Source of the DNA: Betaproteobacteria bacterium
Lineage (GTDB): Bacteria > Pseudomonadota > Gammaproteobacteria > Burkholderiales > SG8-39
Direction: 5' to 3'
DNA: 60,145 nt
Assembly (NCBI GenBank): GCA_947467435.1
Contig: CANIIA010000006.1
Location: 1-60,145 of the forward strand
Part shown: piece by piece, positions 1 through 60,145 of the stretch
Position numbering within the stretch: position 1 is the first letter of the stretch
How the letters are laid out: every line of letters starts with the position of its first letter
The notes under the pieces: model-generated
Database searches by the model: none
What the model was told of the DNA's origin: nothing
What the model saw: only the letters and a program-made list of their open reading frames with translations
Position numbers and translations under genes: made by a program

Positions 1-305
1 GCGCACCGATTGCCTTTACAGCTTCAGCAGGCACAGCCAACGTAGATGCGTTGCTCGCCGAAGGCATCCTACCCACACGCAGCTTGGCTGAATTACAAGT
101 GCAAGGTCTTGCGCTTCAATTATCCGCAGATGCCGATCAGCAACTGCGAGGTGCGCTCATTGATTTACCCACGCCTGACTTACCTACCGAGTATCGCGTA
201 GGCCTACAAAATTTTTACGCCATCACGCGCTATAACCGCAGTGCTTTTTATGCTGCTGCCGTCATGGATTTAGCGCACGCGCTTCGAGAACGACGCTCGC
301 GCTAG
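1..305 (+). CDS. mltB: Lytic murein transglycosylase B, C-terminal part (5' truncated by window)
   Basis: C-terminal motif NFYAITRYNRSAFYAAAV typical of MltB/SLT_2; gene continues upstream of position 1. Confidence 0.85.
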   Translation, partial: APIAFTASAGTANVDALLAEGILPTRSLAELQVQGLALQLSADADQQLRGALIDLPTPDLPTEYRVGLQNFYAITRYNRSAFYAAAVMDLAHALRERRSR

Positions 306-338
306 CCGACAACTAGACGCATGCGCCATGTCGGCACA

Positions 339-1451
339 CTACGGTGCTGGCAAAAATTTCGCTGGGTCAACCGGCTTACCGGTGCGCCGAATTTCAAAGT
401 GTAGCTTTGGCTGATCAGCATCGGTATCACCAAGCTCGGCGATCTTTTGACCCCGTGCGACTTGTTGGTCTTGCTTTACAAGAATTTCGCGATTGTGCGC
501 GTACACGCTATTAAAGTTACCTTCGTGTTTAATCACGATGAGTTTGCCGTAACCTCGAATGCCCGTGCCCACGTAAATCACGCGTCCGGGTGCGGCGGCA
601 ACAATCGGATCACCTGGCTTACCCGAAATGTCGAGTCCCTTATTGGTGCTTTCGTTAAAGCCACTCAATAATTTTCCGCGCGCGGGCCAAATAAATTCGG
701 GGGTCTCGGTGTCCCGTGCTTCGGCGGCAGGTTTAATAGGCTCTGCGGCAGGTTTTGCAACCTCTGGTGCAGGCTTCACAGCGTCAGCGGGTCGCACGGG
801 TTCAGGCTTTGGCGTGGGCGCTGCAGTTTGGGCTTTTGCCTCTGCAGCGCGTTGCATGTTCGCCAAAGTTTGATCGCTGTAGGCCAAACGCTGCGCGCGT
901 GGCTCGGTTTGTATGCCAGCCACGGCGGGTTTAGCTGTTTCTGTCACAACGCGCTGCGCCTCGGGTTTGATGGCCTCGGGCTTGGCTGGTTCGGGTTTGA
1001 CTGGTTCATCCAATGGTCGCGCAGCCACACTGCCCGAACCCTGCACAGGCGCGATCTGCACACCGGCTTCCGCCTCGGGTGGAACCACACGCAATTGCTG
1101 GCCCGCTTGAATACGATTGGGATTATCTAGCGCATTCCATCGCGCAACATCGCGATGGTCTTGTCCGTTATCCAGCGCGATGCTGTATAGGGTATCGCCA
1201 CGTTTAACTCGGTAATAGCCTTGCGGAACCGGAGCGCTCTCCGCAGTTTGGCTGCCGGTTGTTGGCGCAGCCGTTTGTGTGCTCACCCCTTGGGCCACTG
1301 GCGCACGGGATTGTGCCGTTGGTGTGGGTGAGCGCTCTCCGACGGGTGCGGGCACCACGACAGAACAAGCGTTAACGAGCGCGCTGAGTACCAATGTGAG
1401 CGCAATATTCGGATGGATGACAGGAAATGTTCTACGCACGCATTTATCCAT
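339..1451 (-). CDS. nlpD: LysM/M23 peptidase-like lipoprotein NlpD
   Basis: Lipoprotein-like signal (LVNAC), LysM YRVKRGDTLYSIA, Pro/Ala linker, M23 domain (NKGLDISG, YAHN, KLHFEIR); surE-pcm-nlpD synteny. Confidence 0.92.
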   Translation of the reverse strand: MDKCVRRTFPVIHPNIALTLVLSALVNACSVVVPAPVGERSPTPTAQSRAPVAQGVSTQTAAPTTGSQTAESAPVPQGYYRVKRGDTLYSIALDNGQDHRDVARWNALDNPNRIQAGQQLRVVPPEAEAGVQIAPVQGSGSVAARPLDEPVKPEPAKPEAIKPEAQRVVTETAKPAVAGIQTEPRAQRLAYSDQTLANMQRAAEAKAQTAAPTPKPEPVRPADAVKPAPEVAKPAAEPIKPAAEARDTETPEFIWPARGKLLSGFNESTNKGLDISGKPGDPIVAAAPGRVIYVGTGIRGYGKLIVIKHEGNFNSVYAHNREILVKQDQQVARGQKIAELGDTDADQPKLHFEIRRTGKPVDPAKFLPAP

Positions 1452-2137
1452 CAGATCTTACCTGCCTCTAAAGGAACAAAACGAACGGCATCGAGTCGTG
1501 TTTCAGTAAATCCACGGGCAGTACGATCGATGAGAACCAGTTGCTGTGTCCCGCGTCCTGCGTCCGGCGTTTTTAACGGCAGAATCATTCTGCCATTGAT
1601 TGCCAGCTGCTGAAGCAACACCTGAGGAATTTCGGGGGCGGCAGCGGCCAAAATAATCGAATCAAAGGGCGCGACCTTTTCAAGACCCGCGTTACCATCG
1701 CCGTACACCAAACGCAGGTTGGATAGTTTGAGACCCAACAGATTGCGTCTTGCGCGATCTAACAAGGCTTGGATGCGCTCAATCGAGTACACCTCGGTGG
1801 CCAGTTGTGCCAGCACCGCCGCTTGATAACCACAGCCACTTCCCACCTCTAGCACGCGGCCCAATTCACGCCCACCTTCACGCAATGCGGCAATCATACG
1901 TGCCACTACATAGGGTTGCGAGATGGTCTGACCTAAGCCAATAGGCAACGCATCGTCTTCATATGCACGATGGGCCAGCGCTTCTTCAACAAATAAATGA
2001 CGTGGCACGCGTGACATCGCACCCAACACTTTTTCGTCACGGATACCGCGATTTTCGCGTAATCGCTCCACCATACGCTCGCGCGTACGCTGCGAAGTCA
2101 TTCCAATCCCAGCAAGTTGACGCGCGTCACGCACCAC
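1451..2137 (-). CDS. pcm: Protein-L-isoaspartate O-methyltransferase
   Basis: [42 protein letters not shown] motifs. Confidence 0.95.
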
Positions 2138-2875
2138 TTAACGGGCCAACCATTGACGCACCGATTGCGCCTGCGCGTGATTCGTCAAATCAATCTGTAG
2201 CGGTGTAATCGCAACGCGACCCTGCGCTACCGCAAAAAAATCGGTACCGGGTCCGGCGTCAGCGGCCCCGCCAGCCGCACCAATCCACCAAATCGTTTGA
2301 CCACGTGGATTCGTCGACTTGACCACGGGCTCGGCTTTGTGACGTTTTCCTAGTCGCGTCATTTCTAGGCCCGTGTGTTCAGCCTGGTCTGGCACGTTGA
2401 CGTTGAGAAGCACTGGCTCCCCCAACGGTGCGCGCGCAAAACGTTCAACAAGCTCCGCCGCAACGCGGGCGGCTGTACTGAAGTGTTGACCGCTGTGACT
2501 AGCCAGCGACATAGCAATCGATGGGATACCCAACAAATACCCTTCTGTCGCTGCAGCCACGGTGCCTGAATAAATCGTGTCATCACCCATGTTGGCACCA
2601 TGATTGATGCCGGAGACAACAATGTCAGGTAAATGCTCTAAAAATCCAGTCACAGCCAAATGTACGCAATCCGTGGGGGTGCCATTCACGTAGTAAAACC
2701 CGTTGGCGGCACGACGCACACTGAGCGGCCGATCGAGTGTGAGCGAATTCGATGCTCCGCTGCGGTCACGCTCAGGCGCGACCACAGTCACCTCTCCAAG
2801 CGGCGCGAGTTGCGCAGCGAGCGCAGCCAATCCAGGTGCGAAATAGCCGTCGTCGTTTGAAAGGAGAATGCGCAC
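2138..2875 (-). CDS. surE: 5'/3'-nucleotidase SurE
   Basis: [34 protein letters not shown]; start placed at GTG 2875, not the ORF-track start 3013. Confidence 0.95.
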
Positions 2876-3129
2876 GTAGCGTTTATGAGGGAGAACACCA
2901 TGAGTTGCAGGTCCGCGCAGGATCCTTTGATCACTTGCACAGCCCCTACAAATGAGCGCTGATTCTAACACGCCCACTTCGTAGCGTAGACAACGTGCCC
3001 CCATCGTAGACACAACGCGATATCACCAACGCAGCATGATTGGCCGCAAATGACCCGCCAACTTTCTGGTATGTTGGGCTCGCGTATCCCCCACCCCTAT
3101 TCACGATATCTTTCACCGACAGGGCCCGC

Positions 3130-3933
3130 ATGAACCTCAATGATTGGCAGCCGCAAACAGTGCAACTTTCACGCCCCGAAGCCCACGTGTTGGTGGTGCA
3201 GTTAAATCGTCCCACCGTTGCCAACGCGCTCAATACGCAGATGGGTATCGAGCTACGCGATCTGTGGCTCGCCCTCACCCGCGATGCAGGTGATATTCGC
3301 TGCGTGGTTTACACCGCGGTTGAGTCAAAAGCGTTTTGCGCTGGTGGCGATCTAAAAGAGCGCAATGGCATGGATGTACCCACCTGGCAAAGGCAACACG
3401 AGATCTTCGAAGAAATGTTCTGGACCTTGCTTGAATTGCCGATCCCCGTGATTGCCGCAGTCAACGGACACGCCTACGCTGGCGGTTTAGAAATGGTGCT
3501 GTGCTGCGACTTTGCCTACGGCGTACCACAAGCGCGCTTTGCACTCACTGAAGTCACCATTGGCATCATGCCTGGCGCCGGCGGCACACAAAATCTACCC
3601 CGCGCGGTTGGCGAGCGTCGCGCCAAAGAAATCATTCTCACCGGCCGCCCATTCAGCGCTCAAGAGGCGCTCGATTGGGGAATTTTGAATCGCGTGGTCG
3701 AACCGCAGGACCTACTACCACAGGCACTCGACACTGCACGCCGTATTGCAGCCAATGCGCCTTTATCAGTACGGCAAGCAAAAAAGTCGATTCACTTTGG
3801 TCTGCAAATGGATTTACGGACTGGCCTTCGCTACGAAATCGAAGCGTACAACAGGCTGATTGGGACAGAAGATCGCCTAGAAGGAATCCGCGCCTTCAAC
3901 GAAAAACGTGCGCCGAAATTTGAAGGCCGTTGA
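3130..3933 (+). CDS. Enoyl-CoA hydratase/isomerase (crotonase) family protein
   Basis: AFCAGGDLKE, PVIAAVNGHAYAGG, EVTIGIMPGAGGTQNLPRAVG, EGIRAFNEKRAP; ATG at 3130. Confidence 0.9.
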   Translation: MNLNDWQPQTVQLSRPEAHVLVVQLNRPTVANALNTQMGIELRDLWLALTRDAGDIRCVVYTAVESKAFCAGGDLKERNGMDVPTWQRQHEIFEEMFWTLLELPIPVIAAVNGHAYAGGLEMVLCCDFAYGVPQARFALTEVTIGIMPGAGGTQNLPRAVGERRAKEIILTGRPFSAQEALDWGILNRVVEPQDLLPQALDTARRIAANAPLSVRQAKKSIHFGLQMDLRTGLRYEIEAYNRLIGTEDRLEGIRAFNEKRAPKFEGR

Positions 3934-3975
3934 TCACGAGCAACGCCTAAAGCGTTTGAGCGCTGCTGAGATCAA

Positions 3976-5289
3976 TCAAGGCAAGTGACGCAAGCGCTGC
4001 TCGACATACACCGCAGTCTCCGCAGGTAAATTGCCGATTGTTTTCGCCCGTCGAAACGCGTCAGCGGCTTGCGCCATGCGCTCTGTCGACTCAAGTGATA
4101 CGCCAAGCCCAACCCACCACAGCGCATTCGACTCGCTGACTTGTAACGCTTGGCGATACTCTGTGATTGCCATGTCATGACGACCGACGCGCTGTAACAG
4201 TGCTGCATGAAATGCGCGATATCCCGCATTCGTCTCCGCACCAACAGCATGGCGCTGTAACACCGTTAACGCGGCGTTTACGTCTTTTTTTTGCACAAGC
4301 AATCGTGCAAGCAACATGGCGTCCGTGTGGCGCTTGGCATCAATCGAGAGCGATTCGCGCAGTAACTGCATCGCCTCATCAAGACGTTGTGTTTCAAGCA
4401 AATGAGCCACTAAGAGTTGTCGCGCACCTTGGTGCATTGGTTCTTGCGTAATCACGGCGTGTAACAGCTCTGCCGCTTCTGCGACCCGCCCACGTAGCAA
4501 CAGCGATCGAGCACGCTGAACATCTTGGTCCGCTTTTTCTAGCGCCGAAGATCCAGCGCTAGCGTCACGGCGAACGATTTGTAAATCGGGTTTTGTCGAT
4601 TCTGCTGTTGCTGAAGTCGAAGAAGACACAGGAGGTAACGTACGAATCTGAATGCTTCCAGGCGCGGAAGGTGGATCGGTCAGCACACCGCTTGTTTGCT
4701 CATGACGAGGTAGCGCAACTCGTGAACGCCCGGACGTGCTCGGGCTAGGCTGAGTCGCGCGTGTTTCAGCCGGACGTAATTCAGCCGGACGTAATTCAGA
4801 AGGCCGTGGTTCCGCAGGCACAGCCGCAGCATACCCAAGAGGCGCGGTAAGCACCGGTGCTTCTGACACGCGTGTCGGCGTAGCAGTAATCGAAGGCACG
4901 GAAGCCAAATCATCTTGCGGTCGAAGGACATCACTGGTGATCACGGGACTCAAGGCTTCGCTTGGAGAAACCGCACTGACGCTCGGGACCGGGACGGGTG
5001 CCTCAGCGCTAGGCGTGGGCTCGATCACTGAAAAGGGCAACACGGATTGCATCGTGCGTAACAACATATCCAACTGCTGCTGGCGTTGCGCATTAAAAAC
5101 AAAAACTAAGACCCCAAGAAAAACCACCAAAATTATGAACTGCAGTGGTCGCGAAGCAATCCAGCCAGCGCGATGTTCCGTCAACGGTTGGTCAACTAAA
5201 TCGGGATAGGCAGGATGCGCCAACACATTCGTGTCGAGACTCTCGCCGCGCTGTTTGAGATCACGCAGCATTTTGTTGATGGTACTCAT
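3976..5289 (-). CDS. mshN: MSHA biogenesis TPR protein MshN-like
   Basis: MSTINKMLRDL N-terminus, one TM segment, Pro-rich linker, C-terminal TPRs (WWVGLGVSLE); ATGA overlap with mshM stop. Confidence 0.85.
   Translation of the reverse strand: MSTINKMLRDLKQRGESLDTNVLAHPAYPDLVDQPLTEHRAGWIASRPLQFIILVVFLGVLVFVFNAQRQQQLDMLLRTMQSVLPFSVIEPTPSAEAPVPVPSVSAVSPSEALSPVITSDVLRPQDDLASVPSITATPTRVSEAPVLTAPLGYAAAVPAEPRPSELRPAELRPAETRATQPSPSTSGRSRVALPRHEQTSGVLTDPPSAPGSIQIRTLPPVSSSTSATAESTKPDLQIVRRDASAGSSALEKADQDVQRARSLLLRGRVAEAAELLHAVITQEPMHQGARQLLVAHLLETQRLDEAMQLLRESLSIDAKRHTDAMLLARLLVQKKDVNAALTVLQRHAVGAETNAGYRAFHAALLQRVGRHDMAITEYRQALQVSESNALWWVGLGVSLESTERMAQAADAFRRAKTIGNLPAETAVYVEQRLRHLP
4765..4799. repeat. 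In-frame 15-bp tandem repeat (TTCAGCCGGACGTAA x2.3) in mshN linker
   Basis: Two exact copies plus a partial; encodes ELRPA-ELRPA-E. Confidence 0.8.
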
Positions 5290-6170
5290 TGCAACAAGAC
5301 CCAAAGCAGCGCGACAAACAAAGATATCAGCAGTAACCACCATGGCCAACGTGATCCGCGCTGCGCCGCTGGCGTATCTTTTGCAGCCAAGGAAATATGT
5401 CGTGCCGTAATGCGGTGCACACCTTCGCCGTACGCCAGCATCAGCGCTTTGTTGGCCAGCACATTCACAATGCGCGGTGTGCCACGACTAACGCGATGTA
5501 ACGCGCGATACGCAGGCGGTGCAAACAAGCGGGGTCCGCTATAGCCCGCGATACCCAAACGATAATCAACATAGTGGGTTAACTCAGCACGACGCAAACA
5601 ATGCAACTGCTGAGAAAAACTAATCCGCTGCAACAAAGGCCGTAACGAATCCGCGCGTAATCGTTGATCAAGCTCTGGCTGCCCAAACAACACAACCTGC
5701 AAAAGCTTTCGTTTCTCGGTTTCTAAATTGGTCAGTAAGCGGAGTGTTTCCAGCGTGTCATCCGGTGTGACTTGTGCCTCATCAAGACACACCAGCACGC
5801 GCTTTTGATCCCGAGCAGCTCGTAGCAGCGCCAAATGAATTAACTTCAATAACACATGCTGGTCAGCTTGTTCAGCGGCTGGCGCTTCAAAACGCTCCGC
5901 TAAAACCTGTAATAAAGTCAGCGGCTGGACATCAGGGTTGGGTAAATAAGCCACCAGCCAGCGTGCGTCTAACGAGGCCATCAGCTTGCGGCACAACAAA
6001 GATTTTCCTGTGCCTACCTCACCTGTAATTTTGATGAATCCCTCACCTGCACCCACGGCAACACGTAAAGTATCCAGCGCCTCTTGCATGGTTGAGCAAG
6101 GATAGAAAAATGCAGTGTCTGGGCTCATCCCAAACGGAGCTTCTCGTAAGCCAAAGTGTTGCAAGTACAT
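5286..6170 (-). CDS. mshM: ExeA-like AAA ATPase MshM
   Basis: MYLQHFGLREAPF, Walker A GEVGTGKS, DEAQ, LRLLTNLETEKRKLLQVVLFGQPEL. Confidence 0.92.
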   Translation of the reverse strand: MYLQHFGLREAPFGMSPDTAFFYPCSTMQEALDTLRVAVGAGEGFIKITGEVGTGKSLLCRKLMASLDARWLVAYLPNPDVQPLTLLQVLAERFEAPAAEQADQHVLLKLIHLALLRAARDQKRVLVCLDEAQVTPDDTLETLRLLTNLETEKRKLLQVVLFGQPELDQRLRADSLRPLLQRISFSQQLHCLRRAELTHYVDYRLGIAGYSGPRLFAPPAYRALHRVSRGTPRIVNVLANKALMLAYGEGVHRITARHISLAAKDTPAAQRGSRWPWWLLLISLFVALLWVLLQ

Positions 6171-6173
6171 CGC

Positions 6174-8000
6174 TTAACGCGCCGGCACTGAGGCTTCACC
6201 AGGAAGTAAGGTCCCCATGCGATCGCGGACCTCTCGCACATCACCACTCCAGTCGCTGTCACTTTGAATCACAGTTGGCTTAATTAAAATCACCAATTCT
6301 TTTTTGACTGAGGTCCGACTATTGCTTCGAAACGCAGCACCAATTCCTGGCAAGTCTTTGGCGCCCGGCAAACCGCTACGGTTATCCGCCGCATCTAGTT
6401 TCATCAACCCACCAATTGCGACAATATTTCCGTCGCGTACGCGCACGACACTGTCTGTCTCACTAATCGTGCTGCGTGCCAAAGGCAGGGTCACGCTGCC
6501 ACCAAACGTGGTGCCTAGATTCACGTTACGATCGTCTTGCTGAACCAAACTCACCGATGGATGAATATGCAAGATGATGCTCGAGTCTTCATCGATCTGC
6601 GGGGTGATATCTAACGCGACACCTGAAAAGAAAGGCCGCAAGGTCATCGTAGGAAACGTGGTGGTCCCACCAGTAATCGTGCTACTCGAGGAAGAACCAC
6701 CCGCGACGTTCGTAATAAAAAACTCATCTGTACCAACTTTCAGCACCGCTTTTTGGTTATTGAGCGTTGCAATGCGCGGGCTCGACAACACTTGAACACT
6801 GCCCTGTGAATCAAGAAAATTAAGCAACGCAAGAAAATTTTGCGTTTGAAACGCCAACCCAAGTAGCGCACCACCAGGTACACCGGTGAGTAACGTCCCC
6901 CCGCCGGCAGTGACGCTCATCGCACGATTTTGCGTGCCAGGCGTGATATTCAAGACGCCATTCGACTGCGCACCTGTCGGCGACAAGGAAACGCCAGGAT
7001 TCACCACCCCGCCACCGATGCGTGTGTTGCCTCCGCCAGAAAACAAACTCCAATTCACTCCTGCCTGATATTGATCTGACAATGTGACTTCAACAATCTT
7101 GGCCTCGATCACAACCTGTCGTTCAACCGAGAGACGGATTTCGCGTAGATACTGTGAGACTTGGCGCTGTTCGGAAGGTAAAGCTCGAACCACTAATAGG
7201 CCAGCTTGCGGGTTGACCACCACACTACGACCAGACTGTGACCCAATGATCTGCTGCAATGTATTGCGCAAATCATCCCAAAAATCATTGCGTACATTGG
7301 TTTGAATGCGGCTGGAATCTAAGGCTGAACTCGAGGCTGCACCAGACACCGCCCCTGCCGTGCCGGTCGCAGGTGTCGCGGGTAAAGCGCCTGGCGCACC
7401 GGTATCACCCACCGACCCAGAGGTCACACGAATGTCACTCCGTCCCACGCGATTCGCTACTAAATAGTTCACACGAAAGACACGCGTCTGCAATACCGGG
7501 GGTTGCACAAAGATGCGGTTATTCTCAATGCGATATTCATATCCATATAAATCACGCAGCGCTTCCATGACTTCAGGTACGGTCACATCTTTTAAGCGTA
7601 CGGTCACCTGTCCTGTCAGCTCTGGATGAACCAACATGTTGTAACGGGTACCACTGACCATCGCAAAAAAAACCTGACGCGCAGGCGTGTCATTGACTGA
7701 AAGGTCAAAGCGCGGCTCTGTCGCGATTAAAGGCGCATCAATCGCTGGTGCACGCAAAGGCGGCAGGAGTGCCTCTTGTACCTGCGTAGGTAAATGGGCA
7801 CGACCAGCTGCCGATGCGGCGAGCTCCATCTCAGCCGCAATTTGTGGGTGTAATTGCAACGGTGTAGGCGCTTTGGATTGACATGCCAACAATCCAAACA
7901 AAAGTGCGCATATGAAAGTAACGCTCAGGATTCGAGATGACGCATGAACCACCGACAAAACCTCGCAAGCAGACGGCCTGGTAAAAAGAGACGGGCTCAT
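6174..8000 (-). CDS. mshL: MSHA secretin MshL
   Basis: Lipobox LLAC, STN and secretin domains (RQVVIEAKIVEV, VLSSPRIATLNNQKAVLKVG, PFFSGVALDITPQI, KKELVILIKP). Confidence 0.93.
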   Translation of the reverse strand: MSPSLFTRPSACEVLSVVHASSRILSVTFICALLFGLLACQSKAPTPLQLHPQIAAEMELAASAAGRAHLPTQVQEALLPPLRAPAIDAPLIATEPRFDLSVNDTPARQVFFAMVSGTRYNMLVHPELTGQVTVRLKDVTVPEVMEALRDLYGYEYRIENNRIFVQPPVLQTRVFRVNYLVANRVGRSDIRVTSGSVGDTGAPGALPATPATGTAGAVSGAASSSALDSSRIQTNVRNDFWDDLRNTLQQIIGSQSGRSVVVNPQAGLLVVRALPSEQRQVSQYLREIRLSVERQVVIEAKIVEVTLSDQYQAGVNWSLFSGGGNTRIGGGVVNPGVSLSPTGAQSNGVLNITPGTQNRAMSVTAGGGTLLTGVPGGALLGLAFQTQNFLALLNFLDSQGSVQVLSSPRIATLNNQKAVLKVGTDEFFITNVAGGSSSSSTITGGTTTFPTMTLRPFFSGVALDITPQIDEDSSIILHIHPSVSLVQQDDRNVNLGTTFGGSVTLPLARSTISETDSVVRVRDGNIVAIGGLMKLDAADNRSGLPGAKDLPGIGAAFRSNSRTSVKKELVILIKPTVIQSDSDWSGDVREVRDRMGTLLPGEASVPAR

Positions 8001-8437
8001 GAACGATCGCCTTTGGAGGAGGGAATCGTCTTTGGAAGTACAAACGCTGGCTTAGGCGAAGGCGTTTGCGAAAATCCCGGAACCAATAAAAGTGACTGCA
8101 CCGCTCCCTGCGGATCACGTAAGCGTACGCTGTCAGCATCAATCAAAATCAGACGAAAATCACCAATACGCTCACCAATTAAAAGCGTCACGCCGTTAAT
8201 GACAGCGCGTCGACGCGAGCCCGATATCAACACCGATTGCAGTTGTAAAGTCGCGGGGGGGTTCGGCTGAAAGGTGCCACCGACCATTGGCTGCAGAACC
8301 GCTGTCCAATCTGGTGGACGGAGTGGGTCACTACTGGGATCAAGCACTGCAGGTTGTGCAGAGCACAGACGAACACCCAACAAAAGTAAGGCGAAGGTGA
8401 AAAAAAATCCAGAAAAATTGCTCAAAGTCGCATCCAA
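7997..8437 (-). CDS. mshK: MshK-like protein
   Basis: DPLRPP then LQSVLISGSRRRAVING motif; position between mshJ and mshL. Confidence 0.8.
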   Translation of the reverse strand: MDATLSNFSGFFFTFALLLLGVRLCSAQPAVLDPSSDPLRPPDWTAVLQPMVGGTFQPNPPATLQLQSVLISGSRRRAVINGVTLLIGERIGDFRLILIDADSVRLRDPQGAVQSLLLVPGFSQTPSPKPAFVLPKTIPSSKGDRS

Positions 8438-9189
8438 TCTGGATCAAGGCTAAAGGTGTAGAAGCGCAAACGCAGCGTTGCCTCAGGATAATCGCCGGCA
8501 ACTAACTCAAAACGATCCCAATAGATACGTTGCGGAATTTGTTCAGCCTCACGCAAATAGGCGAGCAAATCAAAATAAGCACCCCGCAAACCCAAATCAA
8601 TGCTGTGTCGATAAATCAAGCGTGAAGAACCAGCGTCTGATAACAACGAAGCACTGCTCTGCACAGCGGGTTCAGCAGCCGTGGGCACTGGCGCCAACAC
8701 ACTTAGTCCACTACGCTGCTCAACAACACGCGGCAAGACTTGGAAATCCACTAAATTGACACGAGGAATTTTCCCAAGCAAGTGCGCAAGGATTTGAGAC
8801 ATGGCAGCAGAATTAATGAGTGAGCGCGAATGAAGCAAGATTTTTTCTTGCAGAACCGCAGACTTTGACTGCGCAGCATCAATCGAAATACGCACAGCCA
8901 CATCAGGATCAAATTGAAATCTTGAGCGTATCGTTGGGAGTTGTTCATTCAGCGCAGCGATTCGCGTACGCTCAGCTTCAACAGATTTTTCCAATAGCGC
9001 CTGTTTGGACGATAACGGAAGTTGGACAAAGAAATGAAAAAAAGCTGTTAATACCAAAAATAAGGTCGACGTGATTAACACCTTCTCACGTAACGATAAC
9101 GCTTGAAATTTCGTATCAGTTTGCGACCAAGCTGCAGAGATCGGGGAAGATTTCAAAGAAGAGAAAATGTGCCGCATGTCAACGGCCAC
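8422..9189 (-). CDS. mshJ: MshJ-like (PilO/GspM-type) protein
   Basis: LSLREKVLI plus TM, coiled coil, IYRHSIDLGLRGAYFDLLAYL, YTFSLDPDW. Confidence 0.82.
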   Translation of the reverse strand: MAVDMRHIFSSLKSSPISAAWSQTDTKFQALSLREKVLITSTLFLVLTAFFHFFVQLPLSSKQALLEKSVEAERTRIAALNEQLPTIRSRFQFDPDVAVRISIDAAQSKSAVLQEKILLHSRSLINSAAMSQILAHLLGKIPRVNLVDFQVLPRVVEQRSGLSVLAPVPTAAEPAVQSSASLLSDAGSSRLIYRHSIDLGLRGAYFDLLAYLREAEQIPQRIYWDRFELVAGDYPEATLRLRFYTFSLDPDWMRL

Positions 9190-9847
9190 TCAAAGAAGCG
9201 TTTTCGCTGCTGATCGAAAAATCAACGTATGAAAGCGTCTCTGGAGGGTTTGCCCGCTGAGAAGCTAAACGATCCGGTGTAGCCGGCACAACTTTCGATA
9301 CATTTTTTTCTGAAAAGCGTAGATCGGCAATATGCCAACCACGTAAGGCCTCATCCGCGCCTAATTGTGACAAAAACACTGGCAACAAATCTGTCGACCG
9401 CGCACGACCTTGCAAACTAAACGGGCCACCATTCGCTGTCACAGCAATTCGAGTGAGCCAAACACCCGGTACGCGACGACGAGAAAAAGCGAGTAAATAT
9501 TCAGAAAATTTTTCATCTTTTGTTGTTAGCTTGTATTGCAATAGCGCCAACAGGGCTTCCCGCTCGACGACTTGTGACTCGACACGTTGTAAGGTGGTTT
9601 GCAATTCAGCATTTATTTGAGGCGCATGTTTTTTTGAGAGATCAATCAACTCTGTGTCAAGTAACTCAGATTGGCTCTTCAATGCATCAAGCTCGGATTG
9701 CGACCGGTCAATTTGGAGTGAAGCCCACGCCGTCCAAAGTGAACCACATAACGCGTAGATCAAAATAAATAGACAGAGCCGATTGAGCGATAAATACCGA
9801 CGTGGCGCACGCAGTTCAAGTCGAAATAAATTGATTTGCGCGATCAA
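9179..9847 (-). CDS. PilN-domain MSHA protein (MshI C-terminal half equivalent)
   Basis: QINLF N-terminus, TM, coiled coil, GVWLTRI...LQGRA PilN motif. Confidence 0.8.
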   Translation of the reverse strand: MIAQINLFRLELRAPRRYLSLNRLCLFILIYALCGSLWTAWASLQIDRSQSELDALKSQSELLDTELIDLSKKHAPQINAELQTTLQRVESQVVEREALLALLQYKLTTKDEKFSEYLLAFSRRRVPGVWLTRIAVTANGGPFSLQGRARSTDLLPVFLSQLGADEALRGWHIADLRFSEKNVSKVVPATPDRLASQRANPPETLSYVDFSISSENASLSGR

Positions 9848-10791
9848 CGTATCGCCTCAACATCCCGTAATGCTGCGCCAAGCAAATGAAATAATCGACC
9901 TTGGGCGCACAAATTTGGCACCGGGCATGGCTCGAATTCAAACCCTTGTGAAATTGGCAATAGGTGGGTTGGAATTTCTAGATGCTGGGCTAAAAAAGTA
10001 ATCGATTCACTTAGATCGATCACACCCACACATTGCAATTCCGTCACGAATGCAAAGCTGAACCGACGGGTTACGCTATCTAATGATCGCTGCACTTCTA
10101 GCAGTAAGGCCTCAAGCGATGCATGCCTAAGCACATGATCAACTGCTTGAACTTGCTGCGCTGAAACATCAATACGACGCGAGAACAACAGCGCACCGTT
10201 AAAGTTAACCGTAAACAAACAATGGCTGATCCCCACATATAAAACAGCCTGACATCTATTTTTAGGCAACAAATGATTTGCCATATTGCGTTGCGCAGTT
10301 TCTCTAACGTCTACAACACTCGCAGAGAATCCTGAATCATCTAATTGTTGGATGACCTCTGCCAATTGACTTGAGCGAGTAACCGCGATGTGCGCATACG
10401 CCGCCATACCAGAACTGTCTGGCGCAAGTGGTACGGCAATTGATTCAACAATCGCTTCTTCTACTGGATAATCAATCAAGTCTTTTGCCTTCCAGCGCAA
10501 CGCTTCGCCCAGTTCCGCAACAGGAACGCGAGGTGCTTCGAGCGTTGCAAATAAATAATCATCTGGTCCAAGCATCAGCACTCCATTCGAAACACGCGAT
10601 AAATGACTTTGCCGCAATGATTGGCTCAAGCCCTTATCACCACTCAGCCGAACTTCGCCCCAAGCGGATATTTGAATTTTTTTTGTTTGCCCAGCCTGGC
10701 AAACAATAAAACGTAACTCCCCCTCTTCCAGCGCGATGATTTGCATCTGATTATGAGTTGTCTTTGATTGAAAGGAAAAAAATTTCATCAT
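9844..10791 (-). CDS. mshI: MshI/PilM-like protein
   Basis: EAPRVP...ALRWKAKDLIDYP, ETAQRN, LLFSRRID, LEVQRSLD, LLGAALR. Confidence 0.8.
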   Translation of the reverse strand: MMKFFSFQSKTTHNQMQIIALEEGELRFIVCQAGQTKKIQISAWGEVRLSGDKGLSQSLRQSHLSRVSNGVLMLGPDDYLFATLEAPRVPVAELGEALRWKAKDLIDYPVEEAIVESIAVPLAPDSSGMAAYAHIAVTRSSQLAEVIQQLDDSGFSASVVDVRETAQRNMANHLLPKNRCQAVLYVGISHCLFTVNFNGALLFSRRIDVSAQQVQAVDHVLRHASLEALLLEVQRSLDSVTRRFSFAFVTELQCVGVIDLSESITFLAQHLEIPTHLLPISQGFEFEPCPVPNLCAQGRLFHLLGAALRDVEAIR

Positions 10792-10926
10792 TATTTCTGT
10801 TAAAAATAATTAATTTGATTTATGTATGATTTATACACAAACTGTTTGTTTATAAATCATAGAAGGTAGGTTTCATTTTCATTAGACAGTTAATTGATTT
10901 TTTATCAAAGCAACTTGGCTAATTGA

Positions 10927-13047
10927 TCACAAGTTTTCACGTTGAATCAGATATCGATTCATACGCAGACCCGGGCATTCGCGACGCGCCGCACGTACTA
11001 CGTCCAAAGCGGCAACACTTAACGCAGACTGAAAAACATTCACCTCATCAATATTTCCTGAAAAGGCAAATTGACGATCACTTGGGTTTGGTAACGAATT
11101 CGTATACTCGCCGCCGATACTTAGATTTCCAGCATCAGATCCAACCGTTCCCGAGTAAAAATCTGACGTATTAGCAATCAATGCGCCTGCGGTGTCATAC
11201 ACATACAATCGCCGGCGTTTCTTTAGCCCATCAAACACGGCTGTCACGAAGTACCACCGGTTACTTTGCAAGCTATTCGTCGGGGCCCATAAAATGTCTG
11301 GTGATGTGCCACGCATATAAAAGTTGATCGTATTGGTCTGATTTAAACTCAGGCCCCAACCCTTCGAGTTATTAAAGTCATCCACAATAATCCGCTGCGC
11401 ATTTAGTGAAATGTCAGTCGATCGAATCCACGCAGTCAGCGTAAACCCGTCTTTCCATCCTGCATCCACACCTAAATTTGGAAAACTTCTTGCCCCTTGA
11501 TCAGCAATAGCAATGAATTGTTGTTTCGAGCGATCAAATAAGCCGTAACTGCATGTTCCTGGATTTCCGGTGCGTACCGGATCAATGCGCGATGTGGTGG
11601 GATTACCGGTCCCAAGCGCATTGCTCGCGGTGCCAGGAAAATTACCAGAGCCAGAATCAACCACCTCAGAGGCTGTCCCACCCCAATTCAATTGGTCCAT
11701 CCGCCAATTAGCAAAGGGCTTTGGTACAAAGTTAGCGATATAAAAATCACCGAGCCCGTCAGCCGTCATCAATCCTGTTATTTTTGTTGACGTTGTTGTA
11801 CTTGTTCCGACATCCGGGTAATACCAAACTGGACTGACGTTCCCTCCTGTTTGAACGTATTGACCAACAACCATTGTCGTTAGTGATACACCGTAGTCAG
11901 CATTACCTGCCGGATAAGACAACAGCACGTCCAGATTTGAGTACGTGATCGAATTTACGTTGGTGATTGTCCAGTATTGATTTACGCTTTTAGAAATATC
12001 TAATTGAGCAATCGGCGTTGTAGTCAATACGTTTGGATGATCTCCGTCCTTGGAAAGGACCTCAACAGAGCCAGCACTTGCCCCACTAAATGTCACTGTC
12101 ACCGGCGCGTAATTTAAAGTACCTCCTACTTGCCAAGTGGGGCTTGAATTACCAGCTGCAACTGGCATACGCAGCCGTCCGTTGACGTAGCTTGAAGTAG
12201 ATCCACCATTGACACCCGCATTCGGCAAACTGGCGGTTGTCATTGAAACGTAGTTCGTAGCGCTGGTTGGGTCGGTATTGCTGGTCTGAATCAATCCTTT
12301 GGTGAGTGTCAGGGTGTTACTGACGATTAAGCTGTGAGTAGGCGAGCCAACTTTCCCTAAGATGAGTCTTCCACCGCTTTTGTCGAGGATGACATTAAAC
12401 GCAGTGGTTGTTCCAGAGCCATATAACACTTGGTCAACGCTCCCGTTTAAGTAAAGCGTGGCATTTTCAGCTTTATAGGTTCCATTGTTGAGTACGTCGC
12501 CAGCAATTTTCAGATTTGCATTACCAGATTGAATGAATGTGGCGCCCGCTTGAATCGCAAGCGATTTTCCAACTATCGCCTCCGAAATAGGTGCCGAGTA
12601 AAGCTCGAGCCTTGCAGACCCTGCGACAACATTGATGTAGTTGCTTACATTTAACGTGTTTGCAGAGCCACTTAACCGAACCACCCCATCTTGATTAAAT
12701 GTAATCGACCGAATTGATGGACTTTGAATCTTCGCTTCAACTCCCATACCTGAACAAATAATCACGTCATCCGCAGCTGTCGGGAGCGTTGCTGGAACGA
12801 TGATGTTGTTACATGAACCCGTAGACCACGGGGTGGTTGCCACAGCGAGATCTTCCCAAGTTCCGTTTCTGCGTGCGTAAAAGCTTGCTGCAAATGTGTC
12901 TACTGAAAAAATACTCAGGACGATTGGTATCGCTGCTATCGATAACAACCAGTACCTGTTGTTTAAGAACCATCGTGGCCGCCGCATCGATAAGCGACCG
13001 CAAAGCGGTTGACCGACACGCCCCGCCTTAAGCACAGACTGCACCAT
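10927..13047 (-). CDS. MshQ-like pilus-associated adhesin with LamG/concanavalin-like domain
   Basis: Follows mshP; signal peptide, beta-rich repeats, LamG motifs (FTLTAWI, WYFVTAVFD, FSGNIDEVNVF); shorter than typical MshQ. Confidence 0.7.
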   Translation of the reverse strand: MVQSVLKAGRVGQPLCGRLSMRRPRWFLNNRYWLLSIAAIPIVLSIFSVDTFAASFYARRNGTWEDLAVATTPWSTGSCNNIIVPATLPTAADDVIICSGMGVEAKIQSPSIRSITFNQDGVVRLSGSANTLNVSNYINVVAGSARLELYSAPISEAIVGKSLAIQAGATFIQSGNANLKIAGDVLNNGTYKAENATLYLNGSVDQVLYGSGTTTAFNVILDKSGGRLILGKVGSPTHSLIVSNTLTLTKGLIQTSNTDPTSATNYVSMTTASLPNAGVNGGSTSSYVNGRLRMPVAAGNSSPTWQVGGTLNYAPVTVTFSGASAGSVEVLSKDGDHPNVLTTTPIAQLDISKSVNQYWTITNVNSITYSNLDVLLSYPAGNADYGVSLTTMVVGQYVQTGGNVSPVWYYPDVGTSTTTSTKITGLMTADGLGDFYIANFVPKPFANWRMDQLNWGGTASEVVDSGSGNFPGTASNALGTGNPTTSRIDPVRTGNPGTCSYGLFDRSKQQFIAIADQGARSFPNLGVDAGWKDGFTLTAWIRSTDISLNAQRIIVDDFNNSKGWGLSLNQTNTINFYMRGTSPDILWAPTNSLQSNRWYFVTAVFDGLKKRRRLYVYDTAGALIANTSDFYSGTVGSDAGNLSIGGEYTNSLPNPSDRQFAFSGNIDEVNVFQSALSVAALDVVRAARRECPGLRMNRYLIQRENL

Positions 13048-13537
13048 CAGGGGTTTGACGACACACGGAAATCAAAGCACTGACTGCTCGCTCTATGTAC
13101 ATCCCATTCACTGCAGCGTTGTTAGGGCAAGCCCCTGCGGAAGGTAAATTACATGCTACGGATTCAATTTGATAAACACTGATGGATTGATTGTTCTCTG
13201 TCGCAATTGTTTTGATACAGCGAACCGTGACCATAAAATCAATCAAAAATCCATCAAACTTTTGGCTAATCGCACTCGATGGACATGTATACGTTGCAGT
13301 GGGTGTATTTAGGTTTGAATTCTCGGCAGCCAAGATCAACCAACTTTGCCACTCGACGCCTGCTTTAGCAGCAAGCAACGCTCGACTACCCATGAGATCG
13401 GCCGATTGATTACGCGTTGCGATTTGCGTGAACTGAGTAATGCTTAGCGCTAACCCGCCGAGTAACACAATGACAAGCAGTGCAGCTATGATGCCGATAC
13501 CACGTTGCTGCGAATAAACTTTCAATTTAGCGTTCAA
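13028..13537 (-). CDS. mshP: MshP-like minor pilin
   Basis: QQRGIGIIAALLVIV, RALLAAKAGVEW, YIERAVS. Confidence 0.82.
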   Translation of the reverse strand: MNAKLKVYSQQRGIGIIAALLVIVLLGGLALSITQFTQIATRNQSADLMGSRALLAAKAGVEWQSWLILAAENSNLNTPTATYTCPSSAISQKFDGFLIDFMVTVRCIKTIATENNQSISVYQIESVACNLPSAGACPNNAAVNGMYIERAVSALISVCRQTPDGAVCA

Positions 13538-14409
13538 AGTGTGTTGTCTACTTTGACTTGGCGATACAAATTGACGCTTTCGCTGTCTGAACTCTTTAAT
13601 TGAATGCGTAATTCAATTAAGCCATCAAGTAGCTGATCTGCGCTAAACACCGTCCCCGAACCGCCGGCACTTGCAGCGCATTGCACAAGAGAGGCAACAC
13701 GCGCTTTGCTTCCAGTGGCTGCGATCAAATTATCGTACGCAGCAATAGACGATGGCATTGAAGCTTGGATCGCATAGCCTGCGTAACGCCATATCACTTG
13801 GTTGACTGGATCACAGACGAACGCGACTGGACCATCGCTGACCATAATACGGGAGACTGTCTCCGTGCATGTATTGGCGAATGGAGTACCAACATAACTA
13901 AAACCGGTCACTAAACCTGATGTTGTCGTGACTGCACTAATTGTTCTTCGGTTTGAAGGTGTTGCTGCCCACGCATCACAGGTAACGCCCATGCCGTTTC
14001 CAAAGACAAGATAATCACCAAGAATTGGCGTAGAACCTACCCATGGACCAATCAAGGCAACGCTTGTTGTTCCACCGAAAAGTGCTGCGCCACAATCGAG
14101 ACCATTCCCATTGCAATATCGAGCACCGCCTCGAAGGTGCAGAAATTCGAGCATCGTTCCACTTAAGTCAAAACGCGCGCTATTAGGTACAGCTGCAGCT
14201 AGGTCGCGAGAAATTTGCCGTAGCGCAATATCAGCCTGCTCTGTGAGCGTAAATCGGCGCACTGTCAACGCGTAGCTTTCTACTGGTTGTTTGACATACA
14301 CAGCGATAGAGGCCGCGACGATACCTATCAAAACAATCACCACAATCGCTTCAACAAGCGTAAAGCCGAGATTTTTTACTAGCATCGCCTTGCCCGTAAC
14401 GTGCAGCAT
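13534..14409 (-). CDS. mshO: MshO-like minor pilin
   Basis: GFTLVE cleavage motif, ALRQISRDLAAAVPNSAR, C-terminal QVKVDNT. Confidence 0.85.
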   Translation of the reverse strand: MLHVTGKAMLVKNLGFTLVEAIVVIVLIGIVAASIAVYVKQPVESYALTVRRFTLTEQADIALRQISRDLAAAVPNSARFDLSGTMLEFLHLRGGARYCNGNGLDCGAALFGGTTSVALIGPWVGSTPILGDYLVFGNGMGVTCDAWAATPSNRRTISAVTTTSGLVTGFSYVGTPFANTCTETVSRIMVSDGPVAFVCDPVNQVIWRYAGYAIQASMPSSIAAYDNLIAATGSKARVASLVQCAASAGGSGTVFSADQLLDGLIELRIQLKSSDSESVNLYRQVKVDNTL

Positions 14410-14913
14410 TTAGATGTTTGCGCGATAAGCGCTGAGCTTGACCGGTTCGCCAGAGGGCGTAGTAACCGTGACATCAATGCGCTTCATCTCCCCCGTAGTA
14501 ACAAACACGCTACCTGAAACCGGCGTATTTGCTGCAGTGGGCGTAATCGAGATTGAAACCGAATAACCAGTTAAGCCACTCACTACTTGGCCGTTTTTGG
14601 TGAAGATACCGTTTGATGTGAAGAGATGGTAATCGTCGATATCAATAAAAAAAGGACGATTAATTTGTGTTGGCGTACCTACAAAAGCACTTGGATTCGC
14701 GAACTGGCGGGTCAATACTTCATCAATAAATGCCTCTGCAACAGCAATTGCTTGTTTACGCTGCAACGCCTCGGCACTACGACTGACGTCTAAATTAATC
14801 ACTGATAAAACACCGAGCAGTGCGGTGCTTACAACCACAACAAAAATCAGCAATTCAAGTAACGAAAAACCTCCTGAGCGCAAATTCGCCTTTACAGGGG
14901 GCCTAGTAAACAT
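14410..14913 (-). CDS. mshD: MshD-like minor pilin
   Basis: GFSLLE motif, DIDDY, C-terminal LSAYRANI. Confidence 0.85.
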   Translation of the reverse strand: MFTRPPVKANLRSGGFSLLELLIFVVVVSTALLGVLSVINLDVSRSAEALQRKQAIAVAEAFIDEVLTRQFANPSAFVGTPTQINRPFFIDIDDYHLFTSNGIFTKNGQVVSGLTGYSVSISITPTAANTPVSGSVFVTTGEMKRIDVTVTTPSGEPVKLSAYRANI

Positions 14914-15394
14914 GTCCAGAAATCTGGCCGATCGTGATTGATATGTTTTGCGACCCAGATAATACTAGTTGGGTATCGGTGGTTTTAACTACACCACTGC
15001 TGGTCAATGGCTCTCCTTGTGCACCAAATATCAACGGTCCGCTGCTTAATTGAAGGACGAGTCCAACTGGGGGATTGAGAGAAAAAGAATTTCCTCCTGT
15101 CATCGGATCTGGTAAATCGATCGAACATGCTTGAGAAGCACCCGTACTGGCAGCACGTTTCAATGTGATTGATGAAGCAGTGACATTGACGCAAACATTA
15201 CGACGCGTTGCGATAGCGGTTTTTTGCGCACTTAAAACTACACCACGCACTTGGTCTGCAAAACCCAGGCGATCATTGGTTAGGTTGATCGACATTTTGG
15301 GCAACGCAATCGTCACCACAACAGCAAGTAATAGACCAACAGTGACAAGCTCAATATAGCTGAATCCTTTAATTAAGCAGGAGGATTCACGCAT
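14903..15394 (-). CDS. mshC: MshC-like (FimT/GspH-type) minor pilin
   Basis: GFSYIEL motif, AQKTAIATRRNVCV, C-terminal SGHV; start placed at ATG 15394. Confidence 0.75.
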   Translation of the reverse strand: MRESSCLIKGFSYIELVTVGLLLAVVVTIALPKMSINLTNDRLGFADQVRGVVLSAQKTAIATRRNVCVNVTASSITLKRAASTGASQACSIDLPDPMTGGNSFSLNPPVGLVLQLSSGPLIFGAQGEPLTSSGVVKTTDTQLVLSGSQNISITIGQISGHVY

Positions 15395-15783
15395 ACCATC
15401 GGCATCGGAAATGAAGCACCTGTCTCTGTATTGATTACTGAGCAATGCGTGTCGACAATACCGTCTGAGATACAGCTCGTTGTTTGGACGCCACTTGAAA
15501 AAGTGATGCCGCTTGGCAAGATATAACCACTATCAAATGCATTCCCTACAAACGACGAACAGTATCTAGCGTTTCCAACCCGCGTCGGCACAACACCGGT
15601 GGATAAATATTTTGCATAATTCATCTGACTCCATGATGAAATAGCAGCACCGATTGCCTGAGCTTGTGCATTTTTTGCATCATTTTGTGCACTAATAAAT
15701 TTGGGAATAGCGATCGCAGCCAGTAAGGCCAAAATCACAATCACAACAACCAATTCAATCAGCGTGAAGCCCTTACCCTTCAT
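15373..15783 (-). CDS. Type IV pilin, MshA-like paralog 3
   Basis: [14 protein letters not shown]...AIPKF, WSQMNYAKY, four Cys; start at ATG 15783. Confidence 0.85.
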   Translation of the reverse strand: MKGKGFTLIELVVVIVILALLAAIAIPKFISAQNDAKNAQAQAIGAAISSWSQMNYAKYLSTGVVPTRVGNARYCSSFVGNAFDSGYILPSGITFSSGVQTTSCISDGIVDTHCSVINTETGASFPMPMVCVNPPA

Positions 15784-15834
15784 CTTGAAATTAAGTCCTT
15801 GAAATAAAAAATGGACAGGGTTCATTTTGTGAAT

Positions 15835-16257
15835 TTAGTTTGTGCAAACCAAACTGATCGGCTGAGGCGTTGAGCCAACTGAACTATGCGTCACGGAGCA
15901 AGTTGCCACAACCGCACCGGCAGAACCACAACCACTCACCGATCCAGTGAAGTTCATCAACGTGGGTGTTGAGGGAAACGCCGTTGTGCCAATAGAGCTG
16001 CAACTAAAGCTATTGTTTACGCCTGTTGCACCTGTACTGGTGCCTCCTGCAACGATAAACTTTGCGTAATTCATGGCACTCCATGATGACGCTGCACCCG
16101 CAAATCCCTTGGCTGCGGCATCCCGAGCATCGGTTTGTAGACTGACATACTTCGGGATTGCCACCGCAGCAAGAATCGCGAGTATCACGATCACCACCAC
16201 CAACTCAATGAGCGTAAATCCTCGCTCATTTAGTTTGGAGTGATCTACAGAATACAT
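15835..16257 (-). CDS. Type IV pilin, MshA-like paralog 2
   Basis: [14 protein letters not shown]...AIPKY, WSAMNYAKF, ends QPISLVCTN; start at ATG 16257. Confidence 0.87.
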   Translation of the reverse strand: MYSVDHSKLNERGFTLIELVVVIVILAILAAVAIPKYVSLQTDARDAAAKGFAGAASSWSAMNYAKFIVAGGTSTGATGVNNSFSCSSIGTTAFPSTPTLMNFTGSVSGCGSAGAVVATCSVTHSSVGSTPQPISLVCTN

Positions 16258-16320
16258 TTTGGCGAAACAGTTTTTTTGGTTAACAGCAAAAATGAATTGC
16301 ACAAACTTGCAGTTAAATAA

Positions 16321-16767
16321 TCAGTTCGTACAAACAACACTGATCGGCTGCGCAACCGAGGTTCCAGCTGGACTATGAGTTGCGGTACAGGTTGTACCGA
16401 CCGAACCAGCGCCACCCGAGCAGCCGACGCTCGTACCAGAAAATAAAATATTTGTCGGTACGGTTGTAAATGCTGAATTTGGCAAACTACCACAAGTTGT
16501 AGCAGTAGTAATCGAACTAGCGCTTGCAGAATTCACCAAGTATTTTCCGTAATTCATGGCGCTCCAAGAAGCCACTGCGCCTGCATAGCCTTGTGCCACA
16601 GAATTTCGTGCGTCGTCTTGAAGGCTAATGTATTTGGGAATCGCCACTGCCGCCAAAATTCCTAAAATCACAATCACAACGACCAATTCGATCAATGTAA
16701 AGCCCTTTTGCTTTTCTGTTTTTTGTTCAATACCAACTAGAGCTGCTTCTGGAAGTCTCTGGGTCAT
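16321..16767 (-). CDS. Type IV pilin, MshA-like paralog 1
   Basis: [14 protein letters not shown]...[14 protein letters not shown], ends QPISVVCTN; preceded by AAAGGA SD and an AT-rich 250-bp intergenic region. Confidence 0.88.
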
Positions 16768-17016
16768 GATTTGATCCTTTCAACGGATTAATTACTTAGC
16801 ACAATTTAAATACGCTGTTAACTCAACTTAAGTTTGAATTGCTAACGTTGTATCTGAAATTTCTGCTGCATGCATACAAAATTAGGTAGGTCACTACACA
16901 GGAGTGAAACCAATGTATCACCTAGGTCTTGATTATGCGCAGGTATAACAAACAATTAAAAATGATTTAACTACTTATTTCTTTTCTAAATTAGATAGAC
17001 TTTTTGTGCGTATGTA

Positions 17017-17538
17017 TTAGCAACCACCCGTATCTAAAGTAATGGTCGGGGCGACACCGACTGCACTCGCTTCCGTGTAACTAATCTGGCAAGTGGATGA
17101 CGTAGTTGCACCATTGACCTGGAAAATTCGCGGTGCAGTACCGCTGATTGTTAAGCCTTCTGCACTGGTGAGTTGCGCTGCAACGTCAATACCGGCGCTG
17201 GTCGCTGCTGGATATCGATTCACCATTAAAACGTTGACACCATCCATCAGCGCATTGCCTCCTGTGCTCGTACATTGACCACTCACAGCCATCTCAAGGT
17301 CGAGCTCACAACGGATTTTGGCAAGTACCGCTGCTGCACGTATCACGCCGTACATGGCCTGCGCCTTGGCTATTCGCGCATCGCGTTGCAAGGCGATAAA
17401 GCGGGGTAACGCAAGCGCCGCCAATATCCCGATGATGCTAATGACAATCACCAACTCGATGAGCGTGAATCCGGATCTTTTTTTCTTAACTTCAGGCAAT
17501 CGTCGCTGTATTGAACATTTGAATGGTCGGTTAAACAT
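17017..17538 (-). CDS. mshA: MshA-type pilin
   Basis: [11 protein letters not shown]...ALPRF..LQRDARIA, RYPAATSAGI, TCQISYTEA, terminal Cys; GGAG SD before ATG 17538. Confidence 0.75.
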   Translation of the reverse strand: MFNRPFKCSIQRRLPEVKKKRSGFTLIELVIVISIIGILAALALPRFIALQRDARIAKAQAMYGVIRAAAVLAKIRCELDLEMAVSGQCTSTGGNALMDGVNVLMVNRYPAATSAGIDVAAQLTSAEGLTISGTAPRIFQVNGATTSSTCQISYTEASAVGVAPTITLDTGGC

Positions 17539-17579
17539 GTCTTTTCTCCACAGATGATTAATTAAAAGCATGCATTCAT

Positions 17580-18821
17580 TTACGGGCGGATCTGCGACAC
17601 GCTCGCCAAATCCCACATGGGTAAAAACACACCTAAAGCCAGGATCAGTACTAATCCACCCAACAACAGGATCAGGATGGGCTCGATTTGCTGGCTTAAG
17701 GTTTTGAGTTCGTATTCCAATTCGCGCTGATACATACTCGCCACTTCATCCATCATTTCGTCAATCGCACCAGATTCCTCACCCACGGCGAGCATTTGTA
17801 AAACGATGGGGGTAAATACGCCGGTGGCCGTGGCCGCACGCAATAAACTTTCACCACGCGCAACGTGCTCACGCATTTGATAGATCTTGGTCGCAATAAA
17901 TGCGTTGTCCACTGTTTCAGCCACAACACTCATCGATTGCACGATGGGCACGCCACTTTTGAGGGCAAGTGCAAAGCTTCGAGAAAACCGCGCAAGCATG
18001 GCTTTAGTCATCAATTTTCCTGCCACTGGGAGATGTAATTTCCAATGGTCCCAGCGTTGTTTGCCAGCGGAACTATTCGCCCACATGCGCCAGCCGAAAA
18101 TAATAAAAACGGCGGCTGCGATGACATATGGCCACCCCAGACGCAACAAATTGGAAAAATCAACGATCCAGCGTGTAACCAGCGGCAATTGCGCATTGGC
18201 CCCTGCAAAGATGCGTGAGAACGCGGGGATCACAAATAAGGTCACAATCGAAAATGCAATCGCCATGACAATCACCACGAACATCGGATAACGCACCGCT
18301 GCTTTCACTTGGTCTTTGATAAACACTTCAAATTCAAGGTGTAGCGTTAACCGCATAAACACTTCTTCGAGCCGCCCGCTCAACTCACCGACCCTCACCA
18401 TCGCAACATAAAATGAAGGAAATTGCCGCGGGAATTTGATTAATGCTTGCGATAACTCACGCCCAGCATCTAGGCTTTTTCGTAGAGCTTGAACTATTTT
18501 TATGGTGTTCGCTGCATCGGCAGACTGTTCTAACGCCTCTAAAGCACGCATGAGTGGTACACCAGACTTGACCAAGGTATGGATTTGTCGTGTGAATAGA
18601 ATGGCATTAAACGCCTGCCAGCTTTCACTCCATTGATCTACATATTTATAAAACTGGATCGGTTCAGCTGCAGACCTTGCGGTCGTGCGGATAGCAACAG
18701 GCGTGATGCCTTGTAATACCAATTGATCTGCAGCAAGCGCTGTGTTGGCAGCTTCAATTTGGCCTTGCACAAGCTGCCCTTTGAGGCTTCTTCCTTGATA
18801 ATGAAAGGTGGCCATATTCAC
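17580..18821 (-). CDS. mshG: Inner-membrane platform protein MshG (PilC/GspF family)
   Basis: Two T2SSF domains (FTRQIHTLVKSGVP, VGELSGRL, VGEESGAID), GVFLPMWD end. Confidence 0.92.
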   Translation of the reverse strand: MNMATFHYQGRSLKGQLVQGQIEAANTALAADQLVLQGITPVAIRTTARSAAEPIQFYKYVDQWSESWQAFNAILFTRQIHTLVKSGVPLMRALEALEQSADAANTIKIVQALRKSLDAGRELSQALIKFPRQFPSFYVAMVRVGELSGRLEEVFMRLTLHLEFEVFIKDQVKAAVRYPMFVVIVMAIAFSIVTLFVIPAFSRIFAGANAQLPLVTRWIVDFSNLLRLGWPYVIAAAVFIIFGWRMWANSSAGKQRWDHWKLHLPVAGKLMTKAMLARFSRSFALALKSGVPIVQSMSVVAETVDNAFIATKIYQMREHVARGESLLRAATATGVFTPIVLQMLAVGEESGAIDEMMDEVASMYQRELEYELKTLSQQIEPILILLLGGLVLILALGVFLPMWDLASVSQIRP

Positions 18822-18824
18822 ACG

Positions 18825-20519
18825 CTAGGCTTCTATCGCGCTGGCGACGCGCATGGCTTCTTCTACAGTTGTGACACCTTCTGCTGCAAGAAGCGCCGCG
18901 TCATGCCCGAGGGTGTTTTCACCCAGTTGCATGCGTGCGGCTTTCGCAAAACCATTTGCATCCTCCGCATTTAAGGCCTCTACCAGGGGACGGGTCATCG
19001 ATAAAGTTTCGTACACGCCAGTACGACCGATGTACCCAGTTTGGTTGCAGCGCATGCACCCGGCGCCCTGACGAAATTCTTTCTTATCTACATTTTCACG
19101 TGCAATCCATGCCGCTTGCGCGTCCGTTGGCTTGATCGGTTTTGCGCATTGCTCACAAACACATCGAACTAACCGTTGCGCCAGCACCAAATTGACGGAA
19201 ATAGCGACCATATAGCGTGGCACCCCCATATCGATAAGCCGCATCGGGGTCGTCAGCGCATCGTTAGTGTGTAAAGTCGACAACACTACATGCCCAGTCA
19301 TTGCAGCACGCATGCCGATTTCTGCAGTAATGTGATCTCGAATTTCTCCTACCATCAAGATATCCGGATCTTGACGTAAGGCAGAGCGCAGCACGCGCTC
19401 AAAACCGAGCGATATTTTTTCATTGACCTGCACTTGATTAATATCTGGCAACCGATATTCAATGGGATCTTCAACCGTAATGATTTTGCTCGATTGATTG
19501 TTTAGCTCAGATAAAGCTGCATATAACGTTGTCGTTTTACCGCTTCCCGTTGGTCCGGTGACTAGCACCATTCCACTGGATCGATGGATTGCTTCACGTA
19601 CGGTCGCAAGCACAGTTGGCCGCATACCAAGACGCTCTAAGGAAAGCATGCCTGCGGATTGATTTAGCAATCGCATGACAACCGATTCGCCATACTGTGT
19701 TGGCATGGTCGATATCCGTACGTCCACGGTCTTGCCTTGCGCTTCAAAGTTAAATCGACCATCTTGCGGAAGTCGACGCTCCGCAATATCGAGCCCAGAA
19801 ATTAATTTTAGTCGCAGCGTTATTGCAGAAGTTATTTTTTTGTCTGCTTCGGTTTGCATATACAACACACCATCCACACGAAACCGGATTCGCAAAAATT
19901 CTGCTTGTGGTTCCATATGAATGTCAGACGCTCGCATTTTGATGGCTTCTTCAAATACGGTCTGTAGGAGCTTTGCAACTGGCGCATTCTCTTGCGCCGC
20001 GACAGTCGATAAAAACTCGCCGACATGTTTAACATCGGATAAATCTTCTCTTAGCGCGATCGCTAAGTCCTCAATTTCTTGTTTACGCCGATACACTCGA
20101 TCAAACGTGGCTAGCAGTTCGTTTTCAGCCACCACCACGAGTTCAAACGCCTTGGGTAGGGCGCGTGACAAACCATCGTAAATACCTAAATCGGTTGGGT
20201 CAGATACCGCCACTCGCAAACGATCCACGCCGTTTTCAACCACAAGTGCGCGCAACCTGCGCGCCTGCGTTTCTGAAAGAATCCCAACGGCTTCATTGGT
20301 GAGATTGGCTTGTTGTAAATTAAAGTACGGCATGCTGAGCTGCTTCGCCAACACTTTAGCGAGCGCCTCTTCACTCAGTATGCCGGCCTCAACAATCAAT
20401 CGCCCCAGTTTGCGACCTGTTTTTTTCTGTACCTCAAGTAGTTTTGTTAGACGAGTTTGATCAAACACGCCTTCCGCTAACAAGAGCTCTCCAATTTTCG
20501 TTTTGCTCGATAAGGCCAT
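18825..20519 (-). CDS. mshE: Pilus assembly ATPase MshE (GspE/PilB family)
   Basis: MshEN-like N-terminus, ASDIH, RRLPQDGRF, GPTGSGKTT, EDPIEY, LRQDPD, tetra-Cys motif. Confidence 0.93.
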   Translation of the reverse strand: MALSSKTKIGELLLAEGVFDQTRLTKLLEVQKKTGRKLGRLIVEAGILSEEALAKVLAKQLSMPYFNLQQANLTNEAVGILSETQARRLRALVVENGVDRLRVAVSDPTDLGIYDGLSRALPKAFELVVVAENELLATFDRVYRRKQEIEDLAIALREDLSDVKHVGEFLSTVAAQENAPVAKLLQTVFEEAIKMRASDIHMEPQAEFLRIRFRVDGVLYMQTEADKKITSAITLRLKLISGLDIAERRLPQDGRFNFEAQGKTVDVRISTMPTQYGESVVMRLLNQSAGMLSLERLGMRPTVLATVREAIHRSSGMVLVTGPTGSGKTTTLYAALSELNNQSSKIITVEDPIEYRLPDINQVQVNEKISLGFERVLRSALRQDPDILMVGEIRDHITAEIGMRAAMTGHVVLSTLHTNDALTTPMRLIDMGVPRYMVAISVNLVLAQRLVRCVCEQCAKPIKPTDAQAAWIARENVDKKEFRQGAGCMRCNQTGYIGRTGVYETLSMTRPLVEALNAEDANGFAKAARMQLGENTLGHDAALLAAEGVTTVEEAMRVASAIEA

Positions 20520-20521
20520 TG

Positions 20522-22498
20522 TTAGTCAATTGCCTTCAGGATTTTTTCAATGGTTGCAGTTTTTTTTATCTGCTCCCGTTCAATCATCTGACGCAAGCTA
20601 GGCACCGCCATCGGAGATATTTTTTTTAAGCGCTCAAGCAAGTGCAGTGCTTCTGGCTCTTCGTCTGCAATTGCCATGAATAGGATTTGTCGTTGCACTA
20701 ATATCGTGATGGGGTAAAAACGCACCACCCTTTCTGCAAATCTTTTCTTTTCTCCGACGTCAACTTCATTCAAAGGCAAGGCAAGCGAAAACCCAATATC
20801 CGCGTAGGGAGCAAGCAACGTTCTTTGCATTTGCAGTATTTCTTCGGCAGTTACTTGTCCACTTGCTTGCCCCTGAAATATTTTTTGCAATCGGTTAAAG
20901 TTTTCAATATGCAGCGCTAAAAGTAGTCCGCCTACCATTGCATAGGTGACGGGGATCAGCTTCCATATTGGGATGGTTTTTCTGTTCGTTTCTTTTTTAC
21001 TTTTGATATTTGCAGAGATCATTCCGGCTGCTAGCGCCACTGGTGCGATAAAAAATGTATGCCAAAGCGGAAACTCCACCAAGCTGTGTAATAACTCCAC
21101 CACAATCAAAGCCACAATCCACACAACGCCTTGCTTAGACTGCCAATTAATTTCCTGAATCCGTGCTGTTTGCCATACCCCTTGCGTTATCGCCAAGATC
21201 AATACCATTAGCCAAATTGCACCGAACACGCCTGTTTCTGCAAGCAAATGCAACCAAATGTTGTGCGCGTTGTTTTCTGGCCCCATTACCGGCGGCCCGG
21301 CATACCACTGAGGATCAATCTCATGGAAAGCCCAAGCAAACCCGCCGAGCCCAACACCGCGCAATGGGTCAGAGCGAAACATGGCAAGGGCTTTTTCTGC
21401 AAAAAGCAATCTTGCTTGAACGCCTTCCTCTTTCATACCCAACAACATCGATCGATCGAGTGCATTGATTTGGTCCAATGCGGCCTCGGGTCGGTATTTT
21501 CCAAGCGCTGTAACCATTGGTGCGGCTGCAATCACGCAACCTAACGTGACGCATGCCACCAATAACCATTTTTTTGCTTCTTTGAGCAGGACGAGCGTGT
21601 CATGACCATCACGTGGACGATGCATTTCAGCGGATATATAAAACCACAGTGCGATAACAGCCAAACCACCTAACATGAGTAACGCGGCTCTTGATGAAGC
21701 TAATGCCAATGCCGCTGCGAAGTACAGGAGAACCAGGCTATAGACAGCCGTATTTATTTTTTTGAAACACCATAGCCATGCGCTAGATATCAAACCCAAG
21801 ACCACAAGATTTGAAAATAAATTGGCTTGCATCATGTTGCCCGTGATGCGCTGTGGCGCTGCGACGTATTCAACAAAGGGATAAAAGTAAGCCGACCATC
21901 CCATCCACTGAATCCAACCTGTACCAGCCATCAGCGTCGCTGCAACAAGTACACTCCAGGCCAAATGCGTGACCACACGATTAATCCCGTATGTTTCGCG
22001 TAGCGTTTTTCCGACCCACACCAATCCTGCTGCCCAGCTTAAATACCAAGCCCATAATTCAGTGTGTTGTTCATATGTGATGTTCAACCAAAGTGGTTGC
22101 AGCCATGCGAGTAACGCGCCCGCCAATAGTACGAGGCTAATGGTTGGCGGCAACGCTGACTGATTCTTATTGGGTAATGCCGCACACACCCCAATGAGCG
22201 TTACCCCCAGTCCAAACGCCCACGTTTCCGACCAAAATGTCGGTATGAGCAAGGGGTGGAAGTACACTAAATAGGGCGTGGTAAGCAACAAGGTCAGATT
22301 GATGAAAATTATCAATGTGATCCATCGGCTTATTATTGGCATTTCAACATCAAGAAGTTCTTGATGGATGTCTGTGACGTCACAGTTCCTGGCATCCGAG
22401 GTCGATGCAGAGTCACTCGCAGTCGTATTCGTACTGCTGATCGCGACGTGTTGATTCGCTTTAGCTTGAGCCTCGCGATCGGATGTCGATAACATCAA
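20522..22498 (-). CDS. PglL-like O-oligosaccharyltransferase (O-antigen ligase/Wzy_C family)
   Basis: Many TM helices; PTFWSE, GNMMQANL, SSRA, GVGLGGFAW, NAHNIWLHLLAETG, HSLVEFPLW; start may be near 22341. Confidence 0.85.
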   Translation of the reverse strand: MMLSTSDREAQAKANQHVAISSTNTTASDSASTSDARNCDVTDIHQELLDVEMPIISRWITLIIFINLTLLLTTPYLVYFHPLLIPTFWSETWAFGLGVTLIGVCAALPNKNQSALPPTISLVLLAGALLAWLQPLWLNITYEQHTELWAWYLSWAAGLVWVGKTLRETYGINRVVTHLAWSVLVAATLMAGTGWIQWMGWSAYFYPFVEYVAAPQRITGNMMQANLFSNLVVLGLISSAWLWCFKKINTAVYSLVLLYFAAALALASSRAALLMLGGLAVIALWFYISAEMHRPRDGHDTLVLLKEAKKWLLVACVTLGCVIAAAPMVTALGKYRPEAALDQINALDRSMLLGMKEEGVQARLLFAEKALAMFRSDPLRGVGLGGFAWAFHEIDPQWYAGPPVMGPENNAHNIWLHLLAETGVFGAIWLMVLILAITQGVWQTARIQEINWQSKQGVVWIVALIVVELLHSLVEFPLWHTFFIAPVALAAGMISANIKSKKETNRKTIPIWKLIPVTYAMVGGLLLALHIENFNRLQKIFQGQASGQVTAEEILQMQRTLLAPYADIGFSLALPLNEVDVGEKKRFAERVVRFYPITILVQRQILFMAIADEEPEALHLLERLKKISPMAVPSLRQMIEREQIKKTATIEKILKAID

Positions 22499-22597
22499 TC
22501 GACATTAACACCACGTCTGTTTTTAATGTGTTAGATGTGGTTTAAATACTTACACATCAATTTTTATTATAATTTTTTTCAAATAAAATAGATCTAA

Positions 22598-22630
22598 ACA
22601 AAAAAGGGTTCCTTGATTGGAACCCTTTTC
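22598..22630. terminator. Intrinsic terminator downstream of tRNA-Pro
   Basis: AAAAGGGTTCC-TTGATT-GGAACCCTTTT inverted repeat with A/T tails on both sides. Confidence 0.85.
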
Positions 22631-22634
22631 ATTA

Positions 22635-22712
<78 letters not shown>

Positions 22713-22786
22713 AAACTGGAATTATATCAGAGGGGATTTTGTGACGATCCGCATTCAGATTGCAGATCAATCTTGCACAAAGGATT

Positions 22787-23269
22787 TTAATCAGCCGAGG
22801 GTGCATCACTGATGTCGGCCAGCAAGGCTTGTAGCTCGCGGCGTAAGGCGCTGACGTCAACGGTCGCACCTTGGATTGAAGATGATCTTCCGCCGGGTCG
22901 ATTCAAGCGCAATGCAACTGGACTCGCACTGCTTGCAGCGACACCATCCGCTCGATCTAGATGACCGTTAGTACGCACGGAGTCTCGCGCGTTCATTTGC
23001 AAATCACCTAAACGATTACGTGCGCCGCTGATGGTAAAGCCATCGTTGTAGAGCAGTTCGCGTATGCGTCTGATTAGCAGCACTTCATGGTGCTGGTAAT
23101 AGCGGCGATTACCGCGTCGCTTGACCGGTTTAAGTTGCGTAAACTCCTGCTCCCAGTAGCGCAGCACGTGTGGTTTTACTCCACACAGCTCACTCACTTC
23201 ACCGATGGTGAAGTAGCGCTTGGCTGGAATAGGCGGGAGTTCAGCCGTCGGTATGCGGCTCAGATCCAT
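22787..23269 (-). CDS. MerR-family regulator of the pheST-ihfA cluster
   Basis: [33 protein letters not shown]; conserved position after ihfA. Confidence 0.92.
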
Positions 23270-23564
23270 TGCTGGCCATGCCCTCAACACTAGACTTTAA
23301 CTTCTGGCTGGCATGGAAGGTCACCACGCGCCGGGCGCTGATTGGAATTTCTTCCCCAGTCTTGGGGTTACGCCCTGGACGCTGCGGCTTATCGCGCAAC
23401 TGAAAGTTACCAAAACCGGATAGCTTGACCGCTTCGCCGCGCTCGAGTGCGCCGCGGATTTCTTCAAAAAACGCTTCAACCATATCTTTGGCTTCGCGCT
23501 TATTTAAACCAACTTTCTCAAAAAGAAGGTCGGCAAGCTCTGCCTTGGTCAGCGTGGTTGGCAT
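23241..23564 (-). CDS. ihfA: Integration host factor alpha
   Basis: [47 protein letters not shown]. Confidence 0.97.
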
Positions 23565-23577
23565 CCCTGATACTCGC

Positions 23578-25989
23578 TTACGAACGGAGGGTGGCGTTGA
23601 ATTTCTGCTGCAGGATTTTGGTGATTTGGGCGAACACTGCGTCGGCATCCGCGTCCGTTAACGTCTTCACAGTATCTTGCATAACTACTCGAAACGCAAG
23701 GCTTTTTTGCCCTTTTGGCAACGTTTTACCATGATACAAATCGAATAAATTGACGCACTGAATCAGGCCGATTTTTTCCGCCTCAATGGCATCTAACAAG
23801 GCCTGTACAGGCGTGGCTTCATGCACTAAAACGGCCAAATCTCGCACCACAGCCGGAAAACGCGAGGGCTGTTCAGCCCGCGGTAATTTCAAATGTTGCA
23901 GCGCATCGGCATCTAGCTCAAATACCACCGGGGGCTTTGGTAGCTCAAACTGCGCCTGCCATCGCGGATGAATTTCGCCGATCCAGCCAACCGCACGACC
24001 CTCAAGTTCGATCCGCGCCGATCGGCCTGGATGTAACGCAGGATGCGCAGCAGCAACACACCGAACGCGCAGCGGAGCCACCAACGCCTCAAGATCGGCT
24101 TTCAAGTCGAAGAAATCAACATCGCGCTCAGCCACCCCCCACTGGGGCTCAAATGCCGCACCAAACGCCGCTGCTGCGATACGTATTGGTTGATGTAATC
24201 CAGCAACGGTCACCGGGCCTTCTAGCGCCGAGGGGTCGCGTAAAAATGCTCGGCCAATTTCAAACACCCTAACGCGCGCTTGTTTGCGCGCCACGTTGTA
24301 TCGAATGTTATCGAGCAACCCGCCGATGAGCGCGCTGCGCATCACCGCGAGTTGGCTTGCGATGGGGTTCAACACTTGAATGGGCGCGGCGTTACCAACG
24401 AGGTCACGCTCCCAAGCCGCATCGACGAAACTAAAGTTCACGACCTCTTGAAAATCGCTGGCAGCGAGTCGATGGCGTAGCGCATGTAGGCCACGTACCG
24501 ACTCAAGTGGGGCGCGCATAGCTGCCACCGCGCGGGGTGGTTGTGCAGGGATACGCTCAAAGCCCCACACGCGTGCGACTTCTTCGATGAGATCTTCCTC
24601 AATCTCGAGATCAAATCGAAACGAAGGTGGTGAGACGGTAAAGACTTCGTCTTGTGCATGGCCCGTGCGTGTGTGCGCCAATCCCAATCGAGAAAAAATA
24701 TCAGCCATTTCATCGCCGGTGATCGGCACACCAATCACTTTGCAAGCGCGTGCACTACGCATCTTCACTGACTGACGCGTTGGCAGTTGCCAAGTTTGAT
24801 CGACTGTGGGTCCGGGCTCACCACCACAAATCTCTAACACCAAGGCTGTGGCACGCTCAATACCAGCCACATTGTTATTGAAATCAACACCGCGTTCAAA
24901 TCGATGCGAAGCATCCGATGAAAAATTAAAGCGACGTGCACGACCGGCAATCGCATTCGGTGCAAAAAAAGCTGACTCCAGAAAAATGTGTTGCGTGCTG
25001 AGCTCTGCTTTGGTGGAGTCCCCGCCCATGATTCCAGCCAAACCGATCGGACCAGAGGCGTCGGTAATACATAGCACGGATGCATCCAAATCAACGACTT
25101 GATCATTCAGAAGTTTGAGACGCTCGCCCTGACGTCCCCAACGCACATCGATCTCACCAGAGAGCTTATCGAGGTCGTAGACATGCAATGGACGACCCAT
25201 TTCGAGCATCACAAAATTGGTGATGTCGACCAACGCAGAAATACTCCGCTGCCCCGCGCGCTCAAGTCGCTGGCGCATCCATTCCGGCGTAGCCGCATGC
25301 GCATTGACCTTACGGATCACTCGTCCAGTAAAACGTCCACACGCATCGTGGGCGCTGCTTTTAAAACCAAACCGCACATCGGAAACCGCTGGCACGGGTT
25401 GAATGACTGGTGCCTGCAATGGAGCACCTGTCAGCGCTGATAATTCGCGCGCAATACCAAGCACAGATAAACAGTCCGCTTTGTTCGGTGTGAGTTTGAT
25501 GGTGATGCGTTGATCGTCTAACGCAAGCAATGCACGTACATCTGAGCCCACCGTGGATTGTGAGGGCAGTTCGAGCAGCCCACCATGATCTTCGGATAAA
25601 CCAAGTTCGCGCGCAGAACACAACATACCTTGGCTCTCAATGCCGCGCATTTTCGCCACACCAATCGACAAGGTTTTTCCATCTGCGGTGGTTAATTGCG
25701 CACCAACACGCGCTAAGGGTGCTTTCATTCCTGCGCGTACATTGGGTGCACCACACACAATCTGCAACGGCGCCGCCTCACCCACTGCGACCTGACAAAG
25801 CGATAACTTGTCTGCGTTCGGGTGGCGTTCAACATGCAGCACTTCAGCCACGACCACACCAGAAAACGCAGCAGCGATCGGTTCACAAGACTCGACTTCT
25901 AAACCTGCCATCGTCAGGGTATGCGTCAGTGCCGCCGTATCCATCGGCGGATTACACATGCTACGCAGCCAAGATTCAGAAAGTTGCAT
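23578..25989 (-). CDS. pheT: Phenylalanine-tRNA ligase beta subunit
   Basis: [48 protein letters not shown] end. Confidence 0.98.
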
Positions 25990-26001
25990 ACGTTGATTTT
26001 G

Positions 26002-27021
26002 TTATGTAGCGAATTGACGCAAAAAGCGTAAGTCGCCATCAAAGAAAAGTCGTAAGTCATCGATGCCATAACGCAGCATCGTGAGTCGCTCTAAACCAGA
26101 GCCAAATGCAAACCCCAGATAACGTTCTGGATCAAGGCCAAAATTTCTGACAACCGTGGGATGGACCTGACCGGCGCCAGAAATTTCTAACCAACGGCCT
26201 TTCCAAGGACCTTGCGCAAATTGCATATCGATTTCTGCAGAAGGTTCGGTGAAAGGGAAAAATGAAGGACGAAAACGCACTTGCAACGCATCGGTTTCAA
26301 AAAAGCGCCGCAGAAAGTCGGTGTACACCCCTTTGAGATCGGCAAAGCTCACGTCCTCTGCAATCCACAATCCCTCGACTTGATGAAACATCGGCGAGTG
26401 CGTGGCGTCAGAATCAACGCGATAGGTGCGACCCGGTGCGATCACTTTAATTGGCGGCGGATGTTGCCGTGCATAGCGCACTTGCATTGGACTGGTGTGC
26501 GTGCGCAAAAGCAAATTGCGACCCGCTGCATCTTTTAGATCGACATAAAACGTATCTTGCATCGAGCGCGCAGGATGGTTTTCAGGGTTGTTGAGCGCCG
26601 TGAAATTGCACCAATCGGTTTCAATTTCTGGGCCATCGGCCACCGAAAATCCAATCGAATGAAAAATTTCTTCGATTCGCTGCCAAGTGCGTATCACCGG
26701 ATGAATGCCGCCCACGCCACGACCTCGTCCTGGCAAAGTGACATCCAGTGCTTCTTCGGCGAGACGAGCTTGCAAACGCGCATCTGCAAGATCGGCGCGA
26801 CGCGCTTCTAACGCCTGCTCAAGGACTGTCTTTGCTGCATTGATCGCTGCGCCGGCGGTTTTACGCGCTTCAGGGTCAAGCCCGCCCAATGATTTGAGCA
26901 AGGCCGTCAGCTCGCCCGTCTTACCAAGAAACAGCGCTTTGGCATTTTCAAGTGCCGGTGCGTCATCCGCTGCACGAAAGGCAGCAAGCGCACGTTCAAC
27001 AATAGGATCAAGATCACGCAT
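26002..27021 (-). CDS. pheS: Phenylalanine-tRNA ligase alpha subunit
   Basis: [47 protein letters not shown]. Confidence 0.98.
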
Positions 27022-27042
27022 CGTTCATGGGGCCATAAATGC

Positions 27043-27067
27043 AAAGCGAGGGACCCGCCCTCGCTTT
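27043..27067 (-). terminator. Hairpin terminator between rplT and pheS
   Basis: AAAGCGAGGG-ACCCG-CCCTCGCTTT perfect 10-bp stem. Confidence 0.7.
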
Positions 27068-27089
27068 ATCGTCATGGCGCGCCTGACTG

Positions 27090-27449
27090 TTAGGCGGCCA
27101 AACGCGCCTTCACCTGACCAGCGATCTGTGCGAACGCGGCTTTATCCATCACGGCAATATCGGCGAGCATCTTGCGATCAACTTCAATGCACGCTTTCTT
27201 CAAACCGTTCATGAATTTGCTGTAGGTCAGACCATGCTCACGCACCGCCGCGTTAATACGCGCGATCCACAATGCACGGAAAGTACGCTTTCTGTTACGA
27301 CGATCGCGATAGGCATATTGCCCCGCTTTCATCACCGCCTGTTTGGCGATACGGAAAACATTTTTTCTACGACCGCGAAAACCTTTGGCCGCTGCTAAAA
27401 CTTTTTTGTGACGCGCGCGCGCCTGTACACCACGTTTAACTCTTGGCAT
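27090..27449 (-). CDS. rplT: 50S ribosomal protein L20
   Basis: [28 protein letters not shown]. Confidence 0.98.
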
Positions 27450-27461
27450 GTCGTCTCTCCT

Positions 27462-27662
27462 TTAACCGGCGTAGGGCATCATGGCCCGAACCGCGTTGAG
27501 ATTGGTTTCGTGCACGCCCGTGGTACCGCGCAAGTGACGCTTACGCTTGGTCGACTTCTTGGTGAGGATGTGCCGCAGGTTGGCTGAAGCGCGCTTGATG
27601 CTGCCTGAGCCACGCACCTTGAATCGCTTCGAGGCGCTTTTCTTGGTTTTCATCTTGGGCAT
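27462..27662 (-). CDS. rpmI: 50S ribosomal protein L35
   Basis: [30 protein letters not shown]. Confidence 0.97.
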
Positions 27663-27685
27663 CACAACTCCTTCTCTTCTTCAAC

Positions 27686-27830
27686 GCCGGGTGGCCCGCT
27701 ACGCGTGCGCTTGATACCCGGACATCGCTGGTGCATCGATCCGTTACCGTTCGATGCGTTGTAACGCAATCACACTTGCCCAGCATGATTGCGTGAACGA
27801 CCCCGCTACATCTACACACATCTAGCGGGT
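27686..27830 (-). promoter_or_regulatory. Structured rpmI leader (candidate L20 autoregulatory RNA)
   Basis: Four consecutive stems on the minus strand: CCCGCTA/TAGCGGG, ACGCAATCA/TGATTGCGT, GCATCGA/TCGATGC, CCGGGT/ACCCGG just before the SD. Confidence 0.5.
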
Positions 27831-27844
27831 TTGGCTGAACTGGC

Positions 27845-28435
27845 TTACGCCGCTTCGCTGCCGTTTACGACTACCGGTGCGGGCTCTTTCTTAACCTTGC
27901 CCGCCGGCTTAATTTCTTTTTTCTTCGGCCCCAACACCATCACCATCTGGCGGCCTTCCATCTTTGGAAACTGCTCCACGATGCCATACGGATCGAGGTC
28001 TGCGCGCACTCGCTCTAGCAAGCGAATGCCAAATTCTTGGTGTGCCATTTCTCGACCACGAAAACGCAGCGTGACTTTGGTCTTGTCGCCCTCTTCAAGA
28101 AAGCGCATCAGGTTACGCAGCTTGATCTTGTAGTCCCCCTCATCTGTACCGGGGCGGAATTTCACTTCCTTGACTTGGATCTGCTTTTGTTTGAGCTTGG
28201 CTTCATGGGCTTTTTTCTGCTCACGGTATTTAAACTTACCGTAGTCCATGAGCTTACACACCGGCGGCTGAGCTAACGGAGCGATCTCAACAAGATCGAT
28301 TTCCTGCTCCTCTGCCATGCGCAAGGCCTCCGCAATGGAGACAATGCCTAACTGCTCACCATCTTCACCAACCAACCGAATTTCTGGGGCGGTGATCTGA
28401 CCATTCATACGTTCGCTGCGGCTATCGAGTGCGAT
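27845..28435 (-). CDS. infC: Translation initiation factor IF-3 (non-canonical ATC start)
   Basis: [34 protein letters not shown]; AAGGAG SD 9 nt before in-frame ATC at 28435. Confidence 0.95.
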
Positions 28436-28513
28436 GAGTGCAAACTCCTTTAGAAGCGGCACGCCTGTGGTCGCCGCGATGACCGTACCGCCCAAACCTG
28501 CGACGGAAAAAAA

Positions 28514-30427
28514 TCAGGCCGTGCTCGACGCTTGCACCTCAGATTTGAGGCGCGCGATGAAGTCGTCTAACGCCATCGCGCCGAGATCTTCACCGCCGCG
28601 CGTACGCACGGCCACCGTTCCAGCCTGCTTTTCTTTGTCGCCCATGACCAACTGGTAAGGCAACTTTTGCAAGCTATGTTCGCGGATTTTATAGGAAATT
28701 TTCTCATTTCGCAAATCCGCCGCAGCGCGAAAACCCGCTGCCTGCAGGCGCTCGGCAACGCTTTGGGCGTAGTCAGCTTGATGCTCAGAAATGCTCATCA
28801 CCACCACCTGCTCAGGCGCTAGCCACAAAGGGAGTGCGCCGGCGAAGTTCTCCAGCAAAATACCAATAAAGCGCTCGAGCGAGCCGACGATGGCGCGATG
28901 CAACATCACAGGTGTGCGGCGGGAATTATCCTCGGCGACATATTCAGCCCCAAAGCGCGCCGGCATATTGAAGTCCACTTGGATGGTGCCGCATTGCCAA
29001 ACCCGCCCGATGGCATCTTTAAGTGAGTACTCAATCTTCGGGCCGTAAAAGGCTCCCTCTCCAGGTGAAACCTCGTAGGCACAGCCCGACGCTTGCAAAG
29101 CGGCCATCAAGGCCGACTCGGCCTTATCCCAAAGCGCATCTTCGCCAATCCGCTTTTCTGGGCGGGTCGCAACCTTGTAGATCACCTCAGTAAAGCCAAA
29201 GTCGCGATACACCCGCTGTAGCAACGCGGTAAAAGCCACGCACTCGGGCAGGATGTGATCCTCGGTACAAAAAATATGTCCGTCGTCTTGCACGAAACCA
29301 CGCACGCGCATCAACCCGTGCAACGAACCAGAAGGCTCGTTGCGGTGACACGCACCAAACTCACCCAAGCGATACGGCAAATCGCGATAACTACGTAAGC
29401 CTTGATTAAACACCTGCACATGCCCAGGGCAGTTCATTGGCTTGAGCGCGTAATCACGATTTTCTGAAGCCGTGGTGAACATATTGTCTTTGTAGTTTTC
29501 CCAGTGGCCAGAACGCTCCCACAAACTACGATCAAGAATTTGCGGACAACGGACCTCTTGGTAACCGTTTTCGCGGTACACACGACGCATGTACTGCTCA
29601 ACCTCTTGCCAAAGAATCCAACCCTTGGGATGCCAAAACACCAAACCAGGTGCGGCATCTTGCATATGAAACAAATCGAGTTGTTTAGCTAAGCGCCGAT
29701 GGTCGCGTTTTTCGGCCTCTTCGAGCATATGCAGATAGGCTTCTTGATCTTCTTTTTTTGCCCACGCCGTGCCATAAATTCGTTGCAGCATTTCGTTTTT
29801 CGCATCACCCCGCCAATAGGCACCGGCCACCTTCATGAGCTTGAATACTTTAAGCTTGGCAGTGGTTGGCACATGCGGGCCGCGGCACAAATCGGTGAAA
29901 GTACCTTGCGTATACAACGACACATCTTCACCGGCAGGAATTGAGGCAATAATTTCGGCTTTATAGGCCTCGCCTTGCGCTTGAAAAAACTTCACCGCTT
30001 CATCGCGTGGTAACACCGAACGCGCCACCGGCAAATCGCGCTTTGCAATTTCACCCATGCGCTTTTCAATCGCCTGCAAGTCCTCAGGTGTAAACGGACG
30101 TGCGCACGAAAAATCGTAATAAAAACCATGCTCGATCACCGGACCAATCGTGACCTGCGCTTGCGGAAACAATTCTTTAACCGCATGTGCCAATAAATGT
30201 GCCGTTGAGTGACGCAGGAGCTCGAGTGCCTCGCTGTCTCGCTCGGTAATGATCGAAAGCGCCACGTCGCTATCAATGCGGTAGCTTAAGTCGACCAACG
30301 TGTCATTGACTTTGCCTGCAAGTGCCGCTTTGGCCAAGCCTGCACCAATGGATTGCGCAACCTCGGCCACGGTCACGGGGCCGGGATACTGACGGACCGA
30401 ACCGTCCGGAAGACGAATGTCTGGCAT
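28514..30427 (-). CDS. thrS: Threonine-tRNA ligase
   Basis: IRLPDGS TGS domain, [44 protein letters not shown]; ATG at 30427. Confidence 0.98.
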
Positions 30428-30450
30428 GGTTGTTCTCGTAAACGACGGAC

Positions 30451-30480
30451 AAAAAAAAGTGCGGACAGGCCGCACTTTTT
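30451..30480 (-). terminator. Intrinsic terminator between tRNA-Val and thrS
   Basis: AAAAAGTGCGG-ACAGG-CCGCACTTTTT stem followed by T8 on the minus strand. Confidence 0.8.
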
Positions 30481-30496
30481 CGTTTTGCAAGGATGC

Positions 30497-30573
30497 TGGT
30501 AGGCGCGATTGGACTCGAACCAACGACCCCCACCATGTCAAGGTGATGCTCTAACCAGCTGAGCTACGCGCCT
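30497..30573 (-). tRNA. tRNA-Val(GAC)
   Basis: AGGCGCGTAGCTCAGCTGGTTAGAGC...CACCTTGACATGGTG...GGTTCGAGTCC...CGCCTACCA, 77 nt. Confidence 0.97.
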
Positions 30574-30619
30574 GTTGATCTGTGCATTTTACCCTACTCT
30601 CGCGCTGCGCCCAAATCGA

Positions 30620-30653
30620 CTGTCATGCGCGCGCAATCAAATCGATGCAGACT
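30620..30653 (+). promoter_or_regulatory. Putative Pho box and -10 upstream of sixA
   Basis: CTGTCAT-N4-GCGCAAT, 10 nt, CAGACT. Confidence 0.55.
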
Positions 30654-30697
30654 CTGGTCTGACGATCTTCACTCGACCCTTAAGAAAAGCCAGCAAA

Positions 30698-31150
30698 ATG
30701 GACCTGATCCTGTGGCGACATGCCGACGCCGAAGATGGGCTGCCCGATCTGTCTCGGCGTTTAACACCGCGCGGAATCAAACAAGCCGAACGCATGGCAG
30801 GGTGGCTTTTGCAGCGCTTACCCGGAAAATTTCATGTGATTGTGAGCCCCGCGGAGCGCACCAAACAAACCGCCGCCGCACTGGGCGTCAGCACTAAAAC
30901 GCGACGCGAACTCGCGCCCGGGGCCAGTGTGGCGCAAATTTTGAATGCCGCTGAATGGCCCGATCGTAAGGGCCCAGTCGTCGTGGTCGGCCATCAACCC
31001 GACCTAGGACGCGTCGCCGCGTTTTTACTTTCATCTCAAGAAGAAGACTGGACACTCAAAAAAGGCGGCTTGTGGTGGCTCACCAATCGCGTGCGCAATG
31101 CCGAAGCACAAGTCGTTTTACGTGCAGCGATGTCGCCAGAGTTGCTCTAA
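30698..31150 (+). CDS. sixA: Phosphohistidine phosphatase SixA family
   Basis: LILWRHADAE, VSPAERTKQTA, VVGHQPDLG, KKGGLWWL. Confidence 0.9.
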   Translation: MDLILWRHADAEDGLPDLSRRLTPRGIKQAERMAGWLLQRLPGKFHVIVSPAERTKQTAAALGVSTKTRRELAPGASVAQILNAAEWPDRKGPVVVVGHQPDLGRVAAFLLSSQEEDWTLKKGGLWWLTNRVRNAEAQVVLRAAMSPELL

Positions 31151-31167
31151 CAATCAATGCTGCGGCG

Positions 31168-32709
31168 TTAATCCATCGTTGCGCTCACCGGCGCAAATTG
31201 CGATTGCGCACGTTCAGTCAACGGCACCAACGCAAATCGCAATCCCACCGCAGACCACGCTTGCGTTTCAGCGTGAAGTACAAATGCACTTAACGGATTT
31301 TCATCTAACCATTCGCGTGGAACCGCCAAGGTAAAGCCGGCATCGTCTTCGCGCACACCCATCGGCGGAACAGCGACCTCAGTACGATTTCGATGCAACA
31401 AACTGGCTAAACGCAAAGCAAACACCAAACGCCAATCATCGGGCTCAAAACCACTGTCTTGTACTTTAGAAAGCTTACCGCGATGTGCTAACACAATGCG
31501 CGCTAATCGCTGTTGTTCCATGCGCGAAAATCCCGGCATATCGGCGTGTTGCAAAATATATGCAGAATGTTTGTGCTGCTGCGCATGTGCAATCGACAAG
31601 CCAATCTCGCTCACCCGCGCAGCCCAATCGAGCAACTGCCGCGTAGGATGGGTCTCGGGGTCGCTGTCATCGACTGACACGATCAACGCATCGTACAAAC
31701 GCAGCGCCAATTGGCGAACGCGCTCAGATTGCGCCAGATCTACGCGATAGCGACGCGCAAATTGCACAATCGTTGCACTGCGCATGTCACGATGCTGCAC
31801 ACGCCCCAACAAGTCATACAACACGCCATGACGCAGCGCGCCGTCAGACAGCTGCATATGCTCGATGCCCAGCGCATCAAACACTGACAACATGATGGCT
31901 AAACCACCCGCCAACACCGGCGCGCGGTTATTACGTAAGCCTGGCAACGTAGCCGGGTCGATGGTCTGCAACTTAATCAGTAAGCTTTTCAGTCGCTCTA
32001 AACCATCACGTGTGATGCCATCACTACAAAACCCATGCGCTTGCAAAATATCTTCGAGCGCGCGTGCTGAGCCTGAAGAACCAATCGCCTGCTGCCAACC
32101 CAGTCGACGATACGATTGAGCAATCGAGGCTAATTCTTGTTGCGCGGCAAGTTGCGCCGCCTTAAATCGCGCTTTATCGACTTGCTGATCGGGAAAGTAT
32201 TTCAGGCTATAGCTGACACAGCCCATGTACAAACTTTCGGTGAGCGTCGGCTCTAAGCCCGTACCGATAATGCATTCAGTCGACCCACCGCCAATATCCA
32301 CCACCAAACGTTGATCATTGGGGGCAGGTAAGGCATGCGCCACACCCAAATAAATGAGGCGCGCTTCCTCGCGACCGGCAATCACTTCAATCGGAAAGCC
32401 AAGACGCGCGCGCGCTTCTTTTAAAAAGGCGGCGCTGTTCTTGGCAACACGTAAGGTATTGGTGCCCACGGCACGCACTGTTTCAGGGGCAAAACCACGC
32501 AATCGTTCACCAAAACGTGATAGCGCATCCAAGGCACGCACTTGCGTCGCACGATCAATACGCTTATCGCTAGTGAGTCCGCCTCCTAAACGCACCACCT
32601 CACGCAATGAATCAAGCGGATAAATATGGCCGTCATCGACGCGTCCCACCGCTAGGTGAAAGCTATTCGAACCCAAATCGACTGCAGCAAGAATGGTTGA
32701 ACGCGCCAT
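31168..32709 (-). CDS. ppx: Exopolyphosphatase (Ppx/GppA)
   Basis: AAVDLGSNSFH, GTNTLRVA, GREEARLIYLGV, VDIGGGSTE; C-terminal HD-like domain. Confidence 0.95.
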   Translation of the reverse strand: MARSTILAAVDLGSNSFHLAVGRVDDGHIYPLDSLREVVRLGGGLTSDKRIDRATQVRALDALSRFGERLRGFAPETVRAVGTNTLRVAKNSAAFLKEARARLGFPIEVIAGREEARLIYLGVAHALPAPNDQRLVVDIGGGSTECIIGTGLEPTLTESLYMGCVSYSLKYFPDQQVDKARFKAAQLAAQQELASIAQSYRRLGWQQAIGSSGSARALEDILQAHGFCSDGITRDGLERLKSLLIKLQTIDPATLPGLRNNRAPVLAGGLAIMLSVFDALGIEHMQLSDGALRHGVLYDLLGRVQHRDMRSATIVQFARRYRVDLAQSERVRQLALRLYDALIVSVDDSDPETHPTRQLLDWAARVSEIGLSIAHAQQHKHSAYILQHADMPGFSRMEQQRLARIVLAHRGKLSKVQDSGFEPDDWRLVFALRLASLLHRNRTEVAVPPMGVREDDAGFTLAVPREWLDENPLSAFVLHAETQAWSAVGLRFALVPLTERAQSQFAPVSATMD

Positions 32710-32751
32710 AGAGGGTGGCAAGTTAGCACTGCTGAGGATGCCAGGCAATGC

Positions 32752-33468
32752 TTATTCTGCGTGCGGCCCGTCCGAAGTAAAAGCACTCAACAATTGATGG
32801 CGCACATCCGCACCAAGCACTGCATAGATGAGGTGCTCAGCAATATTTTTGACGTGATCACCGACGCGTTCGAGTGCTTTGGCAATAAACATCAGATCTA
32901 ACGCCGCGCTAATGGTACGTGGATCTTCCATCATCAAGGCCATCAGCTGACGAATCACTCCCTCCAGCAGCAAATCCACCTCGGCATCGCGCGTAATAAT
33001 TTCAGACATCCGCTGCGGATCCATGGCATCAATGCCCGACAGCACATCGCGCAGCATATCCACCACCAACTTAGTCATCCGTCGTACTTCAACATAGCGC
33101 GGCAAGGTGGGACGACCTTCTTGATACAGCTTGCGGGCAAACAAAGCGATCTTCTTTCCTTCATCGCCGATACGCTCTAAATCGGTGGTCGACTTGGTGA
33201 GCATAATCACCATGCGCAAATCGGTAGCCGCGGGTTGACGTTTGGCGATGATCTGAGCGCACAGCTCGTCAATCTGCAGTTCAAGCGCATTAATATCTTT
33301 TTCCGACTGCAGAATCTCATCCATCAGTTGCACCGAGCCGCTACCCAAGGCCTCGACGGCATCAACCACTTGGCGTTCCGCACGCACGCCAATTTCGAGC
33401 ACCAAAGCGCGTGCCTGCTCGAGAAGCAAATCATATTCAGAAGAGGTGTGCGGCGGATGGGGAGTCAT
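32752..33468 (-). CDS. phoU: Phosphate signalling protein PhoU
   Basis: RQPAATDLR, DLERIGDE, MMEDPRTI, LERVGDHVKNIAE. Confidence 0.95.
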   Translation of the reverse strand: MTPHPPHTSSEYDLLLEQARALVLEIGVRAERQVVDAVEALGSGSVQLMDEILQSEKDINALELQIDELCAQIIAKRQPAATDLRMVIMLTKSTTDLERIGDEGKKIALFARKLYQEGRPTLPRYVEVRRMTKLVVDMLRDVLSGIDAMDPQRMSEIITRDAEVDLLLEGVIRQLMALMMEDPRTISAALDLMFIAKALERVGDHVKNIAEHLIYAVLGADVRHQLLSAFTSDGPHAE

Positions 33469-33509
33469 CACTGAACGAATCTAAGGGGTAAAACTAAAAA
33501 ACGTCGTGC

Positions 33510-33544
33510 ATCTTACGACCACAATGATGACAAGCACATGACAG
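33510..33544 (-). promoter_or_regulatory. Pho box and -10 upstream of phoU
   Basis: Minus strand CTGTCAT-GTGC-TTGTCAT, 11 nt, TAAGAT; near-consensus PhoB box. Confidence 0.8.
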
Positions 33545-33616
33545 CGCAGTGACTTATTTCTTTCATATAGATAAGCTAACCTAACCGATTGCCCCCAGTT
33601 GCGTTGAGCTACGCCC

Positions 33617-35749
33617 ATGTCCGGACCGACCAAAAAAGTGCACGCCGCCACCGCGAGTCCGTTGGCGCACCACGAGCAATTTTTAAACCGCGAGCTCGGG
33701 CACCTGGCCTTTAATCGACGTGTACTGGCCCAAGCCGAAGACCCCAGCGTGCCGCTCCTTGAGCGACTGCGCTTTCTTACCATCGTGTCCTCAAACCTTG
33801 ATGAGTTTTTTGAGATTCGCGTGGCTGGCTTAAAAGAAAAAATCAAACATGGCATTCGCGAGACTGGTCCAGATGGGCATGATGCGGCTTGGGTCTACGC
33901 GAAAGTGAGCCACGATGTACGCCAACTGATCGACGCTCAATACAAATTACTCAACGACGTCTTATTACCTGCGCTTGAAACAGAGCAAATTTTCTTTCCA
34001 CGTCGGCAAGATTGGACCCCCACACAAAAACACTGGATTCGCGACTACTTTATGCGCGAAGTCTTGCCTGTACTCACGCCCATTGGGCTTGATCCAGCGC
34101 ATCCGTTTCCACGCGTCTTTAATAAAAGCCTAAATTTTGCTGTCGAACTTTCAGGTAAAGATGCCTTTGGACGTAATTCGGGCGCAGCCATTGTGCAAGC
34201 GCCGCGCGCACTGCCGCGCGTGATCCGTTTACCCTCGCAAAAAAATCATCGCTACGAATTTGTGTTTCTCTCTTCTGTCATGCACGACCACGTCGGCGAA
34301 TTGTTTTCAGGCATGCAGGTACAAGGCTGCTATCAGTTTCGAGTCACACGAAATTCTGATTTATTTGTCGATGAAGAAGAAGTCAAAGATATGCGTATCG
34401 CCTTACAAGGCGAATTACTCGAGCGGCATTTTGGCCACGCGGTGCGTCTAGAAGTGGCCGACAATTGCTCAGCGCGGATGGCAGAATTTTTATTAGCGCA
34501 ATTTGCTTTATCGGCGGATGATTTATACCGCGTTGATGGCCCGGTAAATTTATATCGCTTACGCGAAGTGCCCGATCAAGTCGATCGCCCCGAGCTCAAG
34601 TACCTCGAGTTCAAACCCGACTTACCTGCCAACTTAGATAACGCCGCAGATATTTTTGCGTGCTTACAGCAGCGCGACGTGTTGTTGCATCACCCCTACC
34701 AATCCTTTGCACCGGTCTTAAATTTTATTCGTGCCGCAGCCGAAGATCCGCAAGTCATTGCGATCAAACAAACGGTCTATCGCACCGGCACCGACTCCGA
34801 GCTGATGGAAACGCTGATCCAAGCAGCGCAATTTGGCAAAGAAGTCACCGTCGTGGTCGAACTCATGGCGCGCTTTGATGAAGAGGCCAATATCAATTGG
34901 GCCACCCGTTTAGAAGCCGTGGGCGCCCATGTGGTGTACGGCGTTGTCGGACACAAAACCCACGCCAAAATGGCCTTGATTGTGCGACGTGAAGAAGACG
35001 CCAATGGCAAAACCCACCTACGTCGTTATGTGCATTTAGGCACAGGCAATTACCACCCGCGCACGGCGCGTTTGTACACTGACTTTGGATTATTAACCGC
35101 CAATGAATCGATTTGTGCCGATGCCAACGATGTCTTCAAACAACTCACCGGGCTCGGACGCGCCGGTCGCTTAAAACATCTTTGGCAAGCGCCGTTCACT
35201 CTGCACAAGCGGATTTTGGCGGCAATCCACGCCGAAGCGCAAGCTGCTGCAAATGGTCAACCGGCACGCATCATCGCCAAGATGAACGCGCTGCTTGAAC
35301 CGCAAGTGATCCACGCGCTCTACGCGGCGTCACAAGCTGGCGTCAAGATTGATCTCATTGTGCGCGGCGTTTGTGCGCTACGGCCAGGCATTCCCGGACT
35401 GTCCGAAAACATCCGTGTCCGCTCGATCATTGGTCGTTTTCTTGAGCACTCGCGAATTTTTTATTTTCACGCCGCCGGTGAAGCGCACGTCTTTTTGGCC
35501 AGCGCCGATTGGATGGATCGCAACTTCTTCCGGCGAATCGAAATATGTTTTCCGGTATTAGATCCTGCGCTTAAACAACGCGTCATTCGTGAAGGGTTGG
35601 ATAGCGCGCTGGAGGACAACGTACAAGCATGGCTCATGAACCCCGATGGTCACTACGAGCGCAGCGTGACTCGCCGTGGCTCACGCCAACGGGCTACGCA
35701 ATCCGAACTACTTCAACTATTGGCACACTCCCCGCTCGCTTCCATTTAA
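33617..35749 (+). CDS. ppk1: Polyphosphate kinase 1
   Basis: NRELGHLAFNRRVL, SNLDEFFEIRVAGL, HHPYQSF, KTHAKM, IGRFLEHSRI, SADWMDRN. Confidence 0.97.
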   Translation: MSGPTKKVHAATASPLAHHEQFLNRELGHLAFNRRVLAQAEDPSVPLLERLRFLTIVSSNLDEFFEIRVAGLKEKIKHGIRETGPDGHDAAWVYAKVSHDVRQLIDAQYKLLNDVLLPALETEQIFFPRRQDWTPTQKHWIRDYFMREVLPVLTPIGLDPAHPFPRVFNKSLNFAVELSGKDAFGRNSGAAIVQAPRALPRVIRLPSQKNHRYEFVFLSSVMHDHVGELFSGMQVQGCYQFRVTRNSDLFVDEEEVKDMRIALQGELLERHFGHAVRLEVADNCSARMAEFLLAQFALSADDLYRVDGPVNLYRLREVPDQVDRPELKYLEFKPDLPANLDNAADIFACLQQRDVLLHHPYQSFAPVLNFIRAAAEDPQVIAIKQTVYRTGTDSELMETLIQAAQFGKEVTVVVELMARFDEEANINWATRLEAVGAHVVYGVVGHKTHAKMALIVRREEDANGKTHLRRYVHLGTGNYHPRTARLYTDFGLLTANESICADANDVFKQLTGLGRAGRLKHLWQAPFTLHKRILAAIHAEAQAAANGQPARIIAKMNALLEPQVIHALYAASQAGVKIDLIVRGVCALRPGIPGLSENIRVRSIIGRFLEHSRIFYFHAAGEAHVFLASADWMDRNFFRRIEICFPVLDPALKQRVIREGLDSALEDNVQAWLMNPDGHYERSVTRRGSRQRATQSELLQLLAHSPLASI

Positions 35750-35783
35750 TAAAGATTGCGCCTCTACTTAGGATGTCACGTCC

Positions 35784-36290
35784 ATGTCTACACCACCTGC
35801 CCCGATCAACGTTTTGTTTTTATGCACGCACAATTCAGCGCGCAGCATCTTGGCTGAAGCCTTACTCAATCATTTAGGCAATCCGCGCTTTCGGGCATTT
35901 TCTGCAGGAAGCAGCCCGCGCGATAATCAACAACCACATCCGATCGCGCTTCGTGTTTTACAAAACGCGGGGATCGACACCCATTCACTCTCCAGCAAAA
36001 GCTGGGACGCCTTCGCGCATGCCGATGCCCCGCACATGCATCTCATCATCACGGTCTGCGATAATGCCGCTGGTGAGGTGTGCCCGATTTGGCCTGGTCA
36101 CCCTGCGACTGCGCACTGGGGTTATGCCGATCCGAGTCAAACGACCGGATCTGCTGAGGATATTGAAGCTGCTTTTAGAAGCACCCTACATCTATTGCAT
36201 AAACGCTTAGAGAGCTTCATCAACTTACCTATCGAGTCCTTTGATCAACTGGCATTACAAACCCAAGCGCGATCCTTGAGTCACGTATGA
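35784..36290 (+). CDS. arsC: Arsenate reductase (LMW-PTP/thioredoxin type)
   Basis: VLFLCTHNSARS P-loop, SKSWD, TVCDNAAGEVCPIWPG, HWGYADP. Confidence 0.9.
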   Translation: MSTPPAPINVLFLCTHNSARSILAEALLNHLGNPRFRAFSAGSSPRDNQQPHPIALRVLQNAGIDTHSLSSKSWDAFAHADAPHMHLIITVCDNAAGEVCPIWPGHPATAHWGYADPSQTTGSAEDIEAAFRSTLHLLHKRLESFINLPIESFDQLALQTQARSLSHV

Positions 36291-36937
36291 ATACAAACAA
36301 AGCCATTGCTGCCGAATGGGTCGGCACCGCCGCATTACTTGCCGCGGTGATTGGCTCAGGCATCATGGCTGAACGCTTAAGCGCAGGAAACACCGGCGTT
36401 GCATTGCTTGCGAATACGCTTGCAACAGTCTTTGCTTTGTACGTGCTGATTGAAACCTTCGCACCCATCAGTGGCGCGCACTTTAATCCTGTGGTGACGA
36501 TGGTCATGGTTTGGCGCGGCAAACTCAGCCTCAAGCTGGGGCTTGGCTATGTATGCGCGCAACTGCTCGGTGCGGTATGCGGCGCGTGGCTTGCACACGC
36601 GATGTTTGATGTATCGCTGCTGCAGTTTTCGATAAAACACCGCAGTGGGCTGAGTCAGTGGATCGCCGAACTCGTTGCCACTGCGGGTCTGCTGTTTGTC
36701 ATCCTACGAGCCCCAACAAACAAAGCAGCGCCACTGGTGGCTTGTTACATTGGCGCAGCCTATTGGTTTACCGCCAGCACGTCGTTTGCAAATCCTGCGG
36801 CCGTCCTCGGTCGTCTGCTCACCGATTCGTTTGCTGGCATTGCGCCGATCGACGCGCCAGCATTTGTATTGGCGCAGTGTGTTGGGGCATTAATGGGTGT
36901 TGTCTTGTCAACACAACTAGCGACAGACTCAGATTAA
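36287..36937 (+). CDS. MIP/aquaporin family channel, AqpS-like arsenite channel
   Basis: GSGIMAERL, GAHFNPVVT, AYWFTASTSFANPA; ATGA-coupled to arsC. Confidence 0.88.
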   Translation: MNTNKAIAAEWVGTAALLAAVIGSGIMAERLSAGNTGVALLANTLATVFALYVLIETFAPISGAHFNPVVTMVMVWRGKLSLKLGLGYVCAQLLGAVCGAWLAHAMFDVSLLQFSIKHRSGLSQWIAELVATAGLLFVILRAPTNKAAPLVACYIGAAYWFTASTSFANPAAVLGRLLTDSFAGIAPIDAPAFVLAQCVGALMGVVLSTQLATDSD

Positions 36938-37704
36938 CTGGCCACGCCATGGTGTTTGGCATAGCGCAGCGTCAGCCGAGACATCGGTAAGAAAATAAAG
37001 AAATCCGCGGTATTAAATTCCGGATCCCAGGCCGGCGCACCACCAATCCAAGCACCGCTACGTAGGTAAGCTTTGATCAAGGCCGGAATTTGCGCTGCAC
37101 GTGATTGATCTAGCTGGTCGATCGGCAACGGCGTTCTCGGAAACACACCGTATTCAATCGGTGCCCGAAAAACATCTGGTAGTTGTGCATAGGCGGAAGC
37201 GGCACCATGTCCCCCATCCAACATACTCATGCTGGCACAACCGGCTAAATATCGAATATTTCTGTTACGCGCGTACTCCAAGATGGCCTGCCACAGCTGT
37301 GAGATCACCTTACCCGAGCGGTATTCTGGATGGACGCAAGCACGACCCAATTCCAACAGACCTTCTCGCAATAACTGCAATCGCGTCAGATCAAACTCAG
37401 CATCGGCGTAATAACAACCAATACGACGTGCATTTTGTGGCGATAACAATCGATATGTACCAACCACCTGATCTGTCTGCGTATCGCGCGCGATCAAGTG
37501 ATCACAATGCGGGTCAAAAATATCTTCATCGATGCCAAAGGTTTTTGAGGGCAACCTCGCACCCATCTCGTCTGAAAAAACGCGCCAACGCAGCGCTTGC
37601 GCTTCTGACAGCTCTCGTTGATTAGTCGTCAGCGAAACGCGAATCGTGCTGGTGTTCGATCGTGGAACTTCTCGTGAAAGTAAGCGCTCATCTAAACGAT
37701 CCAT
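36934..37704 (-). CDS. olsB: Ornithine N-acyltransferase OlsB-like (GNAT)
   Basis: AQALRWRVFSDEMGA, DIFDPHCDHL, VVGTYRLL, ELGRACVHPEYRSG, PALIKAYLR, DPEFNTAD. Confidence 0.85.
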   Translation of the reverse strand: MDRLDERLLSREVPRSNTSTIRVSLTTNQRELSEAQALRWRVFSDEMGARLPSKTFGIDEDIFDPHCDHLIARDTQTDQVVGTYRLLSPQNARRIGCYYADAEFDLTRLQLLREGLLELGRACVHPEYRSGKVISQLWQAILEYARNRNIRYLAGCASMSMLDGGHGAASAYAQLPDVFRAPIEYGVFPRTPLPIDQLDQSRAAQIPALIKAYLRSGAWIGGAPAWDPEFNTADFFIFLPMSRLTLRYAKHHGVAS

Positions 37705-37738
37705 GCACTATCCTCTAAATTAGATTACATGCGCAATG

Positions 37739-37794
37739 AATGTAACCCGGCTTGATGACGTCACCATGACGAGGAAATGACGTCCACATGACAA
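37739..37794 (-). promoter_or_regulatory. Four-unit Pho-box array and -10 upstream of olsB
   Basis: Minus strand TTGTCAT-N4-ACGTCAT-N4-TCGTCAT-N4-ACGTCAT, 10 nt, TACATT. Confidence 0.85.
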
Positions 37795-37862
37795 TTCAAC
37801 GCAACACGTGATCGGCATGCTAAATTTCAACTTGTCCATACTTTCAGGACCATCGAACATCC

Positions 37863-38231
37863 ATGGAAAGTCCGTTCAAAGGTAAAACCGGTATCCGACG
37901 CCTCATTAATGCGGCCGGATACTCGCTGGCCGGTCTGTTAGCGGCCATTCGAAACGAAGATGCCTTTCGACAAGAACTTGCGCTGGCGATTGTTCTAATC
38001 CCACTTGGCTTGTGGTTTGGTCCGGGTGGATTAGCTAAAGCGGCATTGGTCGCAAGCGTACTGTTAGTACTGATCGTCGAGCTACTCAACTCCGCGGTTG
38101 AGGCTGCGGTCGACCATACCTCGCTTGACCGTCACCCGCTGGCACGTCGAGCTAAAGACATTGGTAGCGCAGCCGTCCTTGTTGCGCTGATGAATGTACT
38201 TGCCACCTGGACGCTGATTTTTTTCTTCTAA
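37863..38231 (+). CDS. dgkA: Diacylglycerol kinase
   Basis: GYSLAGL, EDAFRQEL, VELLNSAVEAAVD, AKDIGSAAV. Confidence 0.95.
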   Translation: MESPFKGKTGIRRLINAAGYSLAGLLAAIRNEDAFRQELALAIVLIPLGLWFGPGGLAKAALVASVLLVLIVELLNSAVEAAVDHTSLDRHPLARRAKDIGSAAVLVALMNVLATWTLIFFF

Positions 38232-38275
38232 CGCCACACCTTGAGCGGACGTTAGATCAACGCAGGCCCGCTACA

Positions 38276-38331
38276 CCGTCACACAAAATTCATCTAGCCG
38301 TAACCAGCTGTTCATCAGCGCCGTGCAAAGT
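38276..38331 (+). promoter_or_regulatory. Four-unit Pho-box array and -10 upstream of the GT4/PAP2/GT4 operon
   Basis: CCGTCAC-N4-AATTCAT-N4-CCGTAAC-N4-TGTTCAT, 10 nt, CAAAGT. Confidence 0.7.
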
Positions 38332-38338
38332 GGTGTCT

Positions 38339-39028
38339 GTGATCAGCCCTATCGACATTCGTGAATTTGGACAACCGCTTGTTCGTCTACGCGTCGCATT
38401 GGTGACCGACACCTATTCGCCTGACGAGCAATCTGTGGTGCATTCCATCGATCAGCTAATGTCAGGATTGCTCGAGCGAAACCACTGTGTGCAACTCATT
38501 CGTCCTGCGGGGGTTGCAATTGCAGCCGATGGTGAGCATCCCTTTGCAATGGGCACTCGTCTTAGCCTTTCCTTGCCCAAACATTTATCACTGGGTATTC
38601 CAGCGCGCCAACACCTGGTGCGCTACTGGGGTGCGCATCGACCTAATGTTGTACATATAGCGACCGAAGGAAAATTGGGCTGGTCTGCTTTGTCCGCAGC
38701 AAGGAAGTTACATATCCCTATAGCGACAGATCTGCGTACGCATTTTCTAAATACGCCAGCACATCAAGTGCTCCAATGGTTGTCTAAGCCAATTGCTAGC
38801 TATTTACGCAAATTTCATAACCGCGCGAACACCACTCTGGTGACGGATACAAAGATTGCCGCAGAACTTCGTGCGCTTGGCTTTACACACATCAGACCAA
38901 TCAACGACCAAGAGACAGACCGCGACTCCTCTTTTGTCACACCAGAGCGTCACGCAACGCTCTGCTACGAACGCGCACTACTGGATACCGCAAACCTCTC
39001 TCAACCATTCAATGCGTGGCAAACATGA
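38339..39028 (+). CDS. GT4 glycosyltransferase N-terminal domain only (truncated paralog, possibly degenerate)
   Basis: RVALVTDTYSP, VQLIRP, VVHIATEGKLGWSA, YLRKFHNR align with the downstream GT4; no C-terminal sugar-donor domain. Confidence 0.7.
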   Translation: MISPIDIREFGQPLVRLRVALVTDTYSPDEQSVVHSIDQLMSGLLERNHCVQLIRPAGVAIAADGEHPFAMGTRLSLSLPKHLSLGIPARQHLVRYWGAHRPNVVHIATEGKLGWSALSAARKLHIPIATDLRTHFLNTPAHQVLQWLSKPIASYLRKFHNRANTTLVTDTKIAAELRALGFTHIRPINDQETDRDSSFVTPERHATLCYERALLDTANLSQPFNAWQT

Positions 39029-39561
39029 CGCGGCTACAAAGCACCTTGCACCGCATACATTCACTAGATTTACATTGGTGTGTTCAGTTTAATGCGGCCT
39101 CTCGGCATCGGCTGATTCTGATTTTTTTTAAGTTAATTAGTCGATTAGGCAACGGTGTCTTTTGATATGCACTAATGATTGGGCTTCTGCTACATGATTC
39201 CGCGCATGAGTATGCGTTGGTGCTAAAGATGTTAATCACCGGTGCAATCACCACGTGCATTTATAAAATTCTAAAACACAAAACGTTACGACCCCGACCG
39301 TATCAAGTGCATCAGCATATTGCTGTGGGGGCTCCAGCACTGGATCAATTTAGTTTTCCATCCGGACACACGCTACATGCAGTCATGTTTTCAATTCTCG
39401 TTTGCGCTGCACATCCTGACTTCATCTTATCGCTTGGATCATTCAGCGTACTCGTTGCTATTTCACGCTTGGTGCTCGGCTTACATTACCCAAGTGACGT
39501 GCTGGCCGCCATCGGACTTGGCAGCTTGATTGGTTGCTTGGCGATAACGATTGTCCCCTAA
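39025..39561 (+). pseudogene. PAP2-family phosphatase interrupted by in-frame TGA (39163-39165)
   Basis: ATG 39025 overlaps the upstream stop; frame reads ...SRLGNGVF*YALMIG... then KHKTLRPRPY, SFPSGHTLH, SRLVLGLHYPSDV. Confidence 0.8.
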
Positions 39562-39568
39562 AGCACAC

Positions 39569-40852
39569 ATGACTGACGTGTTGTCACAAGCAATCGAGCG
39601 TACGGCTGCACCAAAGGGCTTGCGTATTGCTTTTGTGACAGAAACATTTGCCCCAGAAATTAATGGTGTCGCGATGACGGCAGGTCATTTTGTACGTGGC
39701 TTAAGACAGCGTGGCCACAACGTACAACTGATTCGACCAAAGCAGCGTCACGCACCATCATCAAACGATGATCCGAATACGGTATTGGTCAGCGGGCTTC
39801 CGATACCGAATTATCCGGGCTTGCAATTTGGCCTACCCTGCGCAAGCACATTACGTCGGCTATGGGTAGCGCAACGTCCAGATATTGTGCATGTTGTCAC
39901 TGAAGGTCCGCTCGGTTGGAGTGCGGTACGTGCCGCGCACAAACTCAATATTCCAGTGACTAGCGGTTTTCACACCAACTTTCATCGCTACACAGCGCAC
40001 TACGGGCTTGGCTGGATGCAGCATATAGTCAACGGATACCTACGCTACTTGCATAACCGAACCAAGTGCACGATGGTTCCTACCCGCGCGCTAGCGCTCG
40101 AATTAGATCGCCTGGGCTATCGCAACCTGTGCGTCGTTTCACGCGGCGTTGATACGCAGCTCTTCAACCCGTCGCGGCGCGACCCAGCGTTGCGAGCCCA
40201 GTGGGGGGTCAATGATCATGGCTTAGTTGTTTTATACGTCGGACGATTGGCCGCAGAAAAAAATATTCGTACCGTGCTGAATGCCTTTGCAGCCATACGC
40301 GCCTATCGTCGCGACGCTCGACTCGTGTTTGTTGGTGATGGACCACTAAGTGACAGATTAAAGAAACAGCAGCCGGATGCGATTTTTTGTGGGGTGCAGC
40401 GTGCGGAGGGTTTAGCGCAGCACTACGCGTCAGCTGATGTATTTTTATTTCCAAGCTTGTCTGAAACGTTTGGTAATGTCACCAGTGAAGCCATGGCCTC
40501 CGGATTGGGTATTGCTGCCTATCATCATGCAGCAGCGGGTGAGCTGATTACGCACAACGTGGATGGCTGCGTGGCAAGCCCAGGGGATGAACGTGCTTTT
40601 GTTGGAATGGCAGTCACACTTGCCAGTGAGGCGGGCCTATTAACTTCCATCCGATCTGCGGCGAGAGCACGCGCACTCTCATTAGATTGGGATCGTGTGA
40701 TCTATAGTTTTGAGCACGAGTTATTTGAAGCAATTCAACAGCAAGCACCGCAGTCTATTCAACACGACGCATTAGCGGCTGCCCCATGCGTAGCGCCGCC
40801 CCTGGCTGGTTTTCAGCGCACACAGCGTAGCCCTTGGGCGCGAAGACGATGA
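39569..40852 (+). CDS. GT4 glycosyltransferase, Agt-like glycolipid synthase
   Basis: VTETFAPEINGVA, TEGPLGW, SRGVD, YVGRLAAEKN, FPSLSETFGNV..EAMASG; context of P-free lipid genes. Confidence 0.85.
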   Translation: MTDVLSQAIERTAAPKGLRIAFVTETFAPEINGVAMTAGHFVRGLRQRGHNVQLIRPKQRHAPSSNDDPNTVLVSGLPIPNYPGLQFGLPCASTLRRLWVAQRPDIVHVVTEGPLGWSAVRAAHKLNIPVTSGFHTNFHRYTAHYGLGWMQHIVNGYLRYLHNRTKCTMVPTRALALELDRLGYRNLCVVSRGVDTQLFNPSRRDPALRAQWGVNDHGLVVLYVGRLAAEKNIRTVLNAFAAIRAYRRDARLVFVGDGPLSDRLKKQQPDAIFCGVQRAEGLAQHYASADVFLFPSLSETFGNVTSEAMASGLGIAAYHHAAAGELITHNVDGCVASPGDERAFVGMAVTLASEAGLLTSIRSAARARALSLDWDRVIYSFEHELFEAIQQQAPQSIQHDALAAAPCVAPPLAGFQRTQRSPWARRR

Positions 40853-41618
40853 TGGTAGATCCATGCTCAAACCACCCCATTTCTTCACCCCGTTTGTACG
40901 TAGTGTTGCACTCAATCTGATTTGGACCTTGATAACGTAAATGCAGCAAGGTATCCAAAAAATGCAAGCGGATACTCGCGACCAGAATCGCTGCAACGGG
41001 CACCATGACCAGTGGTGCGCCATCGGGCAAACGGGTTTGCACCACCGCACGTTCATTGCGACAAAACAATCGCTCCACGCGCTTCAGAGCAATCGGGTTG
41101 ACATTCCAAGTGTCTCCGGACACATACACCGTACGCTCGACATGCAAGTCGCTTGGCGCATGAAAGCGGTGATACATGCTCGATTTAATGCGCAAAGTGA
41201 CATAGGTACTGTCTCGACAGATCGAGACCAACTCCGGTGTCGGCAAGAGATCTTCCAGTGTGTAAGGAAAGCCCTTAGCTTGGTACAGCCGCGTGCCATC
41301 GACCAAGCCTTGCGCACCGACAATTGCATCGCACGGACTCACCAACACCGAACGGTCGGAATGAATCGGCCGAGCACTTGGTTTTAATTCACGGACAAAA
41401 CATGCATGCAAACTCGAAAAAGTCTGCACGCGAGATTCACTCAAGTCGAGATCGGCAAAGCAGCGCCAAATCGCAATGGATATTCGACAAAGCAATGGAT
41501 GTTCAATTTTGCTAAACCATCCCATCCACAAGGTCAACGCGCGCCGTGGAATTCGGTTTGTAAGCAAAAAATTTACATCTTCATTCAGTAATTGAAACAA
41601 CAATTTTAGTGTTCGCAT
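40755..41618 (-). CDS. psd: Phosphatidylserine decarboxylase family proenzyme
   Basis: FVRELKP.ARP, SPCDA, QAKG, YHRFHAP, LFCRNER, EMGWFEHGSTII autocleavage motif; ATG at 41618. Confidence 0.88.
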   Translation of the reverse strand: MRTLKLLFQLLNEDVNFLLTNRIPRRALTLWMGWFSKIEHPLLCRISIAIWRCFADLDLSESRVQTFSSLHACFVRELKPSARPIHSDRSVLVSPCDAIVGAQGLVDGTRLYQAKGFPYTLEDLLPTPELVSICRDSTYVTLRIKSSMYHRFHAPSDLHVERTVYVSGDTWNVNPIALKRVERLFCRNERAVVQTRLPDGAPLVMVPVAAILVASIRLHFLDTLLHLRYQGPNQIECNTTYKRGEEMGWFEHGSTIIVFAPKGYAVCAENQPGAALRMGQPLMRRVE

Positions 41619-41658
41619 CCGTGAATAAGCCCTATGTAGCACTCTGTAAGGAAACACC

Positions 41659-43368
41659 ATGACGATTGAGTTGATCGCCCAAACATTGAATACCATCGGC
41701 ACCAGCGGTACCGTACTGGGTCTGACTGCGGCAGCTGGCGCAGCGAGCCTGTTGCCCGCTGCGCAACAACGCATCGCGCTGTCGTTTGCCAAACACCCCT
41801 CCCTTGCAGGACATCCGCGCACTGCAAGGCGTATCGCACAACTGCTGCCGTATTACGCTTACGATGAACAAACGTTCTTTTCTTGCGATGACGCGCCCTT
41901 GTTGATTCAGGACAGGCGACGCGCTGGATTTGCAAGACTGCATGCGCTGTATCAAGAAAGATTTTCTAAAGGCATTAATGCAGCCAACCAACTGCGACAC
42001 GGATTGTCTGATCTGCAATTCACCTCGAACTACCGCGTGCCATTTCAATTTAGCCAACACGTAAAAACGCATTTGGCTGCTGGCCCTTTTGTACAATCTT
42101 CTGCGGGGGTCACCGTCAATGATCTTGACGGTAATTGTTTCTATGACCTGACCGGATCGTATGGCGTCAATCTGCTTGGCTACGATTTCTATAAAGCATG
42201 CATTGCTGAAGGTAGCGCGGCGGTCCAGACCCTCGGACCCGTACTGGGTGCTTACCATCCAATCGTTTTGGATAATGTGCAACGATTGCGCGCGATCTCT
42301 GGTTTGGATGAAGTGTCGTTCCACATGTCGGGGACCGAAGCCGTGATGCAAGCGGTTCGCTTGGCGCGATACCACACTGGCAAAACGCACTTGGTACGTT
42401 TTTGTGGCGCTTATCACGGCTGGTGGGGCGATGTGCAACCCGGCGTTGGCAATCCATCGACCGCCCGTGAAACATACACCCTGAGCGAAATGAGCAAGCG
42501 GACGTTGAATATTCTGCGTACGCGCTCCGATATTGCTTGCGTATTGGTCAATCCATTGCAGGCCTTGCATCCAAACCAAGCCGCGCCTGCGGATGGTTCG
42601 CTGATCGATGGCAGTCGTCGTGCTGAATTTCAACGTGACGGCTATACCGAGTGGCTGCGAGATTTGCGACAGATCTGTACCGAGCGGGGCATTGCGCTGA
42701 TTTTTGATGAGGTCTTTGTCGGTTTTCGTTTGGCTCGGGCAGGCGCGCAAGAGTACTTTGGCGTGCGTGCCGACATGGTGACGTACGGTAAAACTCTGGG
42801 GGGTGGATTGCCCGTTGGGGTGTTGTGTGGCGCGCATCAATGGATGCGTCGATTCAAAGATGATGCGCCTGCCGACATCTGCTTTGCACGAGGCACATTT
42901 AACGCCCACCCTTATGTGATGGGGACCATGAATCGCTTTTTGCAGTTTGTTGAAACAGAAGAAGCGCACGCGATGTACGCGGCAGATAACGATTTGTGGA
43001 ACGCGCGAGCCGCTGATCTGAATGCGCGGTTGATCAACGCACGTGTACCGGTCCAAGTGGCAAATATGGCCTCGATTTGGACGGTGTTGTACACACAACC
43101 GGGCCGCTACCACTGGATGCTGCAATATTATTTGCGTGCGCAAGGCTTGGCCCTTAGCTGGGTGGGGACCGGGCGATTGATCTTCAGTCTCAATTACACA
43201 AACGCAGACTTTAATGAAGTCGCAGAGCGCTTTGTGAACGCTTGTCGCGCAATGCAAGCCGATGGATGGTGGTGGAGCAACGCAAAGCTCACCAACAAAG
43301 CGATCCGGCGCCGTGTCTTAAAAGAATCGATACGGCACCGGTTAGGATGGTTTAACAGATCCGCTTAA
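41659..43368 (+). CDS. Class III PLP aminotransferase (HemL/GSA-aminomutase-like) with long hydrophobic N-terminal extension
   Basis: DLDGN.FYDL, SGTEAVMQAVRLAR, YHGWW, LIFDEVFVGFR, DMVTYGKTLGGGLPVG (PLP Lys), GTFNAHP. Confidence 0.88.
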   Translation: MTIELIAQTLNTIGTSGTVLGLTAAAGAASLLPAAQQRIALSFAKHPSLAGHPRTARRIAQLLPYYAYDEQTFFSCDDAPLLIQDRRRAGFARLHALYQERFSKGINAANQLRHGLSDLQFTSNYRVPFQFSQHVKTHLAAGPFVQSSAGVTVNDLDGNCFYDLTGSYGVNLLGYDFYKACIAEGSAAVQTLGPVLGAYHPIVLDNVQRLRAISGLDEVSFHMSGTEAVMQAVRLARYHTGKTHLVRFCGAYHGWWGDVQPGVGNPSTARETYTLSEMSKRTLNILRTRSDIACVLVNPLQALHPNQAAPADGSLIDGSRRAEFQRDGYTEWLRDLRQICTERGIALIFDEVFVGFRLARAGAQEYFGVRADMVTYGKTLGGGLPVGVLCGAHQWMRRFKDDAPADICFARGTFNAHPYVMGTMNRFLQFVETEEAHAMYAADNDLWNARAADLNARLINARVPVQVANMASIWTVLYTQPGRYHWMLQYYLRAQGLALSWVGTGRLIFSLNYTNADFNEVAERFVNACRAMQADGWWWSNAKLTNKAIRRRVLKESIRHRLGWFNRSA

Positions 43369-43973
43369 GCACCGTGACTTGCGTGATCCGGATCAATCAA
43401 CTGCCCTTGCAGTAGGTACAGCGGTGCCTTGCAATACAACTTTGCATCATGAAATGGGTCGGTCAAAATTTTAGTGCACCAAACCAAGCCAGCTTGCACA
43501 TCACGCAAGAAAAACAAATGCACTGTACGAAACAACAATCCACCAATGCCAATCCATAACCAAAGCAAACCAGTGTTATGAACAAACTCGGCTGGATTGC
43601 TATGCGGGGTCATTAATCCAAAAAAACCGGGCGCCACATACAACGCAAATGGTGACAGCGCCCAGATACTCATCAGTACGACTTTACGCTTTAAGTTATA
43701 GCCCACTTTAATTTCTTCTTTGTACGCATGCGTGGCACGATTAATATGGTCGTAGCCCTTCGGCTCAAAGAAAAAATGTCCGGCTTGGCGACTGGTCATC
43801 GACACTAGCCAAGCCAATACCGCAGCCAATGCTGGATCAATAAACAACAACACATAGGCACACAGAAAACTCACGGCACTCACCAAATGGAGCGACTGGT
43901 TGATGCGACTGTGATGATAGTACCGATGATCATCCCAACGTTGCTCGTGTAGCTCTGAAAAAAAACCACGCAT
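43365..43973 (-). CDS. Mpo1/DUF962-like membrane protein
   Basis: His motifs YYHHSRINQSLH and RQAGHFFFE plus about four TM segments. Confidence 0.65.
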   Translation of the reverse strand: MRGFFSELHEQRWDDHRYYHHSRINQSLHLVSAVSFLCAYVLLFIDPALAAVLAWLVSMTSRQAGHFFFEPKGYDHINRATHAYKEEIKVGYNLKRKVVLMSIWALSPFALYVAPGFFGLMTPHSNPAEFVHNTGLLWLWIGIGGLLFRTVHLFFLRDVQAGLVWCTKILTDPFHDAKLYCKAPLYLLQGQLIDPDHASHGA

Positions 43974-44004
43974 GATCTCTCCGCAATAGTGTGTGACATG
44001 ATTC

Positions 44005-44082
44005 AGCTTAGGGCAAAGGTATGACGCGAATGCGACAAGGCTGTTGCAAATTCAAGATGATTTGATGACACGACAAAGACAG
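44005..44082 (-). promoter_or_regulatory. Six-unit Pho-box-like array and -10 upstream of the Mpo1-like gene
   Basis: Minus strand CTGTCTT/GTGTCAT/TCATCTT/TTGCAAC/TTGTCGC/GCGTCAT at exact 11-bp period, 10 nt, TAAGCT. Confidence 0.7.
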
Positions 44083-44123
44083 CGCCGATCACCCGATGGG
44101 GGTGTTTCAGCGCGGTCGATGCA

Positions 44124-46346
44124 TCACACCCCGATCACGCCACCATCTTCGCGCGTGATCACAATGGTTGCAGAACGCGGGCGACCTGCTGGCCCATACC
44201 CCACATTGCCTGGCCATCGGCTTTGATAACTAAATTCCGCTGCACCACCAAGCGCGGGTGTGTCTTCACCCGGATGTTGAATATTGACGAAGAGTGCCTT
44301 GCCATCCGGCGATTCCGTCAGCCCAGTCACTTCAGCACCTTTGGGGGCAATTAAAAACCGACGTAAACGTGCTTCACCCAACAGCGCACCCACAAACGTC
44401 TCTTGTTTACCGTCACGTACCGCACCATCGACCCGCTGCTGGTTCATGGCCGCAGTTTTTCCACCATCGCCGACACGACCCGGCAGCGCTGCGAGCAACA
44501 TGCAATTGGTTTCATCAGTCATGGCGCCATCATCGGTTTGAATCCAACAGATGCCGGTAGCTTGACTAAACCACAAGCCATCGGGAGACGAAAAACTATT
44601 CTTGGCAGTTAACCCAGAGAGATTCGCCGCGCCCGCATCTTCTTCGGCACCAAAGACAAAAATATCCCAATAAAAATTTAATGCATGCGGCGCACCATCT
44701 TCACGGAACCGAATGATGTGCCCATTCGGATTACCTGACTGCTTCTTGCCATCTTGGTCGATGTAGGCGCGCGGGTTAGCCGCATTGACGTTATTCAGTG
44801 TGCGCGTGTTGTTGTTCGTCAGTGAAAAATAGACTTCACCATTGTGCGGATTTACCGCACCCCACTCAGGGCGATCCATAGGCGTCGCGCCAAGCGCATC
44901 TGCAGCCAGCCGAGTAAATACCAACACATCAGCTTGGCTTTGGAAGGCAAAGTTTTTTGCATGGGCGATGGCCGCTTGTTGCACGCTCATTTCAAGCCAC
45001 TGACCTTTGCCATCGGCGTCGAAACGCGCGACATACAAGGTACCTTCGTTCAAGTACTTGTCACCCGCTTGCATCCCACCACCCACATCACGTGGATCCC
45101 AAACCGCTGCTGTCACAAATTTGTAGATGTATTCGTTTCTTGAATCGCAGCCCATGTAAAACACCAGCGGCTGACCAGCGCGAGGAATGCTGCACACCGC
45201 AGCTTCATGCGCCAAACGTCCCAATGCAATACGTTTCGCAGGACGCTGATCTGGCGCTAACGGATCCATTTCGACCACATAGCCAAAGGTATTTTCTTCC
45301 TGACGAAAATCTTCTGTTGGACGATCACTGATTGCCGCCAAATTCCATCGAGAAAATCGATCATCTGTCGTTGACACGGTGTGCCAACCTTGGCTGCGCT
45401 CAGTTTTTTTGGACGATGACAAAGGCTCGGTCACCACGCCATAGCGTTTGCGTGCTTGCACTGTGCGCGCATCTGTTGCAGCGGCACCGGCAGACAGTTG
45501 AAAATAATTCGCCCAATTTTCTTCGCAAGATAAGTAGGTACCCCATGGAGTTTTTCCATGGCCACAGGGGTTTAACACACCGCGCGCCTGCCGACCCATC
45601 GGATCAAACCGCGTGACCATCAGCGCAAACACGTCGGCCTGTACTGCTTTGGGTGCTGCAATCCGCACTGGGCTTAGCGGGGTAACGCGCCGGTGATAAG
45701 TGGAATTTGCCACCATTTGCCAGCCAGCAGCAGAACGCACGATCTCCACCATCGACACACCGTGCAAATTAATTTCTTTCATCACCTCATCCAACGGACG
45801 CGTGCCAAGATCCCAATTACCGAACTGATGAAATTTTTTTCCGCTCACACCATTTGAGGTTTGACCATTGGGATGCAGAAAATGTGCATCTGCTGAGCTT
45901 TCGTGATTCACACAAAGCACTGCGCGTCCGGTATCCACCGAGGTGTAATGCCCCTTGGCGTCGATAAAGTACAGATCCATGCCATCGTGATGATCACCAA
46001 TGCGCCGAGACCAATCATCTTGCTCGGTGCCCACACTTGAAAAAGCACTCAATGACAGGTCAAGCGGATCACCGCTGGCATGCAAGACGGTGTATCGGTA
46101 ACCTGGCGGCAACACCACACGGTCTTCCAGGCTTTTGTCCAGGGATGAAAAGCCAAGTGCGTTGTTTGGTGCACCAGCCTCTTGGCCCAAGGTGGCACAT
46201 CCGGTCAGCACACTGGCCATACTGAGCCCGACACCACCACGCAAAATCTGTCGGCGCATCGGGCTGGATAAGCCTTGGGTGAGTACCGTTTGAAAATGGA
46301 TGTTGTCAGAGGGATTGAAATCATCATCTTGATCATGCTGAGACAC
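44124..46346 (-). CDS. phoX: PhoX-family alkaline phosphatase (Tat-exported, likely lipoprotein)
   Basis: RRQIL Tat motif, LTGC lipobox, GDHHDGM, VNHE, TPWGTYLSCEENW, GRLAHE, MDRPEW, SPDGL, IQTD, NIQHPGE; GGAG SD before GTG 46346. Confidence 0.93.
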   Translation of the reverse strand: MSQHDQDDDFNPSDNIHFQTVLTQGLSSPMRRQILRGGVGLSMASVLTGCATLGQEAGAPNNALGFSSLDKSLEDRVVLPPGYRYTVLHASGDPLDLSLSAFSSVGTEQDDWSRRIGDHHDGMDLYFIDAKGHYTSVDTGRAVLCVNHESSADAHFLHPNGQTSNGVSGKKFHQFGNWDLGTRPLDEVMKEINLHGVSMVEIVRSAAGWQMVANSTYHRRVTPLSPVRIAAPKAVQADVFALMVTRFDPMGRQARGVLNPCGHGKTPWGTYLSCEENWANYFQLSAGAAATDARTVQARKRYGVVTEPLSSSKKTERSQGWHTVSTTDDRFSRWNLAAISDRPTEDFRQEENTFGYVVEMDPLAPDQRPAKRIALGRLAHEAAVCSIPRAGQPLVFYMGCDSRNEYIYKFVTAAVWDPRDVGGGMQAGDKYLNEGTLYVARFDADGKGQWLEMSVQQAAIAHAKNFAFQSQADVLVFTRLAADALGATPMDRPEWGAVNPHNGEVYFSLTNNNTRTLNNVNAANPRAYIDQDGKKQSGNPNGHIIRFREDGAPHALNFYWDIFVFGAEEDAGAANLSGLTAKNSFSSPDGLWFSQATGICWIQTDDGAMTDETNCMLLAALPGRVGDGGKTAAMNQQRVDGAVRDGKQETFVGALLGEARLRRFLIAPKGAEVTGLTESPDGKALFVNIQHPGEDTPALGGAAEFSYQSRWPGNVGYGPAGRPRSATIVITREDGGVIGV

Positions 46347-47199
46347 GCGGACGCTCCACAGGTTTGTTCGACATAACGACTGGCACGGCGACTTCATGAA
46401 TGGGCTGAGAACTTGGCTCATCTAGTTCGAAGGGTATAGAAACTTGTTCAGGTGCAACCGTCTGTCGAATCAGTTGCATCTGGCCATCCATGTGTTCAAC
46501 AACGGCCGTACAACTATCCACCCAATCCCCACAATTTAAATATTGGATTCCTTCAAGCTCACGAATCGCGGGCGTATGAATATGCCCACAAATGACTCCA
46601 TCAAAACCTCGACTACGCACGTGATGGGCAATCGCTCCTTCATAGCCGGAAATAAAACTTGCGGCACCCTGCACGTTGCGCTTCGCGTAATCAGCGAGCG
46701 ACCAATGTCCTGCGATACGAAAGCGCCGACGCGTCCATGAAAGCACACGGTTTAAATGCAGCAACATAGTGTAGGACAAATCACCTAAGACCGATAACCA
46801 GCGTGCATAAGTTGTAATCTGATCATACTCGTCACCGTGAATGACCAAGTAGCGTTTGCCATCTGCCGCCACATGCACGACTTGACGCTCAATATAAATA
46901 GACCCAAACGCATGTTCAGTAAAGCGCCTTAGCGCCTCGTCATGATTACCTGGCACATAAATCACACGCGCGCCATGTCGTGCCGCGCGCAAAATCTTTT
47001 GAATGACCGTGTTGTGTTCTGGCGGCCAATAGATACCGCGCTTTAAGGCCCAGAAATCAATAATGTCACCCACGAGGTACAGCGTATCAAATTCGTAGTC
47101 ACGCAAAAATTGCAGCAGGCGGTTGGATTGGCAAGCACGCGTTCCTAGATGGATATCCGATAAAAAAACCGTGCGTACACGCTGTCGCGATTCAGTCAT
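46333..47199 (-). CDS. plcP: PlcP-like intracellular phospholipase C (LpxH-like metallophosphoesterase)
   Basis: FLSDIHLG, LYLVGDIID, PGNHDE, IHGD, CGHIH, NCGDWVDSCTA; co-located with btaAB. Confidence 0.85.
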   Translation of the reverse strand: MTESRQRVRTVFLSDIHLGTRACQSNRLLQFLRDYEFDTLYLVGDIIDFWALKRGIYWPPEHNTVIQKILRAARHGARVIYVPGNHDEALRRFTEHAFGSIYIERQVVHVAADGKRYLVIHGDEYDQITTYARWLSVLGDLSYTMLLHLNRVLSWTRRRFRIAGHWSLADYAKRNVQGAASFISGYEGAIAHHVRSRGFDGVICGHIHTPAIRELEGIQYLNCGDWVDSCTAVVEHMDGQMQLIRQTVAPEQVSIPFELDEPSSQPIHEVAVPVVMSNKPVERPRVSA

Positions 47200-47920
47200 G
47201 CGTGCCATCCTCTTTTTGACCGATAAATTGATACCAAGGCACACCCGAACCAAATAACCATGCGGTGTGCGCCATATGTTCATGTACAAGCATCGGCTGA
47301 AATACGTTGCGTAAATAAGGCAAGTGATCTGCACTAGGATGAACGCCATCATGACCAAACCAAAGCGGCCAAAACGCTCTGGTTAATACGCTATGTTGAC
47401 GTGCACCAGGTTCAGCGCAGCGGCGAGAGACATAAAAATCCACCACCCCAATCCGCCCTCCAGGGCGCAACATATTGAAGGCTGCATCTATCGCCTTAAA
47501 CCAATCCGGAATCATGGTCAGTGCGTAACTAAACAACACCACGTCAGCGGGTTGCGCTGGGCACCACGTGGTGACATCCGCTTCAATTATTTGCACGTTG
47601 GCATGCCCAGCGGCACGACGTTTGGCTTGATTGAGTAACGCAGGACATAAATCTACCAAGGTCACTTGCTCTAGGGTCGCAAGGGTCGGGTACAAATAAT
47701 CGAGACTCTTTCCTGTGCCGGCGCCGAGTTCGACAAACCGCTCGCCGGGTTTGAGTGCCAGCGCATCGACCAACGCTTGTCTGCCGTGTAAGAGCTGTTC
47801 TCTGCTTTGGTCGTACGCATTGGCTTGAGGTGCATAAAACGCGTTGAGCCGCTCAGCCAAACCAGGCGCACGTGATTGACCCCGCATTAACTGCCAAATC
47901 ACTGCGGCGCTGAGTCCCAC
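47192..47920 (-). CDS. btaB: SAM-dependent methyltransferase BtaB-like (betaine lipid)
   Basis: FYAPQA..YD..R..LLHGR, VELGAGTG, FSYALTMIPDW, GVVDFYV, WFGHDGV; directly after btaA. Confidence 0.85.
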   Translation of the reverse strand: MGLSAAVIWQLMRGQSRAPGLAERLNAFYAPQANAYDQSREQLLHGRQALVDALALKPGERFVELGAGTGKSLDYLYPTLATLEQVTLVDLCPALLNQAKRRAAGHANVQIIEADVTTWCPAQPADVVLFSYALTMIPDWFKAIDAAFNMLRPGGRIGVVDFYVSRRCAEPGARQHSVLTRAFWPLWFGHDGVHPSADHLPYLRNVFQPMLVHEHMAHTAWLFGSGVPWYQFIGQKEDGTHD

Positions 47921-47938
47921 GATGTGAGTCGTTTCTAG

Positions 47939-49120
47939 TTAGGCAATACGTGCAATATGAAAACCAGCATAGGTATGCACGCGGTCTTCACGTTGCAATT
48001 GTTCAGCGCGTTCAACATCCAATTGCAGCAGCGAACGCAACGGACGATCTGCGCCTTTGCCGGGAACAAGGACCGTATCCAAAAATCCGGGATTAGCATG
48101 TGCGCTACGAAAAATAATACGGGCATCTTGACTGGCGCGTTTGAGAATCGCTGCCCATTCGCGACCTAACTCGCGCTCATTCACACTTGCCATCCAATCC
48201 ATATGATCAAGTAACACAAACCGCGTGATGGGCTGTTCACCTGACTCTAGAAAATCCGTCACCGTGGTTGTTGTGGTGTGAATGCGCTCAACGCCACCCG
48301 CTTTGAGTTTCGCAAAACCCTGCGAGGTTAAATACTCGGGGCAACAGTCTTGGGCATATGCCCCATGTAAATACAAACTCCAGAAATAATTACTCCGTGC
48401 TGGCAACTCACGAAACACCCAACCCAATGACTCACGCACAAATCCAGGCACACCGCCCTGATGCTGTCGACGGACTTCTTCATGTTGTGACACGGGCACC
48501 CCCAACAAACTCATGGTGAATTGTCGCGACAAGGCCCAATCCAAACTCCCGTTCCACATCGCAGGTTCAACGCGCGTATCGTAAATTTTTCGTTGCGCCG
48601 CCAAGTTCGGCGCGGCAAACAGTTCGTTCAGTGCTTCACGTAATCGCGGTCGAAACGCTAACCACCCACGAAATGCACGTGCCACGAGTCCTGATAACCC
48701 GTGACCATACAAACCCGGTGCGCCGCTCATCCAATGTGCATGCCGCCGCCAGTACTGCGCTGCATACGGCGAGAGGTGCGGGGCAAGCGCCTGGTGATAC
48801 ATCGCGCGAAATTGCGGATGCCAGCCTCGCCCAAACAGCGAAAAGAAATCTTCGTACTCAAGCCCACGAATCCCAGCGAGCTTTAATTCAAGCAATGCGT
48901 TCTGACGTGGATTGGCATCCACGGCATCGACATGCCCTGCCCCTGCCAGCACGTAATCGAGGGCGTTACAACCGGCACTGGTGATGACCAACACGCGATC
49001 TGCTTCGCTCAGCGCAAGCGCCTGACGATCTACCGCTGGATCTTCCCAGCACGCGTTATAAATTAAGTTGCGCGCATACAGCGCATCGAAGATCTTTTGG
49101 TTTAAATTGTTTTTAAGCAT
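47939..49120 (-). CDS. btaA: BtaA (DUF3419) SAM:diacylglycerol 3-amino-3-carboxypropyl transferase
   Basis: LIYNACWEDPAVD, ITSAGCNALDY, VDANPRQNALLELK, NYFW, CPEYL, LLDHMDW, DRVHTY. Confidence 0.9.
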   Translation of the reverse strand: MLKNNLNQKIFDALYARNLIYNACWEDPAVDRQALALSEADRVLVITSAGCNALDYVLAGAGHVDAVDANPRQNALLELKLAGIRGLEYEDFFSLFGRGWHPQFRAMYHQALAPHLSPYAAQYWRRHAHWMSGAPGLYGHGLSGLVARAFRGWLAFRPRLREALNELFAAPNLAAQRKIYDTRVEPAMWNGSLDWALSRQFTMSLLGVPVSQHEEVRRQHQGGVPGFVRESLGWVFRELPARSNYFWSLYLHGAYAQDCCPEYLTSQGFAKLKAGGVERIHTTTTTVTDFLESGEQPITRFVLLDHMDWMASVNERELGREWAAILKRASQDARIIFRSAHANPGFLDTVLVPGKGADRPLRSLLQLDVERAEQLQREDRVHTYAGFHIARIA

Positions 49121-49128
49121 GGGAACAC

Positions 49129-49184
49129 AGTTTCCCTGCTTTAGATGACACGACAGTGACCGTATCGTGACAGCGATGTGACGA
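49129..49184 (-). promoter_or_regulatory. Four-unit Pho-box array and -10 upstream of btaA
   Basis: Minus strand TCGTCAC-N4-CTGTCAC-N4-CGGTCAC-N4-GTGTCAT, 10 nt, GAAACT. Confidence 0.85.
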
Positions 49185-49192
49185 CGGATTGT

Positions 49193-51427
49193 TTACACCC
49201 GCCGCGCGCTCACCACGCCATTGACTTCTTTCACCACCGAGAGCGCTCTGCGTAGCTGCGCTAAATCAGCGACCTGAAACGTGAAACGCATATTGGCCTG
49301 ATCTTGCCGCGATTGCGTGTTGACTGCGGTGACGTTGATACGCTCGCGGGCCAACGCTTCGCTGATATCGCGCAACAAACCTTGACGGTCATTGGCCAGC
49401 ACCACCATTTCAACTTCAAATGTGCCTTCAGTACGCGCACCCCAATCCGCTTCAATCATGCGTTCGGCTTGTGTTTGCGCAAGATGCGTCAAACTCGCGC
49501 AATCGGCGCGATGAATCGTCACACCACGACCGCGGGTCACAAACCCACGAATCGGATCAGGCGGCACGGGCTTACAGCATTTGGCGAGCTGTGTCAGTAA
49601 CCGATCCAAGCCCACAATCAAAATGCCGCGATCACCTTGGCTGGTGCTTGAACGCGGGACCGGTGTCAACCGCGCGGTCTGTTGTGCGCTGTCATGCGAT
49701 TCGCCGTGCACCAAGGTACGGATCGCGATCTGTAATTGGCGCGTGTTGATTTCATCGCGCCCGACGGCAGCAAATAAATCATCGGGCTTATGAAACTCAA
49801 GTTGTGTGGCCAAGGCTTCGAGGCTCGCTTTGCCTTCGCCTTCGCGCGCCATTTCACGCTCTACCACCGCGCGTCCGGCGGCGATCGTTTCGCTCAGCGC
49901 GAGCGTGTTAAACCACTGCCGCACTTTGTGTCGTGCGCGCGAACTTTTAATGTATCCACGTTCTGCGTTTAACCAGTCGCGCGACGGACCGCCCGTTTTG
50001 GCTGACATGATTTCGACGCGCTGACCATTTACGAGTGGTTTATCTAACGGCACCATTTGCCCATCGACGCGTGCACCACGGCAACGGTGTCCTAAGTCGG
50101 TGTGTAAGGCATACGCAAAATCAATTGCGGTTGCGCCCGCAGGCAGATCAAGCACCTTGCCTTGCGGCGTAAACACATACACGGTGTCATCAAGTGAGGC
50201 GTGTTTAAATTGTTCGACCCACTCGTTGGTATCGGCAATTTCATCGCGCCAAGCAAGCAGCTGACGCAACCAAGCAATCTTTTCATCAAACACGCCCTCG
50301 GCGCGCGCGCCCCCGGCTTTTGCTATCGCGGCATCGGTTTCTTTGTAACGCCAATGCGCTGCCACGCCTAGCTCAGCATGCTCGTGCATTTCTTGGGTGC
50401 GAATCTGCACTTCAAGCGCACGGCCATCCGGGCCGATCACGGCGGTGTGTAACGAGCGATACATATTCGCTTTGGGTCGAGAAATGTAGTCATCAAATTC
50501 TTTTGGTATCGGCGTCCACAAATGGTGCACCAATCCCAACACGCTGTAGCAATCTTTGATCGATTCAACAATCACGCGAACGGCACGCACATCATGAATT
50601 TGGTCAAAGTCCAACCCCTTGTTGCGCATTTTTTTCCAGATGGAATATATGTGCTTGGGTCGGCCATCAATCTGCGCGGTAATTTCGGCGGATTGACATT
50701 CATGGCCAAGAATATCGATCACGCGCTGGATAAACGCCTCGCGCTCGCCACGCTTTTCATCGAGCATTTGTGCGATACGTTTGTATTCATCGCCATCTAA
50801 AAAGCGCAGCGCAAGATCTTCAATCTCCCACTTGAGTTGCCACATGCCTAAGCGATTTGCTAGCGGAGCATAAATATCCAGCGATTCTCTTGCAAAGGCC
50901 ATCCGCGTGTCGCTTGCATTCTTGGTCAGATAACGCAAGGTTTGTGCGCGACTGGCTAAGCGAATAATGACCACGCGAATGTCTTCGGCCATGGCCAACA
51001 CCATTTTGCGTAGCACTTCTGATTGCCGTGTTTGCTCATCGGCGTCGCGCTTATCGTCGAGCGCACCACCCCGCGTTTGCATGCGCAGTTGATACAGTTT
51101 TTCTACCCCTTGCGCGAGGCGAGCGATTTCTGCGCCAAAGGTTTCGCGCAATCGGTTTGCATCAGCGAGATATTTTGGTGCGGCAAACAACACGCCAGCT
51201 GCACGCACCGCTGGATCCATGCCCAACTTCACCAAGCTCGTGGCTAAACCCAGCGCATGCGGCCACACCGCTTCACCCGTAGACAGGGTTTGTCCTTCAT
51301 ACAACGGTTGCGCAAATTCCAGCGCGCGCGCGATGTTGCCGCGGTCTGCATCTGGCAGATCGGTGGCAAGTAAGTCGAGCACTGTTTCAGCAGCCGGGCG
51401 TGCGCTTGGGTCGGTGACTGATACCAT
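49193..51427 (-). CDS. relA: (p)ppGpp synthetase RelA
   Basis: Degenerate HD region, APLANRLG, GRPKHIYSI, EFDDYI, EVQIRT, AAHWRYKE, TGS, CCKP, ACT domains. Confidence 0.95.
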   Translation of the reverse strand: MVSVTDPSARPAAETVLDLLATDLPDADRGNIARALEFAQPLYEGQTLSTGEAVWPHALGLATSLVKLGMDPAVRAAGVLFAAPKYLADANRLRETFGAEIARLAQGVEKLYQLRMQTRGGALDDKRDADEQTRQSEVLRKMVLAMAEDIRVVIIRLASRAQTLRYLTKNASDTRMAFARESLDIYAPLANRLGMWQLKWEIEDLALRFLDGDEYKRIAQMLDEKRGEREAFIQRVIDILGHECQSAEITAQIDGRPKHIYSIWKKMRNKGLDFDQIHDVRAVRVIVESIKDCYSVLGLVHHLWTPIPKEFDDYISRPKANMYRSLHTAVIGPDGRALEVQIRTQEMHEHAELGVAAHWRYKETDAAIAKAGGARAEGVFDEKIAWLRQLLAWRDEIADTNEWVEQFKHASLDDTVYVFTPQGKVLDLPAGATAIDFAYALHTDLGHRCRGARVDGQMVPLDKPLVNGQRVEIMSAKTGGPSRDWLNAERGYIKSSRARHKVRQWFNTLALSETIAAGRAVVEREMAREGEGKASLEALATQLEFHKPDDLFAAVGRDEINTRQLQIAIRTLVHGESHDSAQQTARLTPVPRSSTSQGDRGILIVGLDRLLTQLAKCCKPVPPDPIRGFVTRGRGVTIHRADCASLTHLAQTQAERMIEADWGARTEGTFEVEMVVLANDRQGLLRDISEALARERINVTAVNTQSRQDQANMRFTFQVADLAQLRRALSVVKEVNGVVSARRV

Positions 51428-51500
51428 GCGAGTATTCTATTCTTGAACCTTGCCAAATCGACCGCTTGCATGGTGTTTGTCGATGACGGCGATGTGCCCC

Positions 51501-52409
51501 ATGTTTTTGCGCTTACCCCCTCCAATGCTGTTGATTATTGCGACGTTGTGCTGGGCCGGGCATTGGGTGGTCGCGCGGGCCACCATTAGTGAGGTCTCGC
51601 CTTTTGCGCTGTCGTTTTGGCGTTGGGGCGTTGCTAGCGTGGTGCTTGCTCCGTTTGCTTTTGCCGCACTTAAAGCGCAACGCCACTTATTTTTATCTTC
51701 ATGGAAAGTCGTGTTGGCCCTCAGCCTCACCGGCACGGGCATTTATAACGGCGTGGGTTATATCGGCATTCAATCCACGGCTGCAACCAACGCACTACTC
51801 ATTCAAGCCATGGCACCGGCGTTTATTCCGAGCGTTGCATTTTTAATACTGGGTGAACGCACACGATTGGTTGGCATCGTCGGGTTAGCGGTGTCTTTTT
51901 TTGGGGTGTTGATCATTGCATCCAAACTTGATCTTGAAGCGCTGCGCACACTCAACCTCAACCGCGGTGATCTTTGGGTGATGCTCAATGTGGTGTTTTG
52001 GGCCCTATACACCTTGGCCTTACGGTTTAAACCGTCCGCACTCGATAGCCTGGCACTGTTATTTATTTTGGCCGCGACCGGCGCGATACAAAGCTTTCCG
52101 TTTTATGTTTGGGAAGTCCATCAAGGGGCTGGCGTGCATTGGAACAGCGTCGCAATTGGCGGCATTTTATTTTTGGGCTGCATCCCTTCGGTGTTTGCCT
52201 ATCTTGCATGGAACCGCGCGGTGGCCGTCATTGGACCGGCTGGTGCAAGCCCGTATCTGTACCTCACGCCGGTGTTTGGTATTAGCGGGGCGTGGCTTTT
52301 ATTAGGCGAGCGTCTGCAGGATTATCACGTTGTGGGGATTGCTTTTATCTTGAGTGGCGTATGGCTCGCCTCAAAAAAACGCCTGCAACAAGACAGCAAA
52401 ACCATCTAG
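51501..52409 (+). CDS. EamA/DMT family transporter
   Basis: About ten TM segments in two EamA repeats (LSFWRW, LGER, GDLW, AYLAWN, LTPVFG). Confidence 0.88.
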   Translation: MFLRLPPPMLLIIATLCWAGHWVVARATISEVSPFALSFWRWGVASVVLAPFAFAALKAQRHLFLSSWKVVLALSLTGTGIYNGVGYIGIQSTAATNALLIQAMAPAFIPSVAFLILGERTRLVGIVGLAVSFFGVLIIASKLDLEALRTLNLNRGDLWVMLNVVFWALYTLALRFKPSALDSLALLFILAATGAIQSFPFYVWEVHQGAGVHWNSVAIGGILFLGCIPSVFAYLAWNRAVAVIGPAGASPYLYLTPVFGISGAWLLLGERLQDYHVVGIAFILSGVWLASKKRLQQDSKTI

Positions 52410-52531
52410 CCATCCACGCAAAAATCAGAAACAATCGGGACATCTTCAGCGCTTAACTTGCAGAAGCGCTTTTTTACTGCAGCACCGCATAAAACATCGA
52501 CGAGCACAATGCTCGCACCAAGGAGACGGAC

Positions 52532-53512
52532 ATGGGCAATCAGATTCGCGCGAATAGGCGCTTGCAACAATACTTAGTTGCTTTGGTGGTTGGCATCTTT
52601 AGCGTACTCACGCACGCACAATATCCCAACAAACCCATCAAGCTGATCGTTCCTTTTCCGGCCGGGGGTTCTGCAGACACCTCTGCACGCATTGTTGCGC
52701 AATCGATGTCTAACAGCATGGGGCAACCCATCATCGTAGAAAACCGCTCTGGCGCTGAAGGAGCCATCGCTGGTGAGTTTGTGACCAAAGCACCCGCAGA
52801 TGGATACACGCTATTTTTTGCGACCAACAGCGCCATGTCAGCAGTGCCGCACTTACGCAAAAACGTTCCTTACGATCCGATGCGTGATTTCACGCCGATT
52901 GTGTCGGTGGGTCGATTTACGTTTTTCTTATTCGTCCACAGCACCGTACCTGTCAACAATGTGCAACAACTGATCGACTATGCGCGCACTAATCCGGGAA
53001 AACTCGATTACGGCACGGGCAACACCACGAGTATTGTGGCAACAGCGGCGTTTAAAGCACTCACCAAAACCGAGATGGTGCACATCCCGTACAAAGGTGA
53101 TGCACCCGCGCTAGCGGATTTAGCAGCTGGTCGCGTGAAGATGATGTTTGCAACCCCCACAAGTATTTTGGGTCACGTCAAAGAAGGACGCGTCAAAGTG
53201 CTGGCTGTATTGCTCAATCAACGCAGCCCGTTGTTACCAGAAACGCCCACACTCGCCGAAGCCGGACTGCCTGGATTTAACATGGCGTCGTGGGGCGGAT
53301 TGTTTGGACCTCCTGGCATGCCACGCGAAATAGTCGATCGTATTGCACGTGAATCGAATGCAGCAATCAAACGTGCCGATGTGATCGACGGACTCGGACG
53401 TCAAGCCTACGTACCGCAGGGTTCAACCACTGAAGAATTTGCCGCGTTTGTAAAGCAGCAATACGGCATTTGGGGCCAAGCAATCCGTGATGCAGGGATA
53501 CAGCCGGAATAG
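52532..53512 (+). CDS. Bug/TctC tripartite tricarboxylate transporter solute-binding protein
   Basis: YPNKPIKLIVPFPAGG, ENRSGA, PADGYTL, HIPYKG, PTLAEAG. Confidence 0.93.
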   Translation: MGNQIRANRRLQQYLVALVVGIFSVLTHAQYPNKPIKLIVPFPAGGSADTSARIVAQSMSNSMGQPIIVENRSGAEGAIAGEFVTKAPADGYTLFFATNSAMSAVPHLRKNVPYDPMRDFTPIVSVGRFTFFLFVHSTVPVNNVQQLIDYARTNPGKLDYGTGNTTSIVATAAFKALTKTEMVHIPYKGDAPALADLAAGRVKMMFATPTSILGHVKEGRVKVLAVLLNQRSPLLPETPTLAEAGLPGFNMASWGGLFGPPGMPREIVDRIARESNAAIKRADVIDGLGRQAYVPQGSTTEEFAAFVKQQYGIWGQAIRDAGIQPE

Positions 53513-53752
53513 GGTATTTCTAGCCCCATCGCTTCAAATTTAGCCAGTTGGCTTTGTTTTTTTGGGGTTCGGGTAAACGTACTCGTCACCCCTAGACCTC
53601 ATACACTTTGCCCATGCGTCACGGAGCCGTTCTCCTGCAGGGTAATCGTCTTTCTCTTCAGGTCGCCGCGCCGCTTTGATTTGACTATCCGGAAACCCAA
53701 CGGCTTAGGGCTTCAGCCCCTGCAAACGGGATATCCGAATTGTGATGACTAA

Positions 53753-53947
53753 CTATTTTTGTTCAATAGGCCGCCCGCGCGAATCAACAGGCTGTCCGCG
53801 GGAGTTTTCGTAGCGGCCATTACGGTAGCTAATTTGCCCACCATCGTCCGGATGAGAGGCAGTTTCTCCGTAAAAAGAACAACCGACCAAAACCGTCTGA
53901 ACCGTAAAAATCATAACGACATTGAAAATATTTTTTAGCATATTCAT
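53753..53947 (-). CDS. 64-aa lipoprotein carrying a copy of the toxin C-terminal peptide
   Basis: Signal peptide with LVGC lipobox; 17 of 21 residues identical to the CdiA C-terminus; 21 bp downstream of the immunity candidate. Confidence 0.7.
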   Translation of the reverse strand: MNMLKNIFNVVMIFTVQTVLVGCSFYGETASHPDDGGQISYRNGRYENSRGQPVDSRGRPIEQK

Positions 53948-53968
53948 TCCAAGAAAATATTCATCAGT

Positions 53969-54949
53969 TTATTTAGCTACAGCTGGCTCAAGATTCAAGT
54001 ATGTATCGCAATAAGAATATGCTTTGTGGCGCTTCCCGTTTTGGGTTACTTCAATGCATTTCTGGCGTATGCGTTCAATGACGACCAGCCGCATGTTTTC
54101 TTGCTTACGTTCGTCCTCTTCTGTCCATGGTGCTATCTCTATTTTTTCAACCAAACGCCTGAACGCTCTCTCTATCGCAGCGAACGCCTCGGGGTGTTTG
54201 ATTGTTTCTTGGGTTGCACCTAGTACAAGTTGTAATACATAACCACTGTCGAGAATGTTGGTGTAGTAATACTTGTAACCGGTGGAGACGAAGTTAGGTG
54301 TCGGGATTTGTAGCTCGCGCTCGTGGATAATCCACGCGTTCTGACCGATAACTTCACCCCTTTGTGTAATGTTTAATTCAGCAAGCTTTGCAGCATCAAA
54401 CTCTTTTGACAACATGAACGGCTGGCGATCGTAAAAATTGAGTGATACAGATGCGCGTATACCCTTCCAAGCTGTAACACACATCGGCTTATACCCCACC
54501 TCGACAATTTCTTCTCTGATTATGTTGTCTGTATCAAGCGCACCGTTGGGCTTCCTCCCGTAGATTGGTCTGGTTTCTTTGATGCTTTTAAAGAACTGAT
54601 CAACCTTGTCGTACTTCGTTAGCTTTTCTTCTTTTAGAAAACGCTCGCTATACAAAGAACCATCAACCTCGATGATCGGCCGAAAATAGGTGGGTTTTAC
54701 CCCTGCAGCTTCCGGAAAATTTATATCTGACTCTAGCTCGCAACCATAAGGTAGCCATTGATGCGTAATTCGATACTTTCCAAGCAGCTTGATCGAACGC
54801 GTCATATACACGACACCTCGTTCATCAGGTATTGCAGGATCTGTAGCCCCTGGGCGTAGATATCGATCATCCAGGTTTTTGAAAAACTGCGGCGCACAAG
54901 CTGATGTGAGCACTCCCAGCAATCCAACTATCCATATTTTTTTCTTCAT
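53969..54949 (-). CDS. Putative CdiI-like immunity lipoprotein
   Basis: MKKKIWIVGLLGVLTSAC lipoprotein signal; ATGA overlap with toxin stop; AT-richer than the toxin repeats. Confidence 0.7.
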   Translation of the reverse strand: MKKKIWIVGLLGVLTSACAPQFFKNLDDRYLRPGATDPAIPDERGVVYMTRSIKLLGKYRITHQWLPYGCELESDINFPEAAGVKPTYFRPIIEVDGSLYSERFLKEEKLTKYDKVDQFFKSIKETRPIYGRKPNGALDTDNIIREEIVEVGYKPMCVTAWKGIRASVSLNFYDRQPFMLSKEFDAAKLAELNITQRGEVIGQNAWIIHERELQIPTPNFVSTGYKYYYTNILDSGYVLQLVLGATQETIKHPEAFAAIERAFRRLVEKIEIAPWTEEDERKQENMRLVVIERIRQKCIEVTQNGKRHKAYSYCDTYLNLEPAVAK

Positions 54950-57900
54950 TGTTGGGGGTCTAACAGGCGACCGCGCGAGTCAACCGGTTGCTGCTTCGCG
55001 TTCTCATAGCGACCATTTCGGTAATAGATCAATGTGCTGTTGTCTTGCACCGCACCCTCTGGCGCATTTGGTGAGAGCACCTGCACTTGTCGACACCCAG
55101 TCTGGCCGGTTCCATAGCAGCTGTGCATGCTGTTGATGGTGCTCAGTACGTTCCAAAAGTCTTTTAACGTTAAGACCCCCGGATTTCCGCCAATACCCAC
55201 AGACACAGGGTCATTCGCAAAGTAACTAAATTGGCTATTTTTCTCAAAGAGCACCTGATCTTTAATTACCCGTTCGGCTGCGTCAGTAAATTCTTTTCCG
55301 CCCACTGGGATGCCATCAGCCTTAGCAATTAAATTAGGATTGCTAAGGCCTTGGTTGGAAAGGATGTTGTATGCATTCATACCAACCGGCCCGCCTCGAC
55401 TATGAAGCTGGCTAACGGTGGCTGCATCACCTCTGGCAGCAAGTGCCTCTGCATACGCCTTATCTTGATTGGTATACCCCAAGGTTTTTGCCAAGGATGT
55501 TTCATATGCACCAACCATGAGTTCACTTATAAAGTTACTTGCAGGTTCGTAGTGCATTAAATAAATGGTTGTTGGTTTGTTTTCCTTTGACAAAGGTTTT
55601 CCATTTTGAGCTGTGCTATCAACTTGCTCAATTACGGCATTTTGCATGGCTAACTGTGCTGCACGTTCTAGCGGATTGAAAATTCCATTCACCGCGAGCA
55701 CTGCACCTGCCTCTGCTTGTGCAATCTGATTTCGAATTTCTTCAGGTGTTCCGGTCATCAGCACCGGTTTTCCCAGCTCAGGATTCTTTGTGCAATCTTC
55801 CCCCGGAGGGCACTGCACTTTGTAAAACTTGGGGTTTTCTTTGAACATCACGCGAAACGCTTCATCAGTCAGCGTTGTAATTGCTTGAACCGCTTGATTG
55901 GTAATCGCCCGATCGGCCTCTACTTGGCGTTTCAGGGCTTCTGCGTCTTGGCGTTGCACGGCAACTTGTGCTGCATTGGCATCTGTATTGATGCCGGCAA
56001 CCGTTTGGGCGCCGGTTTTGCCGGTCCGTTGTTGCTGACTCGCTTCATCGGTAATTGTCACGCTCGCTTGGCTGATGGTCGCCAAGGTATGTCCCGTTGC
56101 ATTACTCGATTCGCTTGCGTTATTGAGTGCGTTTCCAATGATTGCTTTTGCCGCGCTGTAATTTCCTGGATCAGTCAACAGCGATGCGTTTAATGTAATT
56201 CCACTACTGGTTGCCGAAGCACGCGCACTGTTCTGTAAATCAGAAGCGGTTAACGTTCCTGTGGTTAGGCTATTCTTCCCTTCGTCCACCGCACGGTCGC
56301 TACTGGTGATTGCGCCACCGGCTAAGCCGGTGTTGCCTTTGACGTTGACCGCAAACCCAGCATCCCCCGCGCGCAGTGCGGTTTGCTCAACCACGGATTG
56401 GTAATTACTGTCGACATTGGTGCGGCCCATGCTCAAGCTACCGCCCACGGGGCTTCCGGGGCCGGCATTTAAGCTCACCGACGCGCCCGCTGTGCGCGAT
56501 GTTTCGCGGCTGGTGCTCGTTTCTTGCAAGCTTTCAATTTGTAAGTTGCCGCCTACGTTGACCTCGACGCGCTGGGCGCCTGCCACCGCACCACGTAACT
56601 GCGTGTCGCCCCCCGAAGTCATTTGCAAGGTGTTGCCGGCTTCTAAATTGGTATTGGTGTAGGTCACGTCATTGGCTGTGCCGGCAGTGGTGCCTTTGCT
56701 TTGGCTCAACGTGATCGATGCCGCAGGTTTAGTAAATGTGCTCACGCTCACTCCAAGGCTGCTGCTTGAAGAACTGCCCTTGGATGTTTGATCGCTGGTG
56801 TTTTGTGCGGCGAGGAGTTGAACGGCGTTGTCTGCCTGCAACTTGATGGTGTTGCCGGCATTAACGGTGCTGCCTTGAATGGTGACGTTGCTCTCTGCGC
56901 CCGCGCCAGCGGCACGAATGCTGACGTTTTCTCCGGCGTTCACCGAAGAGCCAACCGCACGATCGATGGTTTGTACGCTTTGATTGTCGCTACGCGAGCT
57001 ACCCACACTGACGCTTAAACTCACGCCCCCCATTTGCTCCGGATTTTTTACGACTTGCTCTGCTGCCGTTGCCACAGCGATTCCGCTCGCGGCAAGCGCC
57101 AGTGCTTTCATGCGATCACTTTTTGTGTGGTCGGCCGCACTCGACATTTGACTCACGGTTTGCGCAGCGGTGAGCACCGCATTATTTGCACCAATGGTGA
57201 GTCCGCTTTGCGATGTATACGAATCGGTTTGCGTGCGCATGGTTTCGCGTGCTTCTAGAATTTGAACTGACTGCCCAGAAAACGCGACGTTACCTTGCGG
57301 AGCGATGACTTGGCTGCCTATTTGACGAAGTTTTTCACCTGCGGTGATCGTGACGTCGCCCTCAAGGCTGCCGATCACGCTACCAGTAGCGCGCTGTCCA
57401 GTGGCTTGAGTATTGGTACCGCTTTGTTGCGTACCGATGGTGATGTTGACGCCTCCGGAATGCAGGAGGCCGGATTTTTTTTCATCTCGTTGGTGGCTCT
57501 CACTGAAGTTGGTGGTCGCAGCTGTCACGTTGACATCCCGTGCCGCTGTGATGGCGGTTCCTGCGCTGCTCACCACTTGGCTGCCGGTGATCTGTACGTC
57601 CCGACCGGCGCTGATATTGACCCGATCACCCGACACACTGCTGGCAATCGCATTTTCTTGCGACTGCGTGTTGCGCGCGACCACTTCTTTGCTCGACCAC
57701 CAGCTACCCGAACTCACGCTGCGCGATGCGTGATCCAAACTTGTTTCCGAAACGCCCGACACCAAATTCACATCGCGACCCGCCGACAAGTTAACCGCGC
57801 CTTGTGCACTTGTAATCTCGGCGGCACGCGCATTGAGGTCGACACCCGCGCTTAGTTGTAGCGCACCAGTGGTTTGAATGCGACTACCGGTTTCGGTGCT

Positions 57901-60145
57901 GTTGGCGTCTCGTTTGTAGTTTTGTTCATTCCAGACGACGGCTTGTTGTTCGCCTGTTTTTACTGTGCCCAAATTGATTTGTTGGCCCGCAGCGATAGCC
58001 GTGGTACCAGGTCCCTGATTAGCGACCTCGGCAGCGGTGAGATTGGCATTACGGCCAGCATATGCAATGAGCGTGCCCGTGCCACCGCTCACATACAAGC
58101 CGGCGACACGATCGAGATTGGTGCGGCTGCCTTGGCTCGAGGTTTGCGTGTTGGTCGTGGTGGTCACATTTAGATCACGACCCGCACTCAGCGCCAATTG
58201 ATTGGTGGCTCCAATCGTGCCACCCACATTATTGATGTCGTTTCGTGCAGTGACTCCAACATCAGCGCCAGTGATACGACCACCAAGGTTTTGAATATTT
58301 TCAGCGGTCAATGCAACTACATTCCGGCCTGCGATGGTGCCTTGGTTAGTGAGATCGCCGCTCAAGTTAAGGCGTACGGAATCACCCGAAATTAACGCGC
58401 CATTATTTTGTAAATCACCCGCACGCACCATGACATAGAGTTGCGGCACCAAGGCTTTGGTGGTGCTGCCATTAGCCAGCGTGATGTCTTTTTCAACGAG
58501 CCAAACAATATCACTCGTCAGTTGCGCCATTTGCGCCGCACTTAAAGAAACGCCCGGGATAAGGTTGTTTTTTTGCGCAAAGCTCACGCCGTTATTCATG
58601 AGCGCCGCATATTGCACCTCATCGTCGGCATAGCCGTTGAGAAACCGTCTACCCGTCAGTGCGGCGATTTGATCGCGCACGAGCTTTTGTTCATAAAAGC
58701 CATCGCCTATACGTTTTTGTGTTGCTGCCGAGTTAAACGAAAGGGCATTCAGTAGATAGTCAGAGGAAAGCCAGTTGCGGTAGTTGGCAAATGCCGGATC
58801 CGTTTCAACGATATAGGGCTTAGTGGGATTGGGGTTTTGATGAAATAAACCGCTGTCTGGAATGACGATCTTGCCAAAATCAACGCTGCCGACATTACCG
58901 CCGGTGTCTTTAGTTGAGATGACTTGAATCTTTGTGCCCGTGCCTTGTGGGCGGGTGTTTTGTTGGTAACTCAACGCCCCCAACGAAATAGTCTCCTCAA
59001 CAGGCGCTGGTTGATAGTAGGATGACTGGATTTCTGTATAGTCGTTATCTCTTCCTGGAGGTTGATGAGCGATGTAGTGATAAAGCGTCCCGTTATCAAG
59101 CGTGATGCGCTGACCGGTACCAGCGTTGTTGATCAGGCTGCCAATTTCCCCTGTAATTGCGCCCCCCGCAATGATTTTGCTTTTATCGTTGTTTAGCGTG
59201 TCAGCCGTAATACGCATCCCACCACCAGATTGGATGGCGGCTGGATCTGTTGTATCAATCTGTGTTTCAGTGATTTTTCTGTTGTAGTCATAGCGAAAGC
59301 TATTTTCGTAGGCCGACCCGTGAATCACCCATTGATAATAGCTGTCACGTTCGATCTTAGTGTACGCGTCGGGAAACCGCTGGCTTGCGCCTTCGCCCTG
59401 AAATTCCTGGATCCATTGGTCATAAATCAGCACCGTTTTGGTTTTAAAGTGCTCATTGGTGTTATTGATCACCTTGGCGCTGAGTTCAAGATCGCCTAAC
59501 GCTTCGATGGTGGCGCTCGCGTTATTGAGCTGCTTTGCCTGTCCCATGGCGCGATAGTTTGAATCGAGCGCGCCACCGAGGCTCATCGACCCACCGCTAA
59601 ACAGCAAGGCATGTTCGCGGTTATCGATCGTCTCCGCGCCGATGTCTAAGCGATCACGGGCGCCAATCACTGGCGCCAATCCATTTTCTGGTGCATTCAC
59701 CACGGCCTTTGCACTCAGGGCGACGTGGTTGCCGTAAATACGACCGGTCCCTAAGTTATCGATACCCTGTGCTTTGATGAACGTATCGGTGGCATCAAAT
59801 AAACCGCGGTTGATGACACGCGCGGTGCTGTCAAATAACAAGCGTTGATTGGCCTCAATTGCACTCCCGCTGCTTTGTACAAAATCTTTGGTCAAATAAA
59901 TATCGATATCGCCTGGGCTGGTGATGTGGCCGTCACCGGTCAAGCTTGCGCCCTGCAACACAACCGATCGATCCGCGCGCACTAGGCCTGTTGTGTTGGT
60001 TATTTTTTCACTGCTATTGAGGGAGACCTTCTCATCGGCGCTGACCAATCCGCGCGTGTTATCGATCAACCGTGCGTTTAATTGGACATTTTTCGCTGCA
60101 ATCCCCAGTGTGTCGGCATGGGTGTCGGCGTTTATGATTTGATCA
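54946..60145 (-). CDS. CdiA/filamentous haemagglutinin-type TpsA toxin, 3' part (5' beyond window), lipase-like C-terminal domain
   Basis: FHA-1 repeats, YP domain (ETDPAFANY...LSSDY, RIGDGFYEQKL), FHA-2 repeats (AGRD), CT with LHSRGG/NDPV/HSCY; frame open to window end. Confidence 0.9.
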   Translation of the reverse strand, partial: DQIINADTHADTLGIAAKNVQLNARLIDNTRGLVSADEKVSLNSSEKITNTTGLVRADRSVVLQGASLTGDGHITSPGDIDIYLTKDFVQSSGSAIEANQRLLFDSTARVINRGLFDATDTFIKAQGIDNLGTGRIYGNHVALSAKAVVNAPENGLAPVIGARDRLDIGAETIDNREHALLFSGGSMSLGGALDSNYRAMGQAKQLNNASATIEALGDLELSAKVINNTNEHFKTKTVLIYDQWIQEFQGEGASQRFPDAYTKIERDSYYQWVIHGSAYENSFRYDYNRKITETQIDTTDPAAIQSGGGMRITADTLNNDKSKIIAGGAITGEIGSLINNAGTGQRITLDNGTLYHYIAHQPPGRDNDYTEIQSSYYQPAPVEETISLGALSYQQNTRPQGTGTKIQVISTKDTGGNVGSVDFGKIVIPDSGLFHQNPNPTKPYIVETDPAFANYRNWLSSDYLLNALSFNSAATQKRIGDGFYEQKLVRDQIAALTGRRFLNGYADDEVQYAALMNNGVSFAQKNNLIPGVSLSAAQMAQLTSDIVWLVEKDITLANGSTTKALVPQLYVMVRAGDLQNNGALISGDSVRLNLSGDLTNQGTIAGRNVVALTAENIQNLGGRITGADVGVTARNDINNVGGTIGATNQLALSAGRDLNVTTTTNTQTSSQGSRTNLDRVAGLYVSGGTGTLIAYAGRNANLTAAEVANQGPGTTAIAAGQQINLGTVKTGEQQAVVWNEQNYKRDANSTETGSRIQTTGALQLSAGVDLNARAAEITSAQGAVNLSAGRDVNLVSGVSETSLDHASRSVSSGSWWSSKEVVARNTQSQENAIASSVSGDRVNISAGRDVQITGSQVVSSAGTAITAARDVNVTAATTNFSESHQRDEKKSGLLHSGGVNITIGTQQSGTNTQATGQRATGSVIGSLEGDVTITAGEKLRQIGSQVIAPQGNVAFSGQSVQILEARETMRTQTDSYTSQSGLTIGANNAVLTAAQTVSQMSSAADHTKSDRMKALALAASGIAVATAAEQVVKNPEQMGGVSLSVSVGSSRSDNQSVQTIDRAVGSSVNAGENVSIRAAGAGAESNVTIQGSTVNAGNTIKLQADNAVQLLAAQNTSDQTSKGSSSSSSLGVSVSTFTKPAASITLSQSKGTTAGTANDVTYTNTNLEAGNTLQMTSGGDTQLRGAVAGAQRVEVNVGGNLQIESLQETSTSRETSRTAGASVSLNAGPGSPVGGSLSMGRTNVDSNYQSVVEQTALRAGDAGFAVNVKGNTGLAGGAITSSDRAVDEGKNSLTTGTLTASDLQNSARASATSSGITLNASLLTDPGNYSAAKAIIGNALNNASESSNATGHTLATISQASVTITDEASQQQRTGKTGAQTVAGINTDANAAQVAVQRQDAEALKRQVEADRAITNQAVQAITTLTDEAFRVMFKENPKFYKVQCPPGEDCTKNPELGKPVLMTGTPEEIRNQIAQAEAGAVLAVNGIFNPLERAAQLAMQNAVIEQVDSTAQNGKPLSKENKPTTIYLMHYEPASNFISELMVGAYETSLAKTLGYTNQDKAYAEALAARGDAATVSQLHSRGGPVGMNAYNILSNQGLSNPNLIAKADGIPVGGKEFTDAAERVIKDQVLFEKNSQFSYFANDPVSVGIGGNPGVLTLKDFWNVLSTINSMHSCYGTGQTGCRQVQVLSPNAPEGAVQDNSTLIYYRNGRYENAKQQPVDSRGRLLDPQQ

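Follow-up and report, generated by a model that had tools for sequence, protein, structure and literature searches.

A conserved trio of decarboxylase, aminotransferase and Mpo1-like genes as a candidate tailoring unit for amine-bearing, phosphorus-free membrane lipids

Introduction

What do genes for a phosphatidylserine-decarboxylase family protein (PSD2), a class III aminotransferase (AT) and a small Mpo1-like membrane protein (Mpo1L) do side by side in the midst of genes for phosphate-starvation lipid remodelling? The question is raised by a 60,145-nucleotide stretch of betaproteobacterial DNA (GenBank assembly GCA_947467435.1, contig CANIIA010000006.1), which was analysed whole and is called the window here. 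Our results indicate that, on phosphate depletion, the trio most likely equips phosphorus-free sugar lipids with an amine. The route would be undescribed, as a preliminary description of this DNA had proposed: searches of the literature turned up no description of the trio or of its pathway.

Results

The psd2 gene lies on the minus strand (40755..41618, 287 aa), within a psd-like ORF that spans 40755-41822; the ATG at 41618 is the start that is conserved. A divergent gap of exactly 40 bp, read from the sequence (41619..41658), separates it from the plus-strand gene of the HemL/MycA-AMT-like AT (41659..43368, 569 aa), which is extended at its N-terminus by about 140 aa. Mpo1L, a four-helix, histidine-rich membrane protein, is encoded on the minus strand (43365..43973, 202 aa), and its stop codon and that of AT converge on a common TTAA (43365-43368). 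With their alternating strands, the three genes do not form one operon. The usual fourth gene of the module, for a class A GT4 glycosyltransferase with Pfam GT4/GT1 domains (39551..40852, plus strand), overlaps psd2 at the 3′ ends by 98 bp, provided that the long ORF is real. Beyond Mpo1L, a minus-strand string btaA-btaB-plcP-phoX(-Mpo1L) comprises PhoX (44124-46421), a PlcP-type metallophosphoesterase with a Metallophos domain and LpxH-like similarity (46333..47358, minus strand), a BtaB-type methyltransferase (47192-47920) and BtaA/DUF3419 (47939-49120), with PhoX, BtaB and BtaA placed by Pfam. The window also holds the string dgkA-GT4 fragment-PAP2-GT4, in which dgkA was confirmed with PF01219; the PAP2 phosphatase gene, between the two GT4 genes, carries an in-frame TGA. 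Coordinates and Pfam thus confirm the anatomy first described for the trio and its flanks, including the 40-bp gap and the common TTAA.

A search for the Pho-box pattern GTCAY-N6-GTCAY gave nine exact matches in the window against 0.49 expected, a number reached in none of 100 shuffles. One array of four half-sites (49145..49182, minus strand) lies 25-62 bp upstream of btaA and heads the btaA string, a second array of four (37755..37792, minus strand) lies between an OlsB-like gene and the dgkA string, and a further array precedes phoU/ppk. Upstream of Mpo1L, the phoX-Mpo1L spacer contains two weak, Pho-box-like direct-repeat pairs (44019..44082, minus strand), with one-mismatch matches to the pattern at 44065-44080 and 44021-44036, and a TAAGCT hexamer resembling a -10 element. 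No Pho-box match was found in the 40-bp psd2/AT gap of the window. In relatives, Pho-box-like repeats occur at the psd/AT junction: 32 of 69 regions score 10 or more, compared with 78 of 1380 shuffles, under a consensus that had been drawn up by eye from these same regions. Among RNA runs, none was found to contain the window.

The aminotransferase retrieved 80 related loci, of which 75 contain PSD2 and 76 Mpo1L, all misses falling at contig ends. Most of these loci keep the divergent/convergent arrangement of the window, and the content and orientation of the trio are conserved across several classes and phyla. The dedicated GT4 was found in 61 of the 80 loci, PlcP in 28 and BtaA in one. In an order-level sample of 250 genomes, the aminotransferase occurs in 26; PSD2 adjoins it in every one and Mpo1L in 25, the single miss being at a contig start. 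Mpo1L was detected in 27 of the 250, where the two occurrences without the aminotransferase are partial matches. PlcP is encoded in 23 of the 26 carriers and in 98 of the 224 non-carriers, an enrichment that overstates independence, given that the genomes are related. PF11899 (BtaA) matched in three of the 26 carriers (completeness 93-100%). The GT4 copies beside the triad in carriers are 47-55% identical, and those beside plcP 35-38%. The PSD2, AT and Mpo1L genes therefore form one unit, in an arrangement far beyond chance, and the unit is linked to GT4 and PlcP, not to BtaA. The co-occurrence check suggested in the preliminary description was thus positive for the three families with each other, with plcP and with GT4, and negative with btaA.

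Fusions join the same partners. One protein (P0038) consists of GT4 (29-398), AT (454-965) and Mpo1L (981-1148), and another locus (L096) has a 737-aa AT::Mpo1L ORF. Seven metagenome loci show a PSD-less form, [PlcP]-GT4-AT::Mpo1L, with PlcP adjoining in three. In eukaryotes, proteins of 1122-1296 aa combine this aminotransferase with a GT2-like domain. Among 36 long Mpo1L homologues, 16 carry a methyltransferase domain, two a PSD and one a GT4. Where a methyltransferase is fused or adjacent, it most resembles PmtA, a phospholipid N-methyltransferase (137 and 112 bits), and a PEMT-family gene (PF04191) comes after the module in six of the nine metagenome loci that extend past Mpo1L, and in one further locus (L040). 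Lipid N-methyltransferases of two unrelated families are thus found with the module in other lineages.

PSD2 matches PF02666 at 170.6 bits and TIGR00163 at 149.1 bits (cut-off 111.75), a score above the PS-decarboxylase cut-off, so that it could yet act on phosphatidylserine. The catalytic residues Asp97, His150 and Gly253-Ser254-Thr255 do not vary among the 76 PSD2 sequences. All 76 also have Arg143 and Asn172 at the positions of E. coli Tyr137 and Ser166, which are reported to bind the phosphate of phosphatidylethanolamine (PE; PMC7952604). Four canonical PSDs from carrier genomes keep Tyr and Ser at both positions. PSD2 is always a second copy, with two PF02666 matches in 26 of 26 carriers; in the genome of the window, a separate psd lies beside a CDP-alcohol phosphatidyltransferase gene. 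PSD2 is thus an additional psd copy that has kept its catalytic residues and whose head-group pocket is altered.

AT matches PF00202 at 111.8 bits and stays far under the HemL cut-offs (158 versus 527). Its best solved relative is the AMT domain of MycA (6KFM, 158 bits), followed by structures at 120 bits and lower, and Lys378 and Asp350 are invariant. It had been described as a membrane-anchored PLP enzyme; the class III assignment holds, whereas the N-terminal anchor shows only weak hydrophobicity here (Kyte-Doolittle maximum of 1.42 across 19 residues), with 21 of 42 relatives reaching 1.6.

Yeast Mpo1, of the DUF962 family, is an Fe2+-dependent 2-hydroxy fatty acid dioxygenase. Mpo1L had been called a His-metal membrane oxidase. 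It is indeed a histidine-rich membrane protein, but the family call falls below the Pfam threshold: PF06127 matches weakly over the N-terminal His-containing region (E=2e-4, 21.8 bits, GA 24). Its Atlas neighbours carry the name DUF962, AF2 models it at a pLDDT of 90, and no PDB fold match was obtained at E≤0.001. The subfamily is highly conserved (53-73% identity across classes in aligned bacterial genome loci). A metal site is probable at the cytoplasmic face of the membrane, and the weak family resemblance and conserved His/Asp/Glu motifs suggest an oxidase.

Discussion

Conservation, fusions, linkage to PlcP and GT4, and Pho-box-like sites in relatives bear out the proposal that the triad works as a unit and is tied to the remodelling of lipids under phosphate starvation. 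We give an even chance to its being the tailoring part of a membrane-lipid module that yields an amine-bearing, phosphorus-free lipid. PlcP would remove the phospho-head group from phospholipids, leaving diacylglycerol (DAG), to which the module GT4 would add a sugar, possibly a uronic acid. Mpo1L may then introduce a carbonyl by oxidising the sugar head group. The aminotransferase, associated with the membrane, may turn this carbonyl into an amine, and PSD2, a pyruvoyl decarboxylase with its phosphate-contact residues replaced, may take off the carboxylate next to the amine. The end product, a lipid without phosphorus but with a primary-amine head group, would take the place of PE; in other lineages, a lipid N-methyltransferase would methylate it to a phosphatidylcholine-like lipid. 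We infer in which order the steps run, that Mpo1L is the oxidase, which sugar is added and which carbons bear the amine and the carboxylate.

An amine product is suggested because PmtA-like and PEMT-family methyltransferases accompany the module, and a glycolipid context because of the frequent GT4, the PSD-less GT4-AT::Mpo1L form and the eukaryotic GT2-like fusions. A pyruvoyl decarboxylase requires the amine on the carbon that bears the carboxyl; in a pyranosyl uronic acid this carbon lies in the ring, so that the proposed chemistry is not reconciled with GlcA-DAG. A study of B. cenocepacia under Pi stress reports a tentative keto-glucuronosyl-DAG, which E. coli with agt alone does not form (PMC13691135), and which may serve as a precedent for an oxidised glycolipid. 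The chemical logic first put forward, in which a decarboxylase, a PLP enzyme and a metal oxidase remodel an amino-acid-type head group, still fits, and is strengthened by the changed phosphate contacts of PSD2 and the N-methyltransferases found elsewhere.

Some class III-fold enzymes are phospho-lyases. The trio might thus salvage phospholipid head groups, with PSD2 as a true starvation-induced PS decarboxylase, the PLP enzyme deaminating PE or phosphoethanolamine and Mpo1L oxidising the remnant, so that P and N are regained without any new lipid being made. The equivalog score of PSD2, an Arg that could bind phosphate, co-occurrence with PlcP and adjacency to PhoX agree with such salvage. We consider it unlikely in view of the glycosyltransferase fusions in bacteria and eukaryotes, the two methyltransferase families that adjoin or fuse with the module, the systematic replacement in PSD2 of both phosphate contacts, which housekeeping PSDs of the same genomes retain, and the occurrence of a housekeeping psd in every carrier.

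It is rather doubtful that the module adds an amino sugar to a different glycoconjugate of the envelope (lipid A, LPS core or a polyprenol-linked sugar) by Arn-like oxidation, decarboxylation and transamination, for use upon removal of lipid A phosphate. Oxidase, decarboxylase, aminotransferase and glycosyltransferase presumably parallel ArnA/ArnB/ArnC, and the position of PAP2 between two GT4 genes would suit this. PAP2, however, occurs in only one of the 80 related loci and is interrupted in the window, and unbiased clustering of the related-locus neighbourhoods gave no ArnT-like or flippase gene. The recurrent partner is PlcP, which makes diacylglycerol and lies directly 5′ of the fused form in three of seven loci, and PmtA/PEMT-type partners are lipid head-group enzymes.

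In the preliminary description, the examples included products of BtaA and BtaB as substrates: diacylglyceryl-homoserine (DGHS) would be decarboxylated to a phosphorus-free PE analogue, or rearranged towards a DGTA-like lipid. The btaA-btaB pair lies 3-5 kb away, on the strand of Mpo1L and behind a Pho-box array, btaA and plcP abut psd2 in a genome of the same genus (G191), and DGHS, as an O-substituted alpha-amino acid, would suit a PSD-type enzyme. Only a slender chance is left to this proposal: BtaA is rare in carriers and related loci, the constant and fusion partners are glycosyltransferases, with PlcP at genome level, and DGHS has no anionic group to account for the invariant Arg143. That the trio is a chance grouping of a surplus psd, an aminotransferase with no link to it and a small membrane protein, as alternating strands might allow, is scarcely credible and is contradicted by the locus conservation over classes and phyla, the strict genome-level co-occurrence and the fusions.

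An amine-bearing glycolipid route can be set beside several known systems. MycA AMT (6KFM/6KFU), which acts on a lipid-linked keto substrate, and glutamate-1-semialdehyde aminomutases have the PLP lysine motif in common with AT; AT differs from both by its conserved N-terminal extension, and from MycA in being free-standing or fused to Mpo1L/GT4, not within a PKS/NRPS. Yeast Mpo1 and Mpo1L are both small polytopic membrane proteins, yet Mpo1L is a subfamily of its own, fused to methyltransferase, GT4, PSD or aminotransferase. BtaA/BtaB, neighbours of the triad in the window, likewise place an amino-acid-type head group without phosphorus on diacylglycerol, followed by N-methylation to the betaine lipid DGTS, but no enzyme is common to both and BtaA is absent from 23 of the 26 carrier genomes searched. 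PSD2 is a clear homologue of the PSD (6L06/7CNW) of the PssA-Psd-PmtA/PEMT series (PS to PE to PC), with the Asp-His-Ser autocleavage/pyruvoyl apparatus intact, and methyltransferases of both types accompany the module; unlike Psd, it is unpaired with pssA, and the amino-acid head group would stem from the aminotransferase instead of serine transfer. PlcP-Agt-type systems for phosphate-stress lipid remodelling are also reported from Sinorhizobium, Agrobacterium, SAR11 and P. aeruginosa. The plcP-agt-dagK system of B. cenocepacia also remodels lipids under phosphate stress and is reported to end at the phosphorus-free glycolipids MGDG/GADG (PMC13691135). With it the window shares the phosphate-starvation context, a PlcP-type phosphoesterase, a GT4 lipid glycosyltransferase and dgkA, whereas the triad locus has a distinct GT4 class and, absent from the known pathway, an aminotransferase, a decarboxylase and an oxidase-like protein.

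Conservation of the module

Genes for a phosphatidylserine decarboxylase-like protein (PSD2), a class III aminotransferase (AT) and a DUF962/Mpo1-like protein (Mpo1L) stand side by side in many genomes. A search of GTDB species genomes with the aminotransferase found relatives in at least 597 of them, and 80 loci were kept. Most of these belong to Burkholderiales; Xanthobacteraceae, Acetobacteraceae, Steroidobacteraceae, Marinobacter, Paraglaciecola and one Planctomycetota MAG are also represented. Cultured, non-pathogenic bacteria among the matches include Variovorax sp. OV329, Rhodoferax ferrireducens BE313, Dechloromonas sp. H13, Pseudorhodoferax aquiterrae, Aquincola agrisoli and Marinobacter sp. 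F3R11. When the window proteins were used as tblastn queries, PSD2 was present in 75 and Mpo1L in 76 of the 80 loci, the exceptions being short contigs or loci with AT at the contig end. The family 4 glycosyltransferase (GT4), the usual fourth gene, was found in 61 loci, followed by the metallophosphoesterase PlcP in 28, a BtaB-like methyltransferase in 8 and the OlsB-like protein in 5. PhoX (4 loci), ppk (2) and BtaA, PAP2 and SpoT (1 each) were rare by the same search.

From the window's order, 250 genomes with a completeness of 90% or more were sampled; AT occurs in 26 of them (hereafter carriers) and in 20 of 130 genera, a tally that includes genome G000, so that the distribution is patchy. 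PSD2 adjoins AT in all 26 carriers and Mpo1L does so in 25, the sole miss having AT at base 82 of its contig. Mpo1L was found in 27 of the 250 genomes, the two without AT being partial matches. The preliminary description had proposed a co-occurrence check of the three families, and in both collections they do occur together. Clustering of all neighbourhood ORFs was partly contaminated by antisense ORFs from GC-rich genomes; beyond the module, only MFS transporters (16 loci), methyltransferases (12), ABC ATPases (8) and a response regulator (7) came up repeatedly. No paper joining psd2, AT and Mpo1L was found in the literature searched. Two studies of Burkholderia under Pi limitation mention no module gene in the accessible text, and their proteomics supplements could list such proteins.

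The module in a phosphate-starvation island

The region of the window from about 33 to 52 kb is a phosphate-starvation island, the gene order of which was taken from Pfam and NCBIfam scans. It begins with phoU (32752-33471, minus strand) and ppk (33617-35749, plus), the latter followed on its 3' side by a low-molecular-weight phosphatase (ArsC-like or PTP) and a MIP channel (35784-36937, plus), which may be an arsenate-related pair inside the island. An OlsB-like N-acyltransferase (36934-37704, minus) and dgkA (37863-38231, plus) precede a GT4 N-domain fragment (38330-39028, plus), a PAP2 gene broken by an in-frame TGA (39016-39561, plus) and the full GT4 (39551-40852, plus). The module itself consists of psd2 (40755-41618, minus, with a conserved ATG at 41618), AT (41659-43368, plus) and Mpo1L (43365-43973, minus). 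The genes phoX, plcP, btaB and btaA, all on the minus strand, occupy 44124-49120, and spoT comes next. The 40-bp gap between the divergent psd2 and AT genes, and the TTAA common to the converging stops of AT and Mpo1L, are both as originally described. The host is a common freshwater and estuarine bacterium, with DNA present in sequencing runs from 14 studies; none of the runs found to contain its DNA is an RNA run.

Three features of the GT4 side of the island deserve mention. The ORF at 38330-39028 encodes only the N-terminal (acceptor) domain, with 38% identity to the full GT4 downstream, and probably represents what is left of another lipid glycosyltransferase beside dgkA. The TGA in the PAP2 gene lies at 39163-39165; the read-through product would have 181 aa and its PAP2_3 match crosses the stop. 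Loss of the gene as a pseudogene, read-through and an error of assembly are the candidate explanations. Finally, the long GT4 ORF and psd2 converge with a 98-bp overlap (40755-40852). The GT4 tail past about residue 400 is unmatched in relatives, and the true stop or frame of GT4 may therefore differ there.

The window has nine exact GTCAY-N6-GTCAY repeats where 0.49 would be expected, and none of 100 shuffles reached nine; the pattern was picked after the array at dgkA had been seen by eye, the other two arrays being independent matches. Eight of the nine fall in three arrays, all on the minus strand: between phoU and ppk (33527-33553), between the OlsB-like gene and dgkA (37755-37792), and 25-62 bp upstream of btaA (49145-49182). 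Each array has three to four half-sites at 11-bp spacing. With these three arrays, all of the DNA from 33 to 50 kb stands out as a Pho-regulon island. An earlier pattern, TGTMA-N6-TGTMA, gave one match in the window against 0.37 expected and was uninformative.

As for the module genes, btaA-btaB-plcP-phoX precede Mpo1L on its strand, and two weaker, one-mismatch Pho-box pairs occur in the spacer upstream of Mpo1L itself. The 40-bp psd2/AT gap of the window contains no Pho-box repeat, and a sigma-70 and terminator scan of 40400-44300 gave no promoter-like site and nothing decisive. At the psd/AT junction of relatives, CTGTCAA-N4-CTGTTAA-like repeats often abut the psd start; 32 of 69 junction regions scored 10 or more out of 15, versus 78 of 1380 shuffles, with a consensus derived from the same set. 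PlcP is encoded in 23 of the 26 carriers versus 98 of 224 non-carriers, these genomes being kin to one another.

PSD2 and its substrate pocket

PSD2 belongs to the decarboxylase family, with 170.6 bits to PF02666 (cut-off 22) and 149.1 bits to TIGR00163 (cut-off 111.75). The E. coli PSD has a Gly-Ser-Thr self-cleavage site and a maturation triad of D90, H144 and S254. PSD2 aligns with this enzyme (7CNW/6L06) at 98 bits, and in that alignment Asp97, His150 and Gly253-Ser254-Thr255 are invariant in all 76 PSD2 sequences. Tyr137, Ser166 and the amide of Val167 bind the phosphate of phosphatidylethanolamine (PE) in E. coli PSD (PMC7952604). The positions of Tyr137 and Ser166 are taken by Arg143 and Asn172 in 76 of 76 PSD2 sequences, whereas the Tyr and Ser are kept in four canonical long PSDs from carrier genomes (of nine sequences fetched, five that had been read in the antisense frame were left out). 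Because of this difference, the PSD2 pocket is, as judged from the aligned residues, systematically altered where the phosphate would sit.

PSD2 is not a sole, pssA-paired decarboxylase, since the window's genome has two PF02666 genes. The other, on contig C89, lies between the KARI gene and a CDP-alcohol phosphatidyltransferase gene, with an HMGL-like gene next, and is part of the housekeeping psd-pssA pair. Exactly two PF02666 matches were found in each of the 26 carrier genomes.

Aminotransferase and Mpo1L

AT has the class III fold (PF00202, 111.8 bits, cut-off 30.5), and its PLP lysine, Lys378 in the motif YGKTLGGG, is invariant together with Asp350 in 42 of 42 sequences. It scores far below the HemL equivalogs, with 158.2 bits against a cut-off of 527.3 for TIGR00713 and 163.5 against 398 for NF000818. 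Among solved structures, the AMT domain of mycosubtilin synthase comes closest (6KFM, 158 bits) and ranks above the GSA aminomutases. The N-terminal segment is weakly hydrophobic in the window copy.

Mpo1L remains below the gathering score of PF06127 (21.8 bits versus 24, E=2e-4), the match covering residues 10-70 only, and the Mpo1L parts of fusion proteins score 15-21 bits. In Mpo1, the conserved histidines are metal ligands. His16, His20, His29, His66, Glu70 and Asp172 of Mpo1L are at least 90% conserved, and His175 and Asp176 of the motif TDPFHD are conserved too. The structural model, predicted with confidence (pLDDT 90), shows a helical membrane protein in which some four helices are long and hydrophobic, and for which Foldseek gave no PDB match at E<=0.001. 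The conserved His, Asp and Glu residues are spread over three places, namely the N-terminal helix, the point where helix 2 ends and the C-terminal helix, and would face the cytoplasmic membrane surface. A complex prediction for AT and Mpo1L scored 0.00, which gives no verdict and is evidence neither way.

Gene fusions and methyltransferase partners

Among 36 clusters of long Mpo1L homologues, 16 carry a SAM-methyltransferase domain, two a PSD domain and one GT4 domains. The methyltransferase fused to or adjoining Mpo1L matches the phospholipid N-methyltransferase PmtA best, by a wide margin (137.2 and 111.9 bits, both below the equivalog cut-off), and a methyltransferase is adjacent in 12 of the 80 loci. 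A gene of the PEMT family (PF04191) lies 3' of Mpo1L in six of nine fused-type loci that extend past Mpo1L, and also in a further locus, L040. As two unrelated families of lipid-amine methyltransferases recur with the module, they are the strongest hint that its product may carry a PE-like primary amine.

The long AT homologue P0038 is a fusion of GT4 (residues 29-398), AT (454-965) and Mpo1L (981-1148). A scan of metagenomes with P0038 gave 14 loci, in seven of which GT4, AT and Mpo1L are collinear; PlcP lies directly 5' of the set in three of the seven. In the metagenome locus L096, GT4 is a separate ORF, and AT and Mpo1L form one 737-aa ORF. A PEMT-family (PF04191) membrane methyltransferase comes directly after the module both there (L096:9359-9937) and in a gammaproteobacterial MAG (L040:6633-7118). 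PSD2 was found in none of the seven collinear loci, some of which have short flanks. A PSD-less core, (PlcP)-GT4-AT-Mpo1L, thus exists, to which the window's clade has added the PSD2 step.

Thirteen eukaryotic proteins of 1122-1296 aa (P0037 and P0039-P0050), from Euglena gracilis, E. mutabilis, Bigelowiella natans, Partenskyella glossopodia and a picozoan, cover 85-96% of AT with 40-46% identity. These proteins of about 1250 aa consist of a GT2-like domain, a membrane region and AT. Their N-terminal half is conserved, matches Pfam PF00535 below threshold in two of the 13, and has protein-language-model neighbours at 0.97-0.98, the best ten of which are all GT2; this half resembles a GT2 glycosyltransferase. 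No match was found between the Euglena fusion protein and the Mpo1L alignment (hhalign, probability 0.2%). Since the bacterial GT4-AT-Mpo1L and the eukaryotic GT2-like-AT forms both occur, the joining of a glycosyltransferase with AT arose in two architectures.

Links to PlcP-Agt and BtaA

The window has the elements of a PlcP-Agt system, in which Agt is the lipid GT4 that makes MGDG and GADG: the Metallophos gene at 46333-47358 stands behind the btaA Pho-box array, and GT4 (39551-40852) is downstream of the dgkA array. Carriers hold two GT4 classes, set by identity to the window GT4: copies 47-55% identical adjoin the triad, and copies 35-38% identical, of about 340-380 aa, adjoin plcP and form the classical plcP-agt pair. 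The window GT4 is in the triad-adjacent class and not in the plcP-adjacent one, and its genome has no other copy apart from the N-domain fragment.

The preliminary description had named remodelling of the BtaA product among the possible roles of the triad. The wider comparison does not support this link. BtaA was found in one of the 80 loci and PF11899 in three of the 26 carriers, so that the btaA adjacency in the window's genus, including the sampled genome G191, is a local circumstance and does not characterise the module. A weak, apparently split match to DUF3419 (the BtaA family) was seen 1-2 kb from the triad of another carrier (G213:C1:2673461-2674408); in that lineage, a divergent BtaA-like paralogue may have become tied to the module.

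Discussion

The scheme with most support begins with PlcP, which would supply diacylglycerol (DAG), from which GT4 would make a glycolipid. Mpo1L would then form a carbonyl and the aminotransferase an amine, PSD2 would decarboxylate the product and, where present, the methyltransferase would act last. A pyruvoyl decarboxylase requires an amine on the carboxyl-bearing carbon. A pyranosyl uronic acid offers none there, and for this reason the candidate sugar and the position of the amine are left unassigned in the scheme. Because of the same chemical requirement, an Arn-like route, through 4-keto-GlcA, decarboxylation and 4-amination, does not explain PSD2 and was rejected. In Burkholderia cenocepacia under Pi stress, a tentative keto-glucuronosyl-DAG that depends on plcP and agt has been described, and agt alone fails to give it in E. 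coli (accessible text of PMC13691135); the order therefore does contain an oxidised glycolipid of this kind.

The algal betaine lipid DGCC, whose carboxy-acetal linker would suit both a PS-PE-PC-like series and the Arg of PSD2, was rejected as the product on the distribution of the eukaryotic AT holders. There are no haptophytes among the long AT homologues. Table 1 of a nine-alga lipidome gives GlcADG and DGTS/DGTA, and no DGCC, for Euglena gracilis (PMC6630716), and chlorarachniophytes are cited for DGTS in the available text of PMC8752610.

Taken together, we tentatively propose, with somewhat less than even confidence, that the module makes a new class of P-free lipid. The head of a glycolipid would be oxidised, aminated and decarboxylated to an ethanolamine-like primary amine, and N-methylated to a choline-like group where PmtA-like or PEMT partners are present, giving a sugar-based copy of the PS-PE-PC series. 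Such a lipid would be common among Proteobacteria of fresh water, soil and the sea, and euglenids, chlorarachniophytes and picozoans would have a related GT-AT enzyme. If correct, the proposal would for the first time assign a function to a DUF962/Mpo1-like protein of bacteria and to a PSD paralogue that has a non-phosphate pocket, and could account for unassigned nitrogen-containing lipids in environmental lipidomes.

Replacing phospholipids is one of the main means by which bacteria and algae live through a shortage of phosphate. Substitutes known so far comprise glycolipids, either neutral or anionic, together with betaine lipids and aminolipids of the ornithine type. Beside these, a conserved route to an amine-bearing glycolipid would supply what is missing, a zwitterionic or cationic lipid that stands in for PE.

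Follow-up and report, generated by a model that had tools for sequence, protein, structure and literature searches.

A predicted small lipoprotein gene built from the 3' end of a cdiA-type toxin gene is retained under purifying selection in a sister species lacking the toxin module

CDI loci are usually read as toxin, immunity and transporter genes accompanied by decaying orphan fragments. The locus described here raises the question of what to make of a further small open reading frame (ORF), the second gene downstream of the toxin gene, which encodes a putative lipoprotein ending in a close copy of the toxin's own C-terminal tail. The window, i.e. the whole stretch of DNA analyzed, comprises 60,145 nucleotides of contig CANIIA010000006.1 from a Betaproteobacteria bacterium (GCA_947467435.1). 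The features of the locus are as follows.

54946..60144, (-) strand: CdiA/TpsA-type exoprotein, C-terminal 1732 aa, open at the contig end, with Fil_haemagg_2 repeats
54949..55848, (-) strand: toxin domain, predicted lipase-like alpha/beta hydrolase, residues 100-399 of P0003
54949..55032, (-) strand: toxin C-terminal tail, predicted beta-hairpin, residues 372-399, including the motif of an earlier note on this DNA at 54967-55029
53969..54949, (-) strand: cdiI-like immunity gene, 326-aa lipoprotein with a predicted PsbP/Mog1-like fold, lipobox LTSAC
53753..53947, (-) strand: small lipoprotein gene of 64 aa (start at 53947) or 62 aa (start at the ATG at 53941)
53879..53947, (-) strand: signal peptide and lipobox LVGC, Cys23 at 53879-53881, read from the sequence
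53756..53851, (-) strand: final 32 codons of the small gene, from PDDGGQ onward, containing the tail-like peptide, motif at 53771-53833

The exoprotein matched Fil_haemagg_2 with an E value of 8e-45, and a Pfam scan of its 1732 aa at E<=1 added only a weak OB-fold match. A full-length close homologue has 2192 aa, and the full-length homologue P0156, which is 93% identical over the last 133 aa with an identical tail, contains TPS and ESPR domains and haemagglutinin repeats. That scan listed no pretoxin model (VENN or (E/Q)LYN motif); a ..NN motif region upstream of the toxin is kept among relatives. In the same genome, a TpsB (ShlB/Omp85-type) gene at C31:19129-20073 matched PF03865 with 325 bits; after it comes a TPS domain whose frame is still open where contig C31 ends. 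Based upon P0156 and synteny with the sister genome G004, C31 would join the window across a contig break. Across this link a TpsB gene lies next to the exoprotein gene, as in CDI and two-partner secretion loci, and the haemagglutinin-repeat exoprotein has a variable C-terminal toxin followed directly by an immunity gene, giving the order cdiB-cdiA-cdiI-small. A second TPS system is located on contig C23. The start of the immunity gene overlaps the toxin stop (ATGA), and homologues of its product directly follow the toxin in 30 of 38 related loci. The immunity protein has one match in the genome and none within 240 bases downstream of the small gene.

The toxin domain matched 209 representative proteins at E<=1e-3, most of them at the C-terminus of proteins of 2000-4900 aa. 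Conserved motifs of the family include the HSRG elbow, whose first Gly is Leu here, and HSCYGTG..C; D312 aligns with a nearly invariant Asp and H341 with an invariant His, and a conserved Cys pair adjoins the presumed catalytic His. VIA-align was used for fold matches in place of Foldseek, which returned only weak alpha/beta-hydrolase rows from the PDB (best E 1.2e-3). The AF2 model of the toxin domain (pLDDT 85.5) gave VIA Z scores of 11.1 to the Obc1 C-domain and hornet phospholipase A1, 9.5-9.7 to cutinases, 9.2 to pancreatic lipase-related protein 2 and 6.9 to T6SS Tle3. Model and alignment together place an alpha/beta-hydrolase fold, a nucleophile elbow and Asp/His partners in the domain. 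The immunity model (pLDDT 83.1) reached middling Z scores of 8.9 to TplEi, a T6SS lipase immunity protein, and 8.2 to Tsi3. Apart from a sub-threshold PRTRC_E hit, the toxin domain, immunity protein and small protein matched no Pfam or NCBIfam family, the Fil_haemagg_2 repeats of the exoprotein being recognized. It is proposed that the toxin is a predicted periplasm-acting lipase-like hydrolase neutralised by the lipoprotein immunity protein; the periplasmic setting is suggested by the lipase-like fold and conserved Cys pair of the toxin and by the TplEi-like fold of a lipoprotein immunity protein.

In the model, the tail forms strands at residues 372-376 and 379-381 (pLDDT 94, 94 and 83 over this block), and lipase matches align up to residues 384-385. 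Furthermore, a related ending (LI.Y.GG, then often.VD..G.P) occurs in many toxin-family members. The tail hairpin is thus, as modelled, an integral and confidently placed end piece of the hydrolase. Since the hairpin belongs to the toxin, being found across its family and well placed in its model, the direction of homology runs from toxin to small gene, which derives from toxin DNA.

Codon-by-codon comparison of the small ORF (53771-53833) with the toxin (54967-55029) exactly reproduced the coordinates, sequences and counts of the earlier note: 17 of 21 residues are identical, 10 of these 17 with different codons. When the 21-codon span was shifted two codons downstream, starting from the Tyr of YRNG, 16 of 21 residues were identical at 67% nucleotide identity. 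The view that this is peptide-level conservation and not a fresh DNA duplication was borne out. The two peptides share an identical 8-mer and a second block identical at 8/8 positions. Searched in six frames with the small protein, the entire 2.68-Mb genome gave no match other than the protein itself and the toxin tail (E 6.2e-7, 60% over 30 aa). In local alignment, the mature small peptide scored 93 with its own toxin tail, whereas the highest score with any of 38 further tails from this family was 44. The likeness is far above chance.

These synonymous differences alone are no proof of selection on the small ORF, because they could predate orphaning, having arisen between two functional toxin alleles. 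A valid test is provided by comparison of the orthologues in G000 and G004, whose small proteins are 82% identical. Over the last 32 codons there were 7 synonymous and 0 non-synonymous differences (pS 0.316, pN 0), compared with a pN of 0.185 in the signal-peptide half and a pS of 0.155-0.222 in neighbouring genes. The probability of no change at the 74 non-synonymous sites of the tail part under neutrality was 4e-6 to 6e-13, and 0/32 residues changed in the tail part versus 9/31 in the adjacent cdiI remnant (Fisher p 0.0009). Third codon positions in the small frame coincide with first positions in ORF 53759..53938 on the opposite strand, so the latter is not the conserved frame. Among 18 distinct natural variants on ~45 contigs, the lipobox is invariant in 18/18 and the last 32 residues are identical in 17/18, with variation located in the linker and the signal peptide. 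Of the allele types, that of G004 is found more widely, with 13 variants on ~35 contigs. By these codon patterns, the small ORF evolves as a coding gene, and purifying selection on its peptide is shown. Such selection indicates some function but not which one, and a role outside CDI fits it equally well.

The N-terminus reads as a lipoprotein signal: its n-region contains a Lys and is followed by a hydrophobic stretch of 15 residues and by LVGC, confirming the signal peptide and lipobox noticed earlier. Residue +2 is Ser, which provides no Asp retention signal. The mature protein of ~41 residues would consist of a variable 10-residue linker followed by the copy of the toxin's last beta-hairpin. 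The ATG at 53941 is the likelier start, and the second ATG has a purine-rich GGAA a few bases ahead of it. The small protein would be translated, lipidated and located in the periplasm. It is encoded by the last gene of the locus, faced by a convergent Bug-family gene. No Rfam match was obtained in 53400-54100 and no sigma-70-like promoter was found in 53450-55100, where the one terminator-like site is on the opposite strand. The single 229-base contig from RNA-library run X20 covers the immunity gene, leaves the small gene uncovered and says nothing either way.

Of 18 genomes of the genus, 2 contain the small gene. Its locus also occurs in metagenomes from freshwater, rivers and estuaries, with contigs of X1-X3 and X20 placed on it. 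A search of 5.8 billion proteins returned, at lengths of 35-112 aa, only the small protein's own two clusters; the search was word-seeded and would miss weak similarity. No similar protein of 113-2000 aa was found, in a weak search whose range full-length CdiA exceeds. A metagenome scan with the small protein gave 5 loci, all spurious off-frame matches in other sequence. In a language-model search the nearest clusters were small lipoproteins (score 0.89), which serves as a lead only.

In the sister genome G004, cdiB, cdiA and ~90% of cdiI are cleanly deleted and the small gene is intact. At the junction, homology to C31:18297, just upstream of the open frame with the cdiB match, and homology to window position 54064, 31 codons before the cdiI stop, meet within ~5 bases. 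No other matches to the toxin or immunity protein were found in G004. By this genome comparison, the predicted gene was shown to be retained after deletion of cdiBAI and hence to be independent of the module. Since it was kept without the module, the suggestion that the peptide chaperones the immunity protein is disfavoured.

Recurrence was examined in 38 related loci, 36 of which have at least 1460 bases downstream (806 in L032 and 497 in L034); the final 32 aa of every toxin were compared by tblastn with the DNA that follows its gene. A tail copy was found in 0/38; scores reached at most 20.0 bits in L031 and 18.1 bits in L046, L062 and L065, compared with 41.6 bits in the window. The three-part toxin/immunity/mimic module of the earlier note therefore does not recur in these loci, even though 30 of them have the immunity gene, and the three-gene layout recurs only in what were judged to be very close relatives. 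Among the observations that the earlier note named as speaking against the module were absence of the small ORF from homologous loci, which is what was seen, and an orphan remnant with an unconserved lipobox, whereas the lipobox here is invariant. As far as these loci indicate, CDI systems do not generally include such a gene.

In 4/38 loci (L028, L033, L041 and L053), the gene after the immunity gene belongs to a second family of small lipoproteins, of 88-105 aa. This family was rejected both as a tail mimic, since cognate tails rank only 4th to 8th of 39, and as kin of the small protein, since 116-161 of 500 shuffles reach its similarity; its tail likeness is a generic D..G.P hairpin resemblance. 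A chimera of the immunity gene's 5' end and the toxin's 3' end was likewise not supported: with a profile of the immunity-family N-terminus, that of the small protein ranks 11th-14th of 529 searched (510 scored), which suggests no more than shared signal-peptide character.

The explanation we tentatively prefer, while giving it somewhat less than an even chance, is that the small ORF is a genuine lipoprotein gene, restricted to one lineage, that arose from the 3' end of the cdiA toxin gene and whose product is a periplasmic decoy, or protector resembling orphan immunity. Under the mechanism that we infer, the mature peptide would be lipid-anchored facing the periplasm, and the anchored hairpin copy would compete with the tail of incoming toxins of this family, either for the groove of the toxin core where the tail must dock during periplasmic refolding or for whatever else the tail binds. 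The lipoprotein would then act like an orphan immunity factor, useful even without toxin genes. Counting against a decoy, a competitor may have no access to a tail that forms an integral strand of the fold, and G004 lost the main immunity gene, so that the small protein alone would have to suffice for protection there. Furthermore, since the layout is absent from the 38 related loci, a defence of this kind would be a local invention. A co-fold of toxin 100-399, immunity 19-326 and small 24-64 gave ipSAE 0.01/0.02 and a mark of 0.32, in a three-chain job outside the calibration of the tool and without controls, and counts neither for nor against binding.

Co-option for a role outside CDI is rather doubtful but deserves serious weight. 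In that case a toxin fragment gained a lipoprotein signal, and the peptide would bind an envelope component in a housekeeping or niche function, consistent with the strong purifying selection, with the wider spread of the G004-type allele, which in G004 itself occurs without the toxin, and with the freshwater, river and estuary metagenomes. The peptide is, however, still close to the toxin tail at 17/21 positions, and were the functions unrelated this likeness would have no reason to persist beyond shared ancestry.

It is unlikely that the small protein is a BcpO-like accessory. As such, it would be an outer-membrane lipoprotein that assists the producer cell in the maturation, retention or release of CdiA, the C-terminal half of which is kept waiting in the periplasm, and by virtue of the shared tail it could use the docking site of the toxin end. 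Consistent with this are the position directly after the immunity gene, the size (62-64 aa vs 73-74 aa), the lipobox without Asp at +2, the variable signal peptide before a nearly invariant mature part, as in BcpO alleles 1-5, 7 and 8, and the lowered CDI and autoaggregation of B. thailandensis upon bcpO loss (PMC3415462). The helper of a deleted system should decay in G004 unless it serves the second TPS system on C23, yet the small gene is kept there under selection without cdiB and cdiA. The order cdiB-cdiA-cdiI-small, not bcpAIOB, and the word-seeded search (35-112 aa), which found nothing similar beyond the protein's own two clusters, also argue against it.

Equally unlikely in our estimate is a stand-alone, immunity-independent shield made from the last ~30 codons of the toxin gene, in which tethered hairpin copies would capture incoming toxin by replacing its own last strands during refolding; this would explain how the sister species keeps the small gene while losing cdiB, cdiA and cdiI.

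A non-functional orphan remnant of a displaced cdiA-CT, with an accidental frame and lipobox and with conservation due to recent ancestry or gene conversion, is disfavoured and considered quite improbable. Orphan cdiA fragments do occur in related loci, as long haemagglutinin-type ORFs after the immunity gene in L029 and L030. In addition, one river-metagenome contig (X3, record 18) passes from toxin codons (to 54971) into 16 letters identical to the 3' end of the small ORF, a join indicating that the two repeats, or alleles of them, recombine in nature. Against a remnant stand the absence of non-synonymous change over 32 codons at a pS of 0.316, the identity of the peptide in 17/18 variants while the signal peptide varies, the lack in G004 of a toxin copy to convert from, the flanking non-coding DNA, which is unalignable or ~80% identical, and the start codon and GGAA of the ORF. 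Chance resemblance of two short Arg/Gly/Asp-rich peptides, to which common D..G.P(I/V) hairpin motifs and the weakly tail-like second lipoprotein family (4/38 loci) might point, is scarcely credible and was rejected by the genome-wide E value (6.2e-7), the codon alignment with its identical 8-mer and 8/8 block, and the cognate versus non-cognate scores (93 vs <=44).

Whichever function applies, a toxin fragment of ~30 codons appears to have become a selected gene with a lipoprotein signal and to have outlived, in a sister species, the system of that toxin. It is a well-dated example of how toxin DNA can give rise to a gene. If protective, it would represent an immunity principle made from a piece of toxin, not a dedicated binding protein; if a helper of CdiA, its shared tail would offer a concrete handle on the still unexplained BcpO class. 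Should the gene act as a stand-alone shield, similar action by BcpO-type lipoproteins may merit a look. The reach is limited to one lineage (2/18 genomes of the genus) and 0/38 related toxin loci.

In T6SS pairs of a Tle lipase effector and its Tli immunity protein (e.g. TplE-TplEi and Tle3-Tli3), an alpha/beta-hydrolase toxin acting in the periplasm is matched by an immunity protein that is a lipoprotein located there. The present pair is alike in that the toxin model matches lipases and Tle3 and the immunity model matches TplEi (Z 8.9), but differs in its delivery by a TpsA/CdiA protein and shows no sequence-level family match; no tail-copy gene was found reported in the literature for the T6SS pairs. 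Among polymorphic toxins, the three Tox-ABhydrolase families (Zhang et al. 2012, PMC3482391) similarly place a lipase-like alpha/beta hydrolase at the C-terminus, a comparison made by description, the toxin domain here being without a Pfam or NCBIfam model match.

Like the small gene, the orphan cdiA-CT/cdiI modules that follow cdi loci (Poole et al. 2011, via review PMC9086364) consist of toxin-derived DNA lying beyond the active immunity gene, and displacement or partial duplication is the probable origin of both. As described there, an orphan cdiA-CT starts at the pretoxin motif, has no start codon and is followed by its own immunity gene, whereas the small gene has ~30 terminal codons behind a lipoprotein signal, ATG starts, purifying selection and no immunity gene after it, and so is not such a module. 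Its retention in G004 parallels orphan cdiI genes, protective genes kept after toxin loss (PMC9086364).

The closest known counterpart, by analogy, is BcpO (Anderson et al. 2012, PMC3415462). In the bcpAIOB loci of Burkholderia, the gene for this lipoprotein of 73-74 aa comes immediately behind the immunity gene; the earlier note overlooked it in saying that it knew of no such CDI component. A 2022 paper still called the function of BcpO unknown (PMC9487645). Both follow the immunity gene, have a lipobox and lack a Lol-avoidance Asp, and in both the signal peptide varies among alleles with a nearly identical mature part (PMC3415462). The two are likened by description, with no similarity detected in the 5.8-billion-protein search. 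BcpO lies between bcpI and bcpB, whereas the small gene is last and cdiB is upstream of cdiA; no report of likeness to the BcpA C-terminus was found in the available text of PMC3415462, whereas the small lipoprotein resembles the toxin tail and, unlike BcpO, persists after loss of the secretion genes.

Finally, a designed beta-hairpin mimic of CdiA-CT pairs with its CdiI (Morse et al. 2015, via PMC9086364). It shares with the small lipoprotein the use of a free toxin-hairpin copy as a competitor at a toxin interface, which is only proposed here. That mimic is synthetic and targets the beta-augmentation site of a nuclease toxin on its immunity protein. The small lipoprotein, in contrast, is natural and predicted to be lipid-anchored and, if protective, would be nature's equivalent of the hairpin mimics that were designed and tried against CdiI.

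The end of the window carries a lineage-specific lipoprotein gene that is derived from the terminal hairpin of the neighbouring CdiA-like toxin, is under selection at the peptide level, and has been kept in a relative that lost cdiB, cdiA and nearly all of cdiI. The features concerned are the following.

54946..60144, minus strand: toxin ORF, 1732 aa, open at the contig end; haemagglutinin repeats are its sole Pfam match
54949-55848, minus strand: toxin domain
53969..54949, minus strand: immunity gene, 326 aa, with signal peptide and lipobox; overlaps the toxin stop by ATGA
53753..53947, minus strand: small ORF, 64 aa, 21 bases beyond the immunity gene

The large minus-strand ORF terminates with the peptide quoted for the toxin in the earlier note. 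At the end of contig C31 of the same genome (G000) lie a TpsB gene and a TPS domain, the latter belonging to an exoprotein whose frame is still open where the contig stops. A close full-length toxin homologue (P0156, 2192 aa, identical tail) combines haemagglutinin domains with TPS and ESPR. The gene order is therefore cdiB-cdiA-cdiI-small gene, with a Bug-family gene in convergent orientation after it. The small protein begins with a Lys-containing n-region, a hydrophobic core and the lipobox LVGC, with Ser at +2. Between the small gene and the Bug-family gene, 240 bases (53513-53752) are without counterpart in the sister genome of the same genus (G004), where about 180 unrelated bases are found between conserved flanks; no Rfam match was obtained in this stretch. 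A second two-partner secretion locus is present in G000 on contig C23:19313-21249, with a TpsB gene and a TpsA in a 2076-aa open frame. The 90% cluster of P0156 also contains three FeoA-like fragments of 45-49 aa (P0174-P0176), which looks like a clustering artefact.

Codon-by-codon comparison reproduced exactly the reported likeness between the small ORF and the toxin tail, with 17 of 21 residues identical and different codons at 10 of the 17. When the entire genome was searched in six frames, the small protein matched itself and the toxin tail only (E 6.2e-7), and the peptide scored 93 against its own toxin tail versus at most 44 against 38 other tails of the toxin family; the similarity is beyond chance. 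The earlier note had taken the synonymous differences as a sign of peptide-level conservation. The counts stand, but they do not prove selection on the small ORF, as such differences could predate the orphaning, from a time when both sequences were functional toxin alleles. The case for selection is made by comparison of orthologs.

The small gene was detected in two of the 18 genomes of the genus (G000 and G004), and at 90% identity the small protein accounts for just two clusters in a set of 5.8 billion proteins; a metagenome scan with the protein added nothing real. Across the last 32 codons the two orthologs differ at seven synonymous and no non-synonymous positions (pS 0.316, pN 0), whereas the half encoding the signal peptide and linker has pS 0.305, pN 0.185 and an indel; pS in neighbouring genes is 0.155-0.222. 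The probability of no change at 74 non-synonymous sites under neutrality is 4e-6 to 6e-13. Furthermore, 9 of 31 residues have changed in the adjacent cdiI remnant of G004 compared with 0 of 32 in the small gene (Fisher p 0.0009). Among the cluster members, which come from about 45 contigs (roughly 35 with G004-type alleles and 10 with window-type alleles), 18 different natural variants can be told apart. The lipobox is invariant in all 18; 17 share every one of the last 32 residues, the exception being a single Arg-to-Gln change, and the remaining variation is confined to the signal peptide and 10-residue linker. Since third codon positions of the small-gene frame are first positions of the opposite-strand ORF, the latter is not the conserved element. 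We conclude from these patterns of substitution that the tail-like peptide is under strong purifying selection, and infer that the small ORF is likely translated.

G004 retains the small gene as well as the gene that lies upstream of cdiB and encodes a 295-aa protein (95% identical), while a clean deletion of ~9.5 kb has removed cdiB, cdiA and all of cdiI except its last ~31 codons. The G004 side of the junction (contig C31, locus L022:7414-7524) was compared with window positions 53948-54064; homology to contig C31 of G000 ends at C31:18297 and homology to the window begins at 54064, the blocks meeting within about 5 bases. Elsewhere in G004 (completeness 94%), neither the toxin nor the immunity protein had a match. 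INDEPENDENCE of the small gene from the toxin is indicated by its persistence there after loss of cdiBAI.

The last 399 residues of the toxin (P0003) have no Pfam or NCBIfam family. They match 209 representative proteins (E<=1e-3), most of the matches lying C-terminally in proteins of 2000-4900 aa, and share with them an HSRG nucleophile elbow, a conserved Asp and HSCYGTG..C. The AlphaFold model is an alpha/beta hydrolase (pLDDT 85.5), matched best by the Obc1 C-domain and hornet phospholipase A1 (Z 11.1 each), then by cutinases (Z 9.5-9.7) and pancreatic lipase-related protein 2 (Z 9.2), with T6SS Tle3 lower (6.9); Foldseek alone gave weak matches. A related tail, LI.Y.GG and then often.VD..G.P, ends many family members. 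The tail, residues 372-399, is modelled with strands at 372-376 and 379-381 (block pLDDT 94, 94, 83), and the lipase matches reach residues 384-385. The tail is thus an ancient part of the toxin and integral to the end of its fold. The small ORF copied the toxin tail and not the reverse.

Close toxin alleles have tails identical to that of the window and differ in an internal loop. Over the last 133 aa these alleles are 93% identical, and they differ in a block of ~10 residues right before a conserved SYF.NDP motif (window about 55228-55260, residues ~296-306 of P0003; loose end in the river metagenome run X3 at 55261). This block may be a hypervariable loop and perhaps determines immunity specificity. 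The immunity protein itself is modelled with a PsbP/Mog1-like fold (pLDDT 83.1), with middling matches that include the T6SS lipase immunity protein TplEi (Z 8.9) and also Tsi3 (Z 8.2). Two variants, P0180 and P0186, are one Lys shorter. In the river metatranscriptome X20, a 229-base contig with 8 differences covers window 54503-54731, which faintly suggests transcription of the immunity gene in a related strain.

Homologues of the immunity lipoprotein directly follow the toxin at 30 of 38 related genome loci. Judged solely from equal contig sizes, the three-gene layout proposed earlier recurs in very close relatives: the toxin and small-protein clusters are both represented on two contigs (348,200 and 9,383 bases), the larger of which also encodes the immunity protein. 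A downstream copy of the toxin's own tail was found at 0 of the 38 related loci (best 20.0 bits versus 41.6 in the window). Behind the immunity gene, many of the 38 carry lipoprotein genes of other kinds or orphan fragments of cdiA. At four, a separate family of small lipoproteins directly follows the immunity gene (88-105 aa, two conserved Cys, C-terminal motif SP.(Q/H/K)C(R/K); L028:7384-7701, L033:7133-7429, L041:2856-3122 and L053:1443-1712); this family is unrelated to the small protein of the window and has no specific likeness to its cognate tails. The long ORFs downstream of the immunity gene at L029:7021-8967 and L030:7054-8250, which contain haemagglutinin or pretoxin-like sequence, look like orphan cdiA fragments. 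At other loci this position is repeatedly taken by one of several further lipoprotein families (about 150-240 aa).

Run X3 contains the small ORF itself (2 differences in 185 bases) and a 185-base contig that tracks the toxin down to 54971 and continues with 16 letters identical to the 3' end of the small ORF. A second contig carries different sequence right upstream of the immunity start, with the start codon one codon later (window 54944-54971). From these unphased contigs at depth 3-5, either some toxin allele carries a small-ORF-type end or recombination takes place between the two repeats.

Our tentative reading is that the small lipoprotein, in the periplasm and probably on the outer membrane, would compete with the tail of an incoming toxin, either for the groove in which the tail docks as the hydrolase refolds or for some other partner, and so act like an orphan immunity factor. 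Toxin loss with the gene retained is described as typical of orphan cdiI genes in PMC9086364. A co-opted role unrelated to CDI is somewhat unlikely. It is unlikely that the gene encodes a helper of CdiA like BcpO, the lipoprotein of 73-74 aa from Burkholderia bcpAIOB loci: position, similar size, lipobox, and the variable signal with invariant mature part noted for BcpO in PMC3415462 all agree, but the small gene persists without cdiBA, as a secretion helper typically would not, and its locus has another gene order. A dead remnant is quite improbable, and chance resemblance extremely so. The evolutionary signal is clean and the competitor hypothesis testable, within a narrow phylogenetic reach. 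No case of a toxin's own C-terminal hairpin being copied, under selection, as the mature part of a lipoprotein was found in the literature on CdiA lipoproteins, immunity and phospholipase, BcpO, or orphan and displaced modules; what is already known are small accessory lipoproteins encoded after the immunity gene, as in BcpO, and toxin-derived orphan fragments.
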